This document shows, piece after piece, positions 1 to 53,728 of a stretch of 53,728 nucleotides of DNA. The notes below the pieces were generated by a model that ran no database searches, was not told the origin of the DNA, and saw nothing but the letters and a program-made list of their open reading frames with translations. The translations under genes were made by a program, and so were the position numbers. Numbering within the stretch: the first letter of the stretch is position 1; every line of letters begins with the position of its first letter. This stretch comes from Escherichia phage ES2-BCU-3: sequence record PV733669.1; one strand, written 5' to 3'.

Positions 1-127
1 TACCTATGACAGCCCACCGAATACTGCTGCCGGTGTCTCATTCTATCTTGGCTTCAGAAGGCTACAACAATATAGGTGAGTTGGCAGCAGCACTTGAAGA
101 CCGTGGTTCAGACGTTTGGGTTGTTGG
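1..127. repeat. Terminal direct repeat, copy 1 (identical to 53602..53728)
   Basis: Bases 1..127 match the last 127 bases of the window exactly; consistent with an assembly overlap of a circular or circularly permuted genome. Confidence 0.9.
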
Positions 128-344
128 CGGTGCACAGTTAATACTTGCGGCTCTCGAAGAGCATGCTAAAGGTACACTCCGTGTTGACAACATGTTTATC
201 AGTACAATCAAAGAAGCAGGTCCAAGTGATATATTAATGGACCGTAGCAAATTAATGATGTACATTGATAGCGACTTCACTTATAATGATGAATATGTTG
301 ATAACAAATCTGTGCTGATACAGCGTTACCGGAGTGTAAAATGA
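1..344 (+). CDS. Dihydrofolate reductase, 3' portion (same frame as 53274..53601 across the wrap-around)
   Basis: Frame is continuous with the ORF at the window end; contains VWVVGGAQL resembling the DHFR GGxxxY region; stop TGA at 342..344 overlaps the next ATG (ATGA). Confidence 0.7.
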   Translation, partial: PMTAHRILLPVSHSILASEGYNNIGELAAALEDRGSDVWVVGGAQLILAALEEHAKGTLRVDNMFISTIKEAGPSDILMDRSKLMMYIDSDFTYNDEYVDNKSVLIQRYRSVK

Positions 345-841
345 ATATCATAGTTGAGGGACCTGACAATGCTCGTAAATCTACACTTATTAAGTTCCTT
401 GAACCTCATCTTGGCCGCAGCATTATTCATAATACTGTTGACAAAGATGCCGAATCGGTTCTGGTTAAACAAGCCAAAGAAAACGCGCTCGAAGGCAATA
501 GTATTTACGACCGCAGCGCTGTTATATCTGAGTATATCTATTGCATGGTTCTTCAACGTGCGCCTGTCATCGATATTGATATATATTCTGTAGCTGAGTT
601 GGTAGACAATAGTATCACCATCTTTTGTCTGCCGCCAGTAGCAGAATGCCTGAAGACCACTAAAGACGAAATGCCTGGCGTGGTAGAAAACCTTCAGGCT
701 ATCTATGACGCTTATGACAAGATGGTTGATGAACTGTCTTGCATGGGTAAACAATTCTTCGTATTCGACTGGACTATTGACAGTCAGGAAGAAGTGCTTG
801 AATACATTAACGAACGTATTATGAAGGAGTGGAAAAAATGA
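341..841 (+). CDS. P-loop nucleotide kinase-like protein (thymidylate/dNMP kinase-like)
   Basis: N-terminal IIVEGPDNARKST resembles the thymidylate kinase P-loop (atypical R before K); DRS motif; GGAG 5 nt upstream; sits next to DHFR. Confidence 0.45.
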   Translation: MNIIVEGPDNARKSTLIKFLEPHLGRSIIHNTVDKDAESVLVKQAKENALEGNSIYDRSAVISEYIYCMVLQRAPVIDIDIYSVAELVDNSITIFCLPPVAECLKTTKDEMPGVVENLQAIYDAYDKMVDELSCMGKQFFVFDWTIDSQEEVLEYINERIMKEWKK

Positions 842-1641
842 GCCCAGTATTTAACCAGACAATTACCAAAGAATTGCAAGTTGGTGAACTGCGTAAAGTT
901 GTAACAGTATCATCAACTCGTCCTGACCTCAGCTTTGAAGACCTGGTGGCTTTTGCTAACCTGGCTCTCGAAGAGAACTCAATCTCCAGCTGTGAAGGCG
1001 TCAGTATTGAGCTGAATGTTGAAGGCATTCCTGCCAGACCCTTTGTGGGTGCAGTCGCTAAGCCAACGCGAGACCCGTTTGCTGAAGTACTTGTGGCCGT
1101 ATTTGGCCCTTCTCGTGGTACTGACCTTTATGACCGCCTGAAAAGAGCAGACTCACAGGCCGAGCGTGCTAGTAAGGAAGCACGTGAAGCTGAGAAGTTC
1201 AACAGTGAACTCGAATGCCGTACCAGCCAAATGGAAGTCAATGCTTTTGACTGGTTCAACGCAAAAGTAAACGGCACTAAGTGTGACCGTGACGGTATGG
1301 AAAAGGTATTGCATACCGGTGCACGTGAAATTGCAAAAGGCTGGGCTCATGTGCAGATGCTGCAAGAAAAGATTGTTCATATGGAAAAGAACCATCTTGA
1401 CGGCGTAGAGCTAATCAACGCCTATAAAGCCCAGATTAATGAGCTGCAGCAATTAATGGGCAAACGTGCTGAAGAACATGAAGCACAAATCCGTGAGCTG
1501 CATGGTACGTCTGTTGCTGCTAATCGTGCCTTTGACCGTGAGCGCGAAGCACGTATTGCAGCAGAAAAAGAGCTTGAAGAAGTTAACCGTAAAATCAAGC
1601 GCATGAAAGATTATGCCGTACGTTTGAATAGTGTTTGCTAA
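838..1641 (+). CDS. Hypothetical protein with C-terminal coiled-coil region
   Basis: ATG at 838 overlaps the upstream stop (ATGA) with AGGAG 8 nt upstream; track ORF begins at an upstream GTG (829). Confidence 0.55.
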   Translation: MSPVFNQTITKELQVGELRKVVTVSSTRPDLSFEDLVAFANLALEENSISSCEGVSIELNVEGIPARPFVGAVAKPTRDPFAEVLVAVFGPSRGTDLYDRLKRADSQAERASKEAREAEKFNSELECRTSQMEVNAFDWFNAKVNGTKCDRDGMEKVLHTGAREIAKGWAHVQMLQEKIVHMEKNHLDGVELINAYKAQINELQQLMGKRAEEHEAQIRELHGTSVAANRAFDREREARIAAEKELEEVNRKIKRMKDYAVRLNSVC

Positions 1642-1928
1642 TGGACCTCTTCGAACAGCTTGACAAGCCAGAAATTAACAGTATGGCAGAAGAAAGGCCG
1701 TTCGACTGGGAAGCTTTCAAGGCCGGTGAACCGGCCTTAACGTTTACCGGTGAAGTGGCTTATTACGGTGGACCTTGTACACATCCTATGTGTTTAGAAA
1801 GGTTCATAGCTATCGTTACTGTTCCGGACCATGCTATTATCAAGTATGGCAAGGATGTAATGCCGTACATTATCAATGAAGAAGGCTTATTTGAAGGCAG
1901 AAGCCCTTTTCTGGTAAAAATGGCGTAA
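1635..1928 (+). CDS. Hypothetical protein
   Basis: 97-aa ORF overlapping the upstream gene end; no recognisable motif. Confidence 0.45.
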   Translation: MLMDLFEQLDKPEINSMAEERPFDWEAFKAGEPALTFTGEVAYYGGPCTHPMCLERFIAIVTVPDHAIIKYGKDVMPYIINEEGLFEGRSPFLVKMA

Positions 1929-2043
1929 AACCGGATAAATATAAAGGCGTCTAGGTAGTCCTTATATAGATGTAAGCTACTTATTCGCCTTCCTACTGTA
2001 GACCTCCTCCTTATCTCTTTAGACATCCCAGATTCATCTCTTG

Positions 2044-2072
2044 TTTACATATCCTTTCTACCTCGTTATAAT
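2044..2072 (+). promoter_or_regulatory. Sigma70-like promoter (TTTACA-17-TATAAT)
   Basis: TTTACA at 2044..2049 and TATAAT at 2067..2072 with 17-nt spacer; -10/start region flanked by inverted repeat cctcgt(2061)/acgagg(2091). Confidence 0.55.
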
Positions 2073-2104
2073 CCGAGCTATCCGGATTGACGAGGACAAT
2101 ATCC

Positions 2105-2401
2105 ATGGCAAAATTGAAAAGTACCCGTGACGCAACAGAAGAACTGTTGAGCACGATGCGTCGTATTAAACTCGAACCTCTGGAGATAATGCAACGGGCT
2201 ATTACACAGGCTGAAGCCGAAAGTGATTATAAAGCCATGATGGACGGCGCTCTTGGTATCATGCCATACATGTACCCTAAACTGAAAGAGTCTGTTGTTA
2301 AAGCAGACATCGACCAGACACTTAACGGTAACGGCGTAAACCTGAACATTACTATCGGCGACCAAAAAGTTAACGTCGACGATGAGGATAAGGAAGAGTA
2401 A
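2105..2401 (+). CDS. terS: Putative terminase small subunit
   Basis: Small ORF immediately upstream of the large terminase with TAATG junction; ATG 2105 preceded by GAGGA (track ORF starts at TTG 2087). Assignment by position only. Confidence 0.35.
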   Translation: MAKLKSTRDATEELLSTMRRIKLEPLEIMQRAITQAEAESDYKAMMDGALGIMPYMYPKLKESVVKADIDQTLNGNGVNLNITIGDQKVNVDDEDKEE

Positions 2402-3849
2402 TGAATCTCGACTTCCACCTGCACGACAGACAAGGTGCCGCTCTGCAGTCTCAGGCAACTGAGATTCTGTACGGCGGTGCTGCAGGTGGTGGCAAGTCCC
2501 ACCTTATGCGTGTAATGTCCATCATTATGTGCTGCATGATTCCTGACTTGCAGATTTATCTGTTCCGACGCAACTATAATGACTTGACGGCTAACCATAT
2601 GGTTGGACCCACAAGTTATCCTGCCTTGCTGGATGGCATGTGTAAAGCCGGCAAGTGTAAGATTAACTATTCCAGTAACACAATCAAGTTCTGGAATGGC
2701 GCAAACATCAAGCTGTGTCACCTGCAGTATGAGAAAGACATCTATACCTACCAGGGTGCTGAGATTCACGTTCTGCTGATGGATGAGCTTACTCACTTCT
2801 CAGAAACGATGTATCGATTCCTTCGTAACCGTGTTCGACTCGGTGCACTGAAGGTACCTGAGAACTTCTTCCGGCCGCTGCCTCTCATCTTTTGTGGGTC
2901 GAACCCCGGCGGTGTAGGACACAACTGGGTTAAGCGTACGTTTGTAACTGCTGCTCCTCCAATGAAGATTGTTAAGCAGGACAAACGTGAAGGTGGTATG
3001 GCTCGACAGTACATCCCAGCTAAAATGACTGATAACCCGACGCTGATGGAAAACGACCCTGACTACGGCGACCGTCTTGAAGGTCTGGGTGACCCTGCTC
3101 TTGTGTCTGCAATGAAAGAAGGTGACTGGGATATTGTTGCTGGTGGTGCACTTGACGATGTATGGTCGACTAAATGTATCATACCTCGTATGCGTATACC
3201 TCGCGGATGGACAATTGAACGTTCTCTTGACTGGGGTTCTACTCACCCGTTCTCTGTCGGCTTCTGGGCAATTGCTAACGGCGCGCCTCTTATGGACGAC
3301 GAAGGCAATGAGTACTATATACCGCGCGGCTCTATTATCCGTATTGCTGAGTGGTATGGTTGTTCTGAAAAAGAAGCTAACAAAGGTATTAAGCTGTCCG
3401 CCGTAGAAGTTGCTGAAGGTATTCTCCGAATCCAGGAGAACCTGCAAGCTGGCGGATGGATAGATAGTAATGTCAACGCAGGTCCTGCTGATGGTCAAAT
3501 CTACGCGAGCAAAGAGAAGGACGTGGAGACTATTGCGAAGAAAATGGAAGACGCCGGAGTAACCTGGGTCAAAGCCGATAAATCGCAAGGGTCGAGAATA
3601 AATGGCCTCGAGCTATTCCGTCAGCTCCTGAAAAATGTTAAGATGGACGAAACGGAAAAGCCGGGTATTTATTTCATGGAAAACTGTCCGGCAGCAATAA
3701 ACACGTTGCCAGTTCTTCCTCGTGATAAGAACAACACTGAGGACGTAGATACCAACTCGGAAGACCACGTATATGATGATTGTCGTTACATGGTTGTAAG
3801 AGGTATCAACCGTTATACTACATCAATCAAGATTAATATGGGACGGTAA
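2401..3849 (+). CDS. terL: Terminase large subunit
   Basis: Walker A GGAAGGGKS near the N-terminus and Walker B-like VLLMDE; 482 aa; followed directly by a portal-sized gene. Confidence 0.8.
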   Translation: MNLDFHLHDRQGAALQSQATEILYGGAAGGGKSHLMRVMSIIMCCMIPDLQIYLFRRNYNDLTANHMVGPTSYPALLDGMCKAGKCKINYSSNTIKFWNGANIKLCHLQYEKDIYTYQGAEIHVLLMDELTHFSETMYRFLRNRVRLGALKVPENFFRPLPLIFCGSNPGGVGHNWVKRTFVTAAPPMKIVKQDKREGGMARQYIPAKMTDNPTLMENDPDYGDRLEGLGDPALVSAMKEGDWDIVAGGALDDVWSTKCIIPRMRIPRGWTIERSLDWGSTHPFSVGFWAIANGAPLMDDEGNEYYIPRGSIIRIAEWYGCSEKEANKGIKLSAVEVAEGILRIQENLQAGGWIDSNVNAGPADGQIYASKEKDVETIAKKMEDAGVTWVKADKSQGSRINGLELFRQLLKNVKMDETEKPGIYFMENCPAAINTLPVLPRDKNNTEDVDTNSEDHVYDDCRYMVVRGINRYTTSIKINMGR

Positions 3850-3850
3850 A

Positions 3851-5413
3851 ATGTCAATACCTTCAGCGACTACTCCGAATGTTGGTTACCAACGTCCTGA
3901 GTTAACGAAGAATTCTGGCAAATACAATATGATTAAAGATTGTATTGAAGGCCAGCAGGCTGTTAAACGTCGTAAAACGTTTTATCTTCCGCAGCCAGAC
4001 CCTACTAACTGTACGGCGGAAAACATTCGCCGTTATGAACAGTACCTTGAGCGTGCTGTATTCTATAACGTGCTGCAGCGTACCCTGTCAGGTATGACTG
4101 GTCTTGTTTTCCAGCAGCCACCTGAGATGCTCATGCCGGATGATATGGAAGTCCTGCGTGTAAATATCGATGGTGCTGGTATTGGTGCAATCCAACAGAT
4201 GCGCCGTTGCTTTAAATCTGTATTGGCCTTTGGTCGCGCAGGTATACTTACTGACTTCCCGCCGGCTCGTGTCGACAGCGAAGGCAAGCAACTTGGTTTT
4301 ACTCGCCAAGAGCTGATGGATGGTACAGTACAACCTACCGTTACACTGTACATGCCGTGGCAAGTCATTAACTGGCGTGAAGAGTATCGCGAAGGTAAAG
4401 TTGTACTGACTCAGGTAGTTATCTGTGAGCAGATTCCTGGCGTTACAGACGGATTCCAGCAGGACTACACTCCTGTGTGGCGCCACCTGTTCCTTGACAG
4501 CAATGGTGATTGCACACAAACAATCTGGGTTAACAAGGGTGACCCCAAAGCTGATAACGTTTCTGGCGGCGCACTGTACGTTGCACAGCAGACTGCGGTT
4601 ATGAAAGACTCGAACGGTAAGCCTCTCAAGTTTATCCCGTTCAAGTTCATTGGTTCTGAAACCAACAGTGCTGAGATTGACCCGCCGCCAATGTATGACC
4701 TGGCTGTGCTGAACATCGCGCACTATCGTAACTCAGCTGACTACGAAGAATCATGCTTTATCACAGGTCAGCCCACAGTATGGGCGTCTGGTCTGACAGA
4801 AGCATGGGTCGAAGATGTTCTCAAGGGTGAACTGCGCCTTGGTTCTTACGGCGGTATTCCGCTGCCAGCTAATGCTGCTGTGGGCATGATTCAGACGAGC
4901 CCTAACACCCAGCCGTTCGAAGCAATGAAACAGAAAGAAGCGCAGATGATTGCTATCGGTGCTCGACTGATTCGTGAGAATGGTAAAGTAGAACGTCGTG
5001 AAGTTGAAATTAAAAACGAAGCAGCATCTGAAGCCTCGTTAATCGTAACTGTTGCGCAAAACGTTGAAGCAGCATATCGTGAAGCACTTGGTTGGTGCGC
5101 TCTGTTCTACGGGCATGACCCCAAAGAACTGACTATCAACCTGAGCTATAACTTCATCTACAGCCAGATGACATATCAGGAACGTCAGCAGCTGGTAAAT
5201 GAATGGCTCGCAGGTGCAATCACCTTCACCGAAATGCGTAGCAACCTGAAACAAGCTGGCATTGCTAAACTTACTGATGATGAAGCTAAGAAAGCCATTG
5301 ACGAAGAGATGGCTGAACGTGACGCACGGGAAGTAGCAAAAGAAGCTGAAAAGAATGCTCAAGCAGCTAAGAACAACAATGTGGAAGAAAATAATCCAGA
5401 AAAAGTTGAGTAA
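3851..5413 (+). CDS. Portal protein (putative)
   Basis: 520-aa ORF directly downstream of terL, the conserved position of portal genes; acidic C-terminus. Confidence 0.55.
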   Translation: MSIPSATTPNVGYQRPELTKNSGKYNMIKDCIEGQQAVKRRKTFYLPQPDPTNCTAENIRRYEQYLERAVFYNVLQRTLSGMTGLVFQQPPEMLMPDDMEVLRVNIDGAGIGAIQQMRRCFKSVLAFGRAGILTDFPPARVDSEGKQLGFTRQELMDGTVQPTVTLYMPWQVINWREEYREGKVVLTQVVICEQIPGVTDGFQQDYTPVWRHLFLDSNGDCTQTIWVNKGDPKADNVSGGALYVAQQTAVMKDSNGKPLKFIPFKFIGSETNSAEIDPPPMYDLAVLNIAHYRNSADYEESCFITGQPTVWASGLTEAWVEDVLKGELRLGSYGGIPLPANAAVGMIQTSPNTQPFEAMKQKEAQMIAIGARLIRENGKVERREVEIKNEAASEASLIVTVAQNVEAAYREALGWCALFYGHDPKELTINLSYNFIYSQMTYQERQQLVNEWLAGAITFTEMRSNLKQAGIAKLTDDEAKKAIDEEMAERDAREVAKEAEKNAQAAKNNNVEENNPEKVE

Positions 5414-5418
5414 AGCTA

Positions 5419-5447
5419 TTTACTTTATGCTTACTGGGTTATATAAT
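5419..5447 (+). promoter_or_regulatory. Sigma70-like promoter (TTTACT-17-TATAAT)
   Basis: TTTACT 5419..5424, TATAAT 5442..5447; followed by the structured GC-rich leader 5455..5529. Confidence 0.45.
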
Positions 5448-5591
5448 CCGTTTTGTCAACCGCGCAACAGCCGGCCACGAGAGTCTGCAGGGCTCAGTGG
5501 ATTTCGGATGGCTGGCTGCGCGGTTTGACCCAAACCTGTTCGGAGCCCACTTGAGTGGATTGAGCCCCTCTCATATAGGATTGAAAATATT

Positions 5592-6308
5592 ATGGCACTT
5601 AAAACAGTTGTAACTGACCTGAACGAAATTGACGAAGGCTTCCGTGGCCTGTACGTCAAAGACGATGCTTCTGGTGCGTACCGTCTGGACGTTGAGCCTG
5701 ACGAGAAAACCACCAAAGAGCTGGAAGAGCTGCGCAAAGAAAAACAGCGTATGGAACAGCACACCAAAAAGCTTCTCGAAGAAAAGAAAAAAGAAGCTGA
5801 ACGTGCTCGTCTGGCTGAAGAAGAACGTGCTCGCCGCGACCGTGACGTTGAGTCGCTGGAACGTTCTCTGCGTGAAAAGCACCAGGCTGACATCGAAAAT
5901 GCGAACAGTCGCACAGCATTACTGCAGGCGCAACTCGAAAGCCAAATGGTTGATAACCTGGCAATGCGTCTGGCAAACGAACTCTCTGACACACCAGCAC
6001 TGATTATGCCGCACATCAAATCTCGACTGCGCGCTCAAGAGATTGATGGTAAGTGGCGTACCTCTGTTGTTGATGTCATGGGTAACCCGACTGCTACCAC
6101 GCCGGATGAGCTCGTTGAGCACATGCGCGCTGATAAGCAGTTTGCACCTCTTGTGCGTGGAACCAAGGCTGGCGGTGGCGGTGCCAACGGCGGCGGAGCT
6201 AATCCTGGTGGGAACGGCAATGGTGAACAACAGCACTCCTTTGGGGGCGGGGACGACCGCGTAGCACGTGCTCGTGCTAAAATTCAAAATACTCAATGGG
6301 GCAAATAA
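5592..6308 (+). CDS. Scaffolding protein (putative)
   Basis: Charged, coiled-coil-rich 238-aa protein between portal and capsid genes; Gly-rich C-terminal segment. Confidence 0.5.
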   Translation: MALKTVVTDLNEIDEGFRGLYVKDDASGAYRLDVEPDEKTTKELEELRKEKQRMEQHTKKLLEEKKKEAERARLAEEERARRDRDVESLERSLREKHQADIENANSRTALLQAQLESQMVDNLAMRLANELSDTPALIMPHIKSRLRAQEIDGKWRTSVVDVMGNPTATTPDELVEHMRADKQFAPLVRGTKAGGGGANGGGANPGGNGNGEQQHSFGGGDDRVARARAKIQNTQWGK

Positions 6309-6311
6309 AAT

Positions 6312-7289
6312 ATGTCACTGTATATCTTTAACGAACAGGTACGTTCCACAGCTACCGAGCTGGTCGACCAGGACGTACAGAAGTTTAACGAAGCTTCCGC
6401 CGGCACCCTCATCCTGGGTAACCAGTACGTAATCGGTGATTACGTTGAGCAGGCCATGTGGCAGCTGGTTGATGGTATCGCTAACCGCCGTAACGCGTAT
6501 GCTGGTACCAACAAAGTTAGCGCTCAGACTCTGGGTCAGATTCTGGACCGCTCTGTTAAAATCGACGGCCGCGTTGGTCCTCTGAACATCACCTCTACCA
6601 TGATGCGTCGCATCGGTGCTGGTGACTCTGAGCCGGCTGCTGTTGTTGCTGCGCAGGCTTCTGCCGCAATGTTCCAGGATTACCTGAACACCACTGCTGC
6701 GTGTCTGGTAGCTTCTATCGGTAACAACGCCGATGTTGTTCTGGACGTTACTTCTGCTTCTGGTACCGCTGCAAACGTTACCATGCAGAACCTGAACAAA
6801 GTCAACGCGAAGATGGGTGACCGTTCTCAGCAGATTCGTGCGTACATCATGCACTCTACTGCGTTCCACTCCCTCATCGACCAGGCTATCAACAACACGG
6901 AACACCTGTTCCAGATTGGTGACCTGAACGTGTACAAAGACTTCCTGGGTCGTCGTTATGTCATCTCCGACATTCCGTCCCTGGTTGATGGTTCTGGCGC
7001 TACCGCTAAGTACCATGTTCTGGGCCTGACTCCGTCGGCTGCTATCGTTCAGGTTGGTGGCCTGTACGACATGGTGACCTCTGAGCAGACTGGTGGTGAG
7101 AACATCCTCCGTCAGATGCAGGGTGAATACGACTTCAACGTGTCGCTGAAAGGCTACAGCTGGGTCGGTCACAAAGCTGGTCAGTCTCCGACTGATGCAG
7201 ACCTGGCAGATGCTGCTTCCTGGTCTAAAGTTGCGACTTCCAACAAAGACACCGCTGGTGTTATGTTGACTGCGAAGTCTGCAATCTAA
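6312..7289 (+). CDS. Major capsid protein (putative)
   Basis: 325-aa ORF after the scaffold gene; followed by a strong intrinsic terminator, typical of a highly expressed capsid gene. Confidence 0.6.
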   Translation: MSLYIFNEQVRSTATELVDQDVQKFNEASAGTLILGNQYVIGDYVEQAMWQLVDGIANRRNAYAGTNKVSAQTLGQILDRSVKIDGRVGPLNITSTMMRRIGAGDSEPAAVVAAQASAAMFQDYLNTTAACLVASIGNNADVVLDVTSASGTAANVTMQNLNKVNAKMGDRSQQIRAYIMHSTAFHSLIDQAINNTEHLFQIGDLNVYKDFLGRRYVISDIPSLVDGSGATAKYHVLGLTPSAAIVQVGGLYDMVTSEQTGGENILRQMQGEYDFNVSLKGYSWVGHKAGQSPTDADLADAASWSKVATSNKDTAGVMLTAKSAI

Positions 7290-7308
7290 ACCCACAAACG
7301 GGACTAAC

Positions 7309-7340
7309 AAAAGGCGTGCTGACGAGCACGCCTTTTTTAT
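7309..7340 (+). terminator. Rho-independent terminator
   Basis: Stem ggcgtgct(7313..7320), loop gacg, stem agcacgcc(7325..7332), then TTTTTTAT. Confidence 0.8.
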
Positions 7341-7368
7341 TTACAGCAATAAAGTTCTGGTGTATAAT
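7340..7368 (+). promoter_or_regulatory. Sigma70-like promoter with extended -10 (TTTACA-17-TGtTATAAT)
   Basis: TTTACA 7340..7345; TG at 7361..7362; TATAAT 7363..7368. Confidence 0.55.
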
Positions 7369-7396
7369 CGGACTAAACTTGCTGGAGGATTGGTTG

Positions 7397-7897
7397 ATGG
7401 CTTACAACATTATTGTCGAAGACGGTACAATCGTCCCAGGCGCAAATTCATATGTTAACACTCAAGAGATTGATGAGTTCATCACAAACGAAGGCATCAT
7501 TCTTGAACCAGGTGTTGACCCGTATTACCAGGCAACTAAAGCAGCAATCAAACTTGATACTCAGTACAACTGGATTGGTTTCAAGGTAAGTAAGACACAA
7601 CCTATGTCATGGCCTCGTACAGGTCTTGGTTGCTGTAATATCGATATTGCTGAAAACGTTATACCACGTGAGGTCAAGCTAGCACAGCTTTACTTGCTCG
7701 CAGATAAGCTTACAGCAGCAAGTGAAGAAGGTGTTCGTGGCGACCAGGCGTTGCGTCGTAAGAAGGTCGGTAACCTGGAGATTGAATACTTCGACTCCAA
7801 GTCTGGTGTAACTGGTGCTTCATCAGACTGGATTACAGATACTCGCGCTCTGCTTAAACACCTTGTGGGTGCAATGCTGAGAACTCGGAGGGTGTAA
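7397..7897 (+). CDS. Hypothetical virion protein (head completion region)
   Basis: ATG 7397 with GGAGGA 7384..7389; the track ORF (7316) begins inside the terminator/promoter region. Confidence 0.5.
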   Translation: MAYNIIVEDGTIVPGANSYVNTQEIDEFITNEGIILEPGVDPYYQATKAAIKLDTQYNWIGFKVSKTQPMSWPRTGLGCCNIDIAENVIPREVKLAQLYLLADKLTAASEEGVRGDQALRRKKVGNLEIEYFDSKSGVTGASSDWITDTRALLKHLVGAMLRTRRV

Positions 7898-8397
7898 TGT
7901 TTCGCATACGCCTTGAACGTCGCGACAAACAGAAGTTCGAATTTACCTACCGAGCATTCAAGTCGTTCAACGGACAAGGTGTGACGGTAGGTGTTCACCC
8001 AGATAAGAACCGTCGAAGCGACCCTAAAGACGGTATAGGTAATGCTGAGCTTGCAATGGTTCACGAGTATGGCTTGAACAACGTACCTGAGCGTAGCTTC
8101 CTGCGTTCAGCGGTAGGTGGACGAGGCAAAGGTCGTAAGGCAATCAACAGGGCGTTTAAAGAAGGTGTTCCTGCTGTACTGCGAGGTGACATGACAGCCG
8201 AACAGCTTAACGACCAGATAGGTCAAATGCTTGTAGAAGCTGTACGCGCCAGGATGCGCGAGAACATACCGCCACCGCTCAAACCAGAAACAGAACGAAA
8301 GAAAACTGGACCAGGTACCCTCCGCGAATCTATGGAGTTGTACGAATCCATAGGATACAAGGTTGGTAGAAACTGGAGGCTAGTAAATAATGCTTAA
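7897..8397 (+). CDS. Putative head-tail joining / virion morphogenesis protein
   Basis: TAATG junction with the upstream gene; basic 166-aa protein in the head-to-tail gene block. Confidence 0.4.
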   Translation: MFRIRLERRDKQKFEFTYRAFKSFNGQGVTVGVHPDKNRRSDPKDGIGNAELAMVHEYGLNNVPERSFLRSAVGGRGKGRKAINRAFKEGVPAVLRGDMTAEQLNDQIGQMLVEAVRARMRENIPPPLKPETERKKTGPGTLRESMELYESIGYKVGRNWRLVNNA

Positions 8398-8767
8398 GAT
8401 TACCTCTCTGCTGAAAGACAAGTTGTTTGTTACGAAGACTGACGTGCTGCTTCGTAATGACACACGTAAGCCCAATGGTGACTTTGAGGACGAATACGAG
8501 CCCAAAGTATACCTTTGTAACATTCAGCCAGGTGCAGCTACTAACCAGCCTAACCTGCTGACAAAAGATGATGGTGAGCATGAGTTCCCACGAATTGCTG
8601 TTTACAGCAATCAAGAGCTTAAGCTAGGTGACTTTGTTATATATGAGTCACAGCCATATCGTGTATTCCGAATCGACCCATGGAGTCGTCATGGCCACTA
8701 CTACGTTACAGCAGTTCTCCATATTGGACCTCAGGGAGCTCGTGCGACAGCTTTTACAGTTACCTGA
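8390..8767 (+). CDS. Hypothetical structural protein
   Basis: ATG 8390 with GGAGG 8375..8379. Confidence 0.45.
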   Translation: MLKITSLLKDKLFVTKTDVLLRNDTRKPNGDFEDEYEPKVYLCNIQPGAATNQPNLLTKDDGEHEFPRIAVYSNQELKLGDFVIYESQPYRVFRIDPWSRHGHYYVTAVLHIGPQGARATAFTVT

Positions 8768-9218
8768 TGGTTCCTGTATTGTTGGCGAAGAGTCTGGCAC
8801 AGTAGATGGCCAGCCATACATCTACCTTAAACCTGGTGATGCTGACGACTTTGGACCTGCTCGTACATATCAAGACGACCAGGGCATGGAGACAGTTGTA
8901 CAGCCTATGGTGATTGACGTTAAGGTCACAGCTGTAGGCAAGAACTCAGACGCTATCATGCGCAAACTTCGTGTAGCACTTGGTAGTTCACCAGCCAAAC
9001 AATTTAATAGACTGCGCCACTTTGCAATAACTAAAATGTCGCCACTGAAAAACGTAGGCGGTGCAATAGGTGCAGGCTATGCTCAAAAGACTTTATTGAC
9101 TCTTGAGATTACTTACGTGCACAAAGTTATTATTAATCAGCCGTACATTTACAAGGTTGATATTACTTGTGTTGATGATAACGGCGGGAAAGCCACTGGA
9201 ACAGTTGAGGTGCCGTAA
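8691..9218 (+). CDS. Hypothetical structural protein
   Basis: ATG 8691 preceded by GGAG; overlaps the upstream gene by 77 nt in another frame (track ORF starts at 8628). Confidence 0.4.
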   Translation: MATTTLQQFSILDLRELVRQLLQLPDGSCIVGEESGTVDGQPYIYLKPGDADDFGPARTYQDDQGMETVVQPMVIDVKVTAVGKNSDAIMRKLRVALGSSPAKQFNRLRHFAITKMSPLKNVGGAIGAGYAQKTLLTLEITYVHKVIINQPYIYKVDITCVDDNGGKATGTVEVP

Positions 9219-9838
9219 TGGCAACAGCAATCGACCCGGATTTGCAAGCACAGCTTGATAAGCTAACTGTTGCGGTTCAGCTTATCCATGACTTCGGTAT
9301 GTCTGACGACCCGAGCATACCTAACCCAGAAGGCGGTGTAATCCGTACGCTGGAAGGTATTAACGAAGCAATCAACGAAGCTATTCCAAACTTCGAAGAT
9401 GCTAACCAGGCAGCTATTGAAGCACGAGCAGCCAGGGACGCAGCTCAGTTAGCACAGCAAAAAGCAGAAGACGCGGCTGCATCTGCTTCCAACTCTTCTA
9501 CTTCAGCACTGTATGCTTTTGGTAATGTAGCAAGTGCGCCTACTGTTACTATACCTGCTTCATCTAAAACTGTTGTTGACGTTACACTCAATGCTGTAAC
9601 TACTCAGATTAATATTGGTGCTGTAACTGACCCAGCTACTATAGCCCGTCAGATTACTATTGCTGTGAAGCAGGGCACAGGTTCCAACAAAGCTACCTGG
9701 GACTCACGTATCAAATGGGCAAACAACAGAAAGCCTGTGCTTTCATTCCTTGTGGGTTACGAGGACTTTGTTACGCTTATTACCCGTGACTCCGGTAACA
9801 CATGGACTGGCTTCTTTAACGGTGGATGGGTTGGCTAA
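9218..9838 (+). CDS. Hypothetical structural protein
   Basis: ATG 9218 with GAGG upstream; 206 aa. Confidence 0.5.
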   Translation: MATAIDPDLQAQLDKLTVAVQLIHDFGMSDDPSIPNPEGGVIRTLEGINEAINEAIPNFEDANQAAIEARAARDAAQLAQQKAEDAAASASNSSTSALYAFGNVASAPTVTIPASSKTVVDVTLNAVTTQINIGAVTDPATIARQITIAVKQGTGSNKATWDSRIKWANNRKPVLSFLVGYEDFVTLITRDSGNTWTGFFNGGWVG

Positions 9839-12795
9839 TGCATACATTGATAATGAAGAATGCTGACCATCGAGCTAATGTTGAAAGCATTATCGAAGGT
9901 CACCATCACTTCTTAGAACGCAATACGGGCAGAACTGACGACGCTACAAAACAACACTATGTCTTTAACCCAGAAGGCATAGTGTCAAACAACCGTCACT
10001 TCATTGCCCATACAATGATGGAGTATCAACCTAATGGTGATGCTCCGTCTGAGAGTCAGTCTCTGCTGATTCTGGGAGAAGTCCATGCTTACCTGGCTAC
10101 TAAGGAACAGCGATACCTCGATAAAGCTATTGAGTACTTCGACGCATACGTTAAGTATTATTACGAGGGCGACCCTATTCCAGATACACCAAGGCGCTGG
10201 ATTGCTAACTGGCTTTGTAACGGCAAAGAACCAGTGCTTGCTAATTTCCCTATTAATGATTCGCAGCCAACTCAGGGCGGCTACAAGAACGTACCAATAC
10301 GTTTTGTTAATGGGAAGGCTATGGTGCCTCAGGGCTCTCCTTTTTGGGGCGAGTATATGGATGTGGCGACATGGGCTCACCGCGGACACATGGCGTGGCC
10401 TGCTATTAACGGTGGCGTACGTGCTATACAAGATACCGTAGACTGGGATGATATTTACGATAACTATCGTATAACCACTATGCCTGCTAATCCTGCAGAC
10501 CAGTTAGCATGGATTGATTGGCCGCGCTATCTTGGTAAACCGTCGTACACAGTCGACTGGTCTTCTCCTGAACCTCCGTTGCAGCTGATAGAATATATTG
10601 TTGCATGGACTGGCGACAGAATCGGTGTACTGCCAGGTAAGAACGACGAGCTATGGGGTGGTGAGATTCTGGAATCTGGTTTACCTGACTCACGTAAAGG
10701 TGAGATTCAGCTTCGTGACCATACTGTCAATGGGGTTTACCTGCTCAACTACTCTGTTAAGCTGCCAGTCGATAAAGGTGGTTACTTACTGAAGCGTAAT
10801 GAGGTATGGCACAACCGTCCTATTAACGTTCCGCTTCATGGCGAACTGCAACGTGGTAACGCTGCTGACGCCGAGCTCTGGTTCTGTGACTGTTGCTATA
10901 TGCTGTGGCGCATTACTAACGAGCAAAAGTATTATAACGCATGGCAAGCTGTACTATTTACTTTGGAGGAATATCTTGACATCGACAGACAAGACCAGTT
11001 CTTCCGACAAGACCCGTCTGCGTCTTCGCCATTCACTGATGGCATTTCTTACGACTGGTCTTATCCAGAAGAAGCACAAGCTCTGTACTCTCGCGATGCT
11101 AATGGGTATATTGATTTACGTCAAAATGAGATTGCTCAGTCATCACTTGAGCAGCAAGCTGTCTGGTTTAAAGTAAAACCAAGTGCGAAGATTCGTACTG
11201 AAACAGGCGGTCTTGACGATGCTGGTGGTAACATTAGCGTTAAGGTTGAGATGTACATGAACCGTGAGAAAGTCGATGTCGATGCAAACATCTATCGTTT
11301 TGTGGCTCAGCTTCCACCTCTGGCAGCTACACCCACAAACTATGACATTCCGCTCAGTGACTTCGTTGCTGGACAGAAAGGTGATGGTTCTGAGTATATC
11401 CTTGCTGATATACGAGCTGCTGTTGATTATGGGAATACAGTAGTCCGTCAGGTATATCGCACTGACATTCTCGATAATCGTCGCGGTAACACTATTCAGT
11501 TCACTATCCCAGACGGTTCGTCTGGTGGTATTATCGGTTTCTGGTTGCTGGAGTCTTCACGTTCTCCTTTAACTGGTTTAACCTATACATCCACAGGTCC
11601 GCTGTTGCTTAAAGCGACTGACGACCAGGGTTGGAACTGGGAACGTCCATTACCTGCCGCAGGTGGCTGGACAAGTATAACTATCAAGAACAGCGACTTT
11701 ACTTTGGCGTCATACCAGGAGAATCCTGGTACACCTGGTAAAGACCATCCTACGTGGACGGACATACCGCAGTTCTCTTTTGTACTGCCTGACGGAGTAG
11801 AGACTAGCACAATGCTAAGCTACTACTGTGTCAACGATGTTCCTCCTCGTTATGACTGGGACATTGGCTACACAATCAAGTATCGCTTAACGTTCTCTGC
11901 TGAGCATCCATACTTGGTTAAACTTGGTGACTGTACAGTTATTGATTATGAGCCTGACAACCTGGCGTACGTGCCTGGGTTAGTTCCGTTCTCAAACATC
12001 TATAACACGGAATCACAGCAGTTCGATGGCTGGCATGGTATGCCTTACCCTGGCTACCAATACCCATTCATCTTTACGCATGATGATACAGCTGTTGGTG
12101 CTAAGCGAATGGAGAACATGACTAACTTCTTGTACGACTCTCAGCAGTGGTACTTTAAGCGGTTTGGTCAGTTAGGTCCTGGCGCCTCAGCTTACATCTG
12201 GAACCGTTGGGATAACTTCAAGTATGGCGTTGCTGATACTTTCACTATGTATCACTGGGGGAACGGTAGTGCTTGGTCTGGTTATCAGCCTCGTGCTTAC
12301 TTCAGTGCTGCACGTGCTGTTTACGAGATGAAGAATCGCGGTAAGACACCACCTGCGAAACTTGTCAAGTACGTAGAGAACTGGACAACTTGGTTACTCG
12401 ACTTTATGGAACGGTCTGGCGGTGTGTCACCTACTAACTTCCCTCAGGAAGGTGTAGCAATGCCTGACCCTACTGACTTCACTGGTCACATGTGTGGCTT
12501 GTGGCTGGCAGGCGCATCTATGGATGCCCTTTGTGGGTCGAGTGTTAAAGGCGTTGAACGACTGATGGACCTGCTTGTTAATGAGCTGGAAGACCATTAT
12601 GATATTACCGGAGTACCTGGTCATATTATGGATGGCGGATGGTCGCCAGCTTTACGACTGAGTACTGGTTCAGGTCCTGAAAGCAATGCGATGTATTTCG
12701 GATTCTATTCAGGTGAGATTCTTCGCGGGTTAAGTTTGTACCTGCTGTACAAAAATAAAGGCGTCGGGGCAGATATTTACGACCTGGGCAAATAA
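9826..12795 (+). CDS. Large virion-associated protein of unknown function (989 aa)
   Basis: Longest ORF in the window, between head-completion and Ig-like genes; Trp/Tyr/Asp-rich; an alternative in-frame ATG at 9838 makes a TAATG junction. Confidence 0.6.
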   Translation: MGWLMHTLIMKNADHRANVESIIEGHHHFLERNTGRTDDATKQHYVFNPEGIVSNNRHFIAHTMMEYQPNGDAPSESQSLLILGEVHAYLATKEQRYLDKAIEYFDAYVKYYYEGDPIPDTPRRWIANWLCNGKEPVLANFPINDSQPTQGGYKNVPIRFVNGKAMVPQGSPFWGEYMDVATWAHRGHMAWPAINGGVRAIQDTVDWDDIYDNYRITTMPANPADQLAWIDWPRYLGKPSYTVDWSSPEPPLQLIEYIVAWTGDRIGVLPGKNDELWGGEILESGLPDSRKGEIQLRDHTVNGVYLLNYSVKLPVDKGGYLLKRNEVWHNRPINVPLHGELQRGNAADAELWFCDCCYMLWRITNEQKYYNAWQAVLFTLEEYLDIDRQDQFFRQDPSASSPFTDGISYDWSYPEEAQALYSRDANGYIDLRQNEIAQSSLEQQAVWFKVKPSAKIRTETGGLDDAGGNISVKVEMYMNREKVDVDANIYRFVAQLPPLAATPTNYDIPLSDFVAGQKGDGSEYILADIRAAVDYGNTVVRQVYRTDILDNRRGNTIQFTIPDGSSGGIIGFWLLESSRSPLTGLTYTSTGPLLLKATDDQGWNWERPLPAAGGWTSITIKNSDFTLASYQENPGTPGKDHPTWTDIPQFSFVLPDGVETSTMLSYYCVNDVPPRYDWDIGYTIKYRLTFSAEHPYLVKLGDCTVIDYEPDNLAYVPGLVPFSNIYNTESQQFDGWHGMPYPGYQYPFIFTHDDTAVGAKRMENMTNFLYDSQQWYFKRFGQLGPGASAYIWNRWDNFKYGVADTFTMYHWGNGSAWSGYQPRAYFSAARAVYEMKNRGKTPPAKLVKYVENWTTWLLDFMERSGGVSPTNFPQEGVAMPDPTDFTGHMCGLWLAGASMDALCGSSVKGVERLMDLLVNELEDHYDITGVPGHIMDGGWSPALRLSTGSGPESNAMYFGFYSGEILRGLSLYLLYKNKGVGADIYDLGK

Positions 12796-12801
12796 CGACT
12801 A

Positions 12802-12830
12802 TTTACATGGTTGAAGCGCCAGCTTATAAT
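12802..12830 (+). promoter_or_regulatory. Sigma70-like promoter (TTTACA-17-TATAAT) with -10 inside a palindrome
   Basis: TTTACA 12802..12807, TATAAT 12825..12830; 8-bp perfect inverted repeat gcgccagc(12816..12823)/gctggcgc(12833..12840) brackets the -10. Confidence 0.55.
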
Positions 12831-12864
12831 AGGCTGGCGCACATCCAATAAGAGGATTCTCCAG

Positions 12865-13506
12865 ATGGCAAATCGCACAACCGCTAACCGTCCTATCGAA
12901 GACGCAGACCTGCGTCAGGAAGAGGTTACGCAGTTCCCGCCAGCTAAACCGACTAAGCTCGATGAGAATGGCAAGTTCATTCCTACGCCGGTTACTGGCA
13001 TCACTGTAACACCTGATACCGCCAGCTTGCTGGTAGGTGAGTTCAAAACTCTTACCGGTACCATTGCGCCTGCTGACGCAGACGATGTTACTGTGCTGTG
13101 GTCGTCTGACGACGAAACCATCGCGACTGTTGACGGCTCAGGTCGTGTGCAGGGTATTAAAGTTGGCTCTGCAACTATCACGGCTAAGTCCAAACTGGAC
13201 CCAACCAAAACTGATACTGCAGCTATCACCGTTACAACTCCGCCTGTTGCAGTTACCGGCGTTACTGTTGCTCCTAAGACCGCCACGCTTTCCCTGGCAG
13301 GTACTAAGACTCAGCAGCTGACTCCTACCATTGCACCGGCTAACGCTACCAACAAAGCCGTGACCTATACCTCCAGCGACGCGACAGTAGCATCTGTCAA
13401 CTCTTCTGGTCTGGTAACTGGTCTGAAAGAAGGTACAGCGACCATCACTGTTAAAACCACTGATGGCAACAAAACTGATACCTGCGCTGTAACCGTTACC
13501 GCGTAA
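12865..13506 (+). CDS. Ig-like (BIG2-type) domain protein
   Basis: Repeated ~80-aa units with TVTP...A...TxTA...P..A....V.W.SSD..(I/V)ATVD pattern; ATG 12865 with AGAGGA 8 nt upstream. Confidence 0.6.
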   Translation: MANRTTANRPIEDADLRQEEVTQFPPAKPTKLDENGKFIPTPVTGITVTPDTASLLVGEFKTLTGTIAPADADDVTVLWSSDDETIATVDGSGRVQGIKVGSATITAKSKLDPTKTDTAAITVTTPPVAVTGVTVAPKTATLSLAGTKTQQLTPTIAPANATNKAVTYTSSDATVASVNSSGLVTGLKEGTATITVKTTDGNKTDTCAVTVTA

Positions 13507-13518
13507 CAGGAGCATACG

Positions 13519-15393
13519 ATGTCGCTTCCACTTAATGAGGTTGTCGACGTCCAGTTCAGCAAAAGCAACGGGGGTAAAGGTTTTACCCCCGAAGTAAAGC
13601 TGAAGGGTATATGGGCGAGCAGATACCTTTACGAAATGCTGTCGAATGATAGCCGCGTATTAATCGGTATCATGTACGACCCTGCTGATGCAACTAACAA
13701 GGGCATGACCTGGAAGTCAAGTAAGCCTCTTGTCGTAACTGTAGATGCCGAAGGCTATGTTACACCAGTGTCTGCTGGTGAAGCATTTGTAACTGGCACA
13801 TCAGACGATGGTGGTTTTACTGTTGTGATTCGGTTTATTATAACCAAAGCACCTGTGCCTGTTACTGATGTTACTGTTACACCCACAAGTCTCTTGCTTG
13901 AGGTAGGTGCTACCGGTCAACTCAGTTTCACTTACTTGCCAGCTGACGCAGACGACCTCAACTTCTCATGGCAGACTGATAACCCTGCGATAGCTACTGT
14001 TGATACAAACGGTAAAGTTACAGCTGTTGCGCCTGGGTCTACTGTCGTAACCCTTTTCTATTCTGCAAGCGTATATGATACGTGTGCAGTAACTGTGATT
14101 CCGCCTACTGTGCATGTTACCAGCGTACAGTTTGATACTCAGGAACCACTAAACGTAAACATCGGTAACACTGAAGAAACCGAGATAACTGTTTTACCGG
14201 CTAACGCTACTGACAAATCTGTTACGTACAAAAGCAGTGACACGGCTATTGCCACTGTCGATGCTGATGGCAAGGTAACAGGTGTAGCAGCAGGTAACGC
14301 AACAATAACTGTGACTACTACTGACGGTGCGAAGACTGACACCTTGGCTGTTGTTGTTAAGGTTCCTGTTGTTCCTGTCACTGGTGTTACTATTGACGAA
14401 GGTTCTACAGCTAGCATGACTGTTGGAGACACTCTTCAACTTCACGCAACTGTTGCACCTGCTAACGCAACAAACAAAAACGTGTCATGGCAATCGTCAG
14501 CACCTTCTGTGGCTACTGTAGGTTCTGCTGGTTTGGTAACAGCAGTTGCAGGCGGAAGTGCTAACGTAACTGTTACGACAGAAGATGGTAGTTTTACTGC
14601 TACTATCGGAATAAGTGTTGGTGTTCCTGTAGTTCATCCTACAGGTGTAACCATCGACCAGGGTGATGCTGCAGATGTTGTTAAAGGTACAACCTTACAG
14701 CTAACAGCCACAGTCGCCCCGGCTGATGCAACCAATAAAGCTGTCACTTGGTCTTCTGCCACACCTGCCAATGCGACAGTAGATTCAAATGGACTTGTGA
14801 CTGGTATTGCTTTTGGTACCTCTGTCATTACTGTCACTACTGTTGACGGTGGAAAGACAGATACCATTACAATTACTGTACCGTCACCCGCTAGCTTAAC
14901 GACGGACTCGTTCCCGAGTAACCTACTTGTGGGTAACAAGGTACAACTGACGTATACGACAAACCCGCCAAACTCGCCGTTGACTGATATTGCTTACTCA
15001 TCGTCAGATGAGACTATTGCGACTGTCGACTCTACGGGTCTGGTAACCATGTTAGCAGAAGGAAGTGCCACTATTAACATGAGTGCTAAGTCGTATGGTG
15101 AGGCAGTTAGTGACGGGTCTGGTATGTACCCTGTAACATTAAGTGTGCACACCGATTCGTTACCTTCGTTGGCAGTAGGTGCAACACAAAGTCTTGTTGT
15201 TTCAACTACTCCATCCTGGGCCTTAACTGACCCAGCAAGTACGGTCGAGTATACTACGACAGACGCCACTGTGGCAACTGTCGATACTACAGGCCTGATA
15301 ACTGGCGTCGCCTCCGGTGGTTGTAGGATAGGTGCGACAGTAAAAAATGGACTGGTAGAAGCATCTGATAGTTCCTATCAATCAGTTGACTAA
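13519..15393 (+). CDS. Ig-like domain repeat protein (about five tandem BIG2-like domains)
   Basis: Same domain pattern repeated; AGGAG upstream of ATG 13519. Confidence 0.6.
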   Translation: MSLPLNEVVDVQFSKSNGGKGFTPEVKLKGIWASRYLYEMLSNDSRVLIGIMYDPADATNKGMTWKSSKPLVVTVDAEGYVTPVSAGEAFVTGTSDDGGFTVVIRFIITKAPVPVTDVTVTPTSLLLEVGATGQLSFTYLPADADDLNFSWQTDNPAIATVDTNGKVTAVAPGSTVVTLFYSASVYDTCAVTVIPPTVHVTSVQFDTQEPLNVNIGNTEETEITVLPANATDKSVTYKSSDTAIATVDADGKVTGVAAGNATITVTTTDGAKTDTLAVVVKVPVVPVTGVTIDEGSTASMTVGDTLQLHATVAPANATNKNVSWQSSAPSVATVGSAGLVTAVAGGSANVTVTTEDGSFTATIGISVGVPVVHPTGVTIDQGDAADVVKGTTLQLTATVAPADATNKAVTWSSATPANATVDSNGLVTGIAFGTSVITVTTVDGGKTDTITITVPSPASLTTDSFPSNLLVGNKVQLTYTTNPPNSPLTDIAYSSSDETIATVDSTGLVTMLAEGSATINMSAKSYGEAVSDGSGMYPVTLSVHTDSLPSLAVGATQSLVVSTTPSWALTDPASTVEYTTTDATVATVDTTGLITGVASGGCRIGATVKNGLVEASDSSYQSVD

Positions 15394-15419
15394 CCAGGCA
15401 ATAAACATTTTCTTGGCCA

Positions 15420-15448
15420 TTTACACAGACTTTATTCCTGTGTATAAT
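15420..15448 (+). promoter_or_regulatory. Sigma70-like promoter with extended -10 (TTTACA-17-TGtTATAAT)
   Basis: TTTACA 15420..15425; TGTGTATAAT 15439..15448. Confidence 0.55.
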
Positions 15449-15480
15449 GGCCGGAAAGTCCACCCCATGAGGTAAACAAG

Positions 15481-16620
15481 ATGCCGTTGAATGTCAACCA
15501 GATTGTCAACGTTCAACTGAACAACACGCCGACTGGTATCAGCAAAGGTGACTTCGGTAAACTGGCTCTCCTGACTCAGGACCCAGGCACTGCATTCCCT
15601 GATGGTGACAATGGTCACTATGTTGAAATCTCTCAAATCTCAGAAGCTAATGCTTACTGGGGTACAGGCTCTGTTGTCATTGAAGCGTTAAAAGTATTCT
15701 TTGCACAAAGCCCGCGTCCTAAGTCGGTAGTCATCGGCTCATGGGACCCGGACGGTACTCTCGAAGACGCGCTGAACTCGTTCAACGACGCTTACCCTAA
15801 CTGGTACGTTGTTCGTCCGCTTCCGCCAACTGCTCAGCTCACTGCTGACGAGCTTACCGCACTGGCCGGCGCAGTAGCTGCATACGACAAAAAGCGTATG
15901 AGCTATACCACGCTGAACGCTGCAGACATCGAAAACTCTGACACCAACAAGATTAAAATTCTTGCTGGCAAAGGTTACGATAATATGTGGCTGCAGTACG
16001 ACAAGAACAACCAGAAGTACGCTGACATCTCCGCGATGGCCCGCGCACTGTCTGTTAACTTCTCAGGTAACCGCACAACGATTACCATGAAGTTTAAACA
16101 AGAGCCTGGCATTACGCCGAACAACACTCTGACGCTGACTGAAGCGAATAAGTGTAAAGCTCTGGGCATTAACTGGTACACCTACTACAGCACGTTTGCG
16201 ATGCTGGCTGAAGGTACTGTTCTCGGTACTTCCAACCCGCCACGCTTCTGGGATGAAGTGCACGGCCTGGACTGGTTCTGTAACGCTGTTCAGACCTATG
16301 TCTTCAACGCCCTGGCTACGTCACCCACGAAGGTGCCGCAGACTAACAAAGGTCACGAGCGCCTTACTGGTGCTGCAGCTGTTGCATGTCAGCAGGCTGT
16401 GGACAATGGTCTGGTTGCACCTGGCATCTGGTATGGCGATGAGTTCGGTACGCTGTCTTATGGCGACCGTCTGGAAACTGGCTTCTACATCTATATCCCT
16501 GATGTTGATGACCAGCCTCTGGAAGAGCGTGAGAAACGTGAAGCAGTTGTGATGCAGATTGCAATCAAACTGGCTGGCGCTATCCACTCTAGCGACATCC
16601 TCATCAACTTCACACGTTAA
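15481..16620 (+). CDS. Tail sheath protein (putative)
   Basis: 379-aa ORF with its own promoter, directly upstream of a tube-sized gene, chaperone and tape measure. Confidence 0.45.
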   Translation: MPLNVNQIVNVQLNNTPTGISKGDFGKLALLTQDPGTAFPDGDNGHYVEISQISEANAYWGTGSVVIEALKVFFAQSPRPKSVVIGSWDPDGTLEDALNSFNDAYPNWYVVRPLPPTAQLTADELTALAGAVAAYDKKRMSYTTLNAADIENSDTNKIKILAGKGYDNMWLQYDKNNQKYADISAMARALSVNFSGNRTTITMKFKQEPGITPNNTLTLTEANKCKALGINWYTYYSTFAMLAEGTVLGTSNPPRFWDEVHGLDWFCNAVQTYVFNALATSPTKVPQTNKGHERLTGAAAVACQQAVDNGLVAPGIWYGDEFGTLSYGDRLETGFYIYIPDVDDQPLEEREKREAVVMQIAIKLAGAIHSSDILINFTR

Positions 16621-16630
16621 GGAGTTATCA

Positions 16631-17062
16631 ATGATCATCGATTCTTCTGAATGCGTGCTGAGCCTTAACGGTGTCCAGTTGTCAGACTGGGCTGATGGCG
16701 CCGATGTAATCGACGTTCAATGGGTGGACCCTGCGTCCACCTACCTGGCTGGCGCAGATGGTAACGGCATTCAGATTATGAACCCGTCGAAAGCCATCAA
16801 GCTGACCGTTAAGGTTAAGCAGTCTGGTCCTGACGCCAAATGGCTGAACGACCAGTACAACCTGCAGCGTAACAACATCCGTGGATTCGTCCCGTTTGTT
16901 CTGCAGGCTAAAGACCTTCTGAACCAGGACCTTGCCTGGGGTAAGAAAGGTTACTTCACTGACGGTTCCCCTTGGACCCGCGGTAATGGCCACAACCCAA
17001 CTACATTCGCGATTGTCTTCCACAACGGTGGTATGACTCTGACCGAAGGTTTTGACGCTTAA
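16631..17062 (+). CDS. Tail tube protein (putative)
   Basis: 144-aa ORF after the sheath candidate; ATG 16631 preceded by GGAG (track ORF starts at 16559). Confidence 0.45.
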   Translation: MIIDSSECVLSLNGVQLSDWADGADVIDVQWVDPASTYLAGADGNGIQIMNPSKAIKLTVKVKQSGPDAKWLNDQYNLQRNNIRGFVPFVLQAKDLLNQDLAWGKKGYFTDGSPWTRGNGHNPTTFAIVFHNGGMTLTEGFDA

Positions 17063-17078
17063 TAAAAGGAACTGACAA

Positions 17079-17507
17079 ATGACTGAGCCCAAATCATTTG
17101 ACATCGACGGTGTAACGTATAACATGAACCTGGCAAACGCACTACCTGCCTGGGCAGTCCTGAAGAAAGCAGGGAAACTGTTCAAAGGCATCGGTAATGC
17201 TGACATTGTGGGTAAAGACAATAAGGTCGACGGTAAGAAGGCCATGTTGGTTATCCTTGACGCTGTGCTCGACAACGCAGGCTCTGATGAAGTGACTGCG
17301 ATTGAAGACCTCATCTTCAAGAACACCGTTGTTGTTGTAAATGGAACCCCGCGAAAACTCGGCGATGTAAAAGACCAGCACTTCAACCAGTATCGCAGTC
17401 ACATCTTGCCGATTCTGAAAGAAGGTCTGCTCTTCCAATTCGCGGATTTTTTCAAAGGGAATGGCCTGTCAGGAATAGCGGGTCTAGCCATGCCCTCGAC
17501 GAAATAG
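17079..17507 (+). CDS. Tail assembly chaperone (putative)
   Basis: Small ORF between tube and tape-measure candidates; assignment by position only. Confidence 0.35.
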   Translation: MTEPKSFDIDGVTYNMNLANALPAWAVLKKAGKLFKGIGNADIVGKDNKVDGKKAMLVILDAVLDNAGSDEVTAIEDLIFKNTVVVVNGTPRKLGDVKDQHFNQYRSHILPILKEGLLFQFADFFKGNGLSGIAGLAMPSTK

Positions 17508-17517
17508 AGCGTAAACG

Positions 17518-17560
17518 AAACCAGTCAGGGACGCAAGAAACTGACTGGTTTATTTGGTTG
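17518..17560 (+). terminator. Hairpin / possible intrinsic terminator
   Basis: 11-bp perfect stem aaaccagtcag(17518..17528)/ctgactggttt(17541..17551) with 12-nt loop, followed by a T-rich tract. Confidence 0.5.
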
Positions 17561-17672
17561 CCAGTTATCAAAGGCCATATAAAGCTGGAGGAGCTGAAGA
17601 CCAGTTACACTCTATGCGAATTGTGTGACCTGCATATAGCTATTCTCGACTATGCCGAGTTAGAGGAAATCC

Positions 17673-19334
17673 ATGGCGACAATAATCGATAGCTTCCTGG
17701 TATCGCTAGAGAGTAAGGCCGATAGTTCTGGCTTTGACCTCTTCGACCAGCTGTCTCGCCGTTTTGTGATTACCCTCGGTGACGTAATCAATCTGGCTGA
17801 GCGTGCCGCAAGTGCGCTCGGCAAGATGTTTGCGCCCGCGTTAGAAGCGGATGTAATTGGTGCCAAGATTCGAGGCTTCGGTTACGACGTAGAATCGACG
17901 TGGAAAACGCTGATGGATATGTCTCTGCAAATGGGTACACCATTCCAGGAGGCACTCGACGGCTTTACCAAATTAAAAGCATATGGCGTTGACCCGTTAA
18001 ACGGTTCACTTCAGATGCTCAAAACTATCACTGCCGCAACAGGCGGTGACTTGGCACGTACCATTATTGCGTATGGCCAGGCTACTGCGATGGGTTCATT
18101 GCAGGGCCAAGAAAAGAACCAGTTCATTAACGCCGGTGTCGACATCTGGGGTGCCCTGTCTCGCTACCTCGATAAACCACTTGGTGAACTGCAAGACATG
18201 ATGCGCAAGAAGCAAATCACGTCTGACATTCTTACCAGCGCTCTGAAAAAAGAAGCTGAGCGTTTAAAACCAATTGCAGAACAAGTTGCTAACACGCTGA
18301 AAGCTCAGCTTACCAACTTGAGTACAATCTGGTATGCTGCACGAGCTAAGTTCTCGCAGACCAGAATCTGGAGTGAAGCAACCAAAGGTGCTATCTCTCT
18401 GGTTAAGACGTTGACATCTGTTCTTAACGATGCAACGCTTACTGCAGCGTTTAAAAAGTTTGATGACCTTGTATTCGGCTTAATTGAAGACGTTAAGCGT
18501 CTGGTATACGTAGTCGGTGATAACTTCCCACTGATGGTCGCCATAACTACCTTTGCATTGATGCAGCTTATTCCTGTGCTTGCTCGTGTAGGTAATGCGT
18601 TTATGGCGCTTGCAGCCAAAATACTGATGAACCCGTTAACCTGGCTGATTCTCGGTATTGCTGCAATCATCTCACTGCTTGCTGACCTTGATGATGCGTT
18701 AGCAGGCCGTGAGACAATGGTCAACTGGTCCAAGGAAGCTGTTCAGGCTTGGAGCCTTGTTAAGCAGTATGTACTTATCATCGCTGATGCCATACTGGCA
18801 ATCTTCGATGGCAGGGCATGGGACAAGCTGACAGGTTGGTGGGACAACCTGATGGTCAAGATTAAGAAAGGCATCGAAGACATTAAGCTTTGGATTACTG
18901 AAGCTATTGCTCAGTTGCCTGGTGGTCAATACCTGCTGAACATGTTTAGCAAGATGCCGAACATGAATAACCCTCAGGCTATTGCTGACGGTTATGGTAC
19001 AGGACCTTTGCCGCCGCAACAACCTAAGCCGCAAGGTGGTGGATTCAGTTTCAGCGACTTGCTTAACTGGTCTGCCCGTAATTTCAACCCTATTACGGGT
19101 GAGCTTACTCCTGGTGGTCAGGCGATGCGTGCAGCAATGAATAGTGCAAACCAGTCTGCTAACAACAGCGGCGCACCTACGGTTATCCACCAAGATAACA
19201 GCGTCAAGGTCGATGCAACTATTACAGGTGTTGAGAACCCACAACAGGTAGGCAAGGAAGTTGCAGACCAGACTAAGCTGGCGCATCAGAATGCTTCGTC
19301 TAAATCTAACTCGCAGACGGCGGTGAAACAATGA
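17673..19334 (+). CDS. Tape measure protein (putative)
   Basis: 553-aa protein with helical N-terminus, central hydrophobic segments and Gly/Gln-rich C-terminus; sits between chaperone and baseplate genes. Confidence 0.55.
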   Translation: MATIIDSFLVSLESKADSSGFDLFDQLSRRFVITLGDVINLAERAASALGKMFAPALEADVIGAKIRGFGYDVESTWKTLMDMSLQMGTPFQEALDGFTKLKAYGVDPLNGSLQMLKTITAATGGDLARTIIAYGQATAMGSLQGQEKNQFINAGVDIWGALSRYLDKPLGELQDMMRKKQITSDILTSALKKEAERLKPIAEQVANTLKAQLTNLSTIWYAARAKFSQTRIWSEATKGAISLVKTLTSVLNDATLTAAFKKFDDLVFGLIEDVKRLVYVVGDNFPLMVAITTFALMQLIPVLARVGNAFMALAAKILMNPLTWLILGIAAIISLLADLDDALAGRETMVNWSKEAVQAWSLVKQYVLIIADAILAIFDGRAWDKLTGWWDNLMVKIKKGIEDIKLWITEAIAQLPGGQYLLNMFSKMPNMNNPQAIADGYGTGPLPPQQPKPQGGGFSFSDLLNWSARNFNPITGELTPGGQAMRAAMNSANQSANNSGAPTVIHQDNSVKVDATITGVENPQQVGKEVADQTKLAHQNASSKSNSQTAVKQ

Positions 19335-20227
19335 CTGACATCTTTACAGGTATTGTTGACTCGGCTACGCAGTTGGCGAATGACGCTCGTAACACACTCA
19401 TGGGCGATGGTACCGCCACACTCCGTTTCAGGAACTGTGGCGGTATTAAGATGGATGCAGTCACCAACGAAGAGCACTCCTCTGAGTTGGAGATTGCAGA
19501 CAACGAACTTGAGTCTGGTGCTAAGGCGTCAGACCATGCTGCTATCCAGCCAAAGGTGATAACTGTCACAGGCGTGGTTGTGGGTTACCTGGACACATCA
19601 ATTCAGGAAGACACAATCAGTGATATTACCGGCCTGAGAACGCTTGATTTCTTGGATGATATAGAGCTTCCTAAAGTAGTGTCTACTGTCCTCGAAAGTA
19701 CAAGGGACTTAGCAGTAAACAAGCTAGCTTCCTTTATAGACTGGGGTGGTTTAGACGCTACCATTTCTAGTTCTTTAGTTCCTTGGTTGCCTGACTTTAG
19801 TATAGCGGAACAGCTGAAGCCTTCGGACAACTTACGTATTGAATCTGTGTACCGTAAGTTACTGGACTTCCAGAAAAACGTTATCTACTGTGACGTTGAC
19901 ACTGGTATTTTTAAATACACGAATATGCTTCTGAAGTCTGTTCGTGTGGTACAGGAAAAAGATGGTTCTGCCACTTTTACCTTAACCTTCCGTGAGATAC
20001 TGGAAGTACCAATTGTTGTTACCAATGCTGTAGCCGCTAAGTCAACTGGCAGACCTGCTAACACAGGCTCAAAGAAAAGCGGACGAGCGCAAGCTCAGGG
20101 TGACGCAACGACGAAGAAAGATATTAACACAACTACATCTATTAGTGATAAGAAGGCGAACGATAACCGAGGCTTTAACGTTACGCTAGGTGACATCTTC
20201 GGCGTTAACCTGCGAGGTCTGTTCTGA
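19331..20227 (+). CDS. Hypothetical tail/baseplate protein
   Basis: ATGA overlap with tape-measure stop; 298 aa. Confidence 0.5.
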   Translation: MTDIFTGIVDSATQLANDARNTLMGDGTATLRFRNCGGIKMDAVTNEEHSSELEIADNELESGAKASDHAAIQPKVITVTGVVVGYLDTSIQEDTISDITGLRTLDFLDDIELPKVVSTVLESTRDLAVNKLASFIDWGGLDATISSSLVPWLPDFSIAEQLKPSDNLRIESVYRKLLDFQKNVIYCDVDTGIFKYTNMLLKSVRVVQEKDGSATFTLTFREILEVPIVVTNAVAAKSTGRPANTGSKKSGRAQAQGDATTKKDINTTTSISDKKANDNRGFNVTLGDIFGVNLRGLF

Positions 20228-20619
20228 TGATTATGACAACCACACACTTCCTTGATATTATCGGGAATGACGGTTCTGGTATTTACGACCTTGAACCGAC
20301 TAGTGCTGGACGTCAGTCAATCTCAATTCAGATTGCAGGTTATACCTACCAGGTTGACCTACGGTTCAATACCATAGGTCAGCTCTGGCAGGCAACAGTA
20401 ACCGACGTCTCATCTAACAATGTACTTTGTTCCAGTTATGCTTTACAATATGGCCGAGTAGCTTTTGGTGGCTGGGACACTCGTATTGCGCTGATAGTCA
20501 GCGATAAGTCCTCAAGCCGTATTGGTCCCATGACCGCTGATGATATGGGAGGACGTTGCAGTGTCTTCATCGTCGACAAAACAGCCTACCCGTCAGTTTG
20601 GCCGAGCGTTAAAGCTTGA
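20227..20619 (+). CDS. Hypothetical tail/baseplate protein
   Basis: ATGA overlap with the upstream stop. Confidence 0.5.
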   Translation: MIMTTTHFLDIIGNDGSGIYDLEPTSAGRQSISIQIAGYTYQVDLRFNTIGQLWQATVTDVSSNNVLCSSYALQYGRVAFGGWDTRIALIVSDKSSSRIGPMTADDMGGRCSVFIVDKTAYPSVWPSVKA

Positions 20620-21511
20620 GGTCAGTAACGGGAAAGAAGGTATAATCATTTCCAACCTTCGCGTTACCTTTGATATTCAAAAAGGTAATGCGAAGCATCC
20701 CAATAAAGCAACAATCACTGTATTCAACCTGACTGAATCCAACCGCTATAAACTTGCTTCTGGTGAATGGGATTACGTCCGTCTCTCTGTGGGTTATGGT
20801 CTTACAGATGTTGTGTACCGTCAAATTTTCGAAGGTGACATAACCAGGACTAACGACCAGCGTAACGGTATGGACATACAGACTGTGCTTGAATGTGCAG
20901 ATGCTCTCAAGTCATATACAACTGGATTCATGTCTGCCACCCTGACTAAGGGTTCAACGCACGACGACCTTGTTGATATGTGTCTTGCCAGTATGCCGAA
21001 GGTTGATGAAGGCTTTATCTGTCTTGATAACAACATCAAACCGTTTATGCGTGCCCGTACTATGTTTGGCCAGACTCACCAGATTCTGGACCAGATAGCT
21101 GGGGCTAATAACGCCACGTGGTCAATTCAAGACAACAAGCTAAACATCATTCCTAACAACGGATATACTGATGCCGAGGTAATCGTGCTGTCAGTGTCGT
21201 CAGGTATGGTTGGTGCTCCTCGCGGTACAGACAAAGGTCTTGAGGTAACGTGTAACCTCAATCCTACTCTTTCTGTCGGTGGACTCGTGCAGATAAATTC
21301 TATGTTTACACAGTACGACGGACAGTATAAAATCGACACAGTAAGATTCCGAGGTGACAACAAACCGAAAGGACCGTGGCTGGCTGATTTGACGTTACTT
21401 GGCGGTGACTTCGCCAAGAAAGTACGTCGACTCAAGAAGCCGCGTAAGAAGTCTGAAATCCAGTACGACTATGTAACCGAGCCAGGAGTTAACAATACAT
21501 ATGGCCGTTAA
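20561..21511 (+). CDS. Baseplate hub-like protein (putative)
   Basis: GTG 20561 preceded by GGGAGGA (7-nt spacer); track ORF begins at ATG 20540 without an RBS; position before V/W/J-like genes. Confidence 0.4.
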   Translation: MSSSSTKQPTRQFGRALKLEVSNGKEGIIISNLRVTFDIQKGNAKHPNKATITVFNLTESNRYKLASGEWDYVRLSVGYGLTDVVYRQIFEGDITRTNDQRNGMDIQTVLECADALKSYTTGFMSATLTKGSTHDDLVDMCLASMPKVDEGFICLDNNIKPFMRARTMFGQTHQILDQIAGANNATWSIQDNKLNIIPNNGYTDAEVIVLSVSSGMVGAPRGTDKGLEVTCNLNPTLSVGGLVQINSMFTQYDGQYKIDTVRFRGDNKPKGPWLADLTLLGGDFAKKVRRLKKPRKKSEIQYDYVTEPGVNNTYGR

Positions 21512-22145
21512 CGACTTTAAAACAGCAACGCTTGACGAAGCGCTTGAAGCTGCTTTGTTTGCTGCTGCTATCGGCAAGCGTCATTGCTTACCTGGTAGGG
21601 TAATGTCATTTGACAAAGACACACAGACCATAACTGCTGAACCGATGATTAGTGCAGAACGCCCTGACGGTTCAATGCTTCGCTTACCGCCTATCGCTGA
21701 TGCTCCTTTATTCCAGCTAGGTGGCGGTCTGTTTGTTATCACTGTTGAACCTAAAGAGAATGACCCATGCCTGTTACTCGTAGCCGACCGTTGCATTGAC
21801 AACTGGTACGAGACTGCTGAGAACAACGTACCTGGCGACTTCAGACAAAATGATTTGTCCGACTGCTTCGTACTTGTGGGCTTCAGACCTAGACCGATGA
21901 AGATAACCAACTGGATGGAAGGTATCACAATTCGTAAGGTTGACGGTTCGCACTATATCAACATTAACAACAGCGGCAAAGTAAGTGTTAAAGCAACTGA
22001 GCTTGACCTTACTTCAACACCTACTTTAACCGCACCAAACACGTCTGCAACGTTCAAAGAAGCAACGATAGGTGGTATTAAGTTCAGTACCCACAAACAC
22101 AAAGAGAACGGCGACGGTGGCGGTATTACAGACGGTCCACAATAA
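21501..22145 (+). CDS. Baseplate spike / assembly protein V-like (putative)
   Basis: 214-aa ORF ahead of W-like and J-like genes; Gly-rich C-terminus. Confidence 0.4.
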   Translation: MAVNDFKTATLDEALEAALFAAAIGKRHCLPGRVMSFDKDTQTITAEPMISAERPDGSMLRLPPIADAPLFQLGGGLFVITVEPKENDPCLLLVADRCIDNWYETAENNVPGDFRQNDLSDCFVLVGFRPRPMKITNWMEGITIRKVDGSHYININNSGKVSVKATELDLTSTPTLTAPNTSATFKEATIGGIKFSTHKHKENGDGGGITDGPQ

Positions 22146-22153
22146 GGTGGCTT

Positions 22154-22525
22154 ATGAGAACCAGACGACTTGATTCAAACTGGGACTGGAACTTCGGACG
22201 TGGTCGTCTGGACTACGCCGAAGAGTCTGAGTCCATTGAACAACGCATCAAACAGATTCTGCAGTGTTATACAGCAGACTGGGTTCATGACCTGGAGTAT
22301 GGCATAGACTGGTTCGGTCTCATGGATAAGCCTGTTCAATGGGCTGAGCTTGAGGCGGCAATCAAGACTGCTATACTGTCAGAATATGGCGTTGTATCTA
22401 TTGACAGCTTTACCCTTAACTTCGACCCTGACTCACGTCATGCTACTTACACGGTAGAAGTTAATGACATTTATCATAACCCAATTAGTGTTAACAGAAG
22501 TGTTAACCTGGCAACGGCGAGGTAA
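22154..22525 (+). CDS. Baseplate wedge protein (gpW/gp25-like)
   Basis: 123-aa protein immediately upstream of the J-like gene; AAGGTGG RBS. Confidence 0.5.
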   Translation: MRTRRLDSNWDWNFGRGRLDYAEESESIEQRIKQILQCYTADWVHDLEYGIDWFGLMDKPVQWAELEAAIKTAILSEYGVVSIDSFTLNFDPDSRHATYTVEVNDIYHNPISVNRSVNLATAR

Positions 22526-22528
22526 TCA

Positions 22529-23692
22529 ATGGGCTCGGTAACTCAAACCGGTTACACGCCAGTAATGCTTGACGACTGGATTTCCAGATTCGAGACATTA
22601 TTCCGTCGCGTGTATGGTGCTGACATCGACCTGTCAGCTAAGTCCGCAGACGGACAGATGGTCGGCATACTGGCACAAATCTTTGCAGACCAGGACGAGC
22701 AAGTTGCTATCCTGTTCTCTATGCTTGACCCTAACCAGGCATCAGGCGTTTATGTTGACCAGTTCCTTGCTTACCTCAAGCTTTCTCGTAAGTCTGAGCA
22801 GGTTACACTGCTGACTAAAGTTAAGATTGAAGGCAGCAAGAACTTAATCGTACGTGTGCCTTATATCGTAGCTGATGCTGCTGGTAATGAATATCAGCTC
22901 AACTCTACTGTAGCGCTTGACGATACAGGTGTTGTTGAAACTAGCTTCAGCTCCACTAAGACTGGCCGCTTTGTCGTGCTAGCTAACGATGTGCTGACAC
23001 CAAAGACTATCCTGCCTGGCGTTACTAAGGTTACTAACCTGCAGGTATCTTCTGGCGGTGCATCCACTGAGCTCGACTCTGAAGCTGTCGACCGGGCATA
23101 TGACTCTTACGGTATTACGTCACAAAATACAGTGGACGGTATCGTGGCTGAGATTCGTCAAATGCCAGATGTAATCGCCGCTGCTGGCTACGAGAACGAC
23201 GAAGATACTACTGACCCGTTAACAGGTCTGCCTGCTAAGAGTATGCAGATTGTAGTTGATGGCGGTACTCCTGCTAAGATTGCAGACTGTATCTTCAGAC
23301 GTAAATCTACAGGCTGTAAGCAGATTGGTACACAGTCATATAACGTAACAGATAAGACTGGCAAACCTCGTACAATGAAATGGAGCCAGCCGACTTACGT
23401 CAATATGTATGCGTCGATTGTTGTTGCTCGTAAAGAGCTGTTTACTGATGTGTCTGAGGACTTGATTAAAAATGCAATCTTGTCCAAAGTGTTTAACATC
23501 GGTGAAGAAGTATCTACTTACGAACTGGGCCAGTTGGTTCAAGGTGCAAACCCGAACTTCTACATTCAGTCCTTCTTTGTGGGTACAACAGCAAATCCGA
23601 CGTCTGGCACTATACAGAAGATTACTGCATTACAGCGAGCAATCTTCTCAGCAGACAGAATCACTATTGCGGTGGTAAACGCTGATGGCTAA
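22529..23692 (+). CDS. Baseplate J-like protein
   Basis: 387-aa ORF in the conserved W-J-I order. Confidence 0.5.
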   Translation: MGSVTQTGYTPVMLDDWISRFETLFRRVYGADIDLSAKSADGQMVGILAQIFADQDEQVAILFSMLDPNQASGVYVDQFLAYLKLSRKSEQVTLLTKVKIEGSKNLIVRVPYIVADAAGNEYQLNSTVALDDTGVVETSFSSTKTGRFVVLANDVLTPKTILPGVTKVTNLQVSSGGASTELDSEAVDRAYDSYGITSQNTVDGIVAEIRQMPDVIAAAGYENDEDTTDPLTGLPAKSMQIVVDGGTPAKIADCIFRRKSTGCKQIGTQSYNVTDKTGKPRTMKWSQPTYVNMYASIVVARKELFTDVSEDLIKNAILSKVFNIGEEVSTYELGQLVQGANPNFYIQSFFVGTTANPTSGTIQKITALQRAIFSADRITIAVVNADG

Positions 23693-24338
23693 TTACAAGC
23701 AACTGTTAATCCAACAGTATGCTGACAAACCAAAAGCCCTGGCAACAATCCAGGGTTTTGACGATGCGATTCAACCTATCTGGGACGGTGCACAACAGGT
23801 TGTTGATAGTCTTAATATCGACAAAGCTTTTGGCAAAGGCCTGGATAATGTTGCTGCTCGTGTAGGTGCGTCACGCGTACTGAAAAAAGGTGTTGACCGT
23901 AAGTTCTTCGGCTTCACCAATAAGATTCCTGATGTACTGGGCTTTGGTGGTTCTTCTGGCAAAAAGGGTGGACCATTCTATCGTTACGGTGCATCACTGT
24001 TTGACCCAGTTGTTCTTGATGATGTTGACTTGCGTACATACATCAAGATGAAAATCTGGAAGAACTTCCAGGAAGGTACAATGCCTTACTTGATTGACTT
24101 CCTGATTGAATTCTTTGGTGAGAACAACTTTGTTGTTACTGACAACGAAGATATGTCTCTCACGTTAGAAATTTATGGTACACTCACGCCATTGAAACAG
24201 GTGCTCATCCAGAACTATGACATCTTGCCGAGACCGATGGGTGTTAAGATTAACCTGAACACAAGCGTAGATGCGACAGATGCATTGTATCGTTACGCTA
24301 CTGTAAACTTACCAGCACAGGTGAACGTATATGGCTGA
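23685..24338 (+). CDS. Baseplate / tail fibre-associated protein
   Basis: Overlaps the J-like gene end; precedes the fibre gene. Confidence 0.4.
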   Translation: MANYKQLLIQQYADKPKALATIQGFDDAIQPIWDGAQQVVDSLNIDKAFGKGLDNVAARVGASRVLKKGVDRKFFGFTNKIPDVLGFGGSSGKKGGPFYRYGASLFDPVVLDDVDLRTYIKMKIWKNFQEGTMPYLIDFLIEFFGENNFVVTDNEDMSLTLEIYGTLTPLKQVLIQNYDILPRPMGVKINLNTSVDATDALYRYATVNLPAQVNVYG

Positions 24339-25680
24339 TGTACAGACTAGACCGGATAATGACATCTTCGCGAGTGCTGCAGGCACTGGTGAACTGTTAC
24401 CATTCGGCGACCTTGCCCGTGGTTGGGGTGCGACCCTGGGTTACTCAGACGGTATTCCGCCTATGGAGTGGTTCAACTTCATTGGTAACCGTACTGACAA
24501 AGGCATCCACTATATTCTGCAGCAAGGCGTTGACGTCTGGGTTGCCACTGAGACTTATCCTGTTGGTGCTCTTGTTAAAGTGCAAGCAAGCAACATGCTC
24601 TATCGTTGCCTTGTACAGAACATTAACATGGCGCCAGCTAACAACCCAACTCAGTGGCGTCCTGTTCTAGACCTTACTGCTGCAACTGCTGCAGCAAGAC
24701 AGGTCGGCAAGAACTCAGGCAACCTGATTCAGGTTGGTGCGTTTGGTCTAGGTGGTAATGCTGAAGTTGTTACTAACGCATCGTCAATTACCAACGATGG
24801 CTTGTATCAGCTTACACCCACAGGGGTAGGTGGTCCAGAGTCAGGCGTTGCATGTGAGCTGGTTCATATCCAGATTGATGCTAATAACGCTACTCAATGG
24901 GCTAAGCCTGCTAACAAACGAATCCTGTACCTGCGCGATAAGATTAACGGTACCTGGAACTCATGGGAAGGTCAGTACGGTCCTAGCAACAAGCCGTCCG
25001 CTGCAGACCTGAACATTGACCAGGACTTCATCCCTATGGATGGTTCTGATTCAATCCGTGGTAATCTCGGTACAGTAGGTTGGGTTCATATTGCACGCAA
25101 TACTTCTGACCTGTTCCGTGCTGCTAACTCTTCTGGTGTTGCAGTTCACGAGGTATCTGGTAACGTAGCAGGCGGTACGGCAGTTACTGAGTACATGACC
25201 TCCGTATCTGTTTCGGCCAACAGTAACTTGATTACTGCGGCACGCTGGGGTTCAGTACCTATGACGCACATCCAGCACATCCTGGTGTCTGGTGGTGCAA
25301 CCCAGATTAACCTGGCTGTGTCTCGTGCTGGTGGTATTGCTGACAGACGTATTGCCGCATTGTCTGTAGATGGTGCAAATAACCGAGTCACCACACTAAA
25401 TAGCTTTACTTTATGTGAAAATGGAACTAGAGTATATTCACCAAATAACCCTCAGCCTGTTGACTTATCGAGTGTCGTGAATAGCGTCCGTTGGGGTTCT
25501 GAAGTAACTAACCCAAGAACTGGCGGCGAATCCTTTGTGCTACGCGTCCCGTCGGGTCACGCAGCAACTGGCTTCGATATTCATTCTAAGAGTGGTCGTG
25601 AAGATGAATTCCGTAATGTCTTCTCTCGTCCGCTTCAGATTCTCGTTAACGGTAGCTGGTTCACTGTAGGACAAATTTAA
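24331..25680 (+). CDS. Tail fibre protein (putative)
   Basis: 449-aa Gly/Ala/Asn-rich protein at the distal end of the tail block. Confidence 0.5.
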   Translation: MADVQTRPDNDIFASAAGTGELLPFGDLARGWGATLGYSDGIPPMEWFNFIGNRTDKGIHYILQQGVDVWVATETYPVGALVKVQASNMLYRCLVQNINMAPANNPTQWRPVLDLTAATAAARQVGKNSGNLIQVGAFGLGGNAEVVTNASSITNDGLYQLTPTGVGGPESGVACELVHIQIDANNATQWAKPANKRILYLRDKINGTWNSWEGQYGPSNKPSAADLNIDQDFIPMDGSDSIRGNLGTVGWVHIARNTSDLFRAANSSGVAVHEVSGNVAGGTAVTEYMTSVSVSANSNLITAARWGSVPMTHIQHILVSGGATQINLAVSRAGGIADRRIAALSVDGANNRVTTLNSFTLCENGTRVYSPNNPQPVDLSSVVNSVRWGSEVTNPRTGGESFVLRVPSGHAATGFDIHSKSGREDEFRNVFSRPLQILVNGSWFTVGQI

Positions 25681-26222
25681 TGAAGATTGCCAAAACGTTC
25701 GGTCCCTTTACTCCTCGCTTACCTGCGAGTGAAAGCGAAGAACATATGGCAAACACCCTCGGCGTCGCCTATCTTGGCGCGCCGGATGGGCGTTGCTGGT
25801 ATGATGTTATCCCTGAACTTGAAACTGAATGTAAAGGGATGCACTTCGTTACTGTGAATGACGATAAAGCTGTTACAGCTGTTTCTGCGGATGCGTCAAC
25901 GTTGTTCCCGTCTGGCTGCTATGTGATGGCTGTTACAGGTGCACCTGACGCTATGGTGCAACGCGTAGGTACGTGGCTGTTTAACGGCAAAGGCTTCGAG
26001 CTCGACCCTTCTGTGGGTATCGAACAAGCAAGACGTCGTAAAGCGTCGGCGCTGGAAGAAGCTACTTTGCAGGTTTCTATTCTGCGCGATGCAGTTGATT
26101 CAGGTAAAGCAACTGACAACGAAAAACGTCTGTTTGAGTTGTGGCGTGATTATCGTATTGCTGTTAACCGCCTTGACATCAACGAAGGTACTGTAATGAA
26201 GTTACCTGCTAAACCGGAGTAA
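25680..26222 (+). CDS. Hypothetical protein (possible tail fibre assembly)
   Basis: TAATG junction with the fibre gene. Confidence 0.4.
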   Translation: MKIAKTFGPFTPRLPASESEEHMANTLGVAYLGAPDGRCWYDVIPELETECKGMHFVTVNDDKAVTAVSADASTLFPSGCYVMAVTGAPDAMVQRVGTWLFNGKGFELDPSVGIEQARRRKASALEEATLQVSILRDAVDSGKATDNEKRLFELWRDYRIAVNRLDINEGTVMKLPAKPE

Positions 26223-26224
26223 CT

Positions 26225-26734
26225 ATGGAACTTGCACAGTTTAATAACTTTACCGAATATCGCCCACAAAGGACGGCTGTCAACTTAGCTAAGTTTAAAG
26301 CTGGCTGCACGTTCATTCGTGATGTAGGCGGTAACGACTGGTACGAGGTTGTAAGGCTAATAGCCCGTCAGTACAAAGACGCATGGTTTATTACTGTGGA
26401 TGAGTACAATGTCGTTGTTGCTGCAACCAAACTGCCTGGTCAGATGTTCCCTGTTAACGCCAGTGTTTATGTTGTTGACGAGGTTCCTGACGTTAAGAAC
26501 TTCTCTGAAGTATGTCATCAATGGCTGTACTTCAATGGCAAGTTTATGCTGCACGCTGACAAGCTAAAGGAAGATGCTTCATACAAACTTAAGTCTGAGT
26601 TAGCTTGGGTTGGTGATGAGATTGATAAGGAAGAGGACCCGACACGCCGTGTGCTGCTGAGTAAATATCGAGCAGCTCTTACAGTTCTTGACATGTCAGC
26701 CGCACCTCATATCGACTGGCCTGAGCGACCATAA
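26225..26734 (+). CDS. Hypothetical protein (possible tail fibre assembly)
   Basis: 169-aa ORF; last gene before a terminator. Confidence 0.4.
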   Translation: MELAQFNNFTEYRPQRTAVNLAKFKAGCTFIRDVGGNDWYEVVRLIARQYKDAWFITVDEYNVVVAATKLPGQMFPVNASVYVVDEVPDVKNFSEVCHQWLYFNGKFMLHADKLKEDASYKLKSELAWVGDEIDKEEDPTRRVLLSKYRAALTVLDMSAAPHIDWPERP

Positions 26735-26742
26735 GTTATTGA

Positions 26743-26780
26743 TGCCAGCAAGCTTAATCAGTTGCTGGCATATTTCTTTT
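26743..26780 (+). terminator. Rho-independent terminator
   Basis: Stem tgccagcaa(26743..26751)/ttgctggca(26762..26770), 10-nt loop, then TATTTCTTTT. Confidence 0.65.
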
Positions 26781-26801
26781 GGCAAACAATCGTGCTATAA
26801 T
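26773..26801 (+). promoter_or_regulatory. Promoter with extended -10 (TGcTATAAT), weak -35
   Basis: TG 26793..26794 and TATAAT 26796..26801 about 30 nt upstream of the holin RBS. Confidence 0.4.
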
Positions 26802-26835
26802 CCACTCTGAGTGTACAACCAACCGGAGCTAAGGG

Positions 26836-27099
26836 ATGCACGACTTATTCGAGCGCTGGTGCTATACAATTGGCCAGTTCATTGCCTGGCTTACAATAAC
26901 AGTTAGTACATTGTCTTTAAGCGATTGGGGTACTATCATTGGTATTATCTCATCCCTTATAATGTTAATTGTTGTTACCTATAACCAGACACGTCGAACC
27001 AAAATTATGTCGGACTATTACAGACGTAAGAAGCCGGTGGAAGATGAGGTAGCTTCCGAAGAAGAGGTGTTGCGTGAGTCTAAAATCAACAGCGACTAA
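26836..27099 (+). CDS. Holin (two predicted TM helices, pinholin-like)
   Basis: 87 aa with two hydrophobic helices (IGQFIAWLTITVSTLSL; WGTIIGIISSLIMLIVV) and charged C-terminus; directly upstream of the lysozyme. Confidence 0.55.
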   Translation: MHDLFERWCYTIGQFIAWLTITVSTLSLSDWGTIIGIISSLIMLIVVTYNQTRRTKIMSDYYRRKKPVEDEVASEEEVLRESKINSD

Positions 27100-27619
27100 A
27101 GGTGGTTGTTCCGTACTTGCTATTATTGGTCTGGTACTATCAATGACCAGTACGCATGTACGGACTAACCAGGAAGGTCTTGAAATAATCGGCAATGCAG
27201 AAGGTTGTATGCGCAACCCATATGTTTGCCCTACTGGCTATCTTACCGTTGGTATTGGTAGCCGCATCTACGAAGATGAACCGGCAGTGCGTAAAGCAGG
27301 TTTGACTGACCAGGAGATTGCTGACCGCTGGGTCAAGAATATCCAGGAAGCTGAGACCTGTGTTAATAACTGGTTCCACGGAAAGGAAATGAACGACAAC
27401 CAGTTTAGCGCAATGACCTCGATGGTATTTAACCACGGTTGCACTAAGTTGCGTCGTAATAAAGATGGTTCTCCAACCCGCATCTATACTGCAGCTCGCT
27501 ACCAGAACTGGACGGAGATGTGTAACCGTATTACTGACTGGGATATGGGCGGCAAGTACAGAGGCTTGACTATACGTAAGCAGAAGGAAAAAGCCTTATG
27601 TCTAAAACCGGTGCAGTAA
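27074..27619 (+). CDS. SAR endolysin (T4-type lysozyme, GH24-like)
   Basis: N-terminal weakly hydrophobic Gly/Ala-rich SAR-like segment (GGCSVLAIIGLVLSM), then EGLEIIGNAEG...YLTVGIG resembling the lysozyme catalytic region; GTG start with GAAGAGG RBS. Confidence 0.7.
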   Translation: MSLKSTATKGGCSVLAIIGLVLSMTSTHVRTNQEGLEIIGNAEGCMRNPYVCPTGYLTVGIGSRIYEDEPAVRKAGLTDQEIADRWVKNIQEAETCVNNWFHGKEMNDNQFSAMTSMVFNHGCTKLRRNKDGSPTRIYTAARYQNWTEMCNRITDWDMGGKYRGLTIRKQKEKALCLKPVQ

Positions 27620-27927
27620 TAATCACGTTGTTCGGAATTGCCATTGTTCTGCTGTGTTTGTGGGTTAAGTCACTCAAGCAGGACATTCAAATCAAGGATG
27701 ATACTATTGAGCAGATTACAAAGGACAACAAAGAATTGTCCACTGCCAATACTGAGCTGCGCGGTCAGATAGCTGTTGAGCGCAATGCTTCTGCTGACAT
27801 GGCCCTTAAGAATAAAGAGCTTGAGGACAAGCTCAAAGAAAGGAAACCAAAGTATGACGCAGCTACAAAGAATGATGCTTGTGCCAATACTAATGCTCCT
27901 GACGGTGTTATCGACCTCATGCAGTAA
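27598..27927 (+). CDS. i-spanin (Rz-like)
   Basis: N-terminal TM helix (AVIITLFGIAIVLLCLWV) then coiled-coil periplasmic domain; overlaps endolysin stop. Confidence 0.5.
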   Translation: MSKTGAVIITLFGIAIVLLCLWVKSLKQDIQIKDDTIEQITKDNKELSTANTELRGQIAVERNASADMALKNKELEDKLKERKPKYDAATKNDACANTNAPDGVIDLMQ

Positions 27928-28132
27928 CAAGCCTGAGGTTATTTACAAGGACAGAATCGTCAAGCAGTACCCGCCTCAGGCTTATCTTGTTACGTGTAAA
28001 AAGCCTGTGTTACAGGGTAAGACCTGGAAGGATATAGGTCAGTTGGCAATAGACAGGGGAGTGGCTCTTGAAGATTGTACTTACAAGATAGATAAGATAA
28101 TCGAATGGAGTAATGGAAAGGGCCCCGAGTAA
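27854..28132 (+). CDS. o-spanin lipoprotein (Rz1-like), overlapping the i-spanin in another frame
   Basis: ATG 27854 with AAGGAAA RBS; signal-like MTQLQRMMLVPILMLLTVLSTSC with Cys as candidate lipobox; begins inside the i-spanin gene. Confidence 0.45.
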   Translation: MTQLQRMMLVPILMLLTVLSTSCSNKPEVIYKDRIVKQYPPQAYLVTCKKPVLQGKTWKDIGQLAIDRGVALEDCTYKIDKIIEWSNGKGPE

Positions 28133-28147
28133 GGGCCCTTTATTTTA
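28118..28147. terminator. Bidirectional rho-independent terminator between convergent genes
   Basis: Stem aaagggccc(28118..28126)/gggcccttt(28133..28141), 6-nt loop, flanked by A- and T-runs; the o-spanin stop codon (28130..28132) lies in the loop. Confidence 0.75.
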
Positions 28148-28369
28148 TCGCTTGGCTTTGCGTTCGTTAAAGTTGGCGCAGTGAGAACAAAGTACTGTAC
28201 CGGCAATCAGCTCACGACGCTTTGACTCAATAGGTTCGCCACACTGATAACAATCAATAGGACTCACACCTTTATATTGCACGCGACTTGCTATTGCTGC
28301 ATCACGTGCAATCTGCTCAGCATCCGATGCCATATCGTTAACGTCTGAAGTGCGGGTAGTCTCAATCAT
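28145..28369 (-). CDS. DksA/TraR-type C4 zinc-finger protein
   Basis: 74 aa with CYQC...(17)...CSHC near the C-terminus, the TraR/DksA zinc-finger spacing. Confidence 0.5.
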   Translation of the reverse strand: MIETTRTSDVNDMASDAEQIARDAAIASRVQYKGVSPIDCYQCGEPIESKRRELIAGTVLCSHCANFNERKAKR

Positions 28370-28641
28370 TTACATTCTTCTTCACAGTAGATAGTTTCTA
28401 ACTCGTCGCATAGCTTCTGTGTCCATGCGTCGTCCTCGCCTCGTATCTCAAAACACAGGGCGGTAATATCATAACCGTTGATACCGCTTTTGTAAAGCTT
28501 TTTGGCAACATCTTCCGGTTCTTCCTGGAATATCCGCATAAACCAGTCCAGTCCCGTCTTACATTCTGAGGCGTCTAGTATCTCCTTCGCCCTTGCCTTA
28601 AGCGTTTCATCTACTGGGTATTCTAAACCTATATTAGACAT
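28366..28641 (-). CDS. Hypothetical protein
   Basis: 91-aa acidic ORF, ATGA-coupled to the downstream gene. Confidence 0.45.
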   Translation of the reverse strand: MSNIGLEYPVDETLKARAKEILDASECKTGLDWFMRIFQEEPEDVAKKLYKSGINGYDITALCFEIRGEDDAWTQKLCDELETIYCEEECK

Positions 28642-28652
28642 ATAATAGACCT

Positions 28653-30623
28653 TTAGTGTGCCTCATCCCAGTTCATACCTATTTGCGCATCTGTAAGAAC
28701 AGGAACACGGAGTGGTAATACAGTTTCCATGACCTTTACAAAGTCTTTAAATCCTGCTTCTGCACTCTTAGTGTTTGGGATAGAGAAGTTTAATTCATCG
28801 TGTACTGTAAGACGTGGAACACCAATCTCGTCAAAGTACCCGTCCTCGTAACCTTTCAGCATACTGGCTTTCATCTGGTCCGCAGAAGAACCTTGAAGGA
28901 CTCGGTTGATTGCTTTGTGGGTGTTAGCCAGTTTAATGTTACCACGGTTGTAGGTAGCAAGAGCTTCATCTTTCGGAAGCGGAGTAAAGCCTTGTCCGCC
29001 CCATTCAGGCACCCACAAATCAAACCACGTTTTGCGGCCCATTATAGTTTCAACGTAACCCTGTGAGTAACATAGCTCTTCATAGTGTTTCATTGTTGCA
29101 CCGATGAATGGTGCACCTTGGTGGTAAGCCGCAAGGATTGGTTCTGCTTCTTCAGGAGTCATAGCCAGCTTACGGGCAAGCGCTTTAAGCATCATGCCAT
29201 ATAACAGACCGAAGTTAATTGTCTTCGCTGGTTTACGTTCTATAATGTGACCTGAGGCTTCCTTAATAATGTCGACCATAACAGCGTGGTAATCTGCTTC
29301 CGGGTTAGCCGCAAAAATTGCTCGTAACTCATCAGCACCCGGTCCGACTGCAAAATGCGCCATGAATCGATACTCGATTTGGGCGTAGTCGGCGGAAGCC
29401 CATCTGTGTCCAAGGTCCGGTACGAAACAAGAACGAACGAGTGGTCCCAATACTTTGTGTCGAGACGGTATATTCTGCAGATTAGGGTCAGATGAGCTAA
29501 ACCGACCACTAACGGTTCCGCCGTCATCACCGCGCATTTGATGGAATTGACCGTGAAGGAAGCCATTTGTATTCATCCCCAAGATGTAGCCACGAATGAA
29601 CGTGGACTGGATTTTCTCATAGGACTTAATCTCGGAAATAAGCTCTGCAAACGGATGATGCAGGCCTGCAAGAAAGTCCGCCGTAAATGATGGGTTACCT
29701 GCTTTAGTTCTGCCATACTCCAGACCTAAATGGTCAAAGGCAAGAGCAAGGTCACTACCCGAGTTGACGTTAACATTGAAACCAAGCTGGTCACGTATCT
29801 GCTTGTGCATCTTCTTAATCTCCTCGGACAATCTGTCGTCGGCGACCTTCGCTGCATCCAAGTCAACACGTACGCCTGCAAAACGCATTTTCAACATTAA
29901 TGGAATGAGCTTGCACTCCATATAAAACACGTCAGTTAAAGCCCAGCGTTGAAGTAAAGGCCACTGGGCTTTCATGATGTGGATTGGTAAGTCCGCATCT
30001 GATTCTGCATAGTAGCCCACAAGACGTGGAGGCGTTTTGTAGATGTACTTACGGGCTTCACCTGTAGGTTTACACCCGTAAGCTTCCGCAATCCACTCAT
30101 ACATTTCTGCTGAGTCTTTGCCTTCACCTACATATTTTCTTCCAAGTCCTTCCAACGCCACACGCGCACCTGGATCGAGAAGAGCTTCTGCATATTGAAC
30201 ATCCATGCACAGTCCTTTGACTTCCACGCCTTCTGCAGAAAGCCAGCCCAGGTCATATGTGATGTTAGCACCGACTTTAGTCTGCTCAGGTCGCGAAAGT
30301 TCCCGTCGTAACCAACCAAATACTTGCTCAACTGGTAGGTTATCCTCTGCTCCGAGTTCGTGTCGTATTGGGTAGTAAGCTTTGAATCCGTTGTCAGTGG
30401 CGACACTAACTCCAACGATATGACCTTCCCGCCTGGCCCAACCAGAACCATTTGTGTCCATCCCTGGGTCCCATGTTTCACAGTCAATACCGATAAGCTT
30501 CGCAGAAGACAAATCCGGGTAATGCGCGCGCGGCCGCCATCCAGTATCCCTGACATGCGGAATAGGACGGTTGATAGGTTTAACATTCTTGACCCCTTCG
30601 AATCCATCAAAAAGAAAACTCAT
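28653..30623 (-). CDS. DNA polymerase I (family A) with 3'-5' exonuclease domain
   Basis: Exo motifs IGIDCETWD, ITYDLGWL, YAESDADL; polymerase motifs A (DYAQIEYR), B (RKPAKTINFGLLYGM), C (VHDELNF). Confidence 0.85.
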   Translation of the reverse strand: MSFLFDGFEGVKNVKPINRPIPHVRDTGWRPRAHYPDLSSAKLIGIDCETWDPGMDTNGSGWARREGHIVGVSVATDNGFKAYYPIRHELGAEDNLPVEQVFGWLRRELSRPEQTKVGANITYDLGWLSAEGVEVKGLCMDVQYAEALLDPGARVALEGLGRKYVGEGKDSAEMYEWIAEAYGCKPTGEARKYIYKTPPRLVGYYAESDADLPIHIMKAQWPLLQRWALTDVFYMECKLIPLMLKMRFAGVRVDLDAAKVADDRLSEEIKKMHKQIRDQLGFNVNVNSGSDLALAFDHLGLEYGRTKAGNPSFTADFLAGLHHPFAELISEIKSYEKIQSTFIRGYILGMNTNGFLHGQFHQMRGDDGGTVSGRFSSSDPNLQNIPSRHKVLGPLVRSCFVPDLGHRWASADYAQIEYRFMAHFAVGPGADELRAIFAANPEADYHAVMVDIIKEASGHIIERKPAKTINFGLLYGMMLKALARKLAMTPEEAEPILAAYHQGAPFIGATMKHYEELCYSQGYVETIMGRKTWFDLWVPEWGGQGFTPLPKDEALATYNRGNIKLANTHKAINRVLQGSSADQMKASMLKGYEDGYFDEIGVPRLTVHDELNFSIPNTKSAEAGFKDFVKVMETVLPLRVPVLTDAQIGMNWDEAH

Positions 30624-31618
30624 TGTCCTGCCCTCACGTACGCAAGTACAACTGTACGCGTGTCGTTCTCCATCTTAAGCGCCTGACTTCCTAGTCCAAT
30701 ACGTTGCATGCCTTTTGCAAGTTTGCTCACTTGACTTATAACACAGTTAAATGGCTTTGTAAACTTAGTTGACTCAAAGTTGATGTCAACAGTCATCTTT
30801 GGAATCACATCGTCTGGAAGGTTAGCCTTTGCCTTGCTTTCGCTTATAACCTGCAAGATTGCTTGACCTTCGTCGTAACCCGTAAGCTGGTCCATAACTT
30901 CCAGGAACTCAGGTGTGATGTCTTCCATGTTCATTTCCATGCTGAAGAACTTGGAGATGTCTGGCCATGTTGCCGCAAGCACAGGTGAATCCATCTGCAC
31001 GTTATCTTCAAACCCGAAGAACATCTGGCCGCGAGTATAACCTACACTTGTGGGTTCCATCTTCAGCTTAACCAAAGCATCAAGCATTGGCTTTGAAATA
31101 GCACATTCAAATTCAAAGTCAACGTTAAGCTTCTCACGAATCATATACTTACCATTTGTCGCGTAAGCATAGCCATCGCGTAAAAGTAATGATGTCGCCC
31201 AGACTTGTGGAGCCTCGCTAGGTACCCATTTTGCGAGAGCTGATAAAACTGGGAGGAGTTCTCCATGTGCGGAGTACCACGTATTGACTGAAGTAACTGG
31301 TGGCAGAACTTCAGATAAGCATTGCATTCTTGTCTTAAGAACTCCTGCTGTGACAGTGAGGTTCCCTCCGGCGGTGATATTGAAAGTAATCTCTTTAGTC
31401 CGTGCAGCATTAACGGCCTTGCGAAATGATTCAGCATCAACTTGTATGTCTGGGAAACCTGGCGATGGTACTCGTAATAATACGTTCTTGTAGAACGAGT
31501 GCATGACTTCCTTGTCCACCCATAGCTTGCCCATAAGACCGCTATCATTGTACTTGACAGGACGAACCCTTTCAACGATTTTCTGTAAGGCTTTGGTGTC
31601 ATAGTTAAATTTGCCCAT
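30620..31618 (-). CDS. Hypothetical replication-associated protein
   Basis: 332-aa ORF ATGA-coupled to the polymerase gene; no motif recognised. Confidence 0.5.
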   Translation of the reverse strand: MGKFNYDTKALQKIVERVRPVKYNDSGLMGKLWVDKEVMHSFYKNVLLRVPSPGFPDIQVDAESFRKAVNAARTKEITFNITAGGNLTVTAGVLKTRMQCLSEVLPPVTSVNTWYSAHGELLPVLSALAKWVPSEAPQVWATSLLLRDGYAYATNGKYMIREKLNVDFEFECAISKPMLDALVKLKMEPTSVGYTRGQMFFGFEDNVQMDSPVLAATWPDISKFFSMEMNMEDITPEFLEVMDQLTGYDEGQAILQVISESKAKANLPDDVIPKMTVDINFESTKFTKPFNCVISQVSKLAKGMQRIGLGSQALKMENDTRTVVLAYVRAGQ

Positions 31619-31650
31619 AGTTAAAAGGGCGACCTAAGCCGCCCGTCTCC

Positions 31651-32535
31651 TTATACAGCCATTGGTAACTTAATGTTTGCCATCGGCGTATATTCCGCCA
31701 TCAGGCCGTTCAAATCATCAACGCGGAAGTTGAAGATTGATTTGTCGTAGATTGCGTTGATTGATGGTCGACGACGTGCGTTAGTGTCATACATCTCATC
31801 AGCGTTCTCTACGATACGCTCAAGAAACTGCTTTGAAGCGTCAACATGGTTTTCGTAGATATGGTAATCACCCAGGGTAACAGTCAGGTCACCAATGGCA
31901 CAACCTACTTCAGCCGCCAACATAATCTGCAGTAACTGATGCAGGAGAATGTCATGTGGCAGGCCAAGAATCACGTCAGCGCTACGCATATGGAACATCA
32001 GCTCAAGCTCATTTGCCCCATTAACAAAACACTGGAAGCCATGATAGCAAGGCGGTAGGGCCATGCTCGGCATCTCTTGTGGGTTCCATGCCGTTACATA
32101 CATACGGCGGTCTGTAGGATTGGTCTTCAGCGTATGCACCAGCTCTTGCAACTGGTCTGTCAGCTCGCCGTTCTTCCAGTACTCTTTAACCCATTGAGCA
32201 CCATATACAGGACCTAAGTCACGGTTATCAGGTGTGCCCCAACGTTTGTTTGCGTCCTGCAGGTTAGCTTCCCACCAGTTACAACCCAACATCTTCAAAG
32301 TATCGACGTTGGTAATGCCGTTGATAAAGCAATAAAGCTCAGCACCTACAGCTTTGATGTTAACAGGCTTGAAGATTGGAACCATCAGCTTGTTGTCTTT
32401 AAATGCCAGTTTGAAAGCAGTGCCAAACAGGCGGCGAGTACCGGTACCGGTGCGGTCACCTGACTGCTCACCCTTATTCAGGATGGTAGAAATCAGGTCG
32501 TCGTACAGTGCGTCAACAGTTTGGTATGTTTTCAT
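31651..32535 (-). CDS. thyA: Thymidylate synthase (ThyA family)
   Basis: Motifs DLGPVYGAQW, RSADVILGLP, DYHIYENH (Asn retained, dUMP-type) and active-site Cys in LPPCY (canonical PCH). Co-occurring DHFR favours a true synthase. Confidence 0.75.
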   Translation of the reverse strand: MKTYQTVDALYDDLISTILNKGEQSGDRTGTGTRRLFGTAFKLAFKDNKLMVPIFKPVNIKAVGAELYCFINGITNVDTLKMLGCNWWEANLQDANKRWGTPDNRDLGPVYGAQWVKEYWKNGELTDQLQELVHTLKTNPTDRRMYVTAWNPQEMPSMALPPCYHGFQCFVNGANELELMFHMRSADVILGLPHDILLHQLLQIMLAAEVGCAIGDLTVTLGDYHIYENHVDASKQFLERIVENADEMYDTNARRRPSINAIYDKSIFNFRVDDLNGLMAEYTPMANIKLPMAV

Positions 32536-33128
32536 TACAGCAGTTCCAGTTGGTTAGGGTTAGTGTGTGCATTGATAATTGCCTGGATGTCAGGTTTGAC
32601 CCAACCTTCTGGCTTAACAATGTCCTGGCCTGATTTGTGCTTACTGTTGCTTGCATCAGGTTTAGCACGTTCTTTCGCCATGTTGGCTTTCTGTACAGCG
32701 TCCCATGCATCATCCAGCGGCCAGTTGTTTGCAGCACACCAGTTGATAAGATGGATGATAAGCTGTGCCAGGCGGTCGCAGTGAGTGTCTTCGGTATCTT
32801 TAACATATACACGAAGACCCTTGGCATCAAACTTCTCCATCCAGCTGCATGGGTCAATGAAATGAATAGGGTATTCAAATTCATTTGAGAACCAGGTAGT
32901 CTGGTCATACAGGTAGAGAGTACCTGCAGCGATATAGATAAGGTCAACAATGCCGTCCAGGAATTCAGCTTTGTCGCCTTCCTTGATGGCTTTCTCAATC
33001 TCATCCATCTCTTCGATGAGACGGTCATAGCGAAGTTTGAACTCAGGCTTACCGCCTTCACTGATAGGTTTGAGGTCAAACTTCTGGTGGAAAGCAGTTA
33101 CACCTGCAGCAATTTTACTGAATCGCAT
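32535..33128 (-). CDS. MazG-like nucleoside triphosphate pyrophosphohydrolase (putative)
   Basis: EEMDEIEKAIKEGDKAEFLDGIVDLIY resembles the MazG/all-alpha NTP-PPase acidic helix; ATG at 33128 with AAGGAG 7 nt upstream (track ORF extends to 33200); TAATG junction with thyA. Confidence 0.45.
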   Translation of the reverse strand: MRFSKIAAGVTAFHQKFDLKPISEGGKPEFKLRYDRLIEEMDEIEKAIKEGDKAEFLDGIVDLIYIAAGTLYLYDQTTWFSNEFEYPIHFIDPCSWMEKFDAKGLRVYVKDTEDTHCDRLAQLIIHLINWCAANNWPLDDAWDAVQKANMAKERAKPDASNSKHKSGQDIVKPEGWVKPDIQAIINAHTNPNQLELL

Positions 33129-33513
33129 CACGGAGCTCCTTACATACAGTTTCGATGAATTTACGTTTGGTCTCAGTAGACCAGATAATATGACGGGCAC
33201 GTTCTACAACGTCGTAACGGTCTTTACCCACAGGAAAGGGAACAATGAAAAGGCCAGTACGGGAGATGCGCTTGATATACGGAAACTTGCAGCGCATGGT
33301 TGTTTCAAATGCTGTGAAGGCACGTTGTACGCCAGCTGTGAATTTTACCTTATCAAACTCATATTCAATGTCTTTGGCATACTGACACACTTTGGCGAAA
33401 GCATCTGCAGGCAGATAGTCTTCACGACCAGTGTTATTGACAAAATCTATTTGACCCTGCAGACGCAGAATCCAGATGTGGTAATATGATTCGGCAACAC
33501 GTTGTAAGTTCAT
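33115..33513 (-). CDS. Hypothetical protein
   Basis: 132-aa ORF with AGGAGAG RBS and its own promoter. Confidence 0.5.
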   Translation of the reverse strand: MNLQRVAESYYHIWILRLQGQIDFVNNTGREDYLPADAFAKVCQYAKDIEYEFDKVKFTAGVQRAFTAFETTMRCKFPYIKRISRTGLFIVPFPVGKDRYDVVERARHIIWSTETKRKFIETVCKELRDAIQ

Positions 33514-33541
33514 TGTACTCTCTCCTAATGAAATATAACTT

Positions 33542-33570
33542 ATTATACTACATCACTCTCTAGGGGTAAA
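33542..33570 (-). promoter_or_regulatory. Sigma70-like promoter (TTTACC-17-TATAAT), minus strand
   Basis: Reverse complement of ggtaaa(33565..33570) and attata(33542..33547). Confidence 0.5.
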
Positions 33571-33600
33571 GCACTTTTTTATATTCGGGTAAAAGAAAAA

Positions 33601-33624
33601 GGACCAGCGCAAACTGGTCCTTTT
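33601..33624 (-). terminator. Rho-independent terminator (works on either strand)
   Basis: Stem ggaccag(33601..33607)/ctggtcc(33614..33620), loop cgcaaa; minus-strand reading is followed by TTTTTCTTTT. Confidence 0.7.
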
Positions 33625-34087
33625 GGCAGGGCTGGATGATTACACAAGGAGTAGAAACAATGCAACTGTCAACGTCATGCACTTCCGGTACACTTGCTGT
33701 GCGCTCTCCTCGGCGAAGTATATAGCGTTACACTTATCACAAGGATTAAGAGAAGAGCACACAGCAAGTAACCAGCTTAGTTGTGGTGTTTCAGCGACCT
33801 GGTGTTATTGTGGATAACCTGCCATCCCGCGAGGATGTCAAAAAGGAAAATGCCAAAACACCACAACTAAATTGGTTGACCGCCATCTACATCCGGCGCC
33901 AGGGTCAAGGTAGCGAGCCAATACCCCTTATGGCGTCCTGGGACTCAAACCCAGGCATCATGGCATTTCCCAAATCTCGGTCAGCGAGCAGAATTGAACT
34001 GCATTCACTGGACACCCTCACTGAACACCAACGCACCAGGCTTAATCAGTTTGTTGAAAAGGAGAGTTGTAAGGATGTCCATTGAAT

Positions 34088-34105
34088 GCACCTCCGAAGA
34101 GGTGC
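34088..34105 (-). other. Stable UUCG-tetraloop hairpin just 3' of the 156-aa gene
   Basis: Minus strand reads GCACCUC-UUCG-GAGGUGC; no U-tract follows, so more likely an RNA-stability or processing element than a terminator. Confidence 0.5.
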
Positions 34106-34123
34106 GTTCGTGATCAGCGCCGA

Positions 34124-34594
34124 TTATTCTGCGTCGTTGTCAACGTCAGTTTCGGTATTACCGCCAGCCAGTGCAGCCGCTTCAGCTTTAGCAGCTTCGG
34201 CTTTCTGACGAGCTTTTTCAGCTTTCTCTTCAGCTTTGCGAATCTGCTCAGCAGCTTTCGCTTCGGCTTTTTCAGCTTTAGCTTTAGCACGCGCTTCAGC
34301 TTTCAGACGCTTCTCTTCGGCTTTAGCCGCATCACGTTCTGCTTTCGCAGTATCGATGCGTTTAGCCAGAACTTTACCGGTCGCTTTACGCCAGTAGGTC
34401 AGCTGAGAAGAAACGGTGCCGCGGGACATTTCGGTTTGTGCAACCACTTTGTCCATAACGTCAGAGCTGGATTCGCCTGCTTCGTGTGCCTGGTCAGCCA
34501 GGTCCCAAACAAAACGCGCACCAGTGCCAGCTGCCGGGTACATAACGCCGTTTACTTCTTCTTTACCAGATACAAAAGTCAGTTTCTCGCTCAT
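34124..34594 (-). CDS. Ala/Lys/Glu-rich low-complexity protein
   Basis: 156 aa; C-terminal half is near-repetitive KAE/AKA helix (AKAEEKRLKAEARAKAKAEKAEAKAAEQ...); GAGGA RBS; own promoter. Confidence 0.55.
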   Translation of the reverse strand: MSEKLTFVSGKEEVNGVMYPAAGTGARFVWDLADQAHEAGESSSDVMDKVVAQTEMSRGTVSSQLTYWRKATGKVLAKRIDTAKAERDAAKAEEKRLKAEARAKAKAEKAEAKAAEQIRKAEEKAEKARQKAEAAKAEAAALAGGNTETDVDNDAE

Positions 34595-34639
34595 AATTTT
34601 TTCCTCGTCTACAGGGCTTAATGTTTGTTTACGTGGTTA

Positions 34640-34668
34640 AGTATAACCCTTTTAAAAAAGTATGTACA
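34640..34668 (-). promoter_or_regulatory. Early-type promoter (GTGTACATA -35 region, TATACT -10), minus strand
   Basis: Minus strand reads GTGTACATAC-N15-TATACT; tgtaca at 34663..34668, agtata at 34640..34645. Confidence 0.5.
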
Positions 34669-34697
34669 CATCTTTTTTAAACTTTTTTCATACGCGT

Positions 34698-34931
34698 CTA
34701 AAAAGGAATGTCATACTCAAAATCTTTACAACCGGATGCTTGTATCTTCGGCGGCGGTAACTTGCCTCCGAACCGTGTACAAACATCTTCCTTATAATAG
34801 AGGCACTGCACACAACTCATATCCTGTAAAAAGATGATGAGTTGTCTACGAGCTTCTGGCGGCAACGTCTTTGCGATTGCTGCCACTTTATTGAATTCAT
34901 CTTGGTTGGCCAAAACCATTCCCCCAGTCAT
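34698..34931 (-). CDS. Small Cys-rich protein
   Basis: 77 aa with CVQC...C...C spacing suggesting a zinc-binding fold; overlaps the 3' end of the helicase gene by 35 nt. Confidence 0.4.
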   Translation of the reverse strand: MTGGMVLANQDEFNKVAAIAKTLPPEARRQLIIFLQDMSCVQCLYYKEDVCTRFGGKLPPPKIQASGCKDFEYDIPF

Positions 34932-36570
34932 AGTTCATGATTTGTGGGTAAGGGCGTTTAATCCATACCTTCAGTTGCTTAGGTACAGCAAGCTCACCCT
35001 TACGTTTGATAAACTCGTCACATGTTGATGGAGGTTCAGTGCCTGCAGCATTCTTCCACCAAGCATCTGCCATATTCTTAGCAGACCCATAAGCTTCAAC
35101 GTTGACCCATGTTGTGTATATCTCCAGGTTAGAATAGTATATTACCTTTATACTATCGGGTCTTCCTGGTTTCTGAAACAACGAATAGTTTACCAGCGTA
35201 ACTGATTTGTCTACAACACGAAGCTGTCCATTCGTCATTACTTCTTCTTCCGAAGATTCCATTGCAATAGCAGGACCTGACGTCTGGAATGTGAATTCAT
35301 GCCCGCAAGCAGGATATACACCGTTTTCATCAGGCTTACTTCCTTTAGCAGGATGCTTACAGAACTTGGCTGCAAATCCACTTACCTGATGGCAGATAGG
35401 ACATTCCTTGCCACCAACAGTCTTTGGTCCGCCTTTCTTTTTCTTCTTGCCAAGACGCGGAGGTACTGCAGGGTCGTCGATAGGACCAAGGTCAATAGTG
35501 TTAGATGTAAAGTCCATTACCAGGCAGTTCTCTTTACCCGGCGCAGTACGTAAACCACGACCCAGAATCTGTACCCACAAAGCGACAGAAGTGGATGGTC
35601 TGAGAATCCCGAGCATATCAATCTCTGGATAGTCAAACCCTGTTGTCAATACGTTTACGTTAACACAGACACGAGCTCTACCACTTGTAAACTCATCAAG
35701 CAGATGCTCTCGCTCTTTCTTACTTAACCCGCCATGTATGACAACTGTCTTCCATCCGCGTATCTCGAACTCATCGGCTACTTCATACGCATGGTCAACA
35801 CTTACTGCAAACACAAGTATGTGATGCCTGTCACTACCATAGTGCATCATCTCACGAATGGCTGCACCGGTTATGTCTGCCTGATTGACTGCTGCTTCAA
35901 GTTCGGAAGGTATGTAATCACCCATACGTGTTCCGACATTCGAAGTGTCAATCTTAGTTAATACTTTCTTATTGACAAGGCGTGACAAGAAACCTTCATT
36001 CACCAGACGAGTGAATGAGTCAGGTGTTGTCAGGTCATAACAAATGTCTGTAAAGATACCGCAATCAAGTAAGTGACCACCGGCTAAACGATACGGAGTT
36101 GCTGTAAGACCAGTAACCTTAATCTTCGGGTTAACTTCCTTGAAGTGCGCAATAACCTTACGATAAGTTGTCTCGGACTTCTCTGGAACAAGATGAGCTT
36201 CGTCAATGAAGATAAGGTTGAACTTACCAGCTTCTTCCAGGTTGTTGATGATGGACTGAATTGATGCTACAACAATACGACCTGATAAGTCTTTACGACC
36301 TACAGATGATGAGTAGATTGAAACTGGTGCATGTGGCCAGTGACGAGTAATAGCCTTGGCATCCTGCTCAACAAGCTCTTTAACGTGTGTCAGGATAAGA
36401 ATACGTTGACGAGGATATTGAGTAAGAATATCCTTCATAAGCATACCGAGTACAGGAGACTTACCTGACCCAGTAGGCATGACAATCAATGGATTGCCTG
36501 AATGTGAATTGAAGTAAGACCACCAAGCGGTGACTGCTTCTTGTTGATACCAGCGAGCTTCAAAAGCCAT
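34897..36570 (-). CDS. DEAD/DEAH-box (SF2) DNA helicase
   Basis: Motif I MPTGSGKS, II FIDEAH, III LTATP, VI QILGRGLR; C-terminal Cys pairs (CPICH...C) suggest a zinc finger. Confidence 0.8.
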   Translation of the reverse strand: MAFEARWYQQEAVTAWWSYFNSHSGNPLIVMPTGSGKSPVLGMLMKDILTQYPRQRILILTHVKELVEQDAKAITRHWPHAPVSIYSSSVGRKDLSGRIVVASIQSIINNLEEAGKFNLIFIDEAHLVPEKSETTYRKVIAHFKEVNPKIKVTGLTATPYRLAGGHLLDCGIFTDICYDLTTPDSFTRLVNEGFLSRLVNKKVLTKIDTSNVGTRMGDYIPSELEAAVNQADITGAAIREMMHYGSDRHHILVFAVSVDHAYEVADEFEIRGWKTVVIHGGLSKKEREHLLDEFTSGRARVCVNVNVLTTGFDYPEIDMLGILRPSTSVALWVQILGRGLRTAPGKENCLVMDFTSNTIDLGPIDDPAVPPRLGKKKKKGGPKTVGGKECPICHQVSGFAAKFCKHPAKGSKPDENGVYPACGHEFTFQTSGPAIAMESSEEEVMTNGQLRVVDKSVTLVNYSLFQKPGRPDSIKVIYYSNLEIYTTWVNVEAYGSAKNMADAWWKNAAGTEPPSTCDEFIKRKGELAVPKQLKVWIKRPYPQIMNYDWGNGFGQPR

Positions 36571-36628
36571 TTAACGTCTCCTCACTTAATATAGACATTA
36601 TATCACTTCCATGTGATAACGTACACTT

Positions 36629-37504
36629 TTACTTTAAGGAGAAGGTGACTGGTTCTTCACTTTGTGGGAAGACGTCTGCAGGTTTATAATCCCCGCATGC
36701 TGCCAGTTGTGTTTGAATTGTTTCAAGGTTATGGTTATGCTTTTTACAGTACCATACCTTGCCCTGTACAGGAGATGAATATGCACAGGTCCGGCAGTTC
36801 TTATCTGGTGCAGCACCTTTGTGGCACAGATGATGGTATTCACACATACCTACACGACACTGCCACCACAACGGCGATTCAGAAAGCTTCGGCATATCAA
36901 GACCAGACTCAGCAGTAATCACGGCTTCTGCTTTTGACAGCTGCATATCACTTTCTAACAGGTCAAGAGTAATCTCTTCATAATACATCTCATCGGTGTT
37001 CTTGTTGATTGCGATGTATAACGCCCTGTCAAGCTTCAGCTCTCGCATATAAACCTGCATCTGAGAATAGTGAACAGGCTTACTTGCTTTAACAGACTTG
37101 TGCTTAATCAGCTCTTTGAATGACTTGTCGCCGTGTGTCTTAAACTCGGTTAAAGCCCATACGCCATTGAACTTGATTACACAGTCACACGAACCAGAAA
37201 AGATGTCGTTGAATTTACTGATTCGCCATTGCTTACCCGTCTTAGGGTTTACAGGCAATACTTCTTCACAAACAGAGCGAAGCCAACCGATAATACGGTC
37301 TTCTTCCAGCGTACCACGGTTAAACAATCGTAACTGCTTAGCTGTGAACTTCTCTTTGTATGACCAGTGCAATACGTGCCACAGGTAACGGTAGCACTCG
37401 TGTCCAATTTGTGAAGCGCCTAAATGTCCGCGACGTTCTTCCTTCTCGTGGGCTTCTACAATAGCAACATCAATACGTTTGCCAATCTTATCCAGCAATC
37501 CCAT
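36629..37504 (-). CDS. PD-(D/E)XK nuclease with Cys cluster (Cas4/RecB-like, putative)
   Basis: D...EFK-type core (DCVIKFNGVWALTEFK), an N-terminal Cys (HECY) and C-terminal C-x4-C-x5-C cluster plus CRTC...C...H; start placed at ATG 37504 with GGAG RBS (alternative ATG 37540; track 37627). Confidence 0.45.
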   Translation of the reverse strand: MGLLDKIGKRIDVAIVEAHEKEERRGHLGASQIGHECYRYLWHVLHWSYKEKFTAKQLRLFNRGTLEEDRIIGWLRSVCEEVLPVNPKTGKQWRISKFNDIFSGSCDCVIKFNGVWALTEFKTHGDKSFKELIKHKSVKASKPVHYSQMQVYMRELKLDRALYIAINKNTDEMYYEEITLDLLESDMQLSKAEAVITAESGLDMPKLSESPLWWQCRVGMCEYHHLCHKGAAPDKNCRTCAYSSPVQGKVWYCKKHNHNLETIQTQLAACGDYKPADVFPQSEEPVTFSLK

Positions 37505-37505
37505 T

Positions 37506-37970
37506 CTAGTCTCCTGCAAGGTCTCCAGGTTCAAACTCATCGTAGATAACTCCTGCTCCCACAACCAGGTGAGAGACGGCGTTTGCCATGCTGTCTTTCC
37601 ACTTGGATTGCTTAGCCTTGTGTACAAAGGCTACAACACGTCTGACGTGTAAATTGGCAGTAAGCATCTTCGCACAATGTTCGCACGGAGGATATGTGAT
37701 GTATACAGTAACCGGGCCTAACGAGGAAGCGTCTAACTCCTTCCTTATATTAGCTAGTGCATTTACCTCACTATGTATAGTGAGAGCGTTCTTAAGCTCA
37801 TTAGGCACCTCCTTTAAGGCGTCTAACTGCTCAGGCAAACCGTTATAACCTGTTGATATAATTCGCTTTTTGGCATCGACGATTACACATCCAACCTGGC
37901 GCTTAGGGTCCTTAGACCAGCTAGCAATCTCCTGAGCCACTCGTAAAAAACGCTTATCCCACTTATCCAT
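37506..37970 (-). CDS. dCMP deaminase
   Basis: Zinc-binding motifs HSEVNA and PCEHC; ATG at 37970 with GGAGGA RBS (track ORF starts at TTG 37988). Confidence 0.75.
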   Translation of the reverse strand: MDKWDKRFLRVAQEIASWSKDPKRQVGCVIVDAKKRIISTGYNGLPEQLDALKEVPNELKNALTIHSEVNALANIRKELDASSLGPVTVYITYPPCEHCAKMLTANLHVRRVVAFVHKAKQSKWKDSMANAVSHLVVGAGVIYDEFEPGDLAGD

Positions 37971-37981
37971 AGTATCCTCCG

Positions 37982-38010
37982 CATACAAAAACAGGAGCCG
38001 AAGCTCCTGT
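37982..38010 (-). terminator. Rho-independent terminator with UUCG tetraloop, minus strand
   Basis: Minus strand reads ACAGGAGC-UUCG-GCUCCUGU followed by UUUUUGUAU; stems at 37991..37998 and 38003..38010. Confidence 0.6.
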
Positions 38011-38030
38011 TTGATTATACCTGGGTTAGA

Positions 38031-38570
38031 TTACTCTTCCCAAGGAGCCGGTTCGTCGGTCTTACCAGACGTTGCACCAGCAGCGGCACTTGCCCCCGCA
38101 CCCGCAGTCACTGTTTGTTTCTGCGAGGTCGTTTGAGATGCACCTTGCGTTGAACCAACAGCAGTAGTTGCTTCAGACGCATTTTTGTATTCTTTAATAT
38201 CGTTGCGGTCGTCGTACTGACCGGTCTTATCAATCTTAATACCGACCTTACCCATTACGATGCGGTTTTCCAACAGGTCAGTGCTGGTAAGTTCAACGAT
38301 ACCAACTGCACGGCACAGCTGAGACAGTTTGCGGTGGCCAATATCAACAGCCTGTTGATTCGGGTTAGAGTAGGTAATCATGTCAAACACGACACGGTTA
38401 GCGAACTCACCTTCATTAACACGCAAACGAAGGGACAGGTATGAACCAGTTCCTGCAGCAGTCGGCTTAAGCTCGACTTCTTCAATCATCAGTTGATACC
38501 AGTTCTTAGGAATTGGGTCAAACGATGCTTGTGGTTCGACTTCTGCAGAGTTAAACTGTAATTCAGCCAT
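38031..38570 (-). CDS. Hypothetical protein, possible ssDNA-binding protein (DUF669-like)
   Basis: 179 aa with Gly/Ala/Thr-rich acidic C-terminal tail ending PAPWEE; adjacent to the RecA-like ATPase gene. Confidence 0.4.
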   Translation of the reverse strand: MAELQFNSAEVEPQASFDPIPKNWYQLMIEEVELKPTAAGTGSYLSLRLRVNEGEFANRVVFDMITYSNPNQQAVDIGHRKLSQLCRAVGIVELTSTDLLENRIVMGKVGIKIDKTGQYDDRNDIKEYKNASEATTAVGSTQGASQTTSQKQTVTAGAGASAAAGATSGKTDEPAPWEE

Positions 38571-38639
38571 GGGTTTTACCTTTTCAATAGTTTAAGTTTT
38601 GGTTTAACGCTTTACCGGCAGCGTTCGGCCGTGGAACAC

Positions 38640-38669
38640 ATTATACGCCACTTTTTATCGCGGCGTAAA
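38640..38669 (-). promoter_or_regulatory. Sigma70-like promoter (TTTACG-18-TATAAT), minus strand
   Basis: Reverse complement of cgtaaa(38664..38669) and attata(38640..38645). Confidence 0.45.
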
Positions 38670-38674
38670 CGTTT

Positions 38675-39565
38675 TTATTCGCCGGATTCTTCTTCGGCTT
38701 TAGCCTGTTCAGCCGCCTTCTTGGCAATCCAAGCCATATGCCTTTCTTTCGATTCATCTGAACCGATTTTGGTAACACCACCTGGGTCAGTGTTATTCGC
38801 TTGTTCTGCTTCACGCCCAGTCATAAGCACATAGCTATCAGACTCAGCATGGTAGTACCAAAGCTGATAAGGATGATACCCCTGCAGCTTGTCGTAAATC
38901 CAGCCGAGGTTAGCAGGTTCACGTGCATCCAGCTCACGGCCTGGTGCGTTACGACACTTAGCTTCCCATTGGAAGTCAGGTTGTGTCTGCAGGTAACGTT
39001 CACAGTTACCATCCTTGTCAGGTGCAGTCATGCGTAAAGCAAGTACAGCATCCATAAGATAAGGAAGTTGTTTCGGTAACTGCTGACCAGGCATGAGAGG
39101 CGAATAAAGCATTGCACCGGTAACTTCATCTTTATTCTTCTCCAGCTTACAAAGGTAAGCAACGCTGAAAGGCAGGTCACGGAACTGACGCATGATATAC
39201 ATCATCTTGTCGTTCGTGTTACCATACGCCTGGCGTTTGTCATTGACCTGAGTCTTCTCATAGTCAAGACATACTTCAGCGACGTCAGAAAGAGAATCGA
39301 AGATAAGGTGCTTGTACTTCTTCGCTTCTTTGCTTTCAGTTAGCCATTTGTACAGGTCCAGAATATCCTGGAACTTACCAATGGGAGTTGAGTCAATGTC
39401 TGCATCAGCTACAGACATCAAGCCACCTTCAGCATCGATGATAAGCACTTCACCGTGAGGCAGTGTTTTAGCCAGGCTGGTCTTACCTACACCAGACTGG
39501 CCGTACACCGCAACCTTTGGCAGTTTGTTTTCAACTGCCGATTTGGTAGAGCGGATTTGTACCAT
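38675..39565 (-). CDS. RecA-like AAA ATPase (Sak4-type recombination protein, putative)
   Basis: Walker A GQSGVGKTS near the N-terminus, Walker B-like LIFDSL; sits beside SSB-like and nuclease genes. Confidence 0.55.
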   Translation of the reverse strand: MVQIRSTKSAVENKLPKVAVYGQSGVGKTSLAKTLPHGEVLIIDAEGGLMSVADADIDSTPIGKFQDILDLYKWLTESKEAKKYKHLIFDSLSDVAEVCLDYEKTQVNDKRQAYGNTNDKMMYIMRQFRDLPFSVAYLCKLEKNKDEVTGAMLYSPLMPGQQLPKQLPYLMDAVLALRMTAPDKDGNCERYLQTQPDFQWEAKCRNAPGRELDAREPANLGWIYDKLQGYHPYQLWYYHAESDSYVLMTGREAEQANNTDPGGVTKIGSDESKERHMAWIAKKAAEQAKAEEESGE

Positions 39566-39795
39566 TAATGATAGTCCTCGTATAACATTTCAGTGTCAGC
39601 GTACATCAGATAAAGTGCCTCGACGGCATCGTCCAGACTCTCGAATTGTTCACCGCAAACGTAGAACTCGGACACTCCGTCTTGTGGGTAACGTTCTTCA
39701 ACTACCCAGTCATGACGAATACCGTAAGTCCAATAGTCACAGGCTTCACCTGCTTTCAGTTTACGGGTGGCTTTGAATTGGTTGAGTGTTAACAT
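39565..39795 (-). CDS. Hypothetical protein
   Basis: 76 aa; GAGGAG RBS; own promoter. Confidence 0.5.
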   Translation of the reverse strand: MLTLNQFKATRKLKAGEACDYWTYGIRHDWVVEERYPQDGVSEFYVCGEQFESLDDAVEALYLMYADTEMLYEDYH

Positions 39796-39821
39796 GGCTC
39801 GCTCCTCATGTGTATAGGAGT

Positions 39822-39851
39822 ATTATACCCCACTTACATGGGGTATGTACA
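39822..39851 (-). promoter_or_regulatory. Early-type promoter (GTGTACATA -35 region, TATAAT -10), minus strand
   Basis: Minus strand reads GTGTACATAC-N16-TATAAT; tgtaca 39846..39851, attata 39822..39827. Confidence 0.5.
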
Positions 39852-39854
39852 CTA

Positions 39855-40280
39855 CTATTTCACACGAGTTGCGTTACACGCCATCGGATGGTGACCAAGT
39901 CTTGTGATAAGACCGTCAAGCAGAATTCCAGCGTGAGTCTCGTTGTATGCTTCTACCCACAATGGCAATTCCATGTTCGGCATGTACACGTTGAACTTGT
40001 ACACTTCTTTGAATGCCTTGCTGACAAGCATAATGGCAAGAGGTTTCGGAAGTTCAATACCTTTGTTCTTCCAGAAGTTATGGAACTCATCACCGTTGAC
40101 AATACCGTGCAGTATACGCTGAGTCAAGTCAGTCTTGAGGTCTGCCCTTGCTCTGGTATTGATATAGAAACGGCAAGAGAAGAACTCATTGACGTTAACG
40201 ACATCAACCGCATAAACCATGTTAGGTTCATCGGTTGTTGGTGCGGTGTATACTACGTGTTTAGTTTTGAACAGTTCCAT
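39855..40280 (-). CDS. Hypothetical protein
   Basis: 141-aa ORF. Confidence 0.5.
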   Translation of the reverse strand: MELFKTKHVVYTAPTTDEPNMVYAVDVVNVNEFFSCRFYINTRARADLKTDLTQRILHGIVNGDEFHNFWKNKGIELPKPLAIMLVSKAFKEVYKFNVYMPNMELPLWVEAYNETHAGILLDGLITRLGHHPMACNATRVK

Positions 40281-40326
40281 CGTACTCTCCTTGGAGGAAG
40301 AGGCGGGATTGCTCCCGCCGTATTGA

Positions 40327-41646
40327 TTATTGCAGTTGGTCTTTCAGTGCAGCGATACCCTGGAGCAGAGAAGCAATCTCAGGATTGGTCTGAGCCAGCT
40401 CCATTACAACAGACTGCTTACGACGGTCCATCTCAGCCTGTACTTCCAGGTCAAGACGTGCAGATGCTTCACGCAGTAACTGTTCAGCTTGCTGACGACG
40501 TTCATACTTCTCGAAGTCAGGTACAGACACAATCCACTTCAGCGTCGCGCTGTTAAAGCCTGACGAGTTGGCTTCAGACACAGACACAACATCAACCAGC
40601 TTAGTACCTGCCAGCTCAGGATAGTTGCTGTTACGAACATCAACAACAGCTTTGTCACCGACTTTAACTTTGCCGATGTATTTGTAAGTATACACACGAC
40701 CGTTAGGTTCAAACTTAACGCCGACATACTTCAGTTTGTCGTCCGCAGTTTCAACACCCTGAGTCAGGTTAATCGACACAGGTGCAGAATGAGTATGGTT
40801 AGCCAGCTGTTGAGCAGACATCATTTTAGATGTCAGGTACTGCTCAGAGAAGATTGGCTTAATAGAGCTGAATACATTTTCATTGTAAGTCAGCCAGTTA
40901 CCAGTCTCGTCGATACAAGCAATCTGGCTTGTACCATCCAGCGAACGAACGCCAGGACGGTTCTTTTCGATGTTGTACAGTTTACCGATGTTCAGGTTAG
41001 CATACTGCTTGCACGCAATACCCCAGTTCTGTTTTTCGGATTTGAACTGTTGGAAACGGTTGGTGCTGAAGTTCTGCTTCAGACCGCGGTCGTCGATAAT
41101 CCAGATGTTCTCATACGCATTATCGGTGGCGCCGAGATTAGCGTACACCTTGCCCTGAGTCAGCAAGCGAGTGTTACCTTCGTCAACACAGATAACGAAG
41201 TTAACTGCATCGTGAGCTTTACCGTTTTTATCGAATACTTTAGCCATTGTCTTTGTTTCCTTTGTCTGATGAACGCTTTTGATACGAGCTGTATATTGAC
41301 CAGGTTTAATTGGTCCGTCTGTTGTAAGTGCCAGCTTAACGCAAACACCTTTACCTATTAATTGTGTTAATTCCACTTGAGTCACCTCAGGTTGTGGGCG
41401 GGAAAAGAACTCAGCCATCTCAAACGAACTCCACCAAAAAGAAGCGTTAAATGGATGTTCGCTCAAATCAAGGATAGGTTTTCCCGCGCTGAAGTGAGCC
41501 GGTGCCTTACCCTGGTAGTTGACGCTCTTACCGATGTTTGAAGCATCCATGGCAATCTGTTCCAGACGAGCGATTGCTGCTTCATACTTACGTTCAAAAG
41601 CTGTAGGACCAAACAGCGCACGACGAATACTGGACAGATTGAACAT
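40327..41646 (-). CDS. Hypothetical protein (439 aa)
   Basis: Long early-region ORF with AAGGA RBS and own promoter; C-terminal coiled coil. Confidence 0.55.
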   Translation of the reverse strand: MFNLSSIRRALFGPTAFERKYEAAIARLEQIAMDASNIGKSVNYQGKAPAHFSAGKPILDLSEHPFNASFWWSSFEMAEFFSRPQPEVTQVELTQLIGKGVCVKLALTTDGPIKPGQYTARIKSVHQTKETKTMAKVFDKNGKAHDAVNFVICVDEGNTRLLTQGKVYANLGATDNAYENIWIIDDRGLKQNFSTNRFQQFKSEKQNWGIACKQYANLNIGKLYNIEKNRPGVRSLDGTSQIACIDETGNWLTYNENVFSSIKPIFSEQYLTSKMMSAQQLANHTHSAPVSINLTQGVETADDKLKYVGVKFEPNGRVYTYKYIGKVKVGDKAVVDVRNSNYPELAGTKLVDVVSVSEANSSGFNSATLKWIVSVPDFEKYERRQQAEQLLREASARLDLEVQAEMDRRKQSVVMELAQTNPEIASLLQGIAALKDQLQ

Positions 41647-41680
41647 GATTGTGTTTCCTTATTGCTTAACCGTTAAAAAG

Positions 41681-41710
41681 ATTATATCACTAGTTAGTGG
41701 TGATGTATAC
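41681..41710 (-). promoter_or_regulatory. Early-type promoter (GTATACAT -35 region, extended -10), minus strand
   Basis: Minus strand reads GGTATACATCA-N-TAGTGATATAAT; gtatac 41705..41710, attata 41681..41686. Confidence 0.45.
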
Positions 41711-41712
41711 CT

Positions 41713-42009
41713 TTATTTTAATAAAGAAGTGCAAATAGCATCACACAAACAATGATGAGGTTGCTCGTAGTCTGCAAACATAAACTGCTTACCATTAGCA
41801 ATGACAAGCTCATCCTCAATGCGCAGTTCAATACCAGCCTTCAGCATTAAGTCAAAGGCTTGCTCTTTGTTCTTGTACGGGTCATAGATAAGATGAAACC
41901 CAGACCCACAAAGAAGACAAGGTTTGCCTTCCAGTTTGTATGCAGCAGACTCTTTGACAGTGACACCTGCAATGTGCGCCAGCTTCGCTAAATCATCTAA
42001 CTTAGCCAT
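41713..42009 (-). CDS. Hypothetical protein
   Basis: 98-aa ORF with Cys/His pairs (CLLCGSGFH; HHCLCDAIC). Confidence 0.45.
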   Translation of the reverse strand: MAKLDDLAKLAHIAGVTVKESAAYKLEGKPCLLCGSGFHLIYDPYKNKEQAFDLMLKAGIELRIEDELVIANGKQFMFADYEQPHHCLCDAICTSLLK

Positions 42010-42077
42010 GTGTAATGTACTCCACTATTTGTGTGGCAAGATAACACCCGTAAACCAGGCAACCAACTACGATAGCA

Positions 42078-42422
42078 TCAAGAATCAGACTTGCTAGTTT
42101 CATCTGGCATCACCTGTATAATAATACGTTCTTTGTCAATCACTTCAATTGAGATACCAACCAGCTCTTTACCTGGTTCAGTGAATGCTTTACATTGTAT
42201 GAACGATGTACCATACAACATAGCCTGGTCGATTGCATGACGAAGCTTGACATTATCCTGGTACATATGACGCACACGAGGTAAGACATTACAAAGAGGT
42301 TCTTTCTCGTCCATACCAATTGAGCGCATAATTGATTTGAGTATGCCCAGATGGTGGTTGTACTTATCTTCCAGCGTATAACGCTGACCAGTCTTATTAT
42401 CCATTACCATGTTAGTCTCCAA
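42078..42422 (-). CDS. Hypothetical protein
   Basis: 114-aa ORF. Confidence 0.45.
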   Translation of the reverse strand: METNMVMDNKTGQRYTLEDKYNHHLGILKSIMRSIGMDEKEPLCNVLPRVRHMYQDNVKLRHAIDQAMLYGTSFIQCKAFTEPGKELVGISIEVIDKERIIIQVMPDETSKSDS

Positions 42423-42455
42423 TAAAGAAGGGGCTTGTGTTAAGCCCCTTGTTAA

Positions 42456-42908
42456 TTACTCGGCGTCGTCCGTTTCAGCCGCAGTGAATGTTACAGTCGG
42501 AATACCTGGTGACACTTTAACGATTGGGTCGACAATCGCAAGCTGTTCAGGAGTCAGGTTACGATATGCTGTAATACTCATATCATACTTGGCTTTGAAC
42601 AGTTTAGCCGCAACAACCTTCGGCAACTTCTTCATGACTTCTGGAACAAGTTTCTGCTCCAGGCTACGGTTGATTTTCTGTTCAACCTTCAGCTTACCAG
42701 GTACACCATGCAAGGAGAAGTCGGTAGTCTGTGTACCTTCTTTACCCTTGCTGATAATCATGTCACGTTCAAGACGAGACTTGATTGTCCGGCGCAGAAG
42801 CTCCTGGTCTTCCTTCGCCTTCGCCATCCACTTGTTCAGGTTGGACAGGTTGTCCAGCAGCTGTTCCGTTGTCAGCTGTTCCATTGCTTCCGGTGTTAGT
42901 TTGGTCAT
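42456..42908 (-). CDS. Hypothetical protein
   Basis: 150-aa ORF with helical charged N-terminus; its 5' end overlaps the 3' end of the next ORF by about 140 nt. Confidence 0.45.
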   Translation of the reverse strand: MTKLTPEAMEQLTTEQLLDNLSNLNKWMAKAKEDQELLRRTIKSRLERDMIISKGKEGTQTTDFSLHGVPGKLKVEQKINRSLEQKLVPEVMKKLPKVVAAKLFKAKYDMSITAYRNLTPEQLAIVDPIVKVSPGIPTVTFTAAETDDAE

Positions 42909-43179
42909 TACTTGTTTCCTCGTCAGGAGTAGATTGAACTGGCAACAGCACAGCCAGATAGTTATTGTATGCTTCCCGGAACAGAGCTATCGCTTTGCTT
43001 CGCTTGAGCTCTATTATACCATTAGTGGTATGCACACGTAAAACATTATTTTTCTGCTTGCCAATCCCCTTAACGAGGAACTCAATCTTGCGAACATCTT
43101 CAAGCATGATGATGTCGATTGTGCCGCCCCATTCGTCACTACCTTCGGGCTTGGCTTGGTGCATGAATGCAAAATTCAA
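42769..43179 (-). CDS. Hypothetical protein (3' end overlaps neighbour)
   Basis: 136-aa ORF whose C-terminal 45 aa are low-complexity and overlap the start of 42456..42908; one boundary is probably wrong. Confidence 0.35.
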   Translation of the reverse strand: MNFAFMHQAKPEGSDEWGGTIDIIMLEDVRKIEFLVKGIGKQKNNVLRVHTTNGIIELKRSKAIALFREAYNNYLAVLLPVQSTPDEETSNDQTNTGSNGTADNGTAAGQPVQPEQVDGEGEGRPGASAPDNQVSS

Positions 43180-43517
43180 AATGGTAACTCCCTGAAGTAA
43201 TACGGTTTAAAGTTAATACGTGCAAGTGCATTCTTCATACTGAGGTCTGTTGCATACAGTTCAGTGAAGCCAAACACAAGTTTGAACTTGTCACCTGCAA
43301 GTATTCCTGACTGGTCGTCATACCACTTCTCAACCAGCTTACGACGTTTACGCCAACGTATATCGACGTAAACACAGATACTACCGTCAGCCATGTCACT
43401 GATAGATTCAACATAACCGATAAGAGGCTTGCTGGTAGGGTCAGCAATAAGTACACGGTCACCTTTAGCAAGCTCATTCAAATTCTCAACGCGCTTGATA
43501 TAGTTCTTAGTTTTCAT
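43176..43517 (-). CDS. Hypothetical protein
   Basis: 113-aa ORF, ATGA-coupled. Confidence 0.45.
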   Translation of the reverse strand: MKTKNYIKRVENLNELAKGDRVLIADPTSKPLIGYVESISDMADGSICVYVDIRWRKRRKLVEKWYDDQSGILAGDKFKLVFGFTELYATDLSMKNALARINFKPYYFRELPF

Positions 43518-43909
43518 CGTTCGTTCCTTACCAGTTCACAAGCACGTTCAAAATTCTTTTCACCGAACTTCTTACGGCAGTCATTAGCAAAATAACCGTC
43601 ACCAACCAGGTAGTTACCTGGTGTGTTAAACTCGCCGACACCCATCAGCTTACGTGCAGCTTGCATACAAGAGTGTGATGGCCTTGACACAGGACGAGTC
43701 AATCCACGTTCAGCTTTTGTGGGTACCTTATGCAGGTTGTTCAATTGCTCAAGCACACCAGGTAAATAGTCGGTGTGGAAGTGTGCAATACATTCAGATT
43801 CTGCTTCGTCAGGTGTACCAAGCCAAAGCTCTACAACACCACCTTCAACACGAGCACGAATACCAAAGTTAGGTTTACGCATATTACCTCCAGCGAGGAT
43901 GGTCGTCAC
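43514..43909 (-). CDS. Hypothetical protein
   Basis: 131-aa ORF with scattered Cys/His residues. Confidence 0.45.
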   Translation of the reverse strand: MTTILAGGNMRKPNFGIRARVEGGVVELWLGTPDEAESECIAHFHTDYLPGVLEQLNNLHKVPTKAERGLTRPVSRPSHSCMQAARKLMGVGEFNTPGNYLVGDGYFANDCRKKFGEKNFERACELVRNER

Positions 43910-44108
43910 AGGTGTACAACCACTCAGTTACAAACATTGGATAACCACCAGTAGGATTACCTTTGCCATCATAGGTAGTAATCCAAGTCATACGCTGGCG
44001 TGACTCCATTGTCTGTTGGCAGTTATGTTTCTTCATATCTGCCCTATCCCAAAAGAACCAGGCAGTTATCCCGGCAATGAACAACACGATTACAATTACT
44101 TTGCCCAT
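43884..44108 (-). CDS. Small membrane-anchored protein
   Basis: 74 aa with N-terminal hydrophobic helix (VIVIVLFIAGITAWFFW). Confidence 0.4.
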   Translation of the reverse strand: MGKVIVIVLFIAGITAWFFWDRADMKKHNCQQTMESRQRMTWITTYDGKGNPTGGYPMFVTEWLYTCDDHPRWR

Positions 44109-44198
44109 GTTAATTTACCATGAAGTAAGCGGTAATACCCCATACCAAACCACAGTACACGACACAGGCGATAGCCATATAACCACGATTAGATAGTT

Positions 44199-44573
44199 TC
44201 ACAGACCTAGCACCTCTTTAATTAACTCCATCATTTCATAATCACGACAAGCATCTTTACGGTCTTCTGGAACAAGAGCCGTCTGCTCTTGTTCACGGGC
44301 AAACTCAATCTCTTTGTCGAGTAAGCCTTTCAGGAAATGCATAGCCGCTTTATGTTTTGACTCAATAACAGCAACACCTACCTCTTCAGGCTCACCTTGC
44401 TCACCTGGGAAGATACGACTAAACACTGCCGGATTATTGAACTTAGTTGCATCATCTATATTGTTGACAGGTACACAACTAGGCTGTTGTTTAAAGTTCA
44501 AATGTCCCATACGTGCGTAACGTTGAGGACGGTTAACCGGTGTAGGTAACTTAAATACAAACATTGTTTTCAT
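44199..44573 (-). CDS. Hypothetical protein
   Basis: 124-aa ORF. Confidence 0.45.
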   Translation of the reverse strand: MKTMFVFKLPTPVNRPQRYARMGHLNFKQQPSCVPVNNIDDATKFNNPAVFSRIFPGEQGEPEEVGVAVIESKHKAAMHFLKGLLDKEIEFAREQEQTALVPEDRKDACRDYEMMELIKEVLGL

Positions 44574-45025
44574 TTGTAAATGTCCATCCAGTTACGATAC
44601 TCGTCATAAAAGTGCGGCCACTCTTCTGTGGGATGCAGTTTAATAGATACACCGTTAACCAGATGCAATGTGTAGGTCTGGCGATTGACGTACATGATGT
44701 TACTGTACGGGAAGATATTGCCTGCAGTGTCGGTGAAGTAAGTTGGTGTGTTGTGTAACACTTCTGCCAACGCAACTAACTGGTCCAGCTCAGCACTGTA
44801 GTGTTCACGATTAAAAGACACAGCAGTATTATCACCTTCAGTTACTGAGTCAGTTGTTAACCAACCACGAATAGGAATACCTGCCGCATCTTTTTCAATT
44901 GTAATGTCCTTAATATCGGACGAACGAAAAGTCATACGGGTTACAAACTCGTCGTCTTCCTTTTTGGTGCGACGAATCACGATTGAATGGTACATTGATT
45001 GTGTCTCCTCGTTGTTAATCTTCAT
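44570..45025 (-). CDS. Hypothetical protein (first gene of the long minus-strand cluster)
   Basis: 151-aa ORF, ATGA-coupled to the downstream gene. Confidence 0.5.
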   Translation of the reverse strand: MKINNEETQSMYHSIVIRRTKKEDDEFVTRMTFRSSDIKDITIEKDAAGIPIRGWLTTDSVTEGDNTAVSFNREHYSAELDQLVALAEVLHNTPTYFTDTAGNIFPYSNIMYVNRQTYTLHLVNGVSIKLHPTEEWPHFYDEYRNWMDIYK

Positions 45026-45066
45026 TTATTATGCATATAAAGGAGGGACATGTACATAGATAATTT

Positions 45067-45119
45067 AGTATAAAATACTTAAAAGTCTATGTACACTGAT
45101 GTCTTTTTGGTTATATAAT
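45067..45119. promoter_or_regulatory. Divergent promoter pair sharing a palindromic TGTACA -35 element
   Basis: TGTACA at 45090..45095; plus-strand TATAAT at 45114..45119 (18-nt spacer); minus-strand TATACT is the reverse complement of 45067..45072 (17-nt spacer); second TGTACA at 45051..45056. Confidence 0.5.
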
Positions 45120-45147
45120 GGAGGTCCGCTAAAAGAGGAGAGTCACA

Positions 45148-45480
45148 ATGATTAAGCCAAAGCTGTTACGGCACATTCGTAACGGTGTTAAACTGCTTGC
45201 CGAAGGAAATGAGTATACTTGCAAGCAACGAGGTATCACAAAAGTCGGTCTATTTAATAAAGAACTGCCAATGCGATATTTCACCAAGTCACCATTGACC
45301 CTGGTTCCTGCAGCAGAGTATTACAAAGACCCCGAAGCAGCACGTGCAAAGATTAAGGATGCACTTGATTTGCTTGTCGAGGAAGGCTACTTGACTATTC
45401 GTCAACACACTGAATCATCTTTCTATTATAAGCCAACCCTCAAGGTAACCAGCAATGACAATGACGAGTCAGCCGAGTGA
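45148..45480 (+). CDS. Hypothetical protein
   Basis: 110-aa ORF with AGAGGAG RBS. Confidence 0.5.
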   Translation: MIKPKLLRHIRNGVKLLAEGNEYTCKQRGITKVGLFNKELPMRYFTKSPLTLVPAAEYYKDPEAARAKIKDALDLLVEEGYLTIRQHTESSFYYKPTLKVTSNDNDESAE

Positions 45481-47983
45481 TATTTTAGGGCTGAAGTTCT
45501 TCAAACCAGAAGGCATCCCTCAAGTCTTCAAAGATATGAAGCGCTGGGGTATCTTCGAATTAACGTACGAAGACGATAAGCTCGAAGTACAATCAAAACC
45601 TAAGAAACCGGCAAGGGCCCCGTCCGGGCGTTCCTTTAGCACCACTGTACCTGAAGAGTGGATGACATTCGACGAAGCATTGAATCGATGCATTCGCAAC
45701 CGTGAGATGAAGATTAAAGCTGTACAGGGTAATATAACCTTTGTACCAGCATTGATTGTTCCTCGCCAATGGTACTTTGTTGACCTGGACAACCATGAAG
45801 ACAACCCAGATATTGAGGCAACCCACAAAGCCATAATTGAAGGGACTCGCGGTGCTTATGCTGAGACATCTATCTCGGGTAAAGGTCAGCACATCGCTAT
45901 ACCATTACCATGGACTGCAGCAACGTCCAAAGAGAAAGACGACCTGCTGGACATCAAAATCCAGAAGGCTGAGATGTTCCTGGTAATGACAGGTAACGTG
46001 TTGAGTGAGTTCAATGCCAACCCTGTATCAGCCAAGCAATGGCATGAAGCTATTGAGCGATTCTTCCGTGATGCTTCAGCTCCTGATATTGATGTACAGT
46101 TTGAGCAAGACCCTGACCTGGGTGAAGAGCATGACAAAGAGCTGTATGCTCAGTTAGCCGAGAATACTCGTTGGGCATTAGAACACCCAATGAATGAGCA
46201 TGCACCTGATGGTGTTGGTGTAAGTAATGATGGTTCCGAACGTCTTAGCCGTATATTGAAAGACTTACTTCGTGTTACCCGTAATTACGAAGTCACACAG
46301 CGCATCTTTATGTCAAGTGCTGCAGCTCAGTACTCAGGACGACGTGCAAGCCGTATCAATTTGAGTGAGACACAATATCTGCAATGGTTCAGCCGTGTAG
46401 GTAAGACTGTACTCAAAGAGATGCAACGTGACGGACTGTTTGTCAAGACTGCATTTGCTCTGGACATTAACAAAGAGCTGATGAAGAAGTCTGGCATTAA
46501 ACTTGCCGACAATGTAGAGTTCAAGGTTGATGAAGACATTCTACCGTCTGAAGAGTTTGTACGTACAGCCCCAACAGGTTTCAAAGCTCTTATCGCCGAA
46601 GTGCAAAGCAATATTGCACCAAGCAAACGAGTGAATGACTACGCCATCGGCACCGCACTCAATATCCTGAGTAACTGTGCAGGACGCAAGTATGTTTGCC
46701 CTGTTGAAGGTCATGCAAACTTCCTGGTGACTAACATCATCCTTGTGGGTGGTTCATCTATCGGTAAGTCACTTTATACCGAGATGTTCCCGCAGATTCA
46801 GGCCGGCCTTCCAGAAGGTTCACCGCTGAGTCTGTTACGCATACCCCGTGAGCAGACGTTTGCAACCAGGACATTCGCCGAGATGATGGCTAACCCGTCA
46901 TTCCACTCGGTACAACTGTTCTACCCTGAATTTGGCCTGGCATTAGGTTCTGGTTTACGCATGAACCCTAACAACCCAGACAACTTCCAGAAGGCTTTAA
47001 TGGATGCTTCAACCAAGCGTAAGGTTGGCGGTATCTTAACAGGCATTAAACGTGCCAATGCTGAGAATGATGTTAAGGCGGTTCACGAACCTTGTTACTC
47101 TATCTTTGGTGACTCGACTCAAGAGCTTATCCTTGACAACACTCGTAAGCAAGACTTCTCATCTGGCTTCTTACCTCGCTTCCTGTTCATTCCGAACTAC
47201 GAACGAGCAGACTTTGCACAACCTGAGAAGGTAGGACGCCGTAAAGAAGTTCGCCGAGTACAGTTCAGCAAGGATATGATTGAACAGCTCGAGGCAATTG
47301 CTTATGTCAATGCTATTCCACCAAACGGACGGCTGAGACACGAACCAATCGCCATTTACGATGAGTCCGACGATGATGACATCTTGTATGAGTACCAATG
47401 CAAGATTAATGACATGCGTCGCTACTATCGTGATAACGAAGTTGCATCAGCCTTTGTGGGTCGTATGGGAGAATATGTCTTCAATATCGCCTCACTAATT
47501 GGCTTGCTTGATAATTGGGACAATCCTGTAATGACTCGTGATAACATTGAATGGGCATACAAATATGTTCTTCGTTGTATCACAGCCTGGGTTAACAATG
47601 CCAGCAAGGTAATTGCTCCACCTACAACTGACGCTGAAGTGGTTGACGGCTTCCTCAAAGTGTATCGGGACCTTTTGGCCCAGTACAACAAGAAAGGCTG
47701 GAAAGGTATTGTCAAGCATTATCCTGATAACATTGTACGCAATCTCAAGGAAGACCACCTCAAGATGAATGGCTTATCAATATATGCTATTCGTCAAAGT
47801 ATGGGCTGGTTTAAGACTTCTTACAACTTTGAGATTAAGAACAAGGCAATTGACGGCATGCTCAAGGATATGATAGACCAGGACTACCTTGCTGTCCAAG
47901 TATATAAGCCACCCACAGGTAAGTCGTCCAATTTGTACTGCTTAACTGAACGCGGTTACTCAGAAGCCAAGAAACTTAAATAA
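45455..47983 (+). CDS. Primase-helicase (AEP-type primase/polymerase domain fused to SF3-type helicase)
   Basis: N-terminal VDLDNH and SGKGQHIAIP resemble the archaeo-eukaryotic primase catalytic core; C-terminal P-loop VGGSSIGKS with downstream acidic motifs typical of D5/SF3 helicases. Confidence 0.6.
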   Translation: MTMTSQPSDILGLKFFKPEGIPQVFKDMKRWGIFELTYEDDKLEVQSKPKKPARAPSGRSFSTTVPEEWMTFDEALNRCIRNREMKIKAVQGNITFVPALIVPRQWYFVDLDNHEDNPDIEATHKAIIEGTRGAYAETSISGKGQHIAIPLPWTAATSKEKDDLLDIKIQKAEMFLVMTGNVLSEFNANPVSAKQWHEAIERFFRDASAPDIDVQFEQDPDLGEEHDKELYAQLAENTRWALEHPMNEHAPDGVGVSNDGSERLSRILKDLLRVTRNYEVTQRIFMSSAAAQYSGRRASRINLSETQYLQWFSRVGKTVLKEMQRDGLFVKTAFALDINKELMKKSGIKLADNVEFKVDEDILPSEEFVRTAPTGFKALIAEVQSNIAPSKRVNDYAIGTALNILSNCAGRKYVCPVEGHANFLVTNIILVGGSSIGKSLYTEMFPQIQAGLPEGSPLSLLRIPREQTFATRTFAEMMANPSFHSVQLFYPEFGLALGSGLRMNPNNPDNFQKALMDASTKRKVGGILTGIKRANAENDVKAVHEPCYSIFGDSTQELILDNTRKQDFSSGFLPRFLFIPNYERADFAQPEKVGRRKEVRRVQFSKDMIEQLEAIAYVNAIPPNGRLRHEPIAIYDESDDDDILYEYQCKINDMRRYYRDNEVASAFVGRMGEYVFNIASLIGLLDNWDNPVMTRDNIEWAYKYVLRCITAWVNNASKVIAPPTTDAEVVDGFLKVYRDLLAQYNKKGWKGIVKHYPDNIVRNLKEDHLKMNGLSIYAIRQSMGWFKTSYNFEIKNKAIDGMLKDMIDQDYLAVQVYKPPTGKSSNLYCLTERGYSEAKKLK

Positions 47984-47989
47984 ATACAA

Positions 47990-48027
47990 GGGCTTAGGTG
48001 TTATATGCATCTAAGTCCTTCTTTTTT
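47990..48027 (+). terminator. Rho-independent terminator
   Basis: Stem gggcttag(47990..47997)/ctaagtcc(48011..48018) with one G-U pair, 13-nt loop, then TTCTTTTTT. Confidence 0.55.
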
Positions 48028-48034
48028 AAGCTCT

Positions 48035-48342
48035 TTTTTCCGGCGGAGGCAATGCATATAATCATATATTTGAATATATATCACTTAAACCTTTGTTTTA
48101 TATACTCTTTTCGAATCCATAATCCATATAGCTTTCTTTAAATAATTAAGGGGGTAATAAGGGTACACAAGACCAGATAAAGGGGTAGATATTATTATTT
48201 ATTTATTATATATATTATATATATTTATATATTAGATAAAGAGTAAGTAAAACAGCTACTTAGAAGGCTAGAATCCATATTCACGGGAATATAGTTATAT
48301 GGATTACAGACCGGATAAAGAAAATCCTCCGCCGGCGGAAAA
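48035..48342. other. AT-rich block bounded by inverted repeats (candidate replication origin)
   Basis: Inverted repeats tttttccggcggagg(48035..48049) and cctccgccggcggaaaa(48326..48342); a 45-bp run of only A/T (48191..48235); internal aatccatat/atatggatt inverted repeats; two AGGGGTA direct repeats. Confidence 0.45.
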
Positions 48343-48379
48343 TTTAAAAAAGTCGGATTGCTAAATAAATTCGTAGACG

Positions 48380-48408
48380 TTTACACTGTGATTAATATGT
48401 AGTACAAT
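48380..48408 (+). promoter_or_regulatory. Sigma70-like promoter (TTTACA-17-TACAAT)
   Basis: TTTACA 48380..48385; TACAAT 48403..48408. Confidence 0.45.
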
Positions 48409-48458
48409 AATCACCAATATCCCAAATTAGCAGAATTTTCAACAGGATTGAATACAAT

Positions 48459-48887
48459 ATGGTTAACATTCGAGTAAAAGGCCAAAACTTTGAGCGTAAA
48501 ATGGCAAAAAAATTCAATGAATCATTTGGATTGAGTGTTGAACGCAATCTTCAACAGTCTATTAATGGCGGGGATGACTTACTCGGGGTACCGTTTTTCA
48601 GCGTTGAGCTTAAAAAACACAATACAAAAGCCATCGGTACGTGGTGGCGTCAATGTGAGGAGTCAGCAAAGCGTCATGATAAGACGCCTGTACTAATATA
48701 CGAACTTCCACGCCAAAAGCCAGTCGTTGTAATGCGACGCAGTGACGTGGATGTTGGTATATTACCACTTGGTACAACTTTCAAAGAGGCAACTAACAGG
48801 CTCTTTGTGGGCTTGGTAGAGCTAACATGGGAACAATTTTGCCAGGTCTACAACTTTTACGTTGCGCCTGGCGTTGATGTCAGTTAA
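48459..48887 (+). CDS. Hjc-like Holliday junction resolvase (PD-(D/E)XK), putative
   Basis: KGQNFERKMAKKF...G and DDLLGVPFFSVELKK parallel archaeal Hjc motifs KGxxxER and D...ExK. Confidence 0.5.
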   Translation: MVNIRVKGQNFERKMAKKFNESFGLSVERNLQQSINGGDDLLGVPFFSVELKKHNTKAIGTWWRQCEESAKRHDKTPVLIYELPRQKPVVVMRRSDVDVGILPLGTTFKEATNRLFVGLVELTWEQFCQVYNFYVAPGVDVS

Positions 48888-49068
48888 CAGGTTTTAGCTC
48901 GTCGCAGATAACACGCTGGTTTTGTGCAGGCACTAATCCCAGTTCTAACAAAGTGTATGGACTATCGGCAGCACATTGTTCTACGGTAGTCCATTCAGGT
49001 TTCGCTTCGACAACTTTGTATTCACAGTCGTGTGCAGCGATACAAGTAGCAAGAATCAAACCAATCAT
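48880..49068 (-). CDS. Hypothetical small protein
   Basis: 62-aa ORF with hydrophobic N-terminus. Confidence 0.4.
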   Translation of the reverse strand: MIGLILATCIAAHDCEYKVVEAKPEWTTVEQCAADSPYTLLELGLVPAQNQRVICDELKPVN

Positions 49069-49314
49069 TTATTTACTCCTGATGCCAAGTTTATTGAACA
49101 ACCAAATACACATATCAACCCAGGTTACTGGTACAGTTTTCGGGGGTTGATAAGACCATGCTTTTGCAGCTCGCTCCGCATTTTCTTCTCGCCTGCGCGC
49201 TTGGCGTAATACTTGACTGTCAGTAATGCCGGCAGAAAAAACATCGGCAATGTGAGATAAATCGCGTCGATGAACACGTCCAACCAAATCATTCAGTTGC
49301 TCCTCAGAAAACAT
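49069..49314 (-). CDS. Hypothetical protein
   Basis: 81-aa ORF; GGAG RBS. Confidence 0.45.
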   Translation of the reverse strand: MFSEEQLNDLVGRVHRRDLSHIADVFSAGITDSQVLRQARRREENAERAAKAWSYQPPKTVPVTWVDMCIWLFNKLGIRSK

Positions 49315-49426
49315 AACTCAACACCATACATACGATAACAATACCAATTACAATCCGCCACATGCTACGATTAACAGCATATACCGGATTCTCAGTAGTA
49401 TACTCAACAACATGTTTACGGACCAT
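49304..49426 (-). CDS. Small hydrophobic peptide (40 aa), not in the ORF track
   Basis: ATG at 49426 preceded by AAGGAGG (6-nt spacer); encodes MVRKHVVEYTTENPVYAVNRSMWRIVIGIVIVCMVLSYVF with one TM-like helix; stop TGA 49304..49306. Confidence 0.4.
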   Translation of the reverse strand: MVRKHVVEYTTENPVYAVNRSMWRIVIGIVIVCMVLSYVF

Positions 49427-49448
49427 AATCGGCCTCCTTGTGGGTTAA

Positions 49449-49493
49449 TTCAATCATGAGGACTTTCATCAAATCCTCATTGTTGAATTACTC
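49449..49493 (-). promoter_or_regulatory. Conserved-flank intergenic hairpin (early operon element 1)
   Basis: Minus strand reads GAGTAA-TTCAACA-[ATGAGGA...TCCTCAT]-GATTGAA; 7-bp stem between the upstream stop and the next RBS. Confidence 0.5.
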
Positions 49494-49793
49494 ATCATCA
49501 GCAGTATAATTGGAAATATCTTCCGCCAATGTTTCAATGTCAAACACCGCATTCAAGAAAGAATGCTCAACAACAGCTTTATCAAGTTCATCATCATAAT
49601 AAAGCTCAATGTAACTACCATACAACTCTTCTACACTTTCAATTGCAGGATAAATCTCATGCACTGCAGCATAGAAATCATCAAAATTATCAAAACAACG
49701 ACAATTTGTCAACTCTTGACCTTGCATCATTTCAACTAACTCATTAGTCAGATAAAAATAGCAATTGTGCTGGTTAATAATGAATGGTGTCAT
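49488..49793 (-). CDS. Hypothetical acidic protein
   Basis: ATG at 49793 with GAGGAGAG RBS (track ORF starts at TTG 49820); strongly acidic. Confidence 0.5.
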   Translation of the reverse strand: MTPFIINQHNCYFYLTNELVEMMQGQELTNCRCFDNFDDFYAAVHEIYPAIESVEELYGSYIELYYDDELDKAVVEHSFLNAVFDIETLAEDISNYTADDE

Positions 49794-49818
49794 GTTTCTC
49801 TCCTCAGTGATATTAATC

Positions 49819-49839
49819 AAGTCCCGGATACCGAGACTT
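49819..49839 (-). promoter_or_regulatory. Intergenic hairpin (early operon element 2)
   Basis: 9-bp stem aagtcccgg/ccgagactt with 3-nt loop; lies upstream of the 49793 start. Confidence 0.4.
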
Positions 49840-49847
49840 TGTTAATT

Positions 49848-50048
49848 TCACTCAATCATCACCTGAGCTACTATTATACACTCTTTATTGAATCTGGTAA
49901 ACACTTTACCTGCATTGGTACGTTTTGCACCAGCTTTTAATGCAGTTTGTGTCCAGACATTCCACTCTTCAGTTGTCAAAAATTGTTGGTCAACTTTTGG
50001 AGGTAACTGTTGAGCTATATGAACTGTAGTAAATTTGATTAATGGCAT
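49848..50048 (-). CDS. Hypothetical protein
   Basis: ATG at 50048 (MPLIKF...), 10-nt overlap with the upstream gene; track ORF starts at 50078. Confidence 0.4.
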   Translation of the reverse strand: MPLIKFTTVHIAQQLPPKVDQQFLTTEEWNVWTQTALKAGAKRTNAGKVFTRFNKECIIVAQVMIE

Positions 50049-50275
50049 ACACCACCATAACTTTGGATTTGTACACAAAAACTTCTGAAATTGTGAAGAG
50101 GAATATCGTCACAATTAATGAAGTATTGACCAGTTAAAGATTTCAAACCAAACCGCACATAACCTTTGTTAAGGTTGAGACGCACAATCTCACAAAATAA
50201 ATCATATGCGCCCAATTCCTGAACTTTTGGATGATTGATGTCTGGGTTAAAGTCAATCAGCATTTCTACTTTCAT
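50039..50275 (-). CDS. Hypothetical protein
   Basis: ATG at 50275 with AGGAG RBS (track ORF starts at TTG 50302). Confidence 0.5.
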   Translation of the reverse strand: MKVEMLIDFNPDINHPKVQELGAYDLFCEIVRLNLNKGYVRFGLKSLTGQYFINCDDIPLHNFRSFCVQIQSYGGVCH

Positions 50276-50296
50276 GTTTCTTCTCCTGTTGAATAA

Positions 50297-50347
50297 TTTC
50301 AATCATGAACTATCGCAACTTTGATAGTTCATTGTTGAAACTATTGC
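50297..50347 (-). promoter_or_regulatory. Conserved-flank intergenic hairpin (early operon element 3)
   Basis: Minus strand reads TAG-TTTCAACA-[ATGAACTATC...GATAGTTCAT]-GATTGAAA; 10-bp stem 50305..50314/50323..50332. Confidence 0.5.
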
Positions 50348-50529
50348 AATTTTGTACTAATTTGAATCGTGAGTCTGAATTGTTCAAGTAAGTCGCTAAC
50401 GCGAGAATTATCTTCAACACTAGACTCAATTTGATCACTAACAATTTGAGCATTTGATTCAAGAAGTTCAATCAAGTGCGCCAATTCGTCTGCTGTCAGT
50501 TTAAGTTCTTTCATAATTTTAACAACCAT
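50341..50529 (-). CDS. Hypothetical small protein
   Basis: 62-aa acidic ORF. Confidence 0.45.
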   Translation of the reverse strand: MVVKIMKELKLTADELAHLIELLESNAQIVSDQIESSVEDNSRVSDLLEQFRLTIQISTKLQ

Positions 50530-50774
50530 CCCATTACCAGTCCAAGGTCAGCAATATCATCACTGTCACGTTCACCGTCTTTGAATTCAGTACAGAACAT
50601 TCGCATGATTTGTGCCAAATTCATATTGATGACATACGCATGAATTTTCAAGTCTTCAAGAGGAGTGTCAAGTACTAATTGACCAAACTCCTGAAAACTT
50701 TCGTCCCAATTCAAGAACCATTCACGTGCGTAATGATGCAACTTGTCCATCAGGTCTTTGTCGTCAAGTGTCAT
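50511..50774 (-). CDS. Hypothetical protein
   Basis: 87-aa ORF; RBS AGGAG upstream of ATG 50774. Confidence 0.5.
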   Translation of the reverse strand: MTLDDKDLMDKLHHYAREWFLNWDESFQEFGQLVLDTPLEDLKIHAYVINMNLAQIMRMFCTEFKDGERDSDDIADLGLVMGWLLKL

Positions 50775-50796
50775 GTTTTTTACTCCTGTTGATTAA

Positions 50797-50842
50797 TAAT
50801 TTCAATCCAGACCTCTCGTAAGAGGTCTGTCAGAAATTACTC
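50797..50842 (-). promoter_or_regulatory. Conserved-flank intergenic hairpin (early operon element 4)
   Basis: Minus strand reads GAGTAA-TTTCTGAC-[AGACCTCT-UACG-AGAGGTCT]-GGATTGAAA; 9-bp stem 50808..50816/50821..50829. Confidence 0.5.
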
Positions 50843-51403
50843 TTCAGTTTCTTGTTCCGGAGCTTTATCATCAGCTTTATCATCAGTTTTTACAACTGAT
50901 TTACCGTCAGTGATTTTACCGGATTTTACATCATTACGGTAGTATGACATATAAGACTGTACAACACGTTTTGCCTTAATATCATCATCTGCCATTTCAC
51001 AAGCTTTCATTGCATCTGCAAGTGCCAGCTTGGAATCTTCTTTGTCCAGCAAGTTGTAATCTTTGAACACGGTATAGCATGTGTCCTTAGTTGATGGACC
51101 AGTTGAAGTTTTACGGGTGCCACCAGTGCTGGATTTTTGTTTGACTGCAACATGCTGAACTTCAAGCTGATTGAGTTCATCAAACAATGCCTTCATCATC
51201 ACTTCTTTGGAATCTTTGATTGTGCAGGTAGTCTCATCATTGAGACTTTTAATCATTTTCAACAGTTGATTGCGTTCAAAATGCTGGAGAGCATTCTGCT
51301 GCACAATCATTGACGCCATAGTGTCGTCAGTTGTCAGACCGTCCATCACAGCTTCAACAGAAAACGCGGAAGTAATGTAAACGTAGTTGATTGCAGTAGT
51401 CAT
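50837..51403 (-). CDS. Hypothetical protein (188 aa)
   Basis: ORF with GAGAGGA RBS; Lys/Asp-rich C-terminus. Confidence 0.5.
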   Translation of the reverse strand: MTTAINYVYITSAFSVEAVMDGLTTDDTMASMIVQQNALQHFERNQLLKMIKSLNDETTCTIKDSKEVMMKALFDELNQLEVQHVAVKQKSSTGGTRKTSTGPSTKDTCYTVFKDYNLLDKEDSKLALADAMKACEMADDDIKAKRVVQSYMSYYRNDVKSGKITDGKSVVKTDDKADDKAPEQETEE

Positions 51404-51455
51404 GTTTGTATCCTCTCATTGATAGATTTTTGATTGTCAATCCTTGACAAGTAAG

Positions 51456-51501
51456 TCCAATCATGACAACTTTGGTAAGTTGTCATTGTTGGAAATTACT
51501 C
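51456..51501 (-). promoter_or_regulatory. Conserved-flank intergenic hairpin (early operon element 5)
   Basis: Minus strand reads GAGTAA-TTTCCAACA-[ATGACAACTT-ACCA-AAGTTGTCAT]-GATTGGA; stem 51464..51472/51477..51485; a second palindrome ttgtcaa/ttgacaa lies at 51433..51451. Confidence 0.5.
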
Positions 51502-51645
51502 TTGATATTTGACTACTTGTGACTGGATAAAATCAACACAATCGTCCACGTCCATTGACTCAAAGTCTGGAACTGGTCCATTGTTAATGTTGACACACCA
51601 CAGTCCCTCATTGTCATCATACCAAAGTGTATAATTGTCTTTCAT
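51496..51645 (-). CDS. Hypothetical small protein (first gene of the early minus-strand operon)
   Basis: ATG at 51645 with GAGGTGA RBS 6 nt upstream; track ORF extends to GTG 51699 through a hairpin. Confidence 0.45.
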   Translation of the reverse strand: MKDNYTLWYDDNEGLWCVNINNGPVPDFESMDVDDCVDFIQSQVVKYQE

Positions 51646-51675
51646 AATAGTCACCTCATGTATTAGTTTCCAGGT

Positions 51676-51699
51676 GTGACTACTGTTACCAATAGTCAC
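51676..51699 (-). promoter_or_regulatory. Leader hairpin with the same 5' flank as the intergenic hairpins
   Basis: Minus strand reads GTAATAGTTTCAACCA-[GTGACTA...TAGTCAC]; 7-bp stem 51676..51682/51693..51699. Confidence 0.4.
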
Positions 51700-51886
51700 T
51701 GGTTGAAACTATTACTTGTGTTACTATCAACAAGAAACATGTTAACCAGATTGTTAAAGAGCAAAAGACACCATTGACCATCTACCAGATGTGTCTGTTG
51801 ACTGGTTGAGTACTAACAACATAAGTAACTACATAAATCCTCCTGAACCATTCTTGTGTTGAATTGTTCAACACATTCAATAAATA

Positions 51887-51916
51887 TATAATAGTCCAAT
51901 CGCTATTGATTGTACA
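51887..51916 (-). promoter_or_regulatory. Candidate early promoter for the minus-strand small-gene operon
   Basis: TTGTACATAAA at 51910..51920 matches the recurring GTGTACATA -35 region; TATATA/TATTAT -10-like hexamers 17-18 nt away on the minus strand. Confidence 0.35.
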
Positions 51917-51966
51917 TAAAAGAATTGCAAGTTAGTGCAAGTATTTAGAAACGATAATCACTTGCG

Positions 51967-52226
51967 GTTGATAGTGGTTCTCGATTACAATTGATATAGT
52001 TACTCGAGTAATCACTTCGTTTGAAATGGTCGGCAGGGGTTATAGTTACATAGGGGTGCTATCTAATAGGGCCGGCGAAATTATTTATAAAAATATAATT
52101 TCAATCTGAATTGTAGACGCTTTGAACTACTTCGGCCGAAACTGCTACACGGGTAATAGTTACTCTGGTAATGATTGCGTTGGTAATAGTTCACAACGAA
52201 ATAGGGTGCGGGGGGTATAATCACTC
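51967..52226. repeat. Iteron-like array of about 13-bp direct repeats (consensus GGTAATAGTTACTC)
   Basis: Copies at 51993..52005 (gatatagttactc), 52039..52049 (gttatagttac), 52152..52165 (ggtaatagttactc), 52182..52194 (ggtaatagttcac); degenerate copies at 51967, 52006, 52167, 52214; inverted copy at 51707..51715; AT-rich tract 52081..52100. Confidence 0.55.
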
Positions 52227-52412
52227 TGTGTGACCAATTTTAAGCGCCGACGGATTTTTTTATTTTTTGCTCCTTTTTAGACTCCTAGTACTCAATCATC
52301 ATCATATCAATCACGATTGTGTTACCATAAAGCCTTTTGTACAGAAATTGGAGGCCCCTCCAAAAATTTTTTATATTTTTCTGGAATTGTGTAGACATCT
52401 GTTAAAAAGTGG

Positions 52413-52441
52413 TGTACTTTTTTCTCACCACGCGCTATCAT
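52413..52441 (+). promoter_or_regulatory. Early-type promoter (GGTGTACT -35 region, TATCAT -10)
   Basis: TGTACT 52413..52418, 17-nt spacer, TATCAT 52436..52441; -35 inside inverted repeat gtggtg/caccac. Confidence 0.45.
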
Positions 52442-52505
52442 TAATTATCATCAACAACGACGTGTCAACGGACTTGCCTTGACCGTCCCTACTTGTGGGT
52501 TACAT

Positions 52506-53015
52506 ATGGAACTAGTCACTTTGACTCCGTATCCTCCGCAATTAGCTGTTGTGCTGAGTAAAAAACAGCATGATGAGCTGATTAAAGAGATGGATTTGCC
52601 TCCTTTTGGCCACTGGGAGGATGAATTTCCTGTCGCTGCAACAACTTTTACCTTCAACCGTAAGAGCTATCCCTATTGCTTTATAGTCGTAGAGCTCTAC
52701 CTCCCGGACGACCTCCGCTACAATACCATATCCCACGAAGGCATCCATGTCATGTCGTCATTAATGAAGTATGTCGGTCTTAAGTACGACGCAGATAACG
52801 ACGAATGGTATGCTTATCAGCATGATTTTATCGTAAACGCCATTTGTAAGGCTCATGACGAGTATATAAAGGCCAAAAAAGAGCAAGAAATTGCTCCAAA
52901 ACGCATAGAAACGGGCAATCATCCGTCTCTTGATGACACTCCACCTTGGCCTGAGCATGACCCAATGAAGGCCTTACTTTCCGAACCATCATCACAGGAT
53001 TTTTTAAATGACTGA
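52506..53015 (+). CDS. HExxH zinc metallopeptidase-like protein (putative)
   Basis: Contains HEGIH, a zincin-type HExxH motif; ATG at 52506 (track ORF starts at TTG 52479). Confidence 0.45.
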   Translation: MELVTLTPYPPQLAVVLSKKQHDELIKEMDLPPFGHWEDEFPVAATTFTFNRKSYPYCFIVVELYLPDDLRYNTISHEGIHVMSSLMKYVGLKYDADNDEWYAYQHDFIVNAICKAHDEYIKAKKEQEIAPKRIETGNHPSLDDTPPWPEHDPMKALLSEPSSQDFLND

Positions 53016-53277
53016 AGCAAACATCCTCGACCTGCCAGTAATCGAAAAAGGCAAACATCTCGAAGTTACTGTTGCGTATGACGCAAAATGCCGTTTACGC
53101 AAGCTTCGTGGCGGCTTTATCACGCGAAACATACAGGCAACGGCCAAATTTGGCTGTTACGGTGAGTTGGATATTGATTCAGCTAAACATCAGCTTGAAC
53201 ACTTGCTTGCCAATAAGTATGGCGCTCGTCGTATTCGCTGGGAAATGTTCAAAATCGTTTCGGAGGTAGAGCTGTGA
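53008..53277 (+). CDS. Hypothetical protein
   Basis: 89-aa ORF overlapping neighbours at both ends. Confidence 0.45.
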   Translation: MTEANILDLPVIEKGKHLEVTVAYDAKCRLRKLRGGFITRNIQATAKFGCYGELDIDSAKHQLEHLLANKYGARRIRWEMFKIVSEVEL

Positions 53278-53728
53278 TTAATATCATGTTTGCAATGGGT
53301 CAGGAAGGCGAATTTGGCCGCTCGCTTGAACTGCACCGTAAGCTGGTTAGTGAAGCCAAAACCGCAGAAGAGGTCCGTCTGCTTCCATTATCCGGTCTCC
53401 CATGGAAGTGTCCGAGTGACATGCTGTTTTTCAGGACTATGACTAATTCAATCGCAACAGAACCAGGCTATAATGCCTTTGAGCAACTCCGGGGTCTCTT
53501 CCCACAGGAGCATCTGCTCAATATGATTCGCGATGTGACAAGCAGAATGGTCGGTCATAGTGTATTGTTAGCCGGTGTGAAAACGTATCAGACTATGAGC
53601 TTACCTATGACAGCCCACCGAATACTGCTGCCGGTGTCTCATTCTATCTTGGCTTCAGAAGGCTACAACAATATAGGTGAGTTGGCAGCAGCACTTGAAG
53701 ACCGTGGTTCAGACGTTTGGGTTGTTGG
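53274..53728 (+). CDS. Dihydrofolate reductase, 5' portion (runs off the window end; continues at 1..344)
   Basis: GTG 53274 overlapping the upstream stop (GTGA) with GGAGG 7 nt upstream (alternative ATG 53286); LPWKCPSDMLFFRTMT matches the DHFR PWxxPxDxxxF region. Confidence 0.7.
   Translation, partial: MINIMFAMGQEGEFGRSLELHRKLVSEAKTAEEVRLLPLSGLPWKCPSDMLFFRTMTNSIATEPGYNAFEQLRGLFPQEHLLNMIRDVTSRMVGHSVLLAGVKTYQTMSLPMTAHRILLPVSHSILASEGYNNIGELAAALEDRGSDVWVV
53602..53728. repeat. Terminal direct repeat, copy 2 (identical to 1..127)
   Basis: Exact 127-bp match to the window start. Confidence 0.9.

What the first reader, a model, noticed from the sequence alone, without database searches (positions are those of the whole stretch)
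31651..32535. ThyA-family enzyme with atypical active-site context (PCY rather than PCH) in a five-gene nucleotide-metabolism set
The phage carries a ThyA-like gene, MazG-like pyrophosphohydrolase (32535..33128), dCMP deaminase (37506..37970), DHFR (53274..344) and a kinase-like protein (341..841). The ThyA homologue keeps the dUMP-specifying Asn (YENH) but has LPPCY where thymidylate synthases have PCH. Enzymes of this fold in other phages are dUMP or dCMP hydroxymethylases feeding DNA hypermodification. DHFR argues for an ordinary synthase, but the deviation deserves a check.
Basis: partly seen in the sequence, partly recalled or inferred. Interest (0 to 1): 0.45.

Follow-up and report, generated by a model that had tools for sequence, protein, structure and literature searches.

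The report
Mislabelled thymidylate synthase; probable dCMP methylase
This phage's "thymidylate synthase" carries the one active-site change (Asn177 to Asp) known to switch such enzymes from uracil to cytosine nucleotides, so it most likely makes 5-methyl-dCMP and, with its partner genes, replaces cytosine by 5-methylcytosine in the phage DNA, which would explain a published but unexplained restriction resistance in a 98%-identical phage.

Summary
The ORF is real (minus strand, 294 aa, full-length TS fold) and does have PCY instead of PCH. The "YENH" Asn is E. coli N211. The base-specifying Asn177 is Asp here (LGLPHD, codon 31951-31953). Asp177 is the signature of dCMP-specific enzymes. Everything needed for reductive methyl transfer is canonical: Cys146, Leu143 (acidic in both characterised hydroxymethylases), Asp169 and the TS C-terminus. 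The MazG-like gene overlaps the TS start by one base. A dCMP-family deaminase, DHFR and a kinase complete the same gene set as in Xp12 and PaMx74, where 5mC fully replaces C. There is no second TS, glycosyltransferase, TET or DNA methyltransferase. Phage S144 (98% identical) has DNA resistant to all seven G/C-site enzymes tested; its authors found no responsible gene. In a nested sub-clade that reverted to Asn177, the deaminase is missing from its slot and the MazG catalytic motifs have decayed. Best explanation: a dCMP C5-methyltransferase feeding 5mC DNA, with thymidine nucleotides made by deaminating 5-methyl-dC nucleotides. It is a new member of a known kind, from a lineage separate from Xp12's, and so TS-like that it passes the curated ThyA model. 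Product and DNA content are inferred.

The parts
31651..32535 (-). ThyA-family enzyme, 294 aa; predicted dCMP C5-methyltransferase (5-methyl-dCMP synthase)
   Evidence: ORF. PF00303 E=7e-68. TIGR03284 191.7 bits against cutoff 108.35. 37% identical to E. coli ThyA, 27% to the Xp12 enzyme. The only TS-family gene in the window.
31951..31953 (-). Codon GAC = Asp195, equivalent to E. coli Asn177 (pyrimidine-specificity residue)
   Evidence: Alignments; coordinates. Asn to Asp at this position switches TS from dUMP to dCMP (PMC8670742; PMC13326640).
32041..32058 (-). Leu160-Pro-Pro-Cys163-Tyr164-His165 = E. coli L143...C146-H147-A148 (catalytic Cys; Leu143 kept; His147 to Tyr)
   Evidence: Residue 143 is Asp in T4 gp42 and SPO1 gp29 (both hydroxymethylases) and non-acidic in methyl-forming enzymes.
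32535..33128 (-). MazG-like/PRA-PH all-alpha NTP pyrophosphohydrolase, 197 aa; inferred dCTPase. Its TAA stop shares one base with the TS ATG (TAATG).
   Evidence: Pfam PF01503 E=1.5e-7. PHROG 671. Junction sequence. Partial homology to the gene immediately upstream of the TS homologue in Xp12 and PaMx74. Acidic motifs kept in Asp177 phages and lost in Asn177 revertants.
37506..37970 (-). dCMP/dCTP-deaminase-family protein, 154 aa; inferred 5-methyl-dC nucleotide deaminase making dT nucleotides
   Evidence: PF00383 E=9e-23. 35-37% identical to the Xp12 and PaMx74 deaminases. Closest solved structures are 2W4L and the PBCV-1 dCMP/dCTP deaminase 7FH4. Missing from the same slot in the Asn177 contig.
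53274..53728 (+). Dihydrofolate reductase, 5' part (continues at 128..344 once the 127-bp assembly overlap is removed)
128..344 (+). Dihydrofolate reductase, 3' part
   Evidence: The joined product is 223 aa and nearly identical to ZCSE2 gp71. Pfam DHFR_1 29.6 bits against cutoff 25.
341..841 (+). P-loop nucleotide kinase, 166 aa; inferred (5-methyl-)dNMP kinase. Its start overlaps the DHFR stop codon.
   Evidence: PHROG 761 E=1.8e-22. No Pfam, NCBIfam or PDB match. An orthologue lies in the replication module of L006.
31627..31644 (-). Hairpin followed by a T-run just after the TS stop codon (possible operon end; weak evidence)
   Evidence: The number of such sites in the region is no higher than in shuffled sequence.

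Best explanation
The gene encodes a deoxycytidylate C5-methyltransferase (5-methyl-dCMP synthase), not a thymidylate synthase. Proposed pathway: the translationally coupled MazG-like pyrophosphohydrolase converts dCTP to dCMP, which supplies substrate and depletes dCTP. The ThyA homologue methylates dCMP with methylene-tetrahydrofolate by ordinary TS chemistry (Cys163 attack, then hydride transfer from folate), giving 5-methyl-dCMP and dihydrofolate. The phage DHFR regenerates tetrahydrofolate. The phage kinase and host kinases raise 5-methyl-dCMP to the triphosphate, and the phage Pol A builds it into DNA in place of C. The dCMP-family deaminase converts part of the 5-methyl-dC nucleotide pool into dT nucleotides, so no separate TS is needed. 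Shown here: Asp at position 177, a canonical remainder of the active site, the gene set, its parallel in Xp12 and PaMx74, and the co-loss pattern in revertants. Taken from the literature: the effect of Asn177 to Asp, the activity of related enzymes, and the restriction resistance of S144 DNA. Inferred: the product of this enzyme, the substrates of MazG, deaminase and kinase, and the presence and extent of 5mC in virions.
For: (1) Asp at E. coli position 177 in every alignment. Asn to Asp converts canonical TS into a dCMP methylase, and Asp177 marks cytosine-modified viral contigs (PMC8670742; PMC13326640). (2) Methyl rather than another product: Leu143, Trp80, Tyr94, Glu58, Arg166, Ser167, Asp169 and the TS C-terminus IKLPMAV are all canonical. 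Both characterised hydroxymethylases, T4 gp42 and SPO1 gp29, have Asp143 and lack that C-terminus. The Asp169-to-Asn marker of 5-hydroxy-dCMP synthases is absent. (3) The same four-gene set (NTP-PPase, TS-Asp177, deaminase, DHFR) forms one operon in Xp12 and in PaMx74, both cited as having 5mC fully replacing C. TS + deaminase + PRA-PH + Pol A is the typical neighbourhood in C-modified contigs, and 5 of 7 such TS homologues made 5mdCMP in vivo (bioRxiv 10.1101/2024.12.05.627091). (4) MazG and TS overlap by one base. (5) There is one TS-family gene only, and no known glycosyltransferase, TET or DNA-methyltransferase family among about 40 ORFs scanned. (6) S144 is 98% identical. Its DNA was not cut by XhoI, EheI, Bsp120I, Cfr42I, NotI, MauBI or SspDI but was cut by SspI and PacI, on three hosts, and the gene responsible was not found (PMC7432712). 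All these sites exist in the window. Xp12 5mC DNA resists 89.9% of type II enzymes. (7) Natural experiment: an Asn177 sub-clade is monophyletic in 100/100 bootstraps and nested in the Asp177 clade, since Asp177-only monophyly appears in 1/100. On its one long contig the deaminase is missing from its slot, and in three contigs the MazG homologue has lost its acidic motifs.
Against: No biochemical or nucleoside data exist for this enzyme or this phage, so the product is inferred. The enzyme is only 27% identical to the proven Xp12 methylase. Its Trp79/Tyr147/His148/His176 substitutions lie in or near the folate and pyrimidine pockets and have unknown effect. The residue-143 rule rests on few characterised enzymes, and Xp12 itself has Gln or Asn there next to an insertion. 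The S144 digests fit 5hmC or a guanine modification equally well. The revertant evidence is one evolutionary event, and only 20.9 kb of the 61-kb revertant contig could be inspected. Many phage ORFs have no assignable function, so a further modification step cannot be excluded. From general knowledge: fully 5mC-substituted DNA should be attacked by McrBC, McrA and Mrr, which many E. coli strains carry, yet relatives of this phage plate on E. coli.
Confidence: 0.62

Rival explanations
1. Ordinary thymidylate synthase (dUMP to dTMP), as annotated in all deposited genomes. In this reading dCMP deaminase supplies dUMP and DHFR recycles folate, as in T4.
For: Full-length TS fold. Passes the curated ThyA equivalog TIGR03284 at 191.7 bits against 108.35. 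Closest non-clade relatives are cellular TSs at 37-44% identity. The set TS + deaminase + DHFR + kinase is also the classical dTMP set; the S144 authors read it that way.
Against: Asn177 is Asp in 29 of 33 clade clusters, while all 86 cellular TSs retrieved have Asn. The single Asn-to-Asp change switches canonical TS to dCMP. S144 DNA is modified at G/C-containing sites. Where the clade reverts to Asn177 the deaminase is lost, which is the opposite of what a dCMP to dUMP to dTMP route predicts.
Confidence: 0.06
2. dCMP hydroxymethylase: it makes 5-hydroxymethyl-dCMP, giving 5hmC DNA, possibly further decorated by an unrecognised enzyme.
For: Asp177 is shared with T4 gp42. S144 restriction resistance is equally compatible: T4gt 5hmC DNA resists 81.9% of type II enzymes. 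Several ORFs of unknown function remain. Tyr147, His148 and His176 are unexplained changes near the reaction centre.
Against: Leu143 and the TS C-terminal tail are retained, whereas both characterised hydroxymethylases have Asp143 and lack the tail. DHFR is unnecessary for a hydroxymethylase, which releases tetrahydrofolate (established TS and hydroxymethylase chemistry), and there is no second TS to justify it. No glycosyltransferase or other 5hmC-tailoring family was found. Deaminating 5hmC nucleotides would put 5hmU into DNA. Asn177 revertants keep the same scaffold, which makes sense for a dTMP-forming enzyme.
Confidence: 0.17
3. The enzyme makes 5-methyl-dCMP only as an intermediate on a dCMP to 5mdCMP to dTMP route. 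5mC is not incorporated, or only partly, and the S144 modification comes from some other gene.
For: Xp12 infection uses such a deamination route to thymidylate (Kuo et al. 1982 and Wang & Ehrlich 1982, as cited). The deaminase co-varies with Asp177.
Against: This would be a pointless detour when the host TS and the deaminase are available. An active-looking MazG-like enzyme, coupled to the TS and lost together with Asp177, suggests exclusion of dCTP. S144 DNA is blocked at every G/C site tested, and no other modification gene was found (and the family scans).
Confidence: 0.1
4. The S144 restriction resistance reflects a guanine modification (for example a 7-deazaguanine) or a host- or phage-encoded DNA methyltransferase, unrelated to this gene.
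For: The digests cannot tell C from G modification. The S144 authors speculated about ORF63 and the AEV23 authors about a weakly matching methyltransferase-like ORF.
Against: No DpdA, Que or methyltransferase family was detected in the ORFs scanned. The ORF63 homologue (40327-41646) has no Pfam hit. Resistance was the same on three hosts from two genera. A site-specific methyltransferase would not block seven unrelated sites.
Confidence: 0.05

Closest known systems
Xanthomonas phage Xp12 / Pseudomonas phage PaMx74 deoxycytidylate methyltransferase module (TS homologue + NTP pyrophosphohydrolase + dCMP-family deaminase + DHFR; 5mC fully replaces C)
   Same: Asp177, Cys146 and Asp169. An NTP-PPase gene lies immediately upstream of the TS homologue. 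A dCMP-family deaminase (35-37% identical) and DHFR are present. There is no second TS.
   Different: Only 27% identity between the TS homologues; the window enzyme is closer to cellular ThyA at 37-44%. It keeps the canonical MALPPC segment, Gln151 and the TS C-terminus, which Xp12 and PaMx74 lack. It has Tyr147/His148/His176 where they have Pro147/Thr or Ala148/Tyr176. The genes are dispersed over three loci of a myovirus genome rather than one operon of a siphovirus. It has an extra phage kinase.
E. coli ThyA N177D / L. casei TS N229D engineered mutants (dCMP methylases)
   Same: An otherwise canonical TS with Asp at the specificity position. This is the closest functional analogue, in effect a natural version of the mutant (literature as cited).
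   Different: This is a natural enzyme with five further fixed substitutions (I79W, H147Y, A148H, Q165M, F176H) that may tune activity on dCMP. These were not tested.
T4 gp42 dCMP hydroxymethylase (PDB 1B5E)
   Same: TS fold, Cys146, Asp177 and Met165.
   Different: 24% identity. gp42 has Asp143, lacks the TS C-terminus and works with glucosyltransferases. The window enzyme has Leu143 and the C-terminus, and the genome has no glycosyltransferase.
RB69 gp48 / DLP3 gp80 5-hydroxy-dCMP synthases (flavin-dependent TS homologues)
   Same: TS fold and Asp177.
   Different: Their diagnostic Asp169-to-Asn and L143E substitutions are absent here; the window has Asp187 (= D169) and Leu160 (= L143).
Environmental viral TS homologues with the signature L143/H147/Y148/Q165/Y176/D177 (IMG/VR)
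   Same: A canonical-looking TS with Leu143, Asp177 and a TS-type C-terminus.
   Different: A separate lineage at 35-42% identity. Tyr and His next to the catalytic Cys are in the opposite order (PCHY against PCYH), and Gln165 is kept. No window-like deaminase or MazG gene was detected in their flanks.

Membership tests
Canonical thymidylate synthase ThyA (EC 2.1.1.45) | TS fold / profile match above the curated threshold | tested here: met
   PF00303 229 bits; TIGR03284 equivalog 191.7 bits against cutoff 108.35.
Canonical thymidylate synthase ThyA (EC 2.1.1.45) | Asn177 (E. coli numbering), which hydrogen-bonds uracil O4/N3 and specifies dUMP | tested here: not met
   Asp195 (GAC, 31951-31953) at this position in all alignments.
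Canonical thymidylate synthase ThyA (EC 2.1.1.45) | His147 next to the catalytic Cys; Phe176 and Ile79 in the folate pocket | tested here: not met
   Tyr, His and Trp respectively. All 86 cellular TSs retrieved have H147/F176/I79.
Canonical thymidylate synthase ThyA (EC 2.1.1.45) | Converts dUMP to dTMP | not testable with these tools
   Needs an enzyme assay or thyA complementation.
Deoxycytidylate C5-methyltransferase (Xp12-type 5-methyl-dCMP synthase) | TS fold with the catalytic Cys and Asp at position 177 | tested here: met
   Cys163 and Asp195.
Deoxycytidylate C5-methyltransferase (Xp12-type 5-methyl-dCMP synthase) | Non-acidic residue at 143 and Asp169 retained (methyl product, folate chemistry) | tested here: met
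   Leu160 and Asp187. The hydroxymethylases gp42 and gp29 have Asp143. The Asp169-to-Asn marker is absent.
Deoxycytidylate C5-methyltransferase (Xp12-type 5-methyl-dCMP synthase) | Genomic association with an NTP pyrophosphohydrolase, a dCMP-family deaminase and DHFR, with no second TS | tested here: met
   Searches compared with Xp12 and PaMx74. This neighbourhood is described.
Deoxycytidylate C5-methyltransferase (Xp12-type 5-methyl-dCMP synthase) | Orthology with the Xp12/PaMx74 enzyme | tested here: not met
   27% identity. It lies closer to cellular ThyA, and the Xp12 position in the NJ tree is unresolved. So this is the same predicted function in a different lineage.
Deoxycytidylate C5-methyltransferase (Xp12-type 5-methyl-dCMP synthase) | Produces 5-methyl-dCMP; virion DNA contains 5mC in place of C | not testable with these tools
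   Indirect support only: S144 DNA resists all G/C-site enzymes tested.
dCMP hydroxymethylase (T4 gp42-type) | Acidic residue at position 143, which admits water to the methylene intermediate | tested here: not met
   Leu160.
dCMP hydroxymethylase (T4 gp42-type) | Lacks the TS C-terminal tail; accompanied by 5hmC-tailoring enzymes such as glycosyltransferases | tested here: not met
   The C-terminus IKLPMAV is present. No glycosyltransferase family was found among the scanned ORFs. ORFs of unknown function remain.
5-hydroxy-dCMP synthase (RB69 gp48-type) | Asp169 replaced by Asn | tested here: not met
   Asp187 (GAC, 31975-31977).
5mC-selective cytidine deaminase (mSCD-type) - for the 37506..37970 gene | Preference for 5-methyl-dCTP/5mC over dCMP/dCTP | not testable with these tools
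   The trait is reported as polyphyletic with no defined sequence signature. Only family membership (PF00383) and linkage to an Asp177 TS could be shown.

The most novel reading that the evidence does not exclude
The window clade is an independent conversion of a canonical ThyA into a dCMP methylase, convergent with the Xp12 type. It makes Rosemountvirus and Loughboroughvirus, enterobacterial myoviruses used for biocontrol, phages with 5mC-substituted DNA. The nested Asn177 revertants would then show that a phage lineage can switch back from 5mC DNA to canonical DNA by a single-codon change together with loss of the deaminase and decay of the dCTPase. A corollary is that these phages must carry an unrecognised way round McrBC, McrA and Mrr.
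Probability: 0.4. Interest if true: 0.65.

Novelty: new member of a known kind. Interest (0 to 1): 0.5.

Why it matters
About 60 deposited genomes of Rosemountvirus- and Loughboroughvirus-type phages label this gene "thymidylate synthase". Many of these phages are being developed for Salmonella, E. coli or Klebsiella biocontrol and therapy. Curated profile models will keep giving that label, because the enzyme scores above the ThyA equivalog cutoff. If the enzyme is a dCMP methylase, several things follow. It supplies the missing gene for the cytosine modification reported in S144. It contradicts a recent statement that these genera lack the nucleotide-modifying repertoire seen in the Xp12 family. 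It predicts resistance to most type II restriction systems and sensitivity to type IV systems, which bears on host range and cocktail design. It also bears on sequencing and cloning of these phages. The Asn177 revertants provide a natural genetic argument that the TS, the MazG-like enzyme and the deaminase work as one pathway. Finally, a near-canonical TS that acts on dCMP would be a convenient scaffold for studying how few changes re-target this enzyme.

Tried and rejected
(1) orf267 (838..1641) is coupled to DHFR and the kinase, so I considered it as an extra modification enzyme. Its homologues are confined to this phage group. The AlphaFold model (pLDDT 77, pTM 0.28) is a small N-terminal domain followed by two very long helices, which is not enzyme-like. 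Rejected; no fold search was run.

The result is inconclusive, because the known deaminases on the control contigs L005 and L006 were not recovered either.

(3) The IMG/VR scan with the single protein found only four isolate relatives plus one distant TS (31% identity). With the clade alignment, one generic pattern flooded the result with other viral TSs. That was useful as a panel but gave no additional clade members.

(4) Hit H44 (SBSphiJ4) was fetched as a presumed SPO1-like hydroxymethylase. It is a Bastillevirinae phage, so it was not used, and SPO1 gp29 was fetched instead.

(5) No supplementary sequences of the experimentally tested TS homologues or deaminases are held for the preprint, so no direct match could be made.

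(6) The papers on vB_SenM-1, the SPLA phages, ZCSE2 and AEV23 contain no restriction or nucleoside data.

(7) Dinucleotide statistics and restriction-site counts in the window gave no usable signal of 5mC.

(8) The promoter and terminator scans found no more sites than in shuffled sequence. Only the hairpin after the TS stop codon is mentioned, as weak evidence.

(9) tblastn found no similarity between the window Pol A and the PaMx74 polymerase at E below 1e-4. So the shared part is the nucleotide module, not the replisome.

(10) Structure prediction of the TS itself was not run, because the tools return no coordinates and a fold search would only return TS.
Full report
WHAT IS THERE. The window is essentially a complete, circularly permuted phage genome. 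It is 98% identical over the 12-kb stretch compared (28000-40000) to the Loughboroughvirus phages ZCSE2 and S144, and about 78% identical to Rosemountvirus phages. Its two ends repeat 127 bp exactly, which is an assembly overlap. The flagged ORF is real. It runs from 31651 to 32535 on the minus strand, starts with ATG and encodes 294 aa. It matches the thymidylate-synthase family end to end (PF00303, E=7e-68). Its best solved relatives are bacterial, protozoan and human TSs (E down to 5e-47).

CHECKING THE OBSERVATION. 'LPPCY' is correct. Cys163-Tyr164-His165 align with E. coli Cys146-His147-Ala148. The claim that the enzyme 'keeps the dUMP-specifying Asn (YENH)' is wrong. That Asn (residue 229) aligns with E. 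coli Asn211. The specificity residue Asn177 lies in the LG(L/V)PFN motif, which here reads LGLPHD, so it is Asp195 (GAC, 31951-31953). HMMER alignments to three solved TSs, two MAFFT alignments and BLASTP all agree. My reference sequences for E. coli ThyA and T4 gp42 were checked as identical to PDB entries. The four companion genes are confirmed. One correction applies: DHFR is 53274..53728 joined to 128..344 once the duplicated 127 bp is removed.

HOW SPECIFIC THE DEVIATION IS. Among the 120 best hits in the 5.8-billion-protein collection, 33 clusters (52-100% identity, on phage-sized contigs of 45-61 kb) form the window's clade. The hit list then drops sharply to cellular TSs at 37-44%. Relative to E. 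coli, the clade carries I79W, H147Y, A148H, Q165M, F176H and N177D. It keeps Arg21, Glu58, Trp80, Tyr94, Arg126/127, Leu143, Cys146, Gln151, Arg166, Ser167, Asp169, His207, Tyr209 and the C-terminal Ala-Val. All 86 cellular TSs have I79/H147/F176/N177. The clade is monophyletic in 99 of 100 bootstraps.

WHAT THE RESIDUES MEAN. Published work gives a residue code, in E. coli numbering:
- Position 177: Asn specifies dUMP and Asp specifies dCMP. The single Asn-to-Asp mutation turns E. coli or L. casei TS into a dCMP methylase. Positions 177 and 147 are the two positions that differ most between cytosine-modified and unmodified viral contigs (PMC8670742).
- Position 143: a bulky hydrophobic residue goes with a methyl product and an acidic residue with a hydroxymethyl product (PMC13326640).
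- Position 169: Asp-to-Asn marks the flavin-dependent 5-hydroxy-dCMP synthases.

I re-tested the 143 rule on characterised enzymes. T4 gp42 (dCMP hydroxymethylase) and SPO1 gp29 (dUMP hydroxymethylase) both have Asp143. E. coli ThyA and PaMx74 have Leu, and Xp12 has Gln or Asn beside a four-residue insertion. The window enzyme has the canonical MAL-PPC segment, Asp169 and the TS C-terminal tail IKLPMAV, which both hydroxymethylases lack. It therefore reads as a natural 'N177D' thymidylate synthase, and the predicted product is 5-methyl-dCMP.

It is so TS-like that it scores 191.7 bits against NCBI's curated ThyA equivalog (cutoff 108.35). The proven Xp12 methylase (99.6) and T4 gp42 (30.6) fall below that cutoff. 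This explains why every deposited genome calls the gene thymidylate synthase.

CONTEXT.
- The MazG-like gene ends in TAA, which overlaps the TS start codon by one base (TAATG).
- The window contains no other TS-family gene.
- About 40 non-structural ORFs scanned with Pfam and/or PHROGs show no ThyX, glycosyltransferase, TET/JBP, DNA methyltransferase or deazaguanine genes.
- Xp12, the classic phage with 5mC fully replacing C, has the operon MazG-like/'HAD' hydrolase, TS homologue (Asp177), dCMP deaminase, DHFR.
- PaMx74 has NTP pyrophosphohydrolase, thyA, cd, frd.
- The window's TS, MazG-like protein, deaminase and DHFR each find their counterpart there: 27%; 33-49% over two short segments; 35-37%; and about 34% over part of the protein.
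- An NEB preprint reports that in C-modified metavirome contigs 70% of dCMP-deaminase genes lie within 3 kb of a TS homologue. PRA-PH and DNA pol A are the other commonly co-localised domains. Five of seven such TS homologues, and the Xp12 enzyme, made 5mdCMP in vivo. One associated deaminase converts 5-methyl-dCTP, but hardly dCTP, to dTTP.
- The window has this arrangement: Pol A 28653-30623, clamp, TS, PRA-PH, helicase, exonuclease, deaminase. Here the deaminase lies about 5 kb from the TS, rather than within the 3 kb used in that study.

EXPERIMENTAL LINK. The S144 paper (S144 is 98% identical) reports that S144 DNA, grown on three hosts, was not cut by XhoI, EheI, Bsp120I, Cfr42I, NotI, MauBI or SspDI although sites are present. 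It was cut by the A/T-only enzymes SspI and PacI. The authors concluded that cytosine may be modified and stated that they found no gene to explain it. They described this ORF as an ordinary TS (PMC7432712). All those sites occur in the window. Xp12 5mC DNA resists 89.9% of type II enzymes. I found no paper in the searchable library that connects these genera with 5mC. [quoted passage not shown]

A NATURAL EXPERIMENT. Four clade clusters (P0015, P0019, P0021, P0026) have Asn177 while keeping Trp79/Tyr147/His148/Met165/His176. They are monophyletic (100/100) and nested within the Asp177 clade; the Asp177 members are monophyletic on their own in only 1 of 100 replicates. Asn there is therefore a reversal.

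Synteny is conserved across the clade: AAA_24, DUF669, [deaminase], exonuclease, helicase, then MazG-like, TS, clamp, Pol A. Two distant Asp177 contigs (L005, L006) have the deaminase in its slot and a full-length MazG-like gene. The Asn177 contig L003 has only 63 nt between DUF669 and the exonuclease, and no deaminase anywhere in the 20.9 kb available. In all three Asn177 contigs where the upstream gene is visible (L003, L091, L094), the MazG homologue is conserved but has lost the RLxEExDE and DxxVDxxY acidic motifs and the ANMAKERA...SKH block. Every Asp177 phage keeps these.

So Asp177, an active-looking pyrophosphohydrolase and the deaminase are kept together and lost together. That is expected if they form one pathway: dCTP to dCMP to 5mdCMP, with 5-methyl-dC nucleotides deaminated to dT nucleotides. 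It is the opposite of what the ordinary dCMP to dUMP to dTMP route predicts. The revertants also show that Tyr147, His148 and His176 are compatible with a uracil-specific enzyme. There are caveats. This is one evolutionary event. The rest of the 61-kb contig could not be inspected. An attempt to do so indirectly was inconclusive.

MECHANISM AND CONFIDENCE. Shown: Asp177, the canonical methyl-transfer apparatus, a single TS gene, coupling with MazG, the Xp12/PaMx74-like gene set, and the co-loss pattern. From the literature: the effect of Asn177 to Asp, the activities of related enzymes and the S144 digests. Inferred: the product, the substrates of the MazG-like enzyme, deaminase and kinase, and the extent of 5mC in virions. 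My rough estimates are:
- about 0.9 that the substrate is dCMP;
- about 0.75 that the product is methyl rather than hydroxymethyl;
- about 0.85 that the product reaches the DNA.

Overall confidence is about 0.6. The main rival is a dCMP hydroxymethylase (0.17). An ordinary TS is unlikely (0.06).

COMPARISON AND NOVELTY. In function this is the known Xp12-type 5mC pathway. As a protein it is not an Xp12 orthologue. It is 27% identical, keeps features that the Xp12 enzyme has lost, and sits next to cellular ThyA. A further, abundant environmental viral lineage also combines Leu143 with Asp177 but has the motif PCHY, Gln165 and Tyr176, so TS-like Asp177 enzymes are diverse. I classify the finding as a new member of a known kind. 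It has practical interest (systematic misannotation in therapeutic phages, and an explanation for a published phenotype) and some evolutionary interest (the revertants).

Noticed in passing
window 1..127 and 53602..53728: The two ends of the window are an exact 127-bp duplicate, typical of a circular contig from a k=127 assembly. The true genome length is 53,601 bp. Genes that cross the junction, such as DHFR, appear frame-shifted if the ends are simply joined.
   Followed up: yes
P0015, P0019, P0021, P0026; loci L003, L004, L091-L094: A metagenome-only sub-clade of the same phage group has reverted Asp177 to Asn. It also carries R127K and P144E, and W83K in three of the four clusters. It lacks the deaminase gene in its slot, and its MazG homologue has lost the catalytic acidic motifs. 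No cultured isolate exists (best match 60% identity).
   Followed up: yes
L013-L090 (about 52 IMG/VR loci, e.g. L013:10001-10798): An abundant environmental viral TS lineage has the signature L143/C146/H147/Y148/Q165/D169/Y176/D177 and a TS-like C-terminus. No window- or Xp12-like deaminase or MazG gene was detected in its flanks. It is presumably another family of dCMP-modifying enzymes.
   Followed up: partly
P0034 / L006:10001-10876: A 45%-identical relative on a 30-kb contig has an intermediate signature (W79, H147, Y148, M165, N176, D177). It has the same synteny, including PRA-PH, deaminase and kinase.
   Followed up: partly
window 838..1641 (+): A 267-aa ORF overlaps the kinase stop codon by 4 nt and is confined to this phage group. 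AlphaFold predicts a small N-terminal domain followed by two very long helices (coiled coil). One database record calls a homologue 'UDP-glucose 4-epimerase', which nothing here supports.
   Followed up: partly
window 40327..41646 (-): A 439-aa protein is the homologue of S144 ORF63, which its authors suspected to be a BAH-domain methyltransferase. It has no Pfam hit and matches only PHROGs of unknown function.
   Followed up: partly
L002:46207-46980 (Xp12): The Xp12 gene annotated 'hydrolase (HAD superfamily)' immediately upstream of its TS homologue is 65% identical to the PaMx74 'nucleotide pyrophosphohydrolase'. It shares MazG-like segments with the window's MazG, so the HAD label looks wrong.
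   Followed up: partly
window 32138..32277 (residues 87-133 of the TS): Compared with E. coli ThyA, the enzyme has an 8-residue insertion after Trp80 (WWEANLQDANKRW), resembling the longer loop of eukaryotic TSs (IWDAN...). Because of this, the alignment at E. coli Trp83 is ambiguous.
   Followed up: no

What the first reader, a model, noticed from the sequence alone, without database searches (positions are those of the whole stretch)
33626..34087. ORF-poor, highly structured 460-bp region inside the replication module
Between the UUCG hairpin after the 156-aa gene and the terminator at 33601..33624 there is no convincing ORF on either strand, but there are two long inverted repeats (33692..33706 with 33755..33769; 33777..33791 with 33856..33870, the latter 15 bp perfect), a perfect DnaA-box 9-mer TTATCCACA on the minus strand (33809..33817), and two tRNA T-arm-like hairpins. 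A 25-codon ORF with a strong GGAGGTG RBS (34005..34082, minus) is the only coding candidate. The region could be a 3'-UTR-derived or independent non-coding RNA, or a replication element.
Basis: seen in the sequence. Interest (0 to 1): 0.55.

Follow-up and report, generated by a model that had tools for sequence, protein, structure and literature searches.

The report
Phage tRNA-like RNA with two T-arms
The ORF-poor stretch is the long, structured minus-strand 3' untranslated RNA of a phage gene, and its core is one copy of a widespread phage-only RNA family, absent from Rfam 15 and from the papers I searched, that copies the "elbow" of transfer RNA.

Summary
Window 33626..34087 has no protein frame conserved across related phages, is strongly structured, and carries the reported inverted repeats, one perfect DnaA-type 9-mer and two T-arm-like hairpins.

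The genome is a Loughboroughvirus (ZCSE2/S144-like). The region is the about 500-nt minus-strand 3' UTR of a 156-aa gene and ends at the terminator at 33597..33624.

Its core, 33877..34005 (-), belongs to an RNA family found in about 60-70 distinct phage and metagenome sequences. These include isolated Cellulophaga and Rhizobium phages. About a third of non-Rosemount copies start 4-12 nt after a same-strand tRNA gene. Rfam 15, ARAGORN and my literature searches do not recognise it.

The layout is T-arm 1, UCGC, a closing stem P1/P1b with a GG-containing bulge, T-arm 2, a variable hairpin P3, and a YUGGUGC strand. All helices covary. The T-arm 2 loop also covaries with the YUGG strand, as tRNA C56-G19 would.

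- The replication-origin reading is not supported.
- Small-ORF readings are not supported.
- Function is inferred: most likely a tRNA-elbow mimic acting through a host tRNA-binding factor. A natural deletion in phage rivia shows the core is dispensable in the laboratory.

The parts
34640..34668 (-). Sigma-70-like promoter (TGTACA-17-TATACT) upstream of the 156-aa gene; the likely start of the transcript that carries the structured RNA
   Evidence: 9 of 12 matches; a consensus match only
34124..34594 (-). 156-aa gene of unknown function (phrog_28664; Ala/Lys/Glu-rich C-terminal half). The structured RNA is its 3' UTR
   Evidence: its homologue is reported as virion-associated by mass spectrometry in the fHy-Eco03 record
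34088..34105 (-). H1: 7-bp hairpin with a UNCG tetraloop (UUCG here, UACG in relatives).
   Evidence: stem invariant in all four lineages
34003..34087 (-). P2: long stem-loop, about 19 bp, abutting H1 and T-arm 1 with no linker. It contains the 25-codon ORF. The apical loop carries a conserved GCCUGGUGCGUUGG and a CUCCUU stretch
   Evidence: repeat I2. Compensatory changes, read by hand from the sequences: window GGAC/GUCC, fHy-Eco03 GAGU/GCUC, L056 GAGCACU/AGUGCUC plus a different inner helix
33877..34005 (-). Core: one copy of the widespread double-T-arm tRNA-like RNA family
   Evidence: model R1 gives 55.7 bits, E about 6e-10, the only significant hit in the window. Pattern hits in 35 viral and 85 metagenome stretches. 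Covariation
33988..34002 (-). T-arm 1 (GCAG-UUCAAUU-CUGC), followed by the invariant UCGC linker at 33984-33987
   Evidence: the stem covaries across the family: GCAG, GCGG, UCGG, GGCG, GCCG, UCCG, ACGG, CCCG
33960..33983 (-). P1 5' strand UGACC (33979-33983), the bulge GAGAUUUGGGAAAU with its conserved GG (33965-33978), and P1b 5' strand GCCAU (33960-33964)
33938..33954 (-). T-arm 2 (CUGGG-UUUGAGU-CCCAG)
   Evidence: the stem differs and stays paired in every lineage: GAGG/CCUC in BP63, GCCUG/CAGGC in fHy-Eco03, ACCGG/CCGGU in L056
33901..33927 (-). P3: variable hairpin (GGGGU...ACCCU), in the position of a closed acceptor-like arm. Its loop carries GCUCGCUACCUUG
   Evidence: read by hand from the sequences: ACCGG/CCGGU in fHy-Eco03 and GGCAGU/ACUGCC in L056
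33877..33900 (-). J3/1b strand GGCGCCGGAUGUAG (33887-33900), P1b 3' strand AUGGC (33882-33886) and P1 3' strand GGUCA (33877-33881)
   Evidence: P1b is GCCAU/AUGGC here, GCCGU/ACGGC in BP63 and GCCCU/AGGGC in fHy-Eco03. Tertiary covariation with the T-arm 2 loop
33770..33876 (-). M3: lineage-specific hairpin module of about 105 nt with 22-nt arms. It holds two inner hairpins, one of which (GUUAU-CCACA-AUAAC) carries the DnaA-type 9-mer at 33809-33817
   Evidence: Absent in L056 and placed between P2 and T-arm 1 in fHy-Eco03/KM/KE25. Single copy in the window and not a host repeat
33692..33769 (-). M4: lineage-specific long hairpin (arms 33692-33711 and 33750-33769)
   Evidence: Present in Loughborough- and Rosemountvirus, absent in the fHy-Eco03 group and L056
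33591..33624 (-). Intrinsic terminator (12-bp stem followed by a U-run) ending the transcript
   Evidence: (I5); conserved in all lineages
33542..33570 (-). Promoter (TTTACC-17-TATAAT) of the next transcription unit, which starts with the 132-aa gene. It bounds the element
   Evidence: annotated as a promoter in three records

Best explanation
Window 34105..33597 (minus strand) is the roughly 500-nt structured 3' untranslated RNA of the 156-aa gene. It appears to be transcribed from the promoter-like site at about 34668 and to stop at the intrinsic terminator at 33597-33624.

It is modular: an UNCG hairpin (H1), a long stem (P2), a 129-nt tRNA-like core (33877-34005), two lineage-specific hairpin modules (M3, which holds the DnaA-like 9-mer, and M4), and the terminator.

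The core is a member of a phage-restricted RNA family that I could not find described. Its order is T-arm 1, UCGC, closing stem P1/P1b interrupted by a GG-containing bulge, T-arm 2, variable hairpin P3, single-stranded YUGGUGC, then the 3' strands of P1b and P1.

Shown here:
- The family exists.
- Its four helices covary.
- The T-arm 2 loop pairs with the YUGG strand in the way the tRNA T-loop pairs with the D-loop (C56-G19), giving at least one tRNA-like elbow.
- The second T-loop/GG pair (T-arm 1 with the bulge) is only suggested.

Inferred mechanism: the core is a stable RNA, either cut out of the UTR or out of tRNA precursors in other phages, or left as the protected 3' part of the transcript. 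It works in trans as a tRNA-elbow mimic without an anticodon or an acceptor end. It would bind, as a decoy or a tether, a host factor that recognises tRNA shape: a tRNA processing or modification enzyme, or a tRNA-targeting defence nuclease.

My confidence in the identity (a structured ncRNA belonging to this family) is about 0.9. My confidence in the decoy/tether mechanism is about 0.3.
For: Identity of the genome and conservation
- The window is a Loughboroughvirus, and the region is about 82% conserved in 59 phage records.
- It carries many indels that are not multiples of three.

Not coding
- Annotators place different small ORFs on different strands.
- No ORF is conserved across lineages.

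Strand and transcript
- MFE z = -6.75 on the minus strand.
- G-U pairs fit the minus strand only.

The family
- The strict pattern hits 23 IMG/VR stretches; the relaxed pattern hits 35 viral and 85 metagenome stretches.
- That gives 68-77 distinct copies with a complementary T-arm 1 stem.
- There is one hit in 185,579 species genomes, and it is a Rosemountvirus-like contig in a MAG.
- Isolates carrying it are Cellulophaga phages phi13:2 and phi19:3 and Rhizobium phages RHph_N38 and I1_6. The element starts 3 nt after the annotated tRNA-Cys in phi13:2 and 10-12 nt after tRNA-Gln in RHph_N38, and it is unannotated in both.
- 18 of 55 non-Rosemount copies (a count that still includes three Rosemount/Loughborough-group loci the H1 filter missed) have a same-strand tRNA ending 4-12 nt upstream. 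None has an opposite-strand tRNA.

Structure
- RNAalifold finds T-arm 1, P1 and T-arm 2 unaided.
- On alignment A3, 95.5% of cells are paired and 43 cells show a change on both sides, against 10.5 in shuffles (0 of 500 reach the observed value). Slid controls give 9 or fewer.
- P1 A-U switches to G-C across subfamilies. The Cellulophaga copy, found by BLAST rather than by the pattern, has a fully compensated P1 (UUUAU/AUAGG).
- P1b: matched partners beat mismatched ones, with permutation p < 1/5000.
- Tertiary pair: the third base of the T-arm 2 loop against the second G of YUGG is C-G in most copies, U-A in the window/SE4/ZCSE2, and G-C in the fHy-Eco03 group. There is also a U-to-G change coupled with a G-to-A change in three metagenome copies.

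Specificity of the model
- The window scores 55.7 bits; chance pattern matches score 21.6 bits or less.

Not already catalogued
- No Rfam 15 family hits it at E up to 5-10 in the window or in eight other loci.
- ARAGORN finds nothing.
- Six literature searches found no description.
Against: - No expression data were available. The transcript, its ends and any processed small RNA are all inferred.
- The search patterns fixed the T-arm 1 loop and UCGCUGNCCGAG, so the invariance of those bases among pattern-derived copies is partly by construction.
- The 3' strand of P1 was located by complementarity, which biases that helix. The Cellulophaga copy and the consistent position before the U-run or the next tRNA offset this.
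- The fHy-Eco03 tertiary pair depends on anchoring the alignment on the UGC motif.
- No partner protein is identified, and no conserved phage protein travels with the element across lineages.
- Phage rivia has a natural deletion that removes P1b, T-arm 2, P3 and the P1 3' strand, and SPHG1 lacks both T-arms. The core is therefore not essential for growth in the laboratory.
- Rosemount- and Loughboroughviruses have no tRNA genes, so any role tied to tRNA processing in cis cannot be general.
Confidence: 0.6

Rival explanations
1. A cis-acting 3'-end element. The tRNA-like core and the other hairpins stabilise or define the 3' end of the upstream transcript: the 156-aa mRNA here, tRNA precursors in other phages. 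They would block 3' exonucleases, direct RNase E, RNase P or RNase Z cuts, or serve as a branched terminator. There would be no trans-acting role.
For: - The element always lies at the 3' side of a gene or tRNA on the same strand, 4-12 nt after a tRNA in 18 copies.
- In many copies the P1 3' strand is followed directly by a U-run (GGUCAUUUUUUUU).
- In the window it lies in a 3' UTR with no promoter of its own.
- It is dispensable in rivia.
Against: - Simple hairpins would do this job. Near-invariant single-stranded motifs and a tRNA-like tertiary pair conserved across phages of different bacterial phyla point to recognition by a specific partner.
- In the window the element is 250 nt upstream of the real terminator, so it is not the terminator there.
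Confidence: 0.22
2. A Y-RNA-like RNA. The inner domain (T-arm 2, closed hairpin P3, GG strand, closed by P1b/P1) has the same order as the tRNA-like domain of bacterial YrlA (T, AS, D). The conserved 5' strand of the closing stem would bind a Ro60-type protein, either host Rsr or a phage Ro-like DUF2828 protein, and tether it to an exonuclease.
For: - The YrlA order T-AS-D closed by a stem, and a protein-binding motif on the 5' strand, are described in PMC4201824.
- Phage Ro60 with Y-like RNAs is described in PMC12135203.
- From my own recollection, unchecked: UG(A/G)CCGAG resembles the vertebrate Ro contact GGUCCGA, and the 5'-3' stem followed by a 3' U-run is Y-RNA-like.
- One phage lineage with the element encodes a DUF2828 + DUF7788 protein a few kb away. 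Homologues of that protein are annotated as Ro-like RNA-binding proteins in other phages.
Against: - The defining CGAA / GNCGAAN0-1G motif is not present; the element has CGAG.
- No TROVE or DUF2828 gene is annotated in the near-identical genome AEV23 (50 of its 55.6 kb checked).
- DUF2828 lies near the element in only one lineage and is not adjacent there.
- Felixounavirus EC6, whose Ro-like gene directly precedes its tRNA cluster, has no copy of the element.
- There is an extra T-arm outside the closing stem.
Confidence: 0.1
3. A replication origin or other DNA-level element: a DnaA box plus long inverted repeats in the replication module.
For: - One perfect TTATCCACA, invariant in every lineage that has module M3.
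- Long inverted repeats.
- The location is between helicase and polymerase genes.
Against: - The single box is at chance level: 14 matches against 14.2 expected at up to 1 mismatch.
- There is no AT-rich region and no iterons.
- The box sits in the loop and arm of a small hairpin whose stem tolerates a U-A to U-G change that works only in minus-strand RNA.
- Module M3 is absent in L056 and moved in the fHy-Eco03 group.
- The variation that keeps pairs intact uses G-U pairs, which mean nothing in duplex DNA.
Confidence: 0.03
4. Small protein-coding genes: the 25-codon ORF with a GGAGGTG site, or the 91-107-aa plus-strand ORF annotated in ZCSE2 and SE4.
For: - The ATG and the GGAGG 7 nt upstream are invariant.
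- Several GenBank records annotate ORFs here.
Against: - Read by hand, the peptide runs 13 to 57 codons and is frame-shifted between lineages.
- The longest ORF in yarpen is 40 aa, and only 12-33-aa fragments are shared, in overlapping frames on both strands.
- The GGAGG is paired inside hairpin H1, and the ATG region forms stem P2 with compensatory changes.
Confidence: 0.03
5. Decaying remnants of tRNA genes (the slot holds a real tRNA in a relative) with no present function, or a self-cleaving ribozyme that trims the 3' trailers of upstream tRNAs.
For: - Relative L059 has a 1.4-kb ORF-poor stretch with a tRNA-Met in the same slot.
- The T-arm sequences are tRNA-like.
- There is a constant short gap after tRNAs.
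Against: - Remnants would not keep four covarying helices and a covarying tertiary pair across phages of three host phyla.
- No ribozyme family in Rfam matches.
- The element is kept in phages that have no tRNA genes.
Confidence: 0.05

Closest known systems
Bacterial Y RNA YrlA (the tRNA-like Y RNA of Salmonella, Mycobacterium and some phages)
   Same: - About 100 nt.
- A stem closes a permuted tRNA-like domain in the order T-arm, closed acceptor-like hairpin, D-like element.
- It has T-loop/D-loop-type tertiary pairs.
- It has no anticodon and no free acceptor end (PMC4201824; compare).
   Different: - The CGAA / GNCGAAN0-1G motif is absent.
- There is no Ro60 gene nearby in most contexts.
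- The D element is a stemless strand.
- A second T-arm lies outside the closing stem, and a second GG loop lies in a bulge.
- No Rfam family matches it (I did not confirm that Rfam 15 holds a YrlA model).
Phage T4 stable RNAs rnaC and rnaD (species 1 and 2 RNAs)
   Same: Small stable RNAs of unknown function, encoded on the same strand directly after tRNA genes in a phage tRNA cluster. rnaC has a T-arm-like hairpin near its 3' end.
   Different: No homology: model R1 gives only local T-arm hits of 12 bits or less in the T4 cluster.
tRNA-like domain of tmRNA and other tRNA mimics (plant-virus TLS, mascRNA)
   Same: They use a T-arm together with a stemless D-loop analogue to build a tRNA elbow.
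   Different: - No acceptor stem with free ends, no CCA, and no tag reading frame.
- ARAGORN and the Rfam tmRNA models are negative.
Canonical phage-encoded tRNAs
   Same: - The same genomic niche: tRNA arrays, same strand, tRNA-like spacing.
- The T-arm sequence GUUCGAUUC.
   Different: - No anticodon arm and no acceptor stem.
- Two T-arms.
- Not detected by ARAGORN or by Rfam RF00005.

Membership tests
Double-T-arm phage tRNA-like RNA (the family defined here, model R1) | T-arm 1 (4-5 bp, loop UUCRAYU) followed by UCGCUGRCCGAG | tested here: met
   window 33976-34002; model R1 gives 55.7 bits
Double-T-arm phage tRNA-like RNA (the family defined here, model R1) | Closing stem P1 (UGRCC/GGYCA) and P1b, flanking a GG-containing bulge | tested here: met
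   UGACC/GGUCA and GCCAU/AUGGC in the window; covariation across the family
Double-T-arm phage tRNA-like RNA (the family defined here, model R1) | T-arm 2, a variable hairpin P3, and a YUGG strand that pairs with the T-arm 2 loop | tested here: met
   window T-arm 2 loop UUUGAGU with the strand CCGGAUG (a U-A pair), against BP63 UUCGAUU with CCUGGUG (a C-G pair)
Canonical tRNA | Cloverleaf with a 7-bp acceptor stem with free ends, a D-arm, an anticodon arm and a T-arm | tested here: not met
   ARAGORN finds 0 genes in the window; no RF00005 hit at E up to 10; only T-arms are present
tmRNA (standard or permuted) | tRNA-like domain with an acceptor stem and CCA, plus a tag reading frame and pseudoknots | tested here: not met
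   ARAGORN tmRNA search negative; no Rfam tmRNA hit
Y RNA / YrlA | Encoded within a few kb of a Ro60 (TROVE) gene on the same strand | tested here: not met
   no TROVE or DUF2828 gene is annotated in 50 of the 55.6 kb of the near-identical genome AEV23; a DUF2828 gene lies near the element in only one unrelated lineage
Y RNA / YrlA | Conserved CGAA (GNCGAAN0-1G) motif in the 5' strand or bulge of the closing stem | tested here: not met
   the element has CCGAG (CGAG) in all copies and UUGAG in the Cellulophaga phage; the motif is as defined in PMC4201824 and PMC12135203
Y RNA / YrlA | tRNA-like domain in the order T, AS, D, closed by a stem | tested here: inconclusive
   the order T-arm 2, P3, GG strand closed by P1b/P1 matches, but the D element has no stem and there is an extra T-arm
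Y RNA / YrlA | Binds Ro60 | not testable with these tools
   needs a binding assay
DnaA-dependent replication origin | A cluster of several DnaA boxes next to an AT-rich unwinding element | tested here: not met
   one perfect box; counts at up to 1 mismatch equal the chance expectation; local GC is 0.46-0.51
Intrinsic terminator | GC-rich hairpin followed by a U-run at the end of the unit | tested here: met
   33597-33624, a 12-bp stem followed by UCUUUU
Any Rfam 15 family | Covariance-model match | tested here: not met
   no relevant hit at E up to 10 in the window region or at E up to 5 in eight other loci carrying the element

The most novel reading that the evidence does not exclude
The 129-nt core defines a previously undescribed, widespread class of phage-encoded tRNA mimics. 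These RNAs have two T-loops and two GG loops but no anticodon and no acceptor end. They ride in phage tRNA arrays and 3' UTRs across phages of Proteobacteria, Bacteroidota and many uncultured hosts. They would act in trans on a universal tRNA-recognising host factor. Examples are a decoy for tRNA-targeting immune nucleases, or a tether that redirects tRNA processing or decay enzymes.
Probability: 0.4. Interest if true: 0.85.

Novelty: new variant of a known kind. Interest (0 to 1): 0.72.

Why it matters
Phage tRNA genes are currently explained by codon usage and by escape from tRNA-cleaving defence systems. This finding adds a conserved, tRNA-shaped RNA that cannot decode, sits in the same arrays, and persists in phages with no tRNA genes at all.

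That points to a second use of the tRNA shape by phages: decoy, tether or enzyme hijacking. It also gives a compact RNA of 95-135 nt, with a clear consensus, that can be tested directly.

Three practical points follow.
- It explains a stretch that GenBank records annotate inconsistently with spurious small ORFs.
- It supplies a covariance model seed for annotating phage genomes.
- It offers a new natural example of T-loop/D-loop architecture for RNA structural biology.

Tried and rejected
- **Known RNA families.** ARAGORN, Rfam at gathering threshold and Rfam in E-value mode, on the window and on 20 other loci, gave nothing for the element.
- **The DnaA-box hairpin as a search key.** The pattern GGTTATCCACARTAAC in IMG/VR gave 32 hits. 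Only the four known relatives were real; the rest were chance.
- **The H1 hairpin as a search key.** It found only the same phage group.
- **Protein-anchored searches.** The 132-aa and 156-aa proteins found only close relatives plus L056-L059.
- **tmRNA-like closure.** Pairing of the 5' GGCG with the ACGCC after T-arm 2 was suggested by RNAalifold. I rejected it because it is not kept in fHy-Eco03 or L056.
- **A mini-hairpin CUCG-CUGAC-CGAG after T-arm 1.** Considered, but disfavoured by the A-U to G-C covariation of P1 and by the fully compensated P1 in the Cellulophaga phage.
- **M3 as a MITE-like or host repeat.** It is single-copy in the phage. In 5,426 E. coli genomes it occurs only in two roughly 53-kb "plasmids" that are evidently related phage genomes.
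- **Homology to T4 rnaC/rnaD.** Rejected.
- **Association with Ro-like DUF2828 proteins.** Real in one lineage only, and absent from Felixounavirus EC6.
- **MAFFT alignment of variable regions.** It mis-aligned P1b and P3, so those helices were tested with a matched-versus-mismatched permutation instead.
- **Supplementary files of the YrlA paper.** Not held, so I could not compare directly with a YrlA sequence.
Full report
**What the window is.** The region and its flanks are 99-100% identical to Loughboroughvirus genomes: Klebsiella phage AEV23 and Salmonella phages PK3, ZCSE2 and S144. They are about 82-84% identical to some 50 Rosemountvirus genomes. All genes around the finding are on the minus strand, in this order: helicase, a 77-aa ORF, a 156-aa ORF (34124-34594), the 610-bp gap, a 132-aa ORF (33115-33513), a MazG-like pyrophosphohydrolase, thymidylate synthase and DNA polymerase.

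**Checking the observation.**
- The inverted repeats.
- The single perfect TTATCCACA at 33809-33817 on the minus strand.
- Two T-arm-like hairpins at 33988-34002 and 33938-33954.
- The UUCG hairpin at 34088-34105 and the terminator at 33597-33624.
- The 25-codon ORF.

The minus strand folds far better than shuffled sequence (z = -6.75) and better than the plus strand (z = -4.73).

**Coding or not.** GenBank records disagree completely. S144 and vB_SenM-1 annotate three or four tiny minus-strand ORFs. ZCSE2 and SE4 annotate a 91-107-aa plus-strand ORF. AEV23, brorfarstad, SPLA11 and PiR annotate nothing.
- The multi-lineage alignment has many indels of 1 or 2 nt.
- A six-frame comparison of seven representatives finds only 12-33-aa fragments shared, in overlapping frames on both strands. 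The longest ORF in yarpen is 40 aa.
- Read by hand from the alignment, the 25-codon ORF keeps its ATG and GGAGG, but the peptide runs from 13 to 57 codons and changes frame.
- The GGAGG is paired inside hairpin H1, and the first codons form stem P2.

I conclude that there is no conserved protein here.

**Transcript.** A promoter-like site lies upstream of the 156-aa gene (34668-34640). No promoter-like site was found between that gene and the terminator at 33597-33624. A strong promoter (TTTACC-17-TATAAT, 33570-33542) then starts the next unit. The region is therefore the 3' UTR of the 156-aa gene. This is inferred from sequence; no expression data were available.

**Lineage comparison.** Four lineages carry the region:
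- Loughboroughvirus (the window, SE4);
- Rosemountvirus (BP63 and relatives);
- the fHy-Eco03/KM/KE25 group;
- an IMG/VR contig, L056.

They share hairpin H1 (UUCG or UACG loop, both of the UNCG type), the long stem P2, a central block and the terminator. P2 keeps its pairing with different sequences, read by hand from those alignments: GGAC/GUCC, GAGU/GCUC, GAGCACU/AGUGCUC.

The module with the DnaA-type 9-mer (M3, 33770-33876) is absent from L056. In the fHy-Eco03 group it sits between P2 and the first T-arm, not after the core. M4 (33692-33769) is present only in the first two lineages. One-sided changes in M3 and M4 go to G-U pairs on the minus strand.

**The key result.** The block from the first T-arm onward is not confined to these phages.
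- The pattern GCAGTTCNNNTCTGCTCGCTGNCCGAG hits 23 IMG/VR stretches from contigs of 5-123 kb.
- A pattern with a free T-arm stem hits 35 viral and 85 metagenome stretches.
- After removing chance matches inside genes (those without a complementary stem), 68-77 distinct copies remain.
- Among 185,579 species genomes there is a single hit, which is a Rosemountvirus-like contig binned into a MAG.
- BLAST with the 41-nt core also finds Cellulophaga phages phi13:2 and phi19:3 and Rhizobium phages RHph_N38 and RHph_I1_6. There the element starts 3 nt after the annotated tRNA-Cys and 10-12 nt after tRNA-Gln respectively, and it is unannotated.
- Of 55 distinct non-Rosemount copies with enough upstream sequence (a count that still includes three Rosemount/Loughborough-group loci the H1 filter missed), 18 have a same-strand tRNA ending 4-12 nt before the element. 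Several are followed by another tRNA, and none has an opposite-strand tRNA.
- Others follow the stop codon of a gene and end in a U-run, as 3' UTR elements do.

**Structure of the family.** The order is AAU, T-arm 1, UCGC, P1 5' (UGRCC), a bulge GAGNUU(N)UGGUAAR, P1b 5', a short linker, T-arm 2, hairpin P3, YUGGUGCRWA, P1b 3', P1 3' (GGYCA), and often a U-run.
- RNAalifold recovers T-arm 1, P1 and T-arm 2 on 18 diverse short-form copies.
- For these three helices, 95.5% of cells are paired. There are 43 double-change cells against 10.5 in column shuffles (0 of 500 reach the observed value), and 9 or fewer when partners are slid by 1-3 columns.
- In P1, A-type copies always have U opposite and G-type copies mostly have C.
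- The Cellulophaga copy was not found through P1 and has a fully compensated P1, UUUAU/AUAGG.
- P1b varies widely (CCG/CGG, GCU/AGC, CAG/CUG, CGG/CCG, GCCAC/GUGGC and others). Matched partners beat mismatched ones with permutation p < 1/5000.
- In the window P1b is GCCAU/AUGGC, in BP63 GCCGU/ACGGC, in fHy-Eco03 GCCCU/AGGGC and in L056 AGGUU/AACCU.

Caveats: the patterns fixed the T-arm 1 loop and UCGCUGNCCGAG, and I located the P1 3' strand by complementarity.

**A tRNA-like tertiary pair.** In tRNA, C56 of the T-loop pairs with G19 of the D-loop. Here the third base of the T-arm 2 loop covaries with the second G of the YUGG strand.
- It is C with G in most copies, including BP63 (UUCGAUU with CCUGGUG).
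- It is U with A in the window, SE4 and ZCSE2 (UUUGAGU with CCGGAUG).
- It is G with C in the fHy-Eco03 group (UUGGAUU with AAUCUGC, anchored on the UGC motif).
- Three metagenome copies change the second loop base (U to G) together with the first G of the strand (G to A).

So T-arm 2 and this strand form a tRNA-type elbow. T-arm 1 and the GG bulge may form a second elbow. I could not test this, because the pattern fixed the T-arm 1 loop.

**Placement of the window copy.** Model R1 hits the window once, at 33910-34005 (-), with 55.7 bits and E about 6e-10. Chance pattern matches score 21.6 bits or less. The true 3' end is 33877, because the window has a long P3 that the model does not span.

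**Comparison with known RNAs.**
- No Rfam 15 family matches at E up to 5-10, and ARAGORN finds no tRNA or tmRNA.
- T4 rnaC and rnaD share the genomic niche but not the sequence or structure.
- The inner domain has the same order as the tRNA-like domain of the bacterial Y RNA YrlA (T, closed acceptor-like stem, D, closed by a stem) (PMC4201824).
- The Y-RNA CGAA motif is missing, and no Ro60 or DUF2828 gene is annotated in 50 of the 55.6 kb of the near-identical genome AEV23.
- A Ro-like DUF2828 + DUF7788 protein lies a few kb from the element in only one lineage.
- Felixounavirus EC6, whose Ro-like gene directly precedes its tRNA cluster, has no copy of the element.
- Six literature searches found no description of the element.

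**Origin hypothesis.** There is one box at chance frequency, no AT-rich region and no iterons. The box lies inside a small RNA hairpin within a movable, dispensable module. The hypothesis is not supported.

**Function.** What is shown is a conserved, structured, phage-specific tRNA-like RNA. What is inferred is how it acts.

The near-invariant single-stranded motifs and the tRNA elbow, kept across phages whose hosts belong to different phyla, argue for recognition by a universal host factor that reads tRNA shape. The lack of an anticodon and of an acceptor end rules out decoding. Retention in phages with no tRNA genes argues against a purely cis role in tRNA processing. Natural deletions in rivia and SPHG1 show that it is an accessory element.

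I therefore favour a trans-acting tRNA-elbow mimic, either decoy or tether. A cis-acting 3'-end stabilising or processing role is the main rival, and a Y-RNA-like role is a narrower version of the favoured idea.

Noticed in passing
L059 3388-4804 (IMGVR_UViG_3300020045_011081): In a more distant relative (the 156-aa homologue is 66% identical), the same slot between that gene and the MazG-like gene holds about 1.4 kb of ORF-poor sequence. It contains a genuine tRNA-Met (4614-4689) and a further T-arm-like hairpin near 4050. Model R1 does not hit it.
   Followed up: partly
L009 (Salmonella phage rivia, MT074438) and L008 (phage SPHG1, MW413353): rivia carries a natural deletion running from the GG bulge to the middle of module M3. 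It removes T-arm 2, P3 and the closing-stem 3' strands. SPHG1 keeps H1 and part of P2 and P3 but lacks both T-arms. Both are isolated phages, so the core is not essential in culture.
   Followed up: partly
window 34101-34117 with 34021-34037: A 17-nt alternative pairing (88% complementary) links the 5' half of hairpin H1 plus its upstream flank to the GGUGCGUUGG motif in the apical loop of P2. It competes with H1. By hand comparison with the BP63 sequence, the core AACGCACC/GGUGYGUU is retained in Rosemountvirus. This could be a conformational switch.
   Followed up: no
window 34022-34068 (apical loop of P2): The P2 loop contains GCCUGGUGCGUUGG, which resembles the YUGGUGC strand of the tRNA-like core. 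It also contains a pyrimidine stretch, CUCUCCUUUU, identical in part to the anti-Shine-Dalgarno sequence.
   Followed up: no
L183 9959-14638 (Escherichia phage EC6, NC_027369): The Ro-like DUF2828 "RNA-binding protein" gene of this Felixounavirus is followed directly by a 3.2-kb stretch with no annotation. Rfam shows that this stretch holds at least 15 tRNA genes. 711 phage records encode homologues of this protein.
   Followed up: partly
L069, L070, L074, L076, L078, L080 (100-123-kb IMG/VR contigs): In these large phages the element follows a tRNA-Ser-like gene. By my own reading of the protein sequences, not a database search, the neighbourhood encodes an NAD salvage set (nicotinamidase-like, PRPP-synthetase-like, nicotinamide phosphoribosyltransferase-like, NAD synthetase-like). 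The DUF2828 + DUF7788 protein there was confirmed with Pfam.
   Followed up: partly
H150 NZ_JBVNBN010000003.1 and H151 NZ_CP067310.1 (E. coli genomes): Two roughly 53-kb "plasmids" in complete E. coli assemblies carry module M3 at 82-83% identity and have the size of Rosemountvirus genomes. They are probably phage genomes carried or co-assembled with the host.
   Followed up: no
L081 (JAEWER010000021.1, MAG "Bacillota bacterium OH_PBlB_152") and PP583539.1 ("Listeria phage 220426122051"): A 34-kb contig binned into a Bacillota MAG, and a record labelled as a Listeria phage, both carry the Rosemountvirus version of this region nearly unchanged. This suggests a binning error and a wrong host label.
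   Followed up: no
L084 about 3400-3440 (-), L086, L083, L062 (upstream of the element): Several copies with no upstream tRNA instead have an extra T-arm hairpin just upstream. In L084 it is again followed by UCGCUGA, as if the unit "T-arm + UCGCUGA" were duplicated in tandem.
   Followed up: no
L182 3054-3172 (T4 rnaD): T4 species 2 RNA begins AAUGAGAAACCGGGUCGCUACCGGUAAG. This recalls the UCGCUGACC...GGUAAG of the family and the GCUCGCUACC in the window's P3 loop. The covariance model does not support homology.
   Followed up: partly

What the first reader, a model, noticed from the sequence alone, without database searches (positions are those of the whole stretch)
34088..34105. UUCG-tetraloop hairpins at the 3' ends of minus-strand genes
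Two minus-strand 3' elements use the very stable UUCG tetraloop (34088..34105 without a U-tract; 37991..38010 with one). The first looks like an RNA-stability or processing element rather than a terminator.
Basis: seen in the sequence. Interest (0 to 1): 0.25.

Follow-up and report, generated by a model that had tools for sequence, protein, structure and literature searches.

The report
Two conserved UUCG-capped phage RNA hairpins
Two stable RNA hairpins in a Salmonella phage are real and conserved: one is an ordinary transcription terminator, and the other opens an unannotated, highly structured non-coding RNA stretch that sits where a related phage carries tRNA genes.

Summary
The window is a ZCSE2-like Salmonella myophage (Loughboroughvirus). 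Both C(UUCG)G hairpins exist on the minus (coding) strand at the stated coordinates. They are the only two in 53.7 kb; shuffles give 0.03.

Site 2 (38012..37989) is a genuine intrinsic terminator or attenuator between an SSB-like DUF669 gene and the dCMP deaminase gene. In relatives the stem changes by fully compensatory substitutions, while GC-UUCG-GC and the U-run stay.

Site 1 (34105..34088) is not a terminator. It has no U-tract. A 26-nt block around it is invariant in the relatives aligned, and its 31-mer recurs in about 59 phage records. Only loop position 2 varies (UUCG or UACG, both UNCG).

Site 1 abuts, with no linker, a covarying 18-19-bp helix (P2). Together they open about 500 nt of structured non-coding RNA (z = -7.2) that ends in a strong terminator. 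An Erwinia relative keeps P1-P2 with compensatory changes, directly before two tRNA genes.

The stretch also holds a roughly 100-135-nt RNA with two T-loop hairpins. That RNA is widespread in phage tRNA arrays and absent from Rfam 15.

Site 1 is most likely a boundary or stability clamp. That mechanism is inferred; no transcript data exist. The hairpins themselves are a known kind. The surrounding RNA locus is the novel part.

The parts
34088..34105 (-). Site 1 = P1: GCACCUC-UUCG-GAGGUGC hairpin, no U-tract. The invariant block is GAACGCACCUCUNCGGAGGUGCAUUCAAUG (34108..34079).
   Evidence: invariance and the UUCG/UACG loop; A-U to C-G compensatory change in Erwinia phage SOI901
34003..34087 (-). 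P2: long helix that starts with no linker after P1. The 5' strand 34087..34069 (AUUCAAUGGACAUCCUUAC) pairs with the 3' strand 34021..34003 (GUGAGGGUGUCCAGUGAAU): 5 bp, an A.G mismatch, then 13 bp. The G.U pairs fix the strand as minus.
   Evidence: 18 pairs, 5 with changes on both sides, 98.9% paired; slid controls 37-52%; manual alignment including SOI901 and the KE25 type
34026..34041 (-). Conserved apical motif GCCUGGUGCGUUGGUG inside P2. It is unique in the window. In SOI901 it sits in a second long hairpin after the tRNAs.
33874..34008 (-). T-loop element, a structured RNA with two T-arm-like hairpins: T1 at 34002..33988 (GCAG-UUCAAUU-CUGC) and T2 at 33955..33937. A closing helix pairs UGACC (33983..33979) with GGUCA (33881..33877). 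It is a member of a phage-wide family found in tRNA arrays.
   Evidence: model R1: 52.5 bits, E = 7e-9 in the window; covariation; no Rfam or ARAGORN match
33685..33876 (-). Two further long hairpin domains. One has a 15-20-bp stem, UUAGUUGUGGUGUUU...AAACACCACAACUAA. The other is a roughly 26-bp hairpin, CUGGUUACUUGCUGUGUGCUCUUCUC...GAGGAGAGCGCACAGCAAGUGUACCGG.
   Evidence: compensatory differences seen by eye in the alignment, not counted formally
33597..33624 (-). Strong intrinsic terminator (12-bp stem plus U-run) that ends the gp36 plus non-coding RNA transcription unit. A promoter-like site for the next gene follows at 33570..33542.
34124..34594 (-). Upstream ORF (156 aa, Ala/Lys/Glu-rich C-terminal half; PHROG 28664, function unknown). 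Its stop lies 18 nt before P1. A promoter-like site lies at 34668..34640.
   Evidence: the ortholog was detected in fHy-Eco03 virions according to the record note
37983..38012 (-). Site 2: intrinsic terminator or attenuator, AAACAGGAGC-UUCG-GCUCCUGUUU plus UUGUAU.
   Evidence: stem covaries; GC-UUCG-GC and the U-run are kept; position kept in SOI901 with a different loop
38031..38570 (-). Gene upstream of site 2: DUF669, single-strand-DNA-binding-protein-like.
37506..37970 (-). Gene downstream of site 2: dCMP deaminase. Its SD (GGAGGA) and ATG start 18 nt after the hairpin.

Best explanation
The two hairpins are different devices that share a C(UNCG)G cap.

Site 2 is a Rho-independent terminator, probably leaky (an attenuator). 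It sits after the SSB-like DUF669 gene. It would give that gene a defined, hairpin-protected 3' end and lower transcription into the downstream enzyme genes (dCMP deaminase, Cas4-like exonuclease, helicase).

Site 1 (P1) does not terminate. It is an RNA-level structural clamp at the junction between the gp36-like mRNA and a co-transcribed array of stable, structured RNAs. It stacks directly on a long helix (P2). Together P1 and P2 form a leader module.

That module is expected to remain as the folded 3' end of the gp36 mRNA once the downstream RNAs are cut away by host tRNA- or rRNA-type processing enzymes (RNase P, E or III). It would then block 3'-to-5' exonucleases. It would also keep the translated upstream RNA from mis-pairing with the downstream RNA folds.

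Shown here: the structures, their conservation and covariation, the strand, the absence of a U-tract, and the genomic context. Inferred: co-transcription, cleavage, and the stabilising or insulating effect.
For: Site 2
- The hairpin plus U-run is seen.
- In SE4, yarpen and UViG_3300045988_135134 the stem sequence changes (CAGGAGC, UAGGGGC, GGGUAGC) with fully compensatory partners, while GC-UUCG-GC and the U-run are retained.
- Erwinia phage SOI901 has a terminator hairpin in the same gap.
- The flanking genes are an SSB-like protein, needed in bulk, and catalytic enzymes.

Site 1
- There is no U-tract in any relative.
- A 26-nt block is invariant in genomes whose neighbourhood is only 77-82% identical.
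- Only loop position 2 varies, U or A, which keeps UNCG. About 19 of the 59 GenBank records carry UUCG and about 40 carry UACG.
- SOI901 keeps the hairpin with one compensatory A-U to C-G change.
- P2 starts with no linker and covaries.
- G.U pairs in P2 would be A.C on the other strand, so the RNA is the minus-strand transcript.
- In SOI901 the P1-P2 module sits between the gp36 ortholog and tRNA-Pro/tRNA-Gln. That is exactly where a leader would be left after RNase P cutting.
- In the window a tRNA-array-associated RNA element takes that place.
- No terminator-like site lies between the promoter-like site upstream of gp36 (34668..34640) and the strong terminator at 33624..33597.
- The 546-nt stretch folds at -210.7 kcal/mol, z = -7.15.

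Precedent
- CUUCGG hairpins are common in phage intergenic regions. One stabilises T4 gene 32 mRNA (PMC8948821, summarising Tuerk 1988 and Gorski 1985).
Against: - No transcript 5' or 3' ends, half-lives or cleavage data exist for this phage group. The S144 paper says nothing on this region.
- A plain exonuclease barrier does not need an invariant stem sequence. The zero substitutions in P1 among the aligned Salmonella and E. coli phages point to an extra, unidentified constraint such as a protein or tertiary contact.
- P2 alone is already a strong hairpin, so the need for P1 is not explained.
- Phage SPHG1 keeps P1 but has lost the P2 3' strand.
- In a short fold, the P1 extension GAA/UUC competes with the base of P2.
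- The nearest-neighbour model gives UUCG no special bonus on this stem: -11.8 against -11.4 kcal/mol for AAAA. The 'very stable' claim therefore rests on published melting data (own knowledge), not on anything computed here.
- For site 2, a sigma70-like promoter (TTGGGA-18-TATAAT, 38043..38014) overlaps the hairpin in the window, so a 5'-end role is not excluded.
Confidence: 0.55

Rival explanations
1. P1 is not about the mRNA. It is an integral helix of a trans-acting non-coding RNA made of P1, P2 and the conserved apex GCCUGGUGCGUUGGUG. That RNA would be a protein decoy or sponge, or a base-pairing RNA. The UNCG loop would only cap the helix.
For: - The stem sequence is invariant beyond what pairing needs.
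- The apex motif is conserved in all relatives and re-used in a second hairpin in SOI901.
- The P1/P2 junction has no linker, which suggests coaxial stacking in one fold.
Against: - The apex motif has no complement elsewhere in the window.
- No target or partner was identified.
- In SOI901 the apex motif sits in a different hairpin from the P1-P2 module, so P1 and the motif can be separated.
- SPHG1 keeps P1 without an intact P2.
Confidence: 0.25
2. Site 1 is a non-canonical terminator without a U-tract, or a hairpin-dependent pause site that ends or slows transcription after gp36.
For: It is a stable GC-rich hairpin 18 nt after a stop codon.
Against: - The tail AUUCAAUGG has only 3 U in 8 and is conserved as the 5' strand of P2.
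- About 500 nt of covarying RNA structure and a strong canonical terminator lie downstream. These would be pointless if transcription stopped here.
- The other minus-strand intergenic terminator-like hairpins the scan lists (31644..31627, 33624..33597, 42450..42428) all have U-rich tails.
Confidence: 0.05
3. Site 1 regulates translation. Its 3' arm GGAGGUG is a Shine-Dalgarno sequence 8 nt before an AUG (34082..34080), so the hairpin would sequester the ribosome-binding site of a small ORF.
For: GGAGGUGCAUUCAAUG is invariant in the Salmonella and E. coli phages. A 25-codon ORF follows in the window.
Against: - The ORF runs from 3 to more than 60 codons in relatives, with frame changes and unrelated peptides: 3 codons in UViG_135134 and 13 in BP63 (read).
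- SOI901 keeps P1-P2 but has no start codon after GAGGGGC.
- The AUG is itself paired in P2.
Confidence: 0.03
4. Site 1 is a DNA-level palindrome (GCACCTC-N4-GAGGTGC) bound by a dimeric protein, or otherwise used as DNA.
For: It is a perfect 7+7 inverted repeat with an invariant sequence. The change in SOI901 also preserves the palindrome.
Against: - It is unique in the window. The only other matches have 3 mismatches, at chance level.
- The spacer varies only within UNCG.
- It is contiguous with helices whose G.U pairs and covariation are RNA-specific.
- The spacer is 6 nt rather than 4 nt in SOI901.
Confidence: 0.05
5. Site 2 acts mainly as a 5' stabiliser or processing signal for the dCMP deaminase mRNA, like the T4 gene 32 5' CUUCGG hairpin, rather than as a terminator.
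For: - The hairpin lies 18 nt upstream of the start codon.
- A sigma70-like promoter (38043..38014) would start transcripts at about the 5' arm.
- The S144 record annotates a 'promoter' over the hairpin.
- The precedent is summarised in PMC8948821.
Against: - The -10 element is not kept in yarpen or UViG_135134, whereas the U-run always is.
- The U-run has no role in a 5' stabiliser.
- SOI901 keeps hairpin plus U-run with another loop.
Confidence: 0.1

Closest known systems
C(UUCG)G hairpins of phage T4 and other phages in intercistronic regions (Tuerk et al. 1988 PNAS 85:1364; summarised in PMC8948821)
   Same: Both have the UNCG tetraloop closed by C-G. Both lie in intergenic positions on the coding strand of a virulent enterobacterial phage. 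Both are associated with terminators and with mRNA stabilisation.
   Different: No homology is claimed; the likeness is one of kind only. Here one hairpin is fused without a linker to a second covarying helix and opens a non-coding RNA array, which is not described for the T4 cases. The effect on RNA stability was not tested here.
Intrinsic (Rho-independent) terminators of enterobacteria; UUCG loops are said to be over-represented in them (d'Aubenton-Carafa et al. 1990, own knowledge)
   Same: Site 2 has a GC-rich stem, a tetraloop and a run of five U immediately after the stem. It lies just downstream of a gene, and the stem covaries.
   Different: Site 1 lacks the U-tract. Termination efficiency at site 2 is unknown. 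The downstream gene starts 18 nt later, so read-through is probably needed.
RNase III and RNase P processing of phage polycistronic transcripts: T7 early mRNAs, whose hairpins remain at 3' ends and stabilise them, and T4 tRNA precursor processing (own knowledge)
   Same: A long near-perfect helix with one internal mismatch (P2) sits between a coding region and stable RNA genes. In SOI901 real tRNAs follow it.
   Different: No cleavage site was mapped. There is no sequence similarity to T7 R sites. P2 is 18-19 bp, at the lower limit for RNase III.
T4 rnaC and rnaD (species 1 and 2 RNAs): small stable RNAs of unknown function at the end of the T4 tRNA cluster
   Same: This is the analogue for the neighbouring T-loop element. 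Both are non-tRNA stable RNAs embedded in phage tRNA arrays and carry a T-arm-like hairpin (rnaC ends with CCGGGUUCGAAUCCCGG).
   Different: They are not homologous. Model R1 scores only the T-arms in the T4 region (at most 11.7 bits).

Membership tests
C(UNCG)G tetraloop hairpin | Four-nucleotide loop U-N-C-G | tested here: met
   UUCG at both sites. Site 1 relatives have UUCG or UACG only. Erwinia phage SOI901 has other loops at both sites.
C(UNCG)G tetraloop hairpin | C-G closing base pair and a Watson-Crick stem | tested here: met
   Site 1 reads ...CUC-UUCG-GAG... and site 2 reads ...AGC-UUCG-GCU.... Both are closed by C-G, with 7-bp and 10-bp stems.
C(UNCG)G tetraloop hairpin | Exceptional thermodynamic stability compared with other loops | tested here: inconclusive
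   The Turner-2004 evaluation gives -11.8 (UUCG) and -12.7 (UACG) against -11.4 kcal/mol (AAAA) on the site 1 stem. The extra stability is an experimental property and was not measured here.
Intrinsic (Rho-independent) terminator | GC-rich stem-loop followed at once by a U-rich tract | tested here: met
   Site 2 has five consecutive U after GCUCCUG, then GUAU. This is kept in four lineages plus SOI901. Site 1 does NOT meet this feature: its tail is AUUCAAUGG.
Intrinsic (Rho-independent) terminator | Lies downstream of a gene on the transcribed strand, and the stem is kept by compensatory change | tested here: met
   Site 2 lies 18 nt after the DUF669 stop, and three different stem sequences all pair.
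Intrinsic (Rho-independent) terminator | Transcripts actually end there | not testable with these tools
   No RNA-seq, Term-seq or in vitro transcription data were available. The S144 paper has none.
tRNA / tmRNA (for the region that site 1 opens) | Cloverleaf recognised by ARAGORN or the Rfam tRNA, tRNA-Sec or tmRNA models | tested here: not met
   ARAGORN finds 0 genes in the window and in 9 relatives. Rfam gives nothing at gathering threshold, and no tRNA or tmRNA match up to E = 10 in 33480..34200. Only SOI901 has tRNA-Pro and tRNA-Gln in this slot.
Any Rfam 15 family (GOLLD, ROOL, YrlA, ribozymes and others) for P1-P2 and the T-loop element | Covariance-model match | tested here: not met
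   There were no matches in the window at gathering threshold. Only chance-level hits appeared at E up to 10 in the window region, in a canonical copy (L033) and in SOI901.
RNase III processing stem (T7 type) | About 20 bp of duplex with an internal distortion, cleaved by RNase III | not testable with these tools
   P2 is 5 bp, a mismatch, then 13 bp, which is compatible in shape. Cleavage cannot be tested here.
Translational operator (SD-sequestering hairpin) | A conserved start codon and ORF downstream of the sequestered SD | tested here: not met
   The ORF is 3 to more than 60 codons with no conserved peptide. There is no start codon in SOI901.

The most novel reading that the evidence does not exclude
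The site 1 hairpin is the first helix of a previously undescribed multi-module non-coding RNA locus (33597..34108). This locus sits in a phage group reported to have 'no tRNA genes'.

Its core is a new, phage-specific RNA family of about 95-135 nt. The family has an invariant T-arm-like hairpin, a second covarying T-loop hairpin, and conserved GGUAAA and GGUGCAA joiners. It occupies tRNA-sized slots inside tRNA arrays of very different phages: Salmonella, E. coli, Cellulophaga and Rhizobium phages, and lake, marine, rumen and wastewater viromes.

I suggest it is a tRNA mimic that is processed like a tRNA and engages a tRNA-binding host factor or defence system. P1-P2 would be the processing leader.
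Probability: 0.45. Interest if true: 0.6.

Novelty: new member of a known kind. Interest (0 to 1): 0.35.

Why it matters
Taken alone, the two hairpins are textbook objects: a UUCG-capped terminator and a UUCG-capped intercistronic hairpin. They add little.

Their value is as a pointer. Site 1 marks the start of about 500 nt that public annotations fill with spurious small ORFs, but which is a conserved, covarying RNA locus.

That locus contains a member of an un-catalogued RNA family. The family travels with tRNA genes in many unrelated phages.

If the family is a processed tRNA mimic, it bears on how phages handle host tRNA-targeting defences and tRNA-processing enzymes. It would also correct gene calls in about 60 deposited genomes.

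Tried and rejected
- tRNA or tmRNA genes in the window and in 9 relatives: ARAGORN found none.
- Rfam 15 at gathering threshold and at E up to 10 on the window region, on a canonical copy of the T-loop element and on the SOI901 region: only chance-level hits.
- SD plus mini-ORF reading of site 1: rejected. The ORF length and peptide are not conserved, and SOI901 has no start codon.
- The antisense ORF annotated as gp35 in ZCSE2 (33783/33810..34085 +) and the mini-ORFs annotated in S144: open frames are not homologous across lineages. The frame is broken in SE13, KE25 and UViG, and in SOI901 the longest antisense frame overlies the tRNA slot. I treat them as spurious.
- Repeated operator idea: the palindrome is unique in the window. 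The GGAGGUGCAUUCAAUG block recurs only as its own P2 partner.
- Homology of the T-loop element to T4 rnaC/rnaD: rejected by the covariance model.
- An apparent likeness of the P2 3' strand to the 5' end of E. coli tRNA-Ser, recalled from memory: blastn against 5,426 E. coli genomes hit no tRNA gene.
- Literal sequence search of the literature for the T1 motif: 0 papers. Keyword searches found no description.
- A boxA/nut-like reading of GCGCUGAUCA upstream of P1: judged by eye to be a poor match, and it is absent in UViG_135134. Not pursued.
- MAFFT on composite P1/P2 sequences misaligned SOI901 and the KE25 type. I replaced it with a hand alignment and a counting script.
- Nearest-neighbour energies do not reproduce a special stability for UUCG.
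- More distant gp36 relatives L018/L019 have a hairpin without a U-tract after the stop and a canonical terminator about 55 nt later. A P2 equivalent is not predicted, so this is an analogy only.

Full report
**Identity of the window.** The region 33000..39000 is 98% identical to Salmonella phages ZCSE2, S144, S1, PK3 and others of the genus Loughboroughvirus. It is 77-79% identical to about 50 Rosemountvirus phages of Salmonella and E. coli. All genes around both sites are on the minus strand.

**Observation.** Both hairpins are present as described.
- Site 1 is 5'-GCACCUC-UUCG-GAGGUGC-3' at 34105..34088. It starts 18 nt after the UAA of the 156-aa ORF 34124..34594, and its tail is AUUCAAUGG.
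- Site 2 is 5'-AAACAGGAGC-UUCG-GCUCCUGUUU-3' at 38012..37989, followed by UUGUAU.
- Both are closed by C-G. With short flanks they fold at -15.4 and -20.7 kcal/mol, z about -6.
- They are the only UUCG hairpins with at least 5 bp on either strand of the window.
- 300 dinucleotide shuffles gave a mean of 0.033 such hairpins with at least 7 bp and never two.

**Site 2.**
- The upstream gene is a DUF669, SSB-like protein. The downstream gene is dCMP deaminase, whose SD and ATG start 18 nt after the hairpin.
- In SE4 the hairpin is identical. In yarpen it is AAUAGGGGC-UUCG-GCCCCUAUU plus UUCGUAU. In the metagenomic relative UViG_3300045988_135134 it is AAAGGGUAGC-UUCG-GCUGCCCUUU plus UUAGUC.
- So three stem sequences all pair, with GC-UUCG-GC and the U-run constant. 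This is the signature of a selected intrinsic terminator.
- Erwinia phage SOI901 has a terminator hairpin in the same gap but with a 7-nt loop. The position is older than the UUCG cap.
- A sigma70-like promoter (TTGGGA-18-TATAAT, 38043..38014) overlaps it in the window, but its -10 is not kept in yarpen or the UViG.
- I read site 2 as a terminator or attenuator. It would give the abundant SSB-like message a protected 3' end and reduce flow into the enzyme genes. The stoichiometry argument is inference.

**Site 1: conservation.**
- In an alignment of nine relatives, the 26-nt block GAACGCACCUCUNCGGAGGUGCAUUCAAUG is invariant. Flanking coding and non-coding sequence differs by about 20%.
- The block is also intact in the UViG, whose gp36 is only 81% identical.
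- The only variable base is loop position 2, U or A.
- Among 59 GenBank records, 38 match the UACG 31-mer and 19 match the UUCG 31-mer at 99% or better.
- Both loops belong to the UNCG class. On the plus strand they would be CGAA and CGUA, which have no special standing.
- No relative has a U-tract, so this is not an intrinsic terminator.

**Site 1 is fused to a second helix.**
- Immediately 3', with no linker, AUUCAAUGGACAUCCUUAC (34087..34069) pairs with GUGAGGGUGUCCAGUGAAU (34021..34003): 5 bp, an A.G mismatch, then 13 bp.
- On a seven-sequence alignment this helix (P2) has 18 pairs. Five carry changes on both sides, and 98.9% of cells are paired. With the partners slid by 1-3 columns only 37-52% are paired. 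No shuffle reached the observed covariation score.
- P1 itself never varies in that set.
- P2 contains G.U pairs that would be A.C on the other strand, so the functional molecule is the minus-strand RNA.
- The KE25 type of phage replaces the A.G mismatch by an A-U pair plus a bulged G.

**The decisive relative is Erwinia phage SOI901.**
- After its gp36 ortholog it has GCCCCUC-CACUUC-GAGGGGC. This is P1 with an A-U to C-G compensatory change and a non-UNCG loop.
- This is followed, again without a linker, by AUUCUG.GGGCGUCCUCGAG / CUUGAGGGCGUCC.CAGAAU. This is P2 with a different sequence but the same 6 bp, mismatch, 13 bp design. The fold is -55.4 kcal/mol, z = -7.4.
- About 7 nt after that come tRNA-Pro and tRNA-Gln.
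- P1-P2 is therefore a conserved leader module between the gp36 message and stable RNA genes.

**What follows P1-P2 in the window.**
- The 546 nt from 34135 to 33590 fold at -210.7 kcal/mol, against -166 +/- 6 for shuffles (z = -7.15). The stretch ends in a 12-bp terminator with a U-run at 33624..33597, followed by a promoter-like site for the next gene.
- No terminator-like site lies between the promoter-like site upstream of gp36 (34668..34640) and that terminator. One transcription unit is the simplest reading, but this is inferred.
- Directly after P2 comes GCAG-UUCAAUU-CUGC (T1), then UCGCUGACCGAG, then a second T-loop hairpin (T2).
- A 27-nt pattern taken from T1 found 30 metagenomic and 23 IMG/VR loci. 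A 41-nt query from the same motif also matched Cellulophaga and Rhizobium phages, unannotated there. The 27-nt pattern hit only one MAG among 185,579 bacterial and archaeal species genomes.
- In those loci the element usually fills a tRNA-sized gap inside a tRNA array. In L031, for example, tRNAs lie at 1795-1866 and 1966-2036 and the element at 1867-1962.
- A covariance model built from six copies finds one full-length copy per locus in 37 loci, including window 34008..33874 (52.5 bits, E = 7e-9).
- The T2 stem and an inner helix covary. There are 44 cells with changes on both sides, against 14.3 +/- 2.7 in shuffles and at most 15 in slid controls. This alignment was fitted to the model.
- The element is not a tRNA by ARAGORN or Rfam, and it matches no Rfam 15 family.
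- Two more long hairpin domains follow at 33876..33685.
- Natural variants lack parts of the locus. SPHG1 lacks the P2 3' strand through T2, and rivia lacks T2 through the first long hairpin. The locus is therefore accessory.

**Protein-coding readings fail.**
- The ORF annotated as gp35 on the opposite strand in ZCSE2 and SE4 has no conserved counterpart. The frame is broken in SE13, KE25 and the UViG, lies elsewhere in BP63, and in SOI901 the longest antisense frame overlies the tRNA slot.
- The SD-like GGAGGUG in the P1 3' arm and the AUG at 34082 head an ORF of 3 to more than 60 codons with unrelated peptides. SOI901 has no start codon there.

**Mechanism.**
- For site 1 I favour a boundary or stability role. 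The gp36 message and the RNA array are made as one transcript. Host enzymes that mature tRNA arrays (RNase P at the 5' end of the first tRNA in SOI901; RNase E or III are alternatives) cut the array away. The message is left ending in P2 and P1, which block 3' exonucleases.
- During transcription, the fast-folding UNCG hairpin would also keep ribosome-unwound upstream RNA from invading the downstream folds.
- The structures, strand, conservation and synteny are shown. Co-transcription, cleavage and protection are inferred.
- The invariant stem sequence is not explained by this model and suggests a bound factor or a tertiary contact. For that reason the rival 'integral part of a trans-acting RNA' keeps appreciable weight.

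**Comparison with what is known.**
- C(UUCG)G hairpins are common in phage intergenic regions. They were first noted in T4, where one stabilises gene 32 mRNA (PMC8948821, citing Tuerk 1988 and Gorski 1985).
- UUCG-capped intrinsic terminators are ordinary (own knowledge).
- Both sites are therefore new members of a known kind.
- The T4 stable RNAs rnaC and rnaD are the nearest analogue of the T-loop element. They are not homologous to it.
- The S144 genome paper reports no tRNA genes and does not mention this region.

**Verdict.** The hairpins alone are of low interest. Interest is moderate because site 1 flags an unannotated conserved RNA locus and a probably undescribed phage RNA family.

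**Main caveats.** There are no expression data. Few independent lineages cover P1-P2: five distinct sequences plus SOI901 and the KE25 type. Some helices were aligned by hand. E-values from the quickly calibrated model are rough.

Noticed in passing
window 33874..34008 (-); also L029-L076, e.g. L031:1867-1962 and L033 (minus strand): A roughly 95-135-nt structured RNA family with an invariant T-arm-like hairpin (GCAG-UUCRANU-CUGC), UCGCUGACCGAG, a second covarying T-loop hairpin and a closing UGACC/GGUCA helix. It sits inside or next to tRNA arrays in many unrelated phage contigs and in Cellulophaga and Rhizobium phages. It has no Rfam 15 match and is not a tRNA. Only one hit was found in 185,579 prokaryotic species genomes.
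   Followed up: partly
window 34026..34041 (-); L010:1370-1390: The motif GCCUGGUGCGUUGGUG at the apex of P2 is conserved in all relatives. In Erwinia phage SOI901 it sits in a separate long hairpin after the tRNAs. It is unique in the window, and no target was identified.
   Followed up: partly
window 33685..33876 (-); L006:800-890: Two long hairpin domains (a 15-20-bp stem and a 26-bp stem) are conserved with compensatory differences. In KE25, fHy-Eco03 and KM the first domain is placed between P2 and T1 instead of after the T-loop element, so the modules have been shuffled. They are possible RNase III substrates.
   Followed up: no
window 33783..34085 (+) and 33640..34036 (-): The ORFs annotated here in public records (ZCSE2 gp35, SE4 gp23, S144 ORF46/47 and an unnamed ORF, and several in KE25/KM) overlap covarying RNA structure and are not conserved as proteins. 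They are probably mis-annotations.
   Followed up: yes
window 34113..34120 and 33979..33986 (-): The direct repeat CGCUGAUC / CGCUGACC flanks the P1-P2-T1 unit. Either copy could pair with GGUCA (33881..33877). It may be an alternative pairing or a duplication scar. It is absent in UViG_135134.
   Followed up: no
L023 (Salmonella phage SPHG1) 1270-1420; L009 (phage rivia) 785-840: Natural deletion variants of the RNA locus. SPHG1 lacks the stretch from the P2 3' strand through T2 and has lost the gp36 stop context. Rivia lacks T2 through the first long hairpin. Parts of the locus are therefore dispensable for propagation.
   Followed up: partly
window 50305..50332, 50808..50829, 51463..51486 (-): Three 9-10-bp hairpins are each followed at once by GATTGAAATTAT or GATTGGACTTAC. 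This is a repeated hairpin-plus-motif unit, possibly a phage-specific promoter or regulatory signal.
   Followed up: no
window 38014..38043 (-): A sigma70-like promoter (TTGGGA-18-TATAAT) would start transcription at the 5' arm of the site 2 terminator hairpin. It is kept in SE4, but the -10 is degenerate in yarpen and UViG_135134.
   Followed up: partly
H161 NZ_CP067310.1 and H162 NZ_JBVNBN010000003.1 (E. coli 'plasmids' of about 53 kb): Two complete E. coli assemblies list a roughly 53-kb 'plasmid' that carries this RNA locus at 91.5% identity. These are most likely Rosemountvirus genomes co-assembled with the host, from carrier state or contamination.
   Followed up: no
L049:5394-5477: A hatchet ribozyme (85 bits) lies about 1.3 kb upstream of the T-loop element on one metagenomic phage contig.
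   Followed up: no

What the first reader, a model, noticed from the sequence alone, without database searches (positions are those of the whole stretch)
36629..39565. Compact recombination module: Cys-cluster nuclease, SSB-like protein and RecA-like ATPase, with an Hjc-like resolvase elsewhere
Adjacent minus-strand genes encode a PD-(D/E)XK nuclease with a Cas4/RecB-like Cys cluster, a DUF669-like acidic-tailed protein and a Sak4-type ATPase (Walker A GQSGVGKTS). An archaeal-type resolvase lies at 48459..48887. Together these suggest recombination-dependent replication. The nuclease carries an additional CxxC...C...H element beyond the usual cluster.
Basis: partly seen in the sequence, partly recalled or inferred. 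Interest (0 to 1): 0.4.

Follow-up and report, generated by a model that had tools for sequence, protein, structure and literature searches.

The report
Known phage recombination gene module

Summary
The window is a complete genome of Loughboroughvirus ZCSE2/S144 (97.7% identical). RefSeq relatives already carry these names.

Corrections:
- The nuclease starts at ATG 37504, not TTG 37627.
- A dCMP deaminase (37506-37970) sits between the nuclease and DUF669.
- The extra cysteine element is CxxC-x12-C-x16-C. All four Cys are invariant; the His is not conserved.
- The module extends downstream to a RadD-like helicase (34897-36570) and a 73-77 aa Cys4 protein ending in ...EYDIPF (34698-34931).

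The order Sak4, DUF669, nuclease, helicase recurs in four distant metagenomic phage contigs; nuclease then helicase also in two more phages.

Most likely mechanism, inferred and not shown: the nuclease and helicase resect DNA ends, Sak4 and its SSB anneal them, and the resolvase cuts junctions. This would support concatemer formation and repair.

Novelty is low. The eight-cysteine nuclease and the tail that resembles the SSB C-terminus are modest new leads.

The parts
38675..39565 (-). Sak4-type RecA-core ATPase / single-strand annealing protein, 296 aa. Walker A is GQSGVGKT (nt 39476-39502) and Walker B is LIFDS. It carries a roughly 65-aa C-terminal extension that ends acidic (AEEESGE).
   Evidence: Pfam AAA_24 103.5 bits (cutoff 27). 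PHROG_124 'Sak4-like ssDNA annealing protein' E=1.2e-50. Weak match to solved Sak4 of phage 52A (8rc5, E=0.042, residues 11-212). Walker residues are invariant in an alignment with 4 distant relatives, and the extension is absent from all of them.
38031..38570 (-). DUF669 single-strand DNA-binding protein, 179 aa. It has a low-complexity linker and the C-terminal tip ...DEPAPWEE (nt 38034-38057).
   Evidence: Pfam DUF669 44.5 bits (cutoff 21). PHROG_6015 and PHROG_378 'single strand DNA binding protein'. DUF669 proteins in four distant syntenic contigs also have P/Q/A-rich linkers and a P-W tip. HK620 DUF669 is a proven SSB that stimulates Sak4 through its tail (PMC5928155). DUF669 is linked to N4 SSB (PMC4889955).
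37506..37970 (-). dCMP deaminase, 154 aa. It is embedded in the module and translationally coupled to the nuclease gene. It is nucleotide metabolism, not recombination.
   Evidence: Pfam dCMP_cyt_deam_1 E=1.1e-22. PHROG_174 E=8e-39. Stop TAG at 37508-37506, nuclease ATG at 37504. A dCMP deaminase occupies the same slot in contig L004.
36629..37504 (-). Cas4/RecB-type PD-(D/E)XK exonuclease, 291 aa. Catalytic residues are D107, E120-x-K122 and Q148-x3-Y152. The 'iron staple' Cys set is C37 + C216-x4-C221-x5-C227.
36695..36796 (-). Second invariant four-cysteine module at the nuclease C-terminus: C237-x2-C240-x12-C253-x16-C270 (NCRTC...WxC...GC). It is a presumed metal site, either a HiPIP-like [4Fe-4S] or Zn.
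34897..36570 (-). RadD (YejH)-like SF2 helicase/ATPase, 557 aa, with a Cys-rich element (CPICHQ...C...C-G-H) after the motor domains. It lies directly downstream of the nuclease gene.
   Evidence: E. coli RadD 6jde E=1.7e-61 over residues 1-379. NCBIfam RadD E=7.5e-87, but 291.9 bits is below the cutoff of 720. Pfam ResIII + Helicase_C. The nuclease gene is followed directly by this helicase type in L003-L006, L010 and L011.
34698..34931 (-). Small conserved protein, 73-77 aa. It has CxxC-x7-C-x16-C, a PP motif and the C-terminal tail ...FEYDIPF (tail nt 34701-34712), which resembles the E. coli SSB C-terminal tip DDDIPF. Its gene overlaps the 3' end of the helicase gene.
   Evidence: PHROG_23504 (unknown function) E=1.1e-17. 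tblastn finds it in 65 phage records; in all four relatives inspected it lies directly after, and overlaps, the helicase gene. An equivalent ORF follows the helicase in metagenomic contigs L004, L005 and L006. Four Cys, PP and the terminal PF are invariant in 8 sequences. hhalign to the nuclease second Cys module: probability 59%, E=9e-5, all four Cys in register. SSB-Ct sequence from PMC10238739.
48459..48887 (+). Hjc-fold PD-(D/E)XK junction-resolving endonuclease, 142 aa. Catalytic motif is E12...D40...E50-x-K52 (nt 48492-48614).

Best explanation
This is the recombination and repair module of a virulent Salmonella myovirus, Loughboroughvirus ZCSE2/S144.

Proposed mechanism (inferred):
1. 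The Cas4/RecB-type nuclease, probably working with the RadD-like SF2 helicase encoded next to it and a small Cys4 protein, resects double-strand ends 5'->3'. The substrates would be terminal repeats, broken forks or cut genomes.
2. The DUF669 protein coats the exposed 3' single strand.
3. Sak4, a RecA-core ATPase, is stimulated by its cognate SSB and anneals or pairs complementary strands. This makes concatemers and restarts replication.
4. The Hjc-fold endonuclease, encoded about 9 kb away, cuts the branched intermediates before packaging.

What is shown here: family and fold assignments, catalytic and Walker motifs, the invariant cysteines, and conserved gene order across distant phages.

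What is inferred: the 5'->3' polarity, the physical nuclease-helicase partnership, Sak4-SSB stimulation in this phage, and any requirement for replication.
For: Identity of the genome: 97.7% identical to S144/ZCSE2. RefSeq names the genes 'Cas4-domain exonuclease', 'Sak4-like ssDNA annealing protein', 'DEAD/DEAH box helicase' and 'RusA-like Holliday junction resolvase'.

Family assignments.

Nuclease: RecB motifs and Cys invariant. The model's best matches are recombination exonucleases and Cas4.

Helicase: E. coli RadD at E=1.7e-61. RadD accelerates RecA strand exchange and binds SSB (PMC8887467; PMC10238739).

Synteny: Sak4, DUF669, [0-8 small genes], nuclease, helicase in four contigs whose nucleases are only 39-46% identical to the window's. 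Two further phages show the nuclease-helicase-small protein order.

Experimental precedent: HK620 DUF669 SSB stimulates Sak4 annealing through its C-terminal tail (PMC5928155). Sak4 and its SSB are required for phi11 replication and affect concatemer formation (PMC5499656). Sak4 of phage 52A forms Rad51-like filaments (PMC11846896).

Resolvase: Hjc fold.
Against: - No experiment exists on these proteins in this phage or genus.
- The nuclease and helicase of the related phage 9g module are explicitly described as of unknown function (PMC5567051).
- The phage has its own family A polymerase and primase, so replication need not depend on recombination.
- The DUF669 protein is the only SSB I recognised, so it may serve mainly the replisome.
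- The window's Sak4 is atypical: 296 aa, with a 65-aa C-terminal extension.
- The three arginines that form the SSB-tail pocket of E. coli RadD are not conserved in the phage helicases.
- A nucleotide-metabolism gene sits inside the module.
Confidence: 0.7

Rival explanations
1. The nuclease, the RadD-like helicase and the small protein form a DNA-degradation unit rather than a recombination resection unit. It would break down host DNA for nucleotide salvage or attack unmodified or competing DNA. Only Sak4 and the SSB would be recombination proteins.
For: The nuclease gene is translationally coupled to a dCMP deaminase and lies near thymidylate synthase and a MazG-like pyrophosphatase. In distant relatives the nuclease-helicase pair lies next to 7-deazaguanine DNA-modification genes. 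The 9g paper proposes restriction of unmodified DNA or host DNA degradation (PMC5567051).
Against: The pair keeps its position beside Sak4 and DUF669 in all four distant metagenomic contigs examined, whether or not modification genes are present: L004 and the window have none. The closest solved folds include the recombination exonucleases lambda Exo, LHK-Exo and RecE. RadD is a recombination accessory protein.
Confidence: 0.15
2. The genes are mainly replisome accessories. DUF669 would be the replicative SSB, the RadD-like protein a fork-remodelling or restart helicase, and Sak4 a mediator. Homologous recombination would be a side activity, not the purpose of the cluster.
For: Phages with DUF669 encode no other known SSB, and DUF669 was proposed as a replication SSB (PMC4889955). 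The cluster lies within the replication operon, between the polymerase (28653-30623) and the primase (45455-47983). Sak4 and SSB mutants of staphylococcal phages are replication-defective.
Against: This rival is not exclusive of the main explanation. The Sak4 family has demonstrated ATP-dependent annealing and recombineering activity. A dedicated end-processing nuclease and a junction resolvase point to recombination intermediates.
Confidence: 0.2
3. The second four-cysteine module of the nuclease, and the stand-alone small Cys4 protein, bind structural zinc rather than an iron-sulfur cluster.
For: Weak Pfam hits are to zinc ribbons (Zn_ribbon_RPB9 in 3/29, Zn_ribbon_RRN7) as well as DUF7140. 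hhalign against HiPIP is not significant. Even the canonical 4-Cys staple binds Zn in the DUF3799 nuclease structure 3L0A (PMC3466216).
Confidence: 0.45

Closest known systems
Sak4-SSB recombination pair of phage HK620 (HkaL/HkaK), and Sak4-Ssb of staphylococcal phage phi11
   Same: A RecA-core Sak4 ATPase (AAA_24) is encoded next to a DUF669-family SSB that has a disordered linker and a short C-terminal tip. In HK620 the tip (NDYPPF) is needed to stimulate Sak4 annealing.
   Different: The HK620 module uses Abc2 to hijack host RecBCD rather than its own nuclease and helicase. The window's SSB tip is ...APWEE, not ...PPF. Its Sak4 has an extra 65-aa C-terminal extension. The host phage here is virulent, whereas Sak4 was described mostly in temperate phages.
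Cas4 / AddB / Dna2 / EXO5 'iron staple' RecB-family nucleases (SSO0001 4ic1, Pcal_0546 4r5q)
   Different: It is not CRISPR-associated. The window protein has CX4C rather than CX2C in the staple. The family carries a second invariant Cys4 module that none of the solved relatives has. The Pfam PDDEXK_1 score is below threshold for the window protein.
Lambda Red (Exo/Beta), RecET, and T7 gp6 / gp2.5 / endonuclease I
   Same: The functional logic matches: a 5'-3' exonuclease, an annealing protein (with SSB) and a junction-cutting enzyme make concatemers and repair breaks. The nuclease model resembles lambda Exo, LHK-Exo and RecE.
   Different: The annealase here is an ATPase of the RecA/Rad51 superfamily, not Rad52-like or gp2.5-like. 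A RadD-like helicase accompanies the nuclease. The resolvase has an Hjc fold.
Nuclease-helicase pair of phage 9g and relatives (Nonagvirus / Seuratvirus type)
   Same: The same Cas4-like nuclease family is followed by the same SF2 helicase type, downstream of AAA_24 and DUF669.
   Different: In those phages the pair abuts the 7-deazaguanine synthesis genes; the window has none nearby. The function of the pair is unknown in the literature.
Archaeal Holliday junction resolvase Hjc/Hje
   Different: The sequence belongs to Pfam PDDEXK_15, a phage family, not the Hjc family. It has about 40 extra C-terminal residues. The model is only of moderate confidence (pLDDT 75).
E. coli RadD (YejH)
   Same: The two RecA-like motor domains align over 379 residues, E=1.7e-61. 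RadD works with RecA and SSB in recombinational repair.
   Different: The score is below NCBIfam's equivalog cutoff. The C-terminal third is unrelated by sequence. The SSB-tail pocket arginines are not conserved.

Membership tests
Cas4/RecB-family iron-staple nuclease | RecB motifs II (D), III (ExK) and QhxxY | tested here: met
   D107, E120, K122 and Q148 are invariant and Y152 is at least 90% conserved in 38 homologs. Features as defined in PMC4176176.
Cas4/RecB-family iron-staple nuclease | Four conserved Cys: one N-terminal plus C-x2-C-x5-C near the C-terminus | tested here: met
   C37, C216, C221 and C227 are invariant. The window has C-x4-C-x5-C. The family majority has C-x2-C: 240 of 251 sequences.
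Cas4/RecB-family iron-staple nuclease | Fold similarity to solved Cas4 structures | tested here: met
Cas4/RecB-family iron-staple nuclease | Curated Pfam model (PDDEXK_1, PF12705) above gathering score | tested here: not met
   The window protein scores 14.8 bits against a cutoff of 22. The 68%-identical homolog P0004 passes at 25 bits. PHROG_1990 matches at E=6.9e-97.
Cas4/RecB-family iron-staple nuclease | Association with CRISPR-cas genes (Cas4 proper) | tested here: not met
   This is a phage genome. The neighbours are a helicase, a deaminase and an SSB. It is Cas4-like, not Cas4.
Cas4/RecB-family iron-staple nuclease | Bound Fe-S cluster and metal-dependent 5'-3' exonuclease activity | not testable with these tools
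   This needs purified protein.
Sak4 (AAA_24, RecA-core annealing ATPase) | AAA_24 profile match and Walker A/B motifs | tested here: met
   103.5 bits against a cutoff of 27. G27, K28, T29 and D90-S91 are invariant with 4 relatives.
Sak4 (AAA_24, RecA-core annealing ATPase) | Core-only protein, shorter than 290 aa, with no extra domain (criterion of Lopes et al. 2010) | tested here: not met
   296 aa. The roughly 65-aa C-terminal extension is absent from four relatives of 201-246 aa.
Sak4 (AAA_24, RecA-core annealing ATPase) | Cognate ssb gene next to sak4 | tested here: met
   The DUF669 gene begins 105 nt downstream. About 80% of sak4 genes have such a neighbour.
Sak4 (AAA_24, RecA-core annealing ATPase) | ATP-dependent ssDNA annealing | not testable with these tools
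   Biochemical assay needed.
DUF669 / HK620-N4 type phage SSB | DUF669 profile match | tested here: met
   44.5 bits against a cutoff of 21. PHROG SSB families at E=1.9e-33 and 2.3e-7.
DUF669 / HK620-N4 type phage SSB | Disordered linker and acidic/aromatic C-terminal tip | tested here: met
   ...TSGKTDEPAPWEE. A P-W tip recurs in 4 syntenic relatives.
DUF669 / HK620-N4 type phage SSB | OB fold and ssDNA binding | not tested
The sequence search of the PDB found nothing.
Hjc (archaeal Holliday junction resolvase) | PD-(D/E)XK catalytic residues E...D...ExK | tested here: met
   E12, D40, E50 and K52 are invariant in 17 homologs.
Hjc (archaeal Holliday junction resolvase) | Hjc fold | tested here: met
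Hjc (archaeal Holliday junction resolvase) | Sequence membership in the Hjc family | tested here: not met
   Pfam assigns PDDEXK_15 (PF24608) only. A profile search of PDB sequences does not find Hjc.
Hjc (archaeal Holliday junction resolvase) | Dimeric, structure-specific cleavage of four-way junctions | not testable with these tools
   Biochemical assay needed.
RusA (label given by PHROG_244) | RusA profile match | tested here: not met
   There is no RusA Pfam hit, and the fold is restriction-endonuclease-like. The label reflects presumed function only.
RadD (YejH) | Homology of the two RecA-like motor domains to E. coli RadD | tested here: met
   6jde E=1.7e-61 over residues 1-379.
RadD (YejH) | NCBIfam equivalog cutoff | tested here: not met
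   291.9 bits against a cutoff of 720; the match ends at model position 393 of 573.
RadD (YejH) | SSB-Ct pocket arginines R21, R49, R145 | tested here: not met
   The window has N21, R54 and K151. Positions 21 and 49 vary across 7 phage helicases, while the hydrophobic pocket residues stay hydrophobic.

The most novel reading that the evidence does not exclude
The phage 'Cas4-domain exonuclease' family has at least 2,285 clusters at 50% identity. It may be a two-metal-centre nuclease: the usual iron staple plus a second, HiPIP-like Cys4 module. It may work as a three-part end-resection machine with a RadD-like helicase and a small stand-alone copy of the same Cys4 module. One component of the machine, whichever it is in a given phage, would carry a tail resembling the SSB C-terminus (...D-I/V-P-F). 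That tail would plug the machine into the same docking site that recognises the SSB tail, on Sak4, on the polymerase or on host SSB-partner proteins.
Probability: 0.25. Interest if true: 0.5.

Novelty: already known. Interest (0 to 1): 0.22.

Why it matters
The finding as written matters little. The phage genus is described, and its RefSeq records already name the nuclease, Sak4, the helicase and the resolvase. The Sak4/DUF669 partnership is experimentally established in other phages.

Two by-products could be worth a short study:
1. A very large phage nuclease family has eight invariant cysteines, not four. This implies a second metal centre that I found in none of the solved Cas4, AddB, Dna2 or EXO5 relatives and in no paper I searched.
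2. A tiny protein of unknown function (PHROG_23504) looks like a free copy of that second module. It ends in the E. coli SSB docking peptide and is encoded right after the helicase in several unrelated phages.

If these observations hold, they give a handle on how Sak4-type recombination systems couple end resection to annealing. That could help in building Sak4-based recombineering tools, which currently perform poorly.

Tried and rejected
- **Sequence-only PDB searches.** Searches for the nuclease, DUF669 and resolvase, with single sequences and with profiles, gave no significant hits. Fold comparison was needed.
- **Second Cys module against Pfam.** Only sub-threshold DUF7140 (3/29 members, best E=0.004) and zinc-ribbon hits.
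- **Second Cys module against PDB sequences.** Nothing.
- **Second Cys module against HiPIP by hhalign.** Three Cys align, but the probability is 0.35%, not significant.
- **Word-indexed protein search with the module alignment.** No result.
- **Literature search.** I found no paper on two-cluster Cas4-like phage nucleases or on DUF7140.
- **DUF7173 upstream of Sak4.** Four distant contigs have a DUF7173 gene there. The window's 141-aa ORF in that position (39855-40280) is not related to it.
- **Ku/Gam-like ORF01.** The S144 paper reports one. I could not confirm any Ku/Gam signal in the ORFs at the window start: 341-841 looks like a nucleotide kinase and 829-1641 is unknown.
- **RadD SSB-tail pocket.** The idea that the DIPF tail docks in the RadD-type pocket of the phage helicase is not supported by residue conservation.
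- **Technical limits.** The afdb50 fold library was unavailable. Model coordinates are not exposed, so Cys-Cys distances could not be measured.
- **Promoter and terminator scan.** Counts do not exceed shuffled controls. Even so, TATAAT-type sites sit in each intergenic gap, where S144 annotates promoters.


Full report
**What the window is**

A megablast of 34800-41700 against phage records gives 100% coverage at 97.7% identity to Salmonella phage S144, and 97.6% to ZCSE2, the type of genus Loughboroughvirus. Rosemountvirus phages match at about 76-77%. The first 127 nt of the window are identical to its last 127 nt. This is the signature of a circular assembly overlap, so the window is a complete genome of about 53.6 kb. 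In RefSeq ZCSE2 the genes in question are already named 'Cas4-domain exonuclease', 'Sak4-like ssDNA annealing protein', 'DEAD/DEAH box helicase' and 'RusA-like Holliday junction resolvase'. The S144 paper and record annotate an exonuclease, a deoxycytidylate deaminase, a DUF669 protein, a P-loop NTPase and a resolvase.

**Checking the observation**

The minus-strand ORFs exist as described.
- The nuclease hits PHROG_1990 'Cas4-domain exonuclease' at E=6.9e-97.
- The 179-aa protein hits Pfam DUF669 (E=2.2e-11) and PHROG SSB families.
- The 296-aa protein hits Pfam AAA_24 (E=1.7e-29) and PHROG 'Sak4-like' (E=1.2e-50).
- The 142-aa plus-strand protein hits Pfam PDDEXK_15 (E=6.8e-18).

Three details need correcting.
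1. The longest ORF for the nuclease (TTG 37627) overlaps the upstream gene. The N-termini of 37 homologs and the annotated relatives fix the start at ATG 37504, giving 291 aa.
2. A dCMP deaminase (37506-37970, E=1.1e-22) lies between the nuclease and DUF669. Its stop codon is one base from the nuclease start.
3. The 'additional CxxC...C...H element' is really a four-cysteine element; see below.

**The nuclease**

In an alignment of 38 homologs at 38-79% identity, the invariant residues include:
- the RecB catalytic set: D107, E120, K122 and Q148, with Y152 nearly invariant;
- eight cysteines: C37, C216, C221, C227, C237, C240, C253 and C270.

The first four cysteines reproduce the Cas4/AddB 'iron staple', one N-terminal Cys plus CxxCx5C, as defined in PMC4176176 and PMC3466216. 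The window and its closest relatives have CX4C instead of CX2C; the family majority, 240 of 251 sequences, has CX2C.

**The second cysteine module**

The pattern is C237-x2-C240-x12-C253-x16-C270, within NCRTC...WxC...GC.
- It is kept in 119 of the 120 listed homologs.
- The single exception, P0096, has lost all four residues together while keeping the first four. This argues for two separate 4-Cys sites.
- A profile search of 1.84 billion representative proteins finds 2,285 clusters at E<=1e-30. Of 146 further representatives, 132 match the eight-Cys regex. Of the 14 that do not, 13 keep all eight Cys with longer spacers; P0275 has lost the first Cys of the second set (NARTC) but has extra Cys nearby.

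**Sak4 and DUF669**

Walker A (GQSGVGKT) and Walker B (LIFDS) are invariant against four distant relatives. There is a weak match to the solved Sak4 of phage 52A (8rc5), which forms Rad51-like filaments. The window's Sak4 is unusual in having a 65-aa C-terminal extension with an acidic end. The relatives lack it, and it takes the protein past the 290-aa limit used by Lopes et al..

DUF669 is the Pfam family of the HK620 protein HkaK. That protein was shown to be a true SSB that stimulates Sak4 annealing and recombineering through its last residues, NDYPPF (PMC5928155). DUF669 has also been linked to the N4 SSB (PMC4889955). The window protein has the expected low-complexity linker and the tip ...DEPAPWEE. 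A P-W tip recurs in the DUF669 proteins of four syntenic contigs.

**The resolvase**

The gene just downstream of the nuclease (34897-36570) matches E. coli RadD at E=1.7e-61 over both motor domains. The NCBIfam RadD model matches at E=7.5e-87, though below the equivalog cutoff. RadD accelerates RecA strand exchange, and the SSB C-terminal peptide stimulates its ATPase (PMC8887467, PMC10238739).

Gene order in four metagenomic phage contigs, whose nucleases are only 39-46% identical to the window's, is always AAA_24, DUF669, zero to eight small genes, nuclease, RadD-like helicase. One of these contigs also has a dCMP deaminase in the gap. Xanthomonas phage Pfeifenkraut and Erwinia phage AH03 show the same nuclease-helicase order. 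The module is thus a conserved cassette, and the helicase belongs to it.

The ORF at 34698-34931 overlaps the 3' end of the helicase gene. It encodes a 73-77 aa protein (PHROG_23504, unknown function) with CxxC-x7-C-x16-C and the C-terminus ...FEYDIPF.
- tblastn finds it in 65 phage records. In the four relatives whose annotation I inspected (BP63, SOI901, Pfeifenkraut, AH03) it lies directly after, and overlaps, the helicase gene.
- Equivalent ORFs follow the helicase in contigs L004, L005 and L006.
- In eight sequences the four Cys, a PP pair and the terminal PF are invariant.
- A profile-profile comparison with the nuclease's second Cys module aligns all four Cys in register (probability 59%, E=9e-5). 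The small protein may therefore be a free-standing copy of that module.

Its tail matches the E. coli SSB tip, Asp-Ile-Pro-Phe. In contig L003 no small ORF exists, but the helicase itself ends in DDDIPF. In L005 the helicase ends in GDIPF. Of 266 nuclease homologs, 18 end in PF. These are mostly D[IV]PF, almost all in the long forms, and one ends NGYPPF, like the HK620 SSB tail. So a tail resembling the SSB C-terminus moves between the three components.

Where the tail docks is unknown. The three arginines of the RadD SSB pocket are not conserved in the phage helicases.

**Mechanism**

The best-supported reading is a single-strand-annealing and strand-pairing recombination system.
1. The nuclease, probably with the helicase, resects ends.
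2. The SSB coats the single strand.
3. Sak4, helped by the SSB, anneals or pairs complementary strands.
4. The Hjc-fold enzyme resolves the branches.

This fits the role of Sak4 and its SSB in replication and concatemer formation of staphylococcal phages (PMC5499656). It also fits the S144 authors' suggestion of direct terminal repeats, which would allow T7-style concatemer formation. The family assignments, motifs and synteny are shown here. Polarity, partnerships and any requirement for replication are inferred.

There are three rivals:
- a DNA-degradation or salvage role for the nuclease-helicase pair, as speculated for phage 9g;
- a mainly replisomal role for the SSB and helicase;
- zinc rather than Fe-S in the second site.

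**Verdict**

The genes, their names and the logic of the module are already in databases and papers, so I file it as already known and of low interest. The eight-cysteine architecture of a very large phage nuclease family, and the small Cys4 protein with the SSB-like tail, are the only parts that go beyond the record. They are leads, not results.

Noticed in passing
window 34698-34931 (-): Small conserved ORF (PHROG_23504, unknown function) overlapping the 3' end of the RadD-like helicase gene. It has four invariant Cys, a PP pair and a C-terminal ...EYDIPF identical in its last four residues to the E. coli SSB docking tip. It is found after the helicase in at least six other phage lineages, and it aligns with the nuclease's second Cys module (hhalign probability 59%).
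   Followed up: partly
L003:7930-9705, L005:7967-9820; nuclease homologs P0036, P0090, P0158, P0185, P0192, P0151: The SSB-tip-like tail (...DDDIPF, ...GDIPF, ...DDVPF, ...NGYPPF) sits on the helicase or on C-terminally extended nucleases in other members of the module. 18 of 266 nuclease homologs end in PF.
   Followed up: partly
window 1-127 and 53602-53728: The first 127 nt are identical to the last 127 nt. This is the usual sign of a circular assembly overlap (k=127), so the window is one complete phage genome of about 53,601 bp. It is not evidence of real terminal repeats.
   Followed up: yes
window 37506-37970 (-): A dCMP deaminase gene is inserted between the SSB and nuclease genes and translationally coupled to the nuclease (stop 1 nt before the ATG). 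A deaminase occupies the same slot in the distant contig L004.
   Followed up: partly
window 38675-38870 (-), Sak4 residues ~232-296: This phage's Sak4 has a roughly 65-aa C-terminal extension ending in an acidic stretch (AKAEEESGE). It is missing from four distant Sak4 relatives of 201-246 aa and has no Pfam hit.
   Followed up: partly
L003, L005, L006 (downstream of the helicase): In three of the four distant contigs the Sak4-SSB-nuclease-helicase cassette abuts 7-deazaguanine (queuosine/archaeosine-type) DNA modification genes: radical SAM QueE, QueC, PTPS and GTP cyclohydrolase I. The window has none nearby.
   Followed up: no
L003:1564-2004, L004:3557-3937, L005:949-1389, L006:4995-5420: A DUF7173 gene lies shortly upstream of the AAA_24 (Sak4) gene in all four distant contigs. 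The window's 141-aa ORF in the equivalent position (39855-40280, PHROG_37080) shows no similarity to it.
   Followed up: yes
window 39565-39795 (-): A 76-aa ORF with no family match. Its stop codon overlaps the Sak4 start (TAATG), which suggests translational coupling with Sak4.
   Followed up: no
window 48000-53728: G+C drops to 0.37-0.38 here, against 0.43-0.51 in the rest of the genome. The region is packed with short ORFs of unknown function around the resolvase gene.
   Followed up: no
window 341-841 (+) and 829-1641 (+): The S144 paper reports a Ku/Mu-Gam-like ORF01 in this cluster. I found no Ku or Gam signal: 341-841 hits a PHROG labelled thymidylate kinase, and 829-1641 is of unknown function.
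   Followed up: partly
window 35270-35380 (-), helicase residues ~398-432: A Cys-rich element (CPICHQ...FCKH...ACGHEF) follows the helicase motor domains. It recalls a zinc ribbon, and the C-terminal 180 residues have no Pfam match.
   Followed up: no
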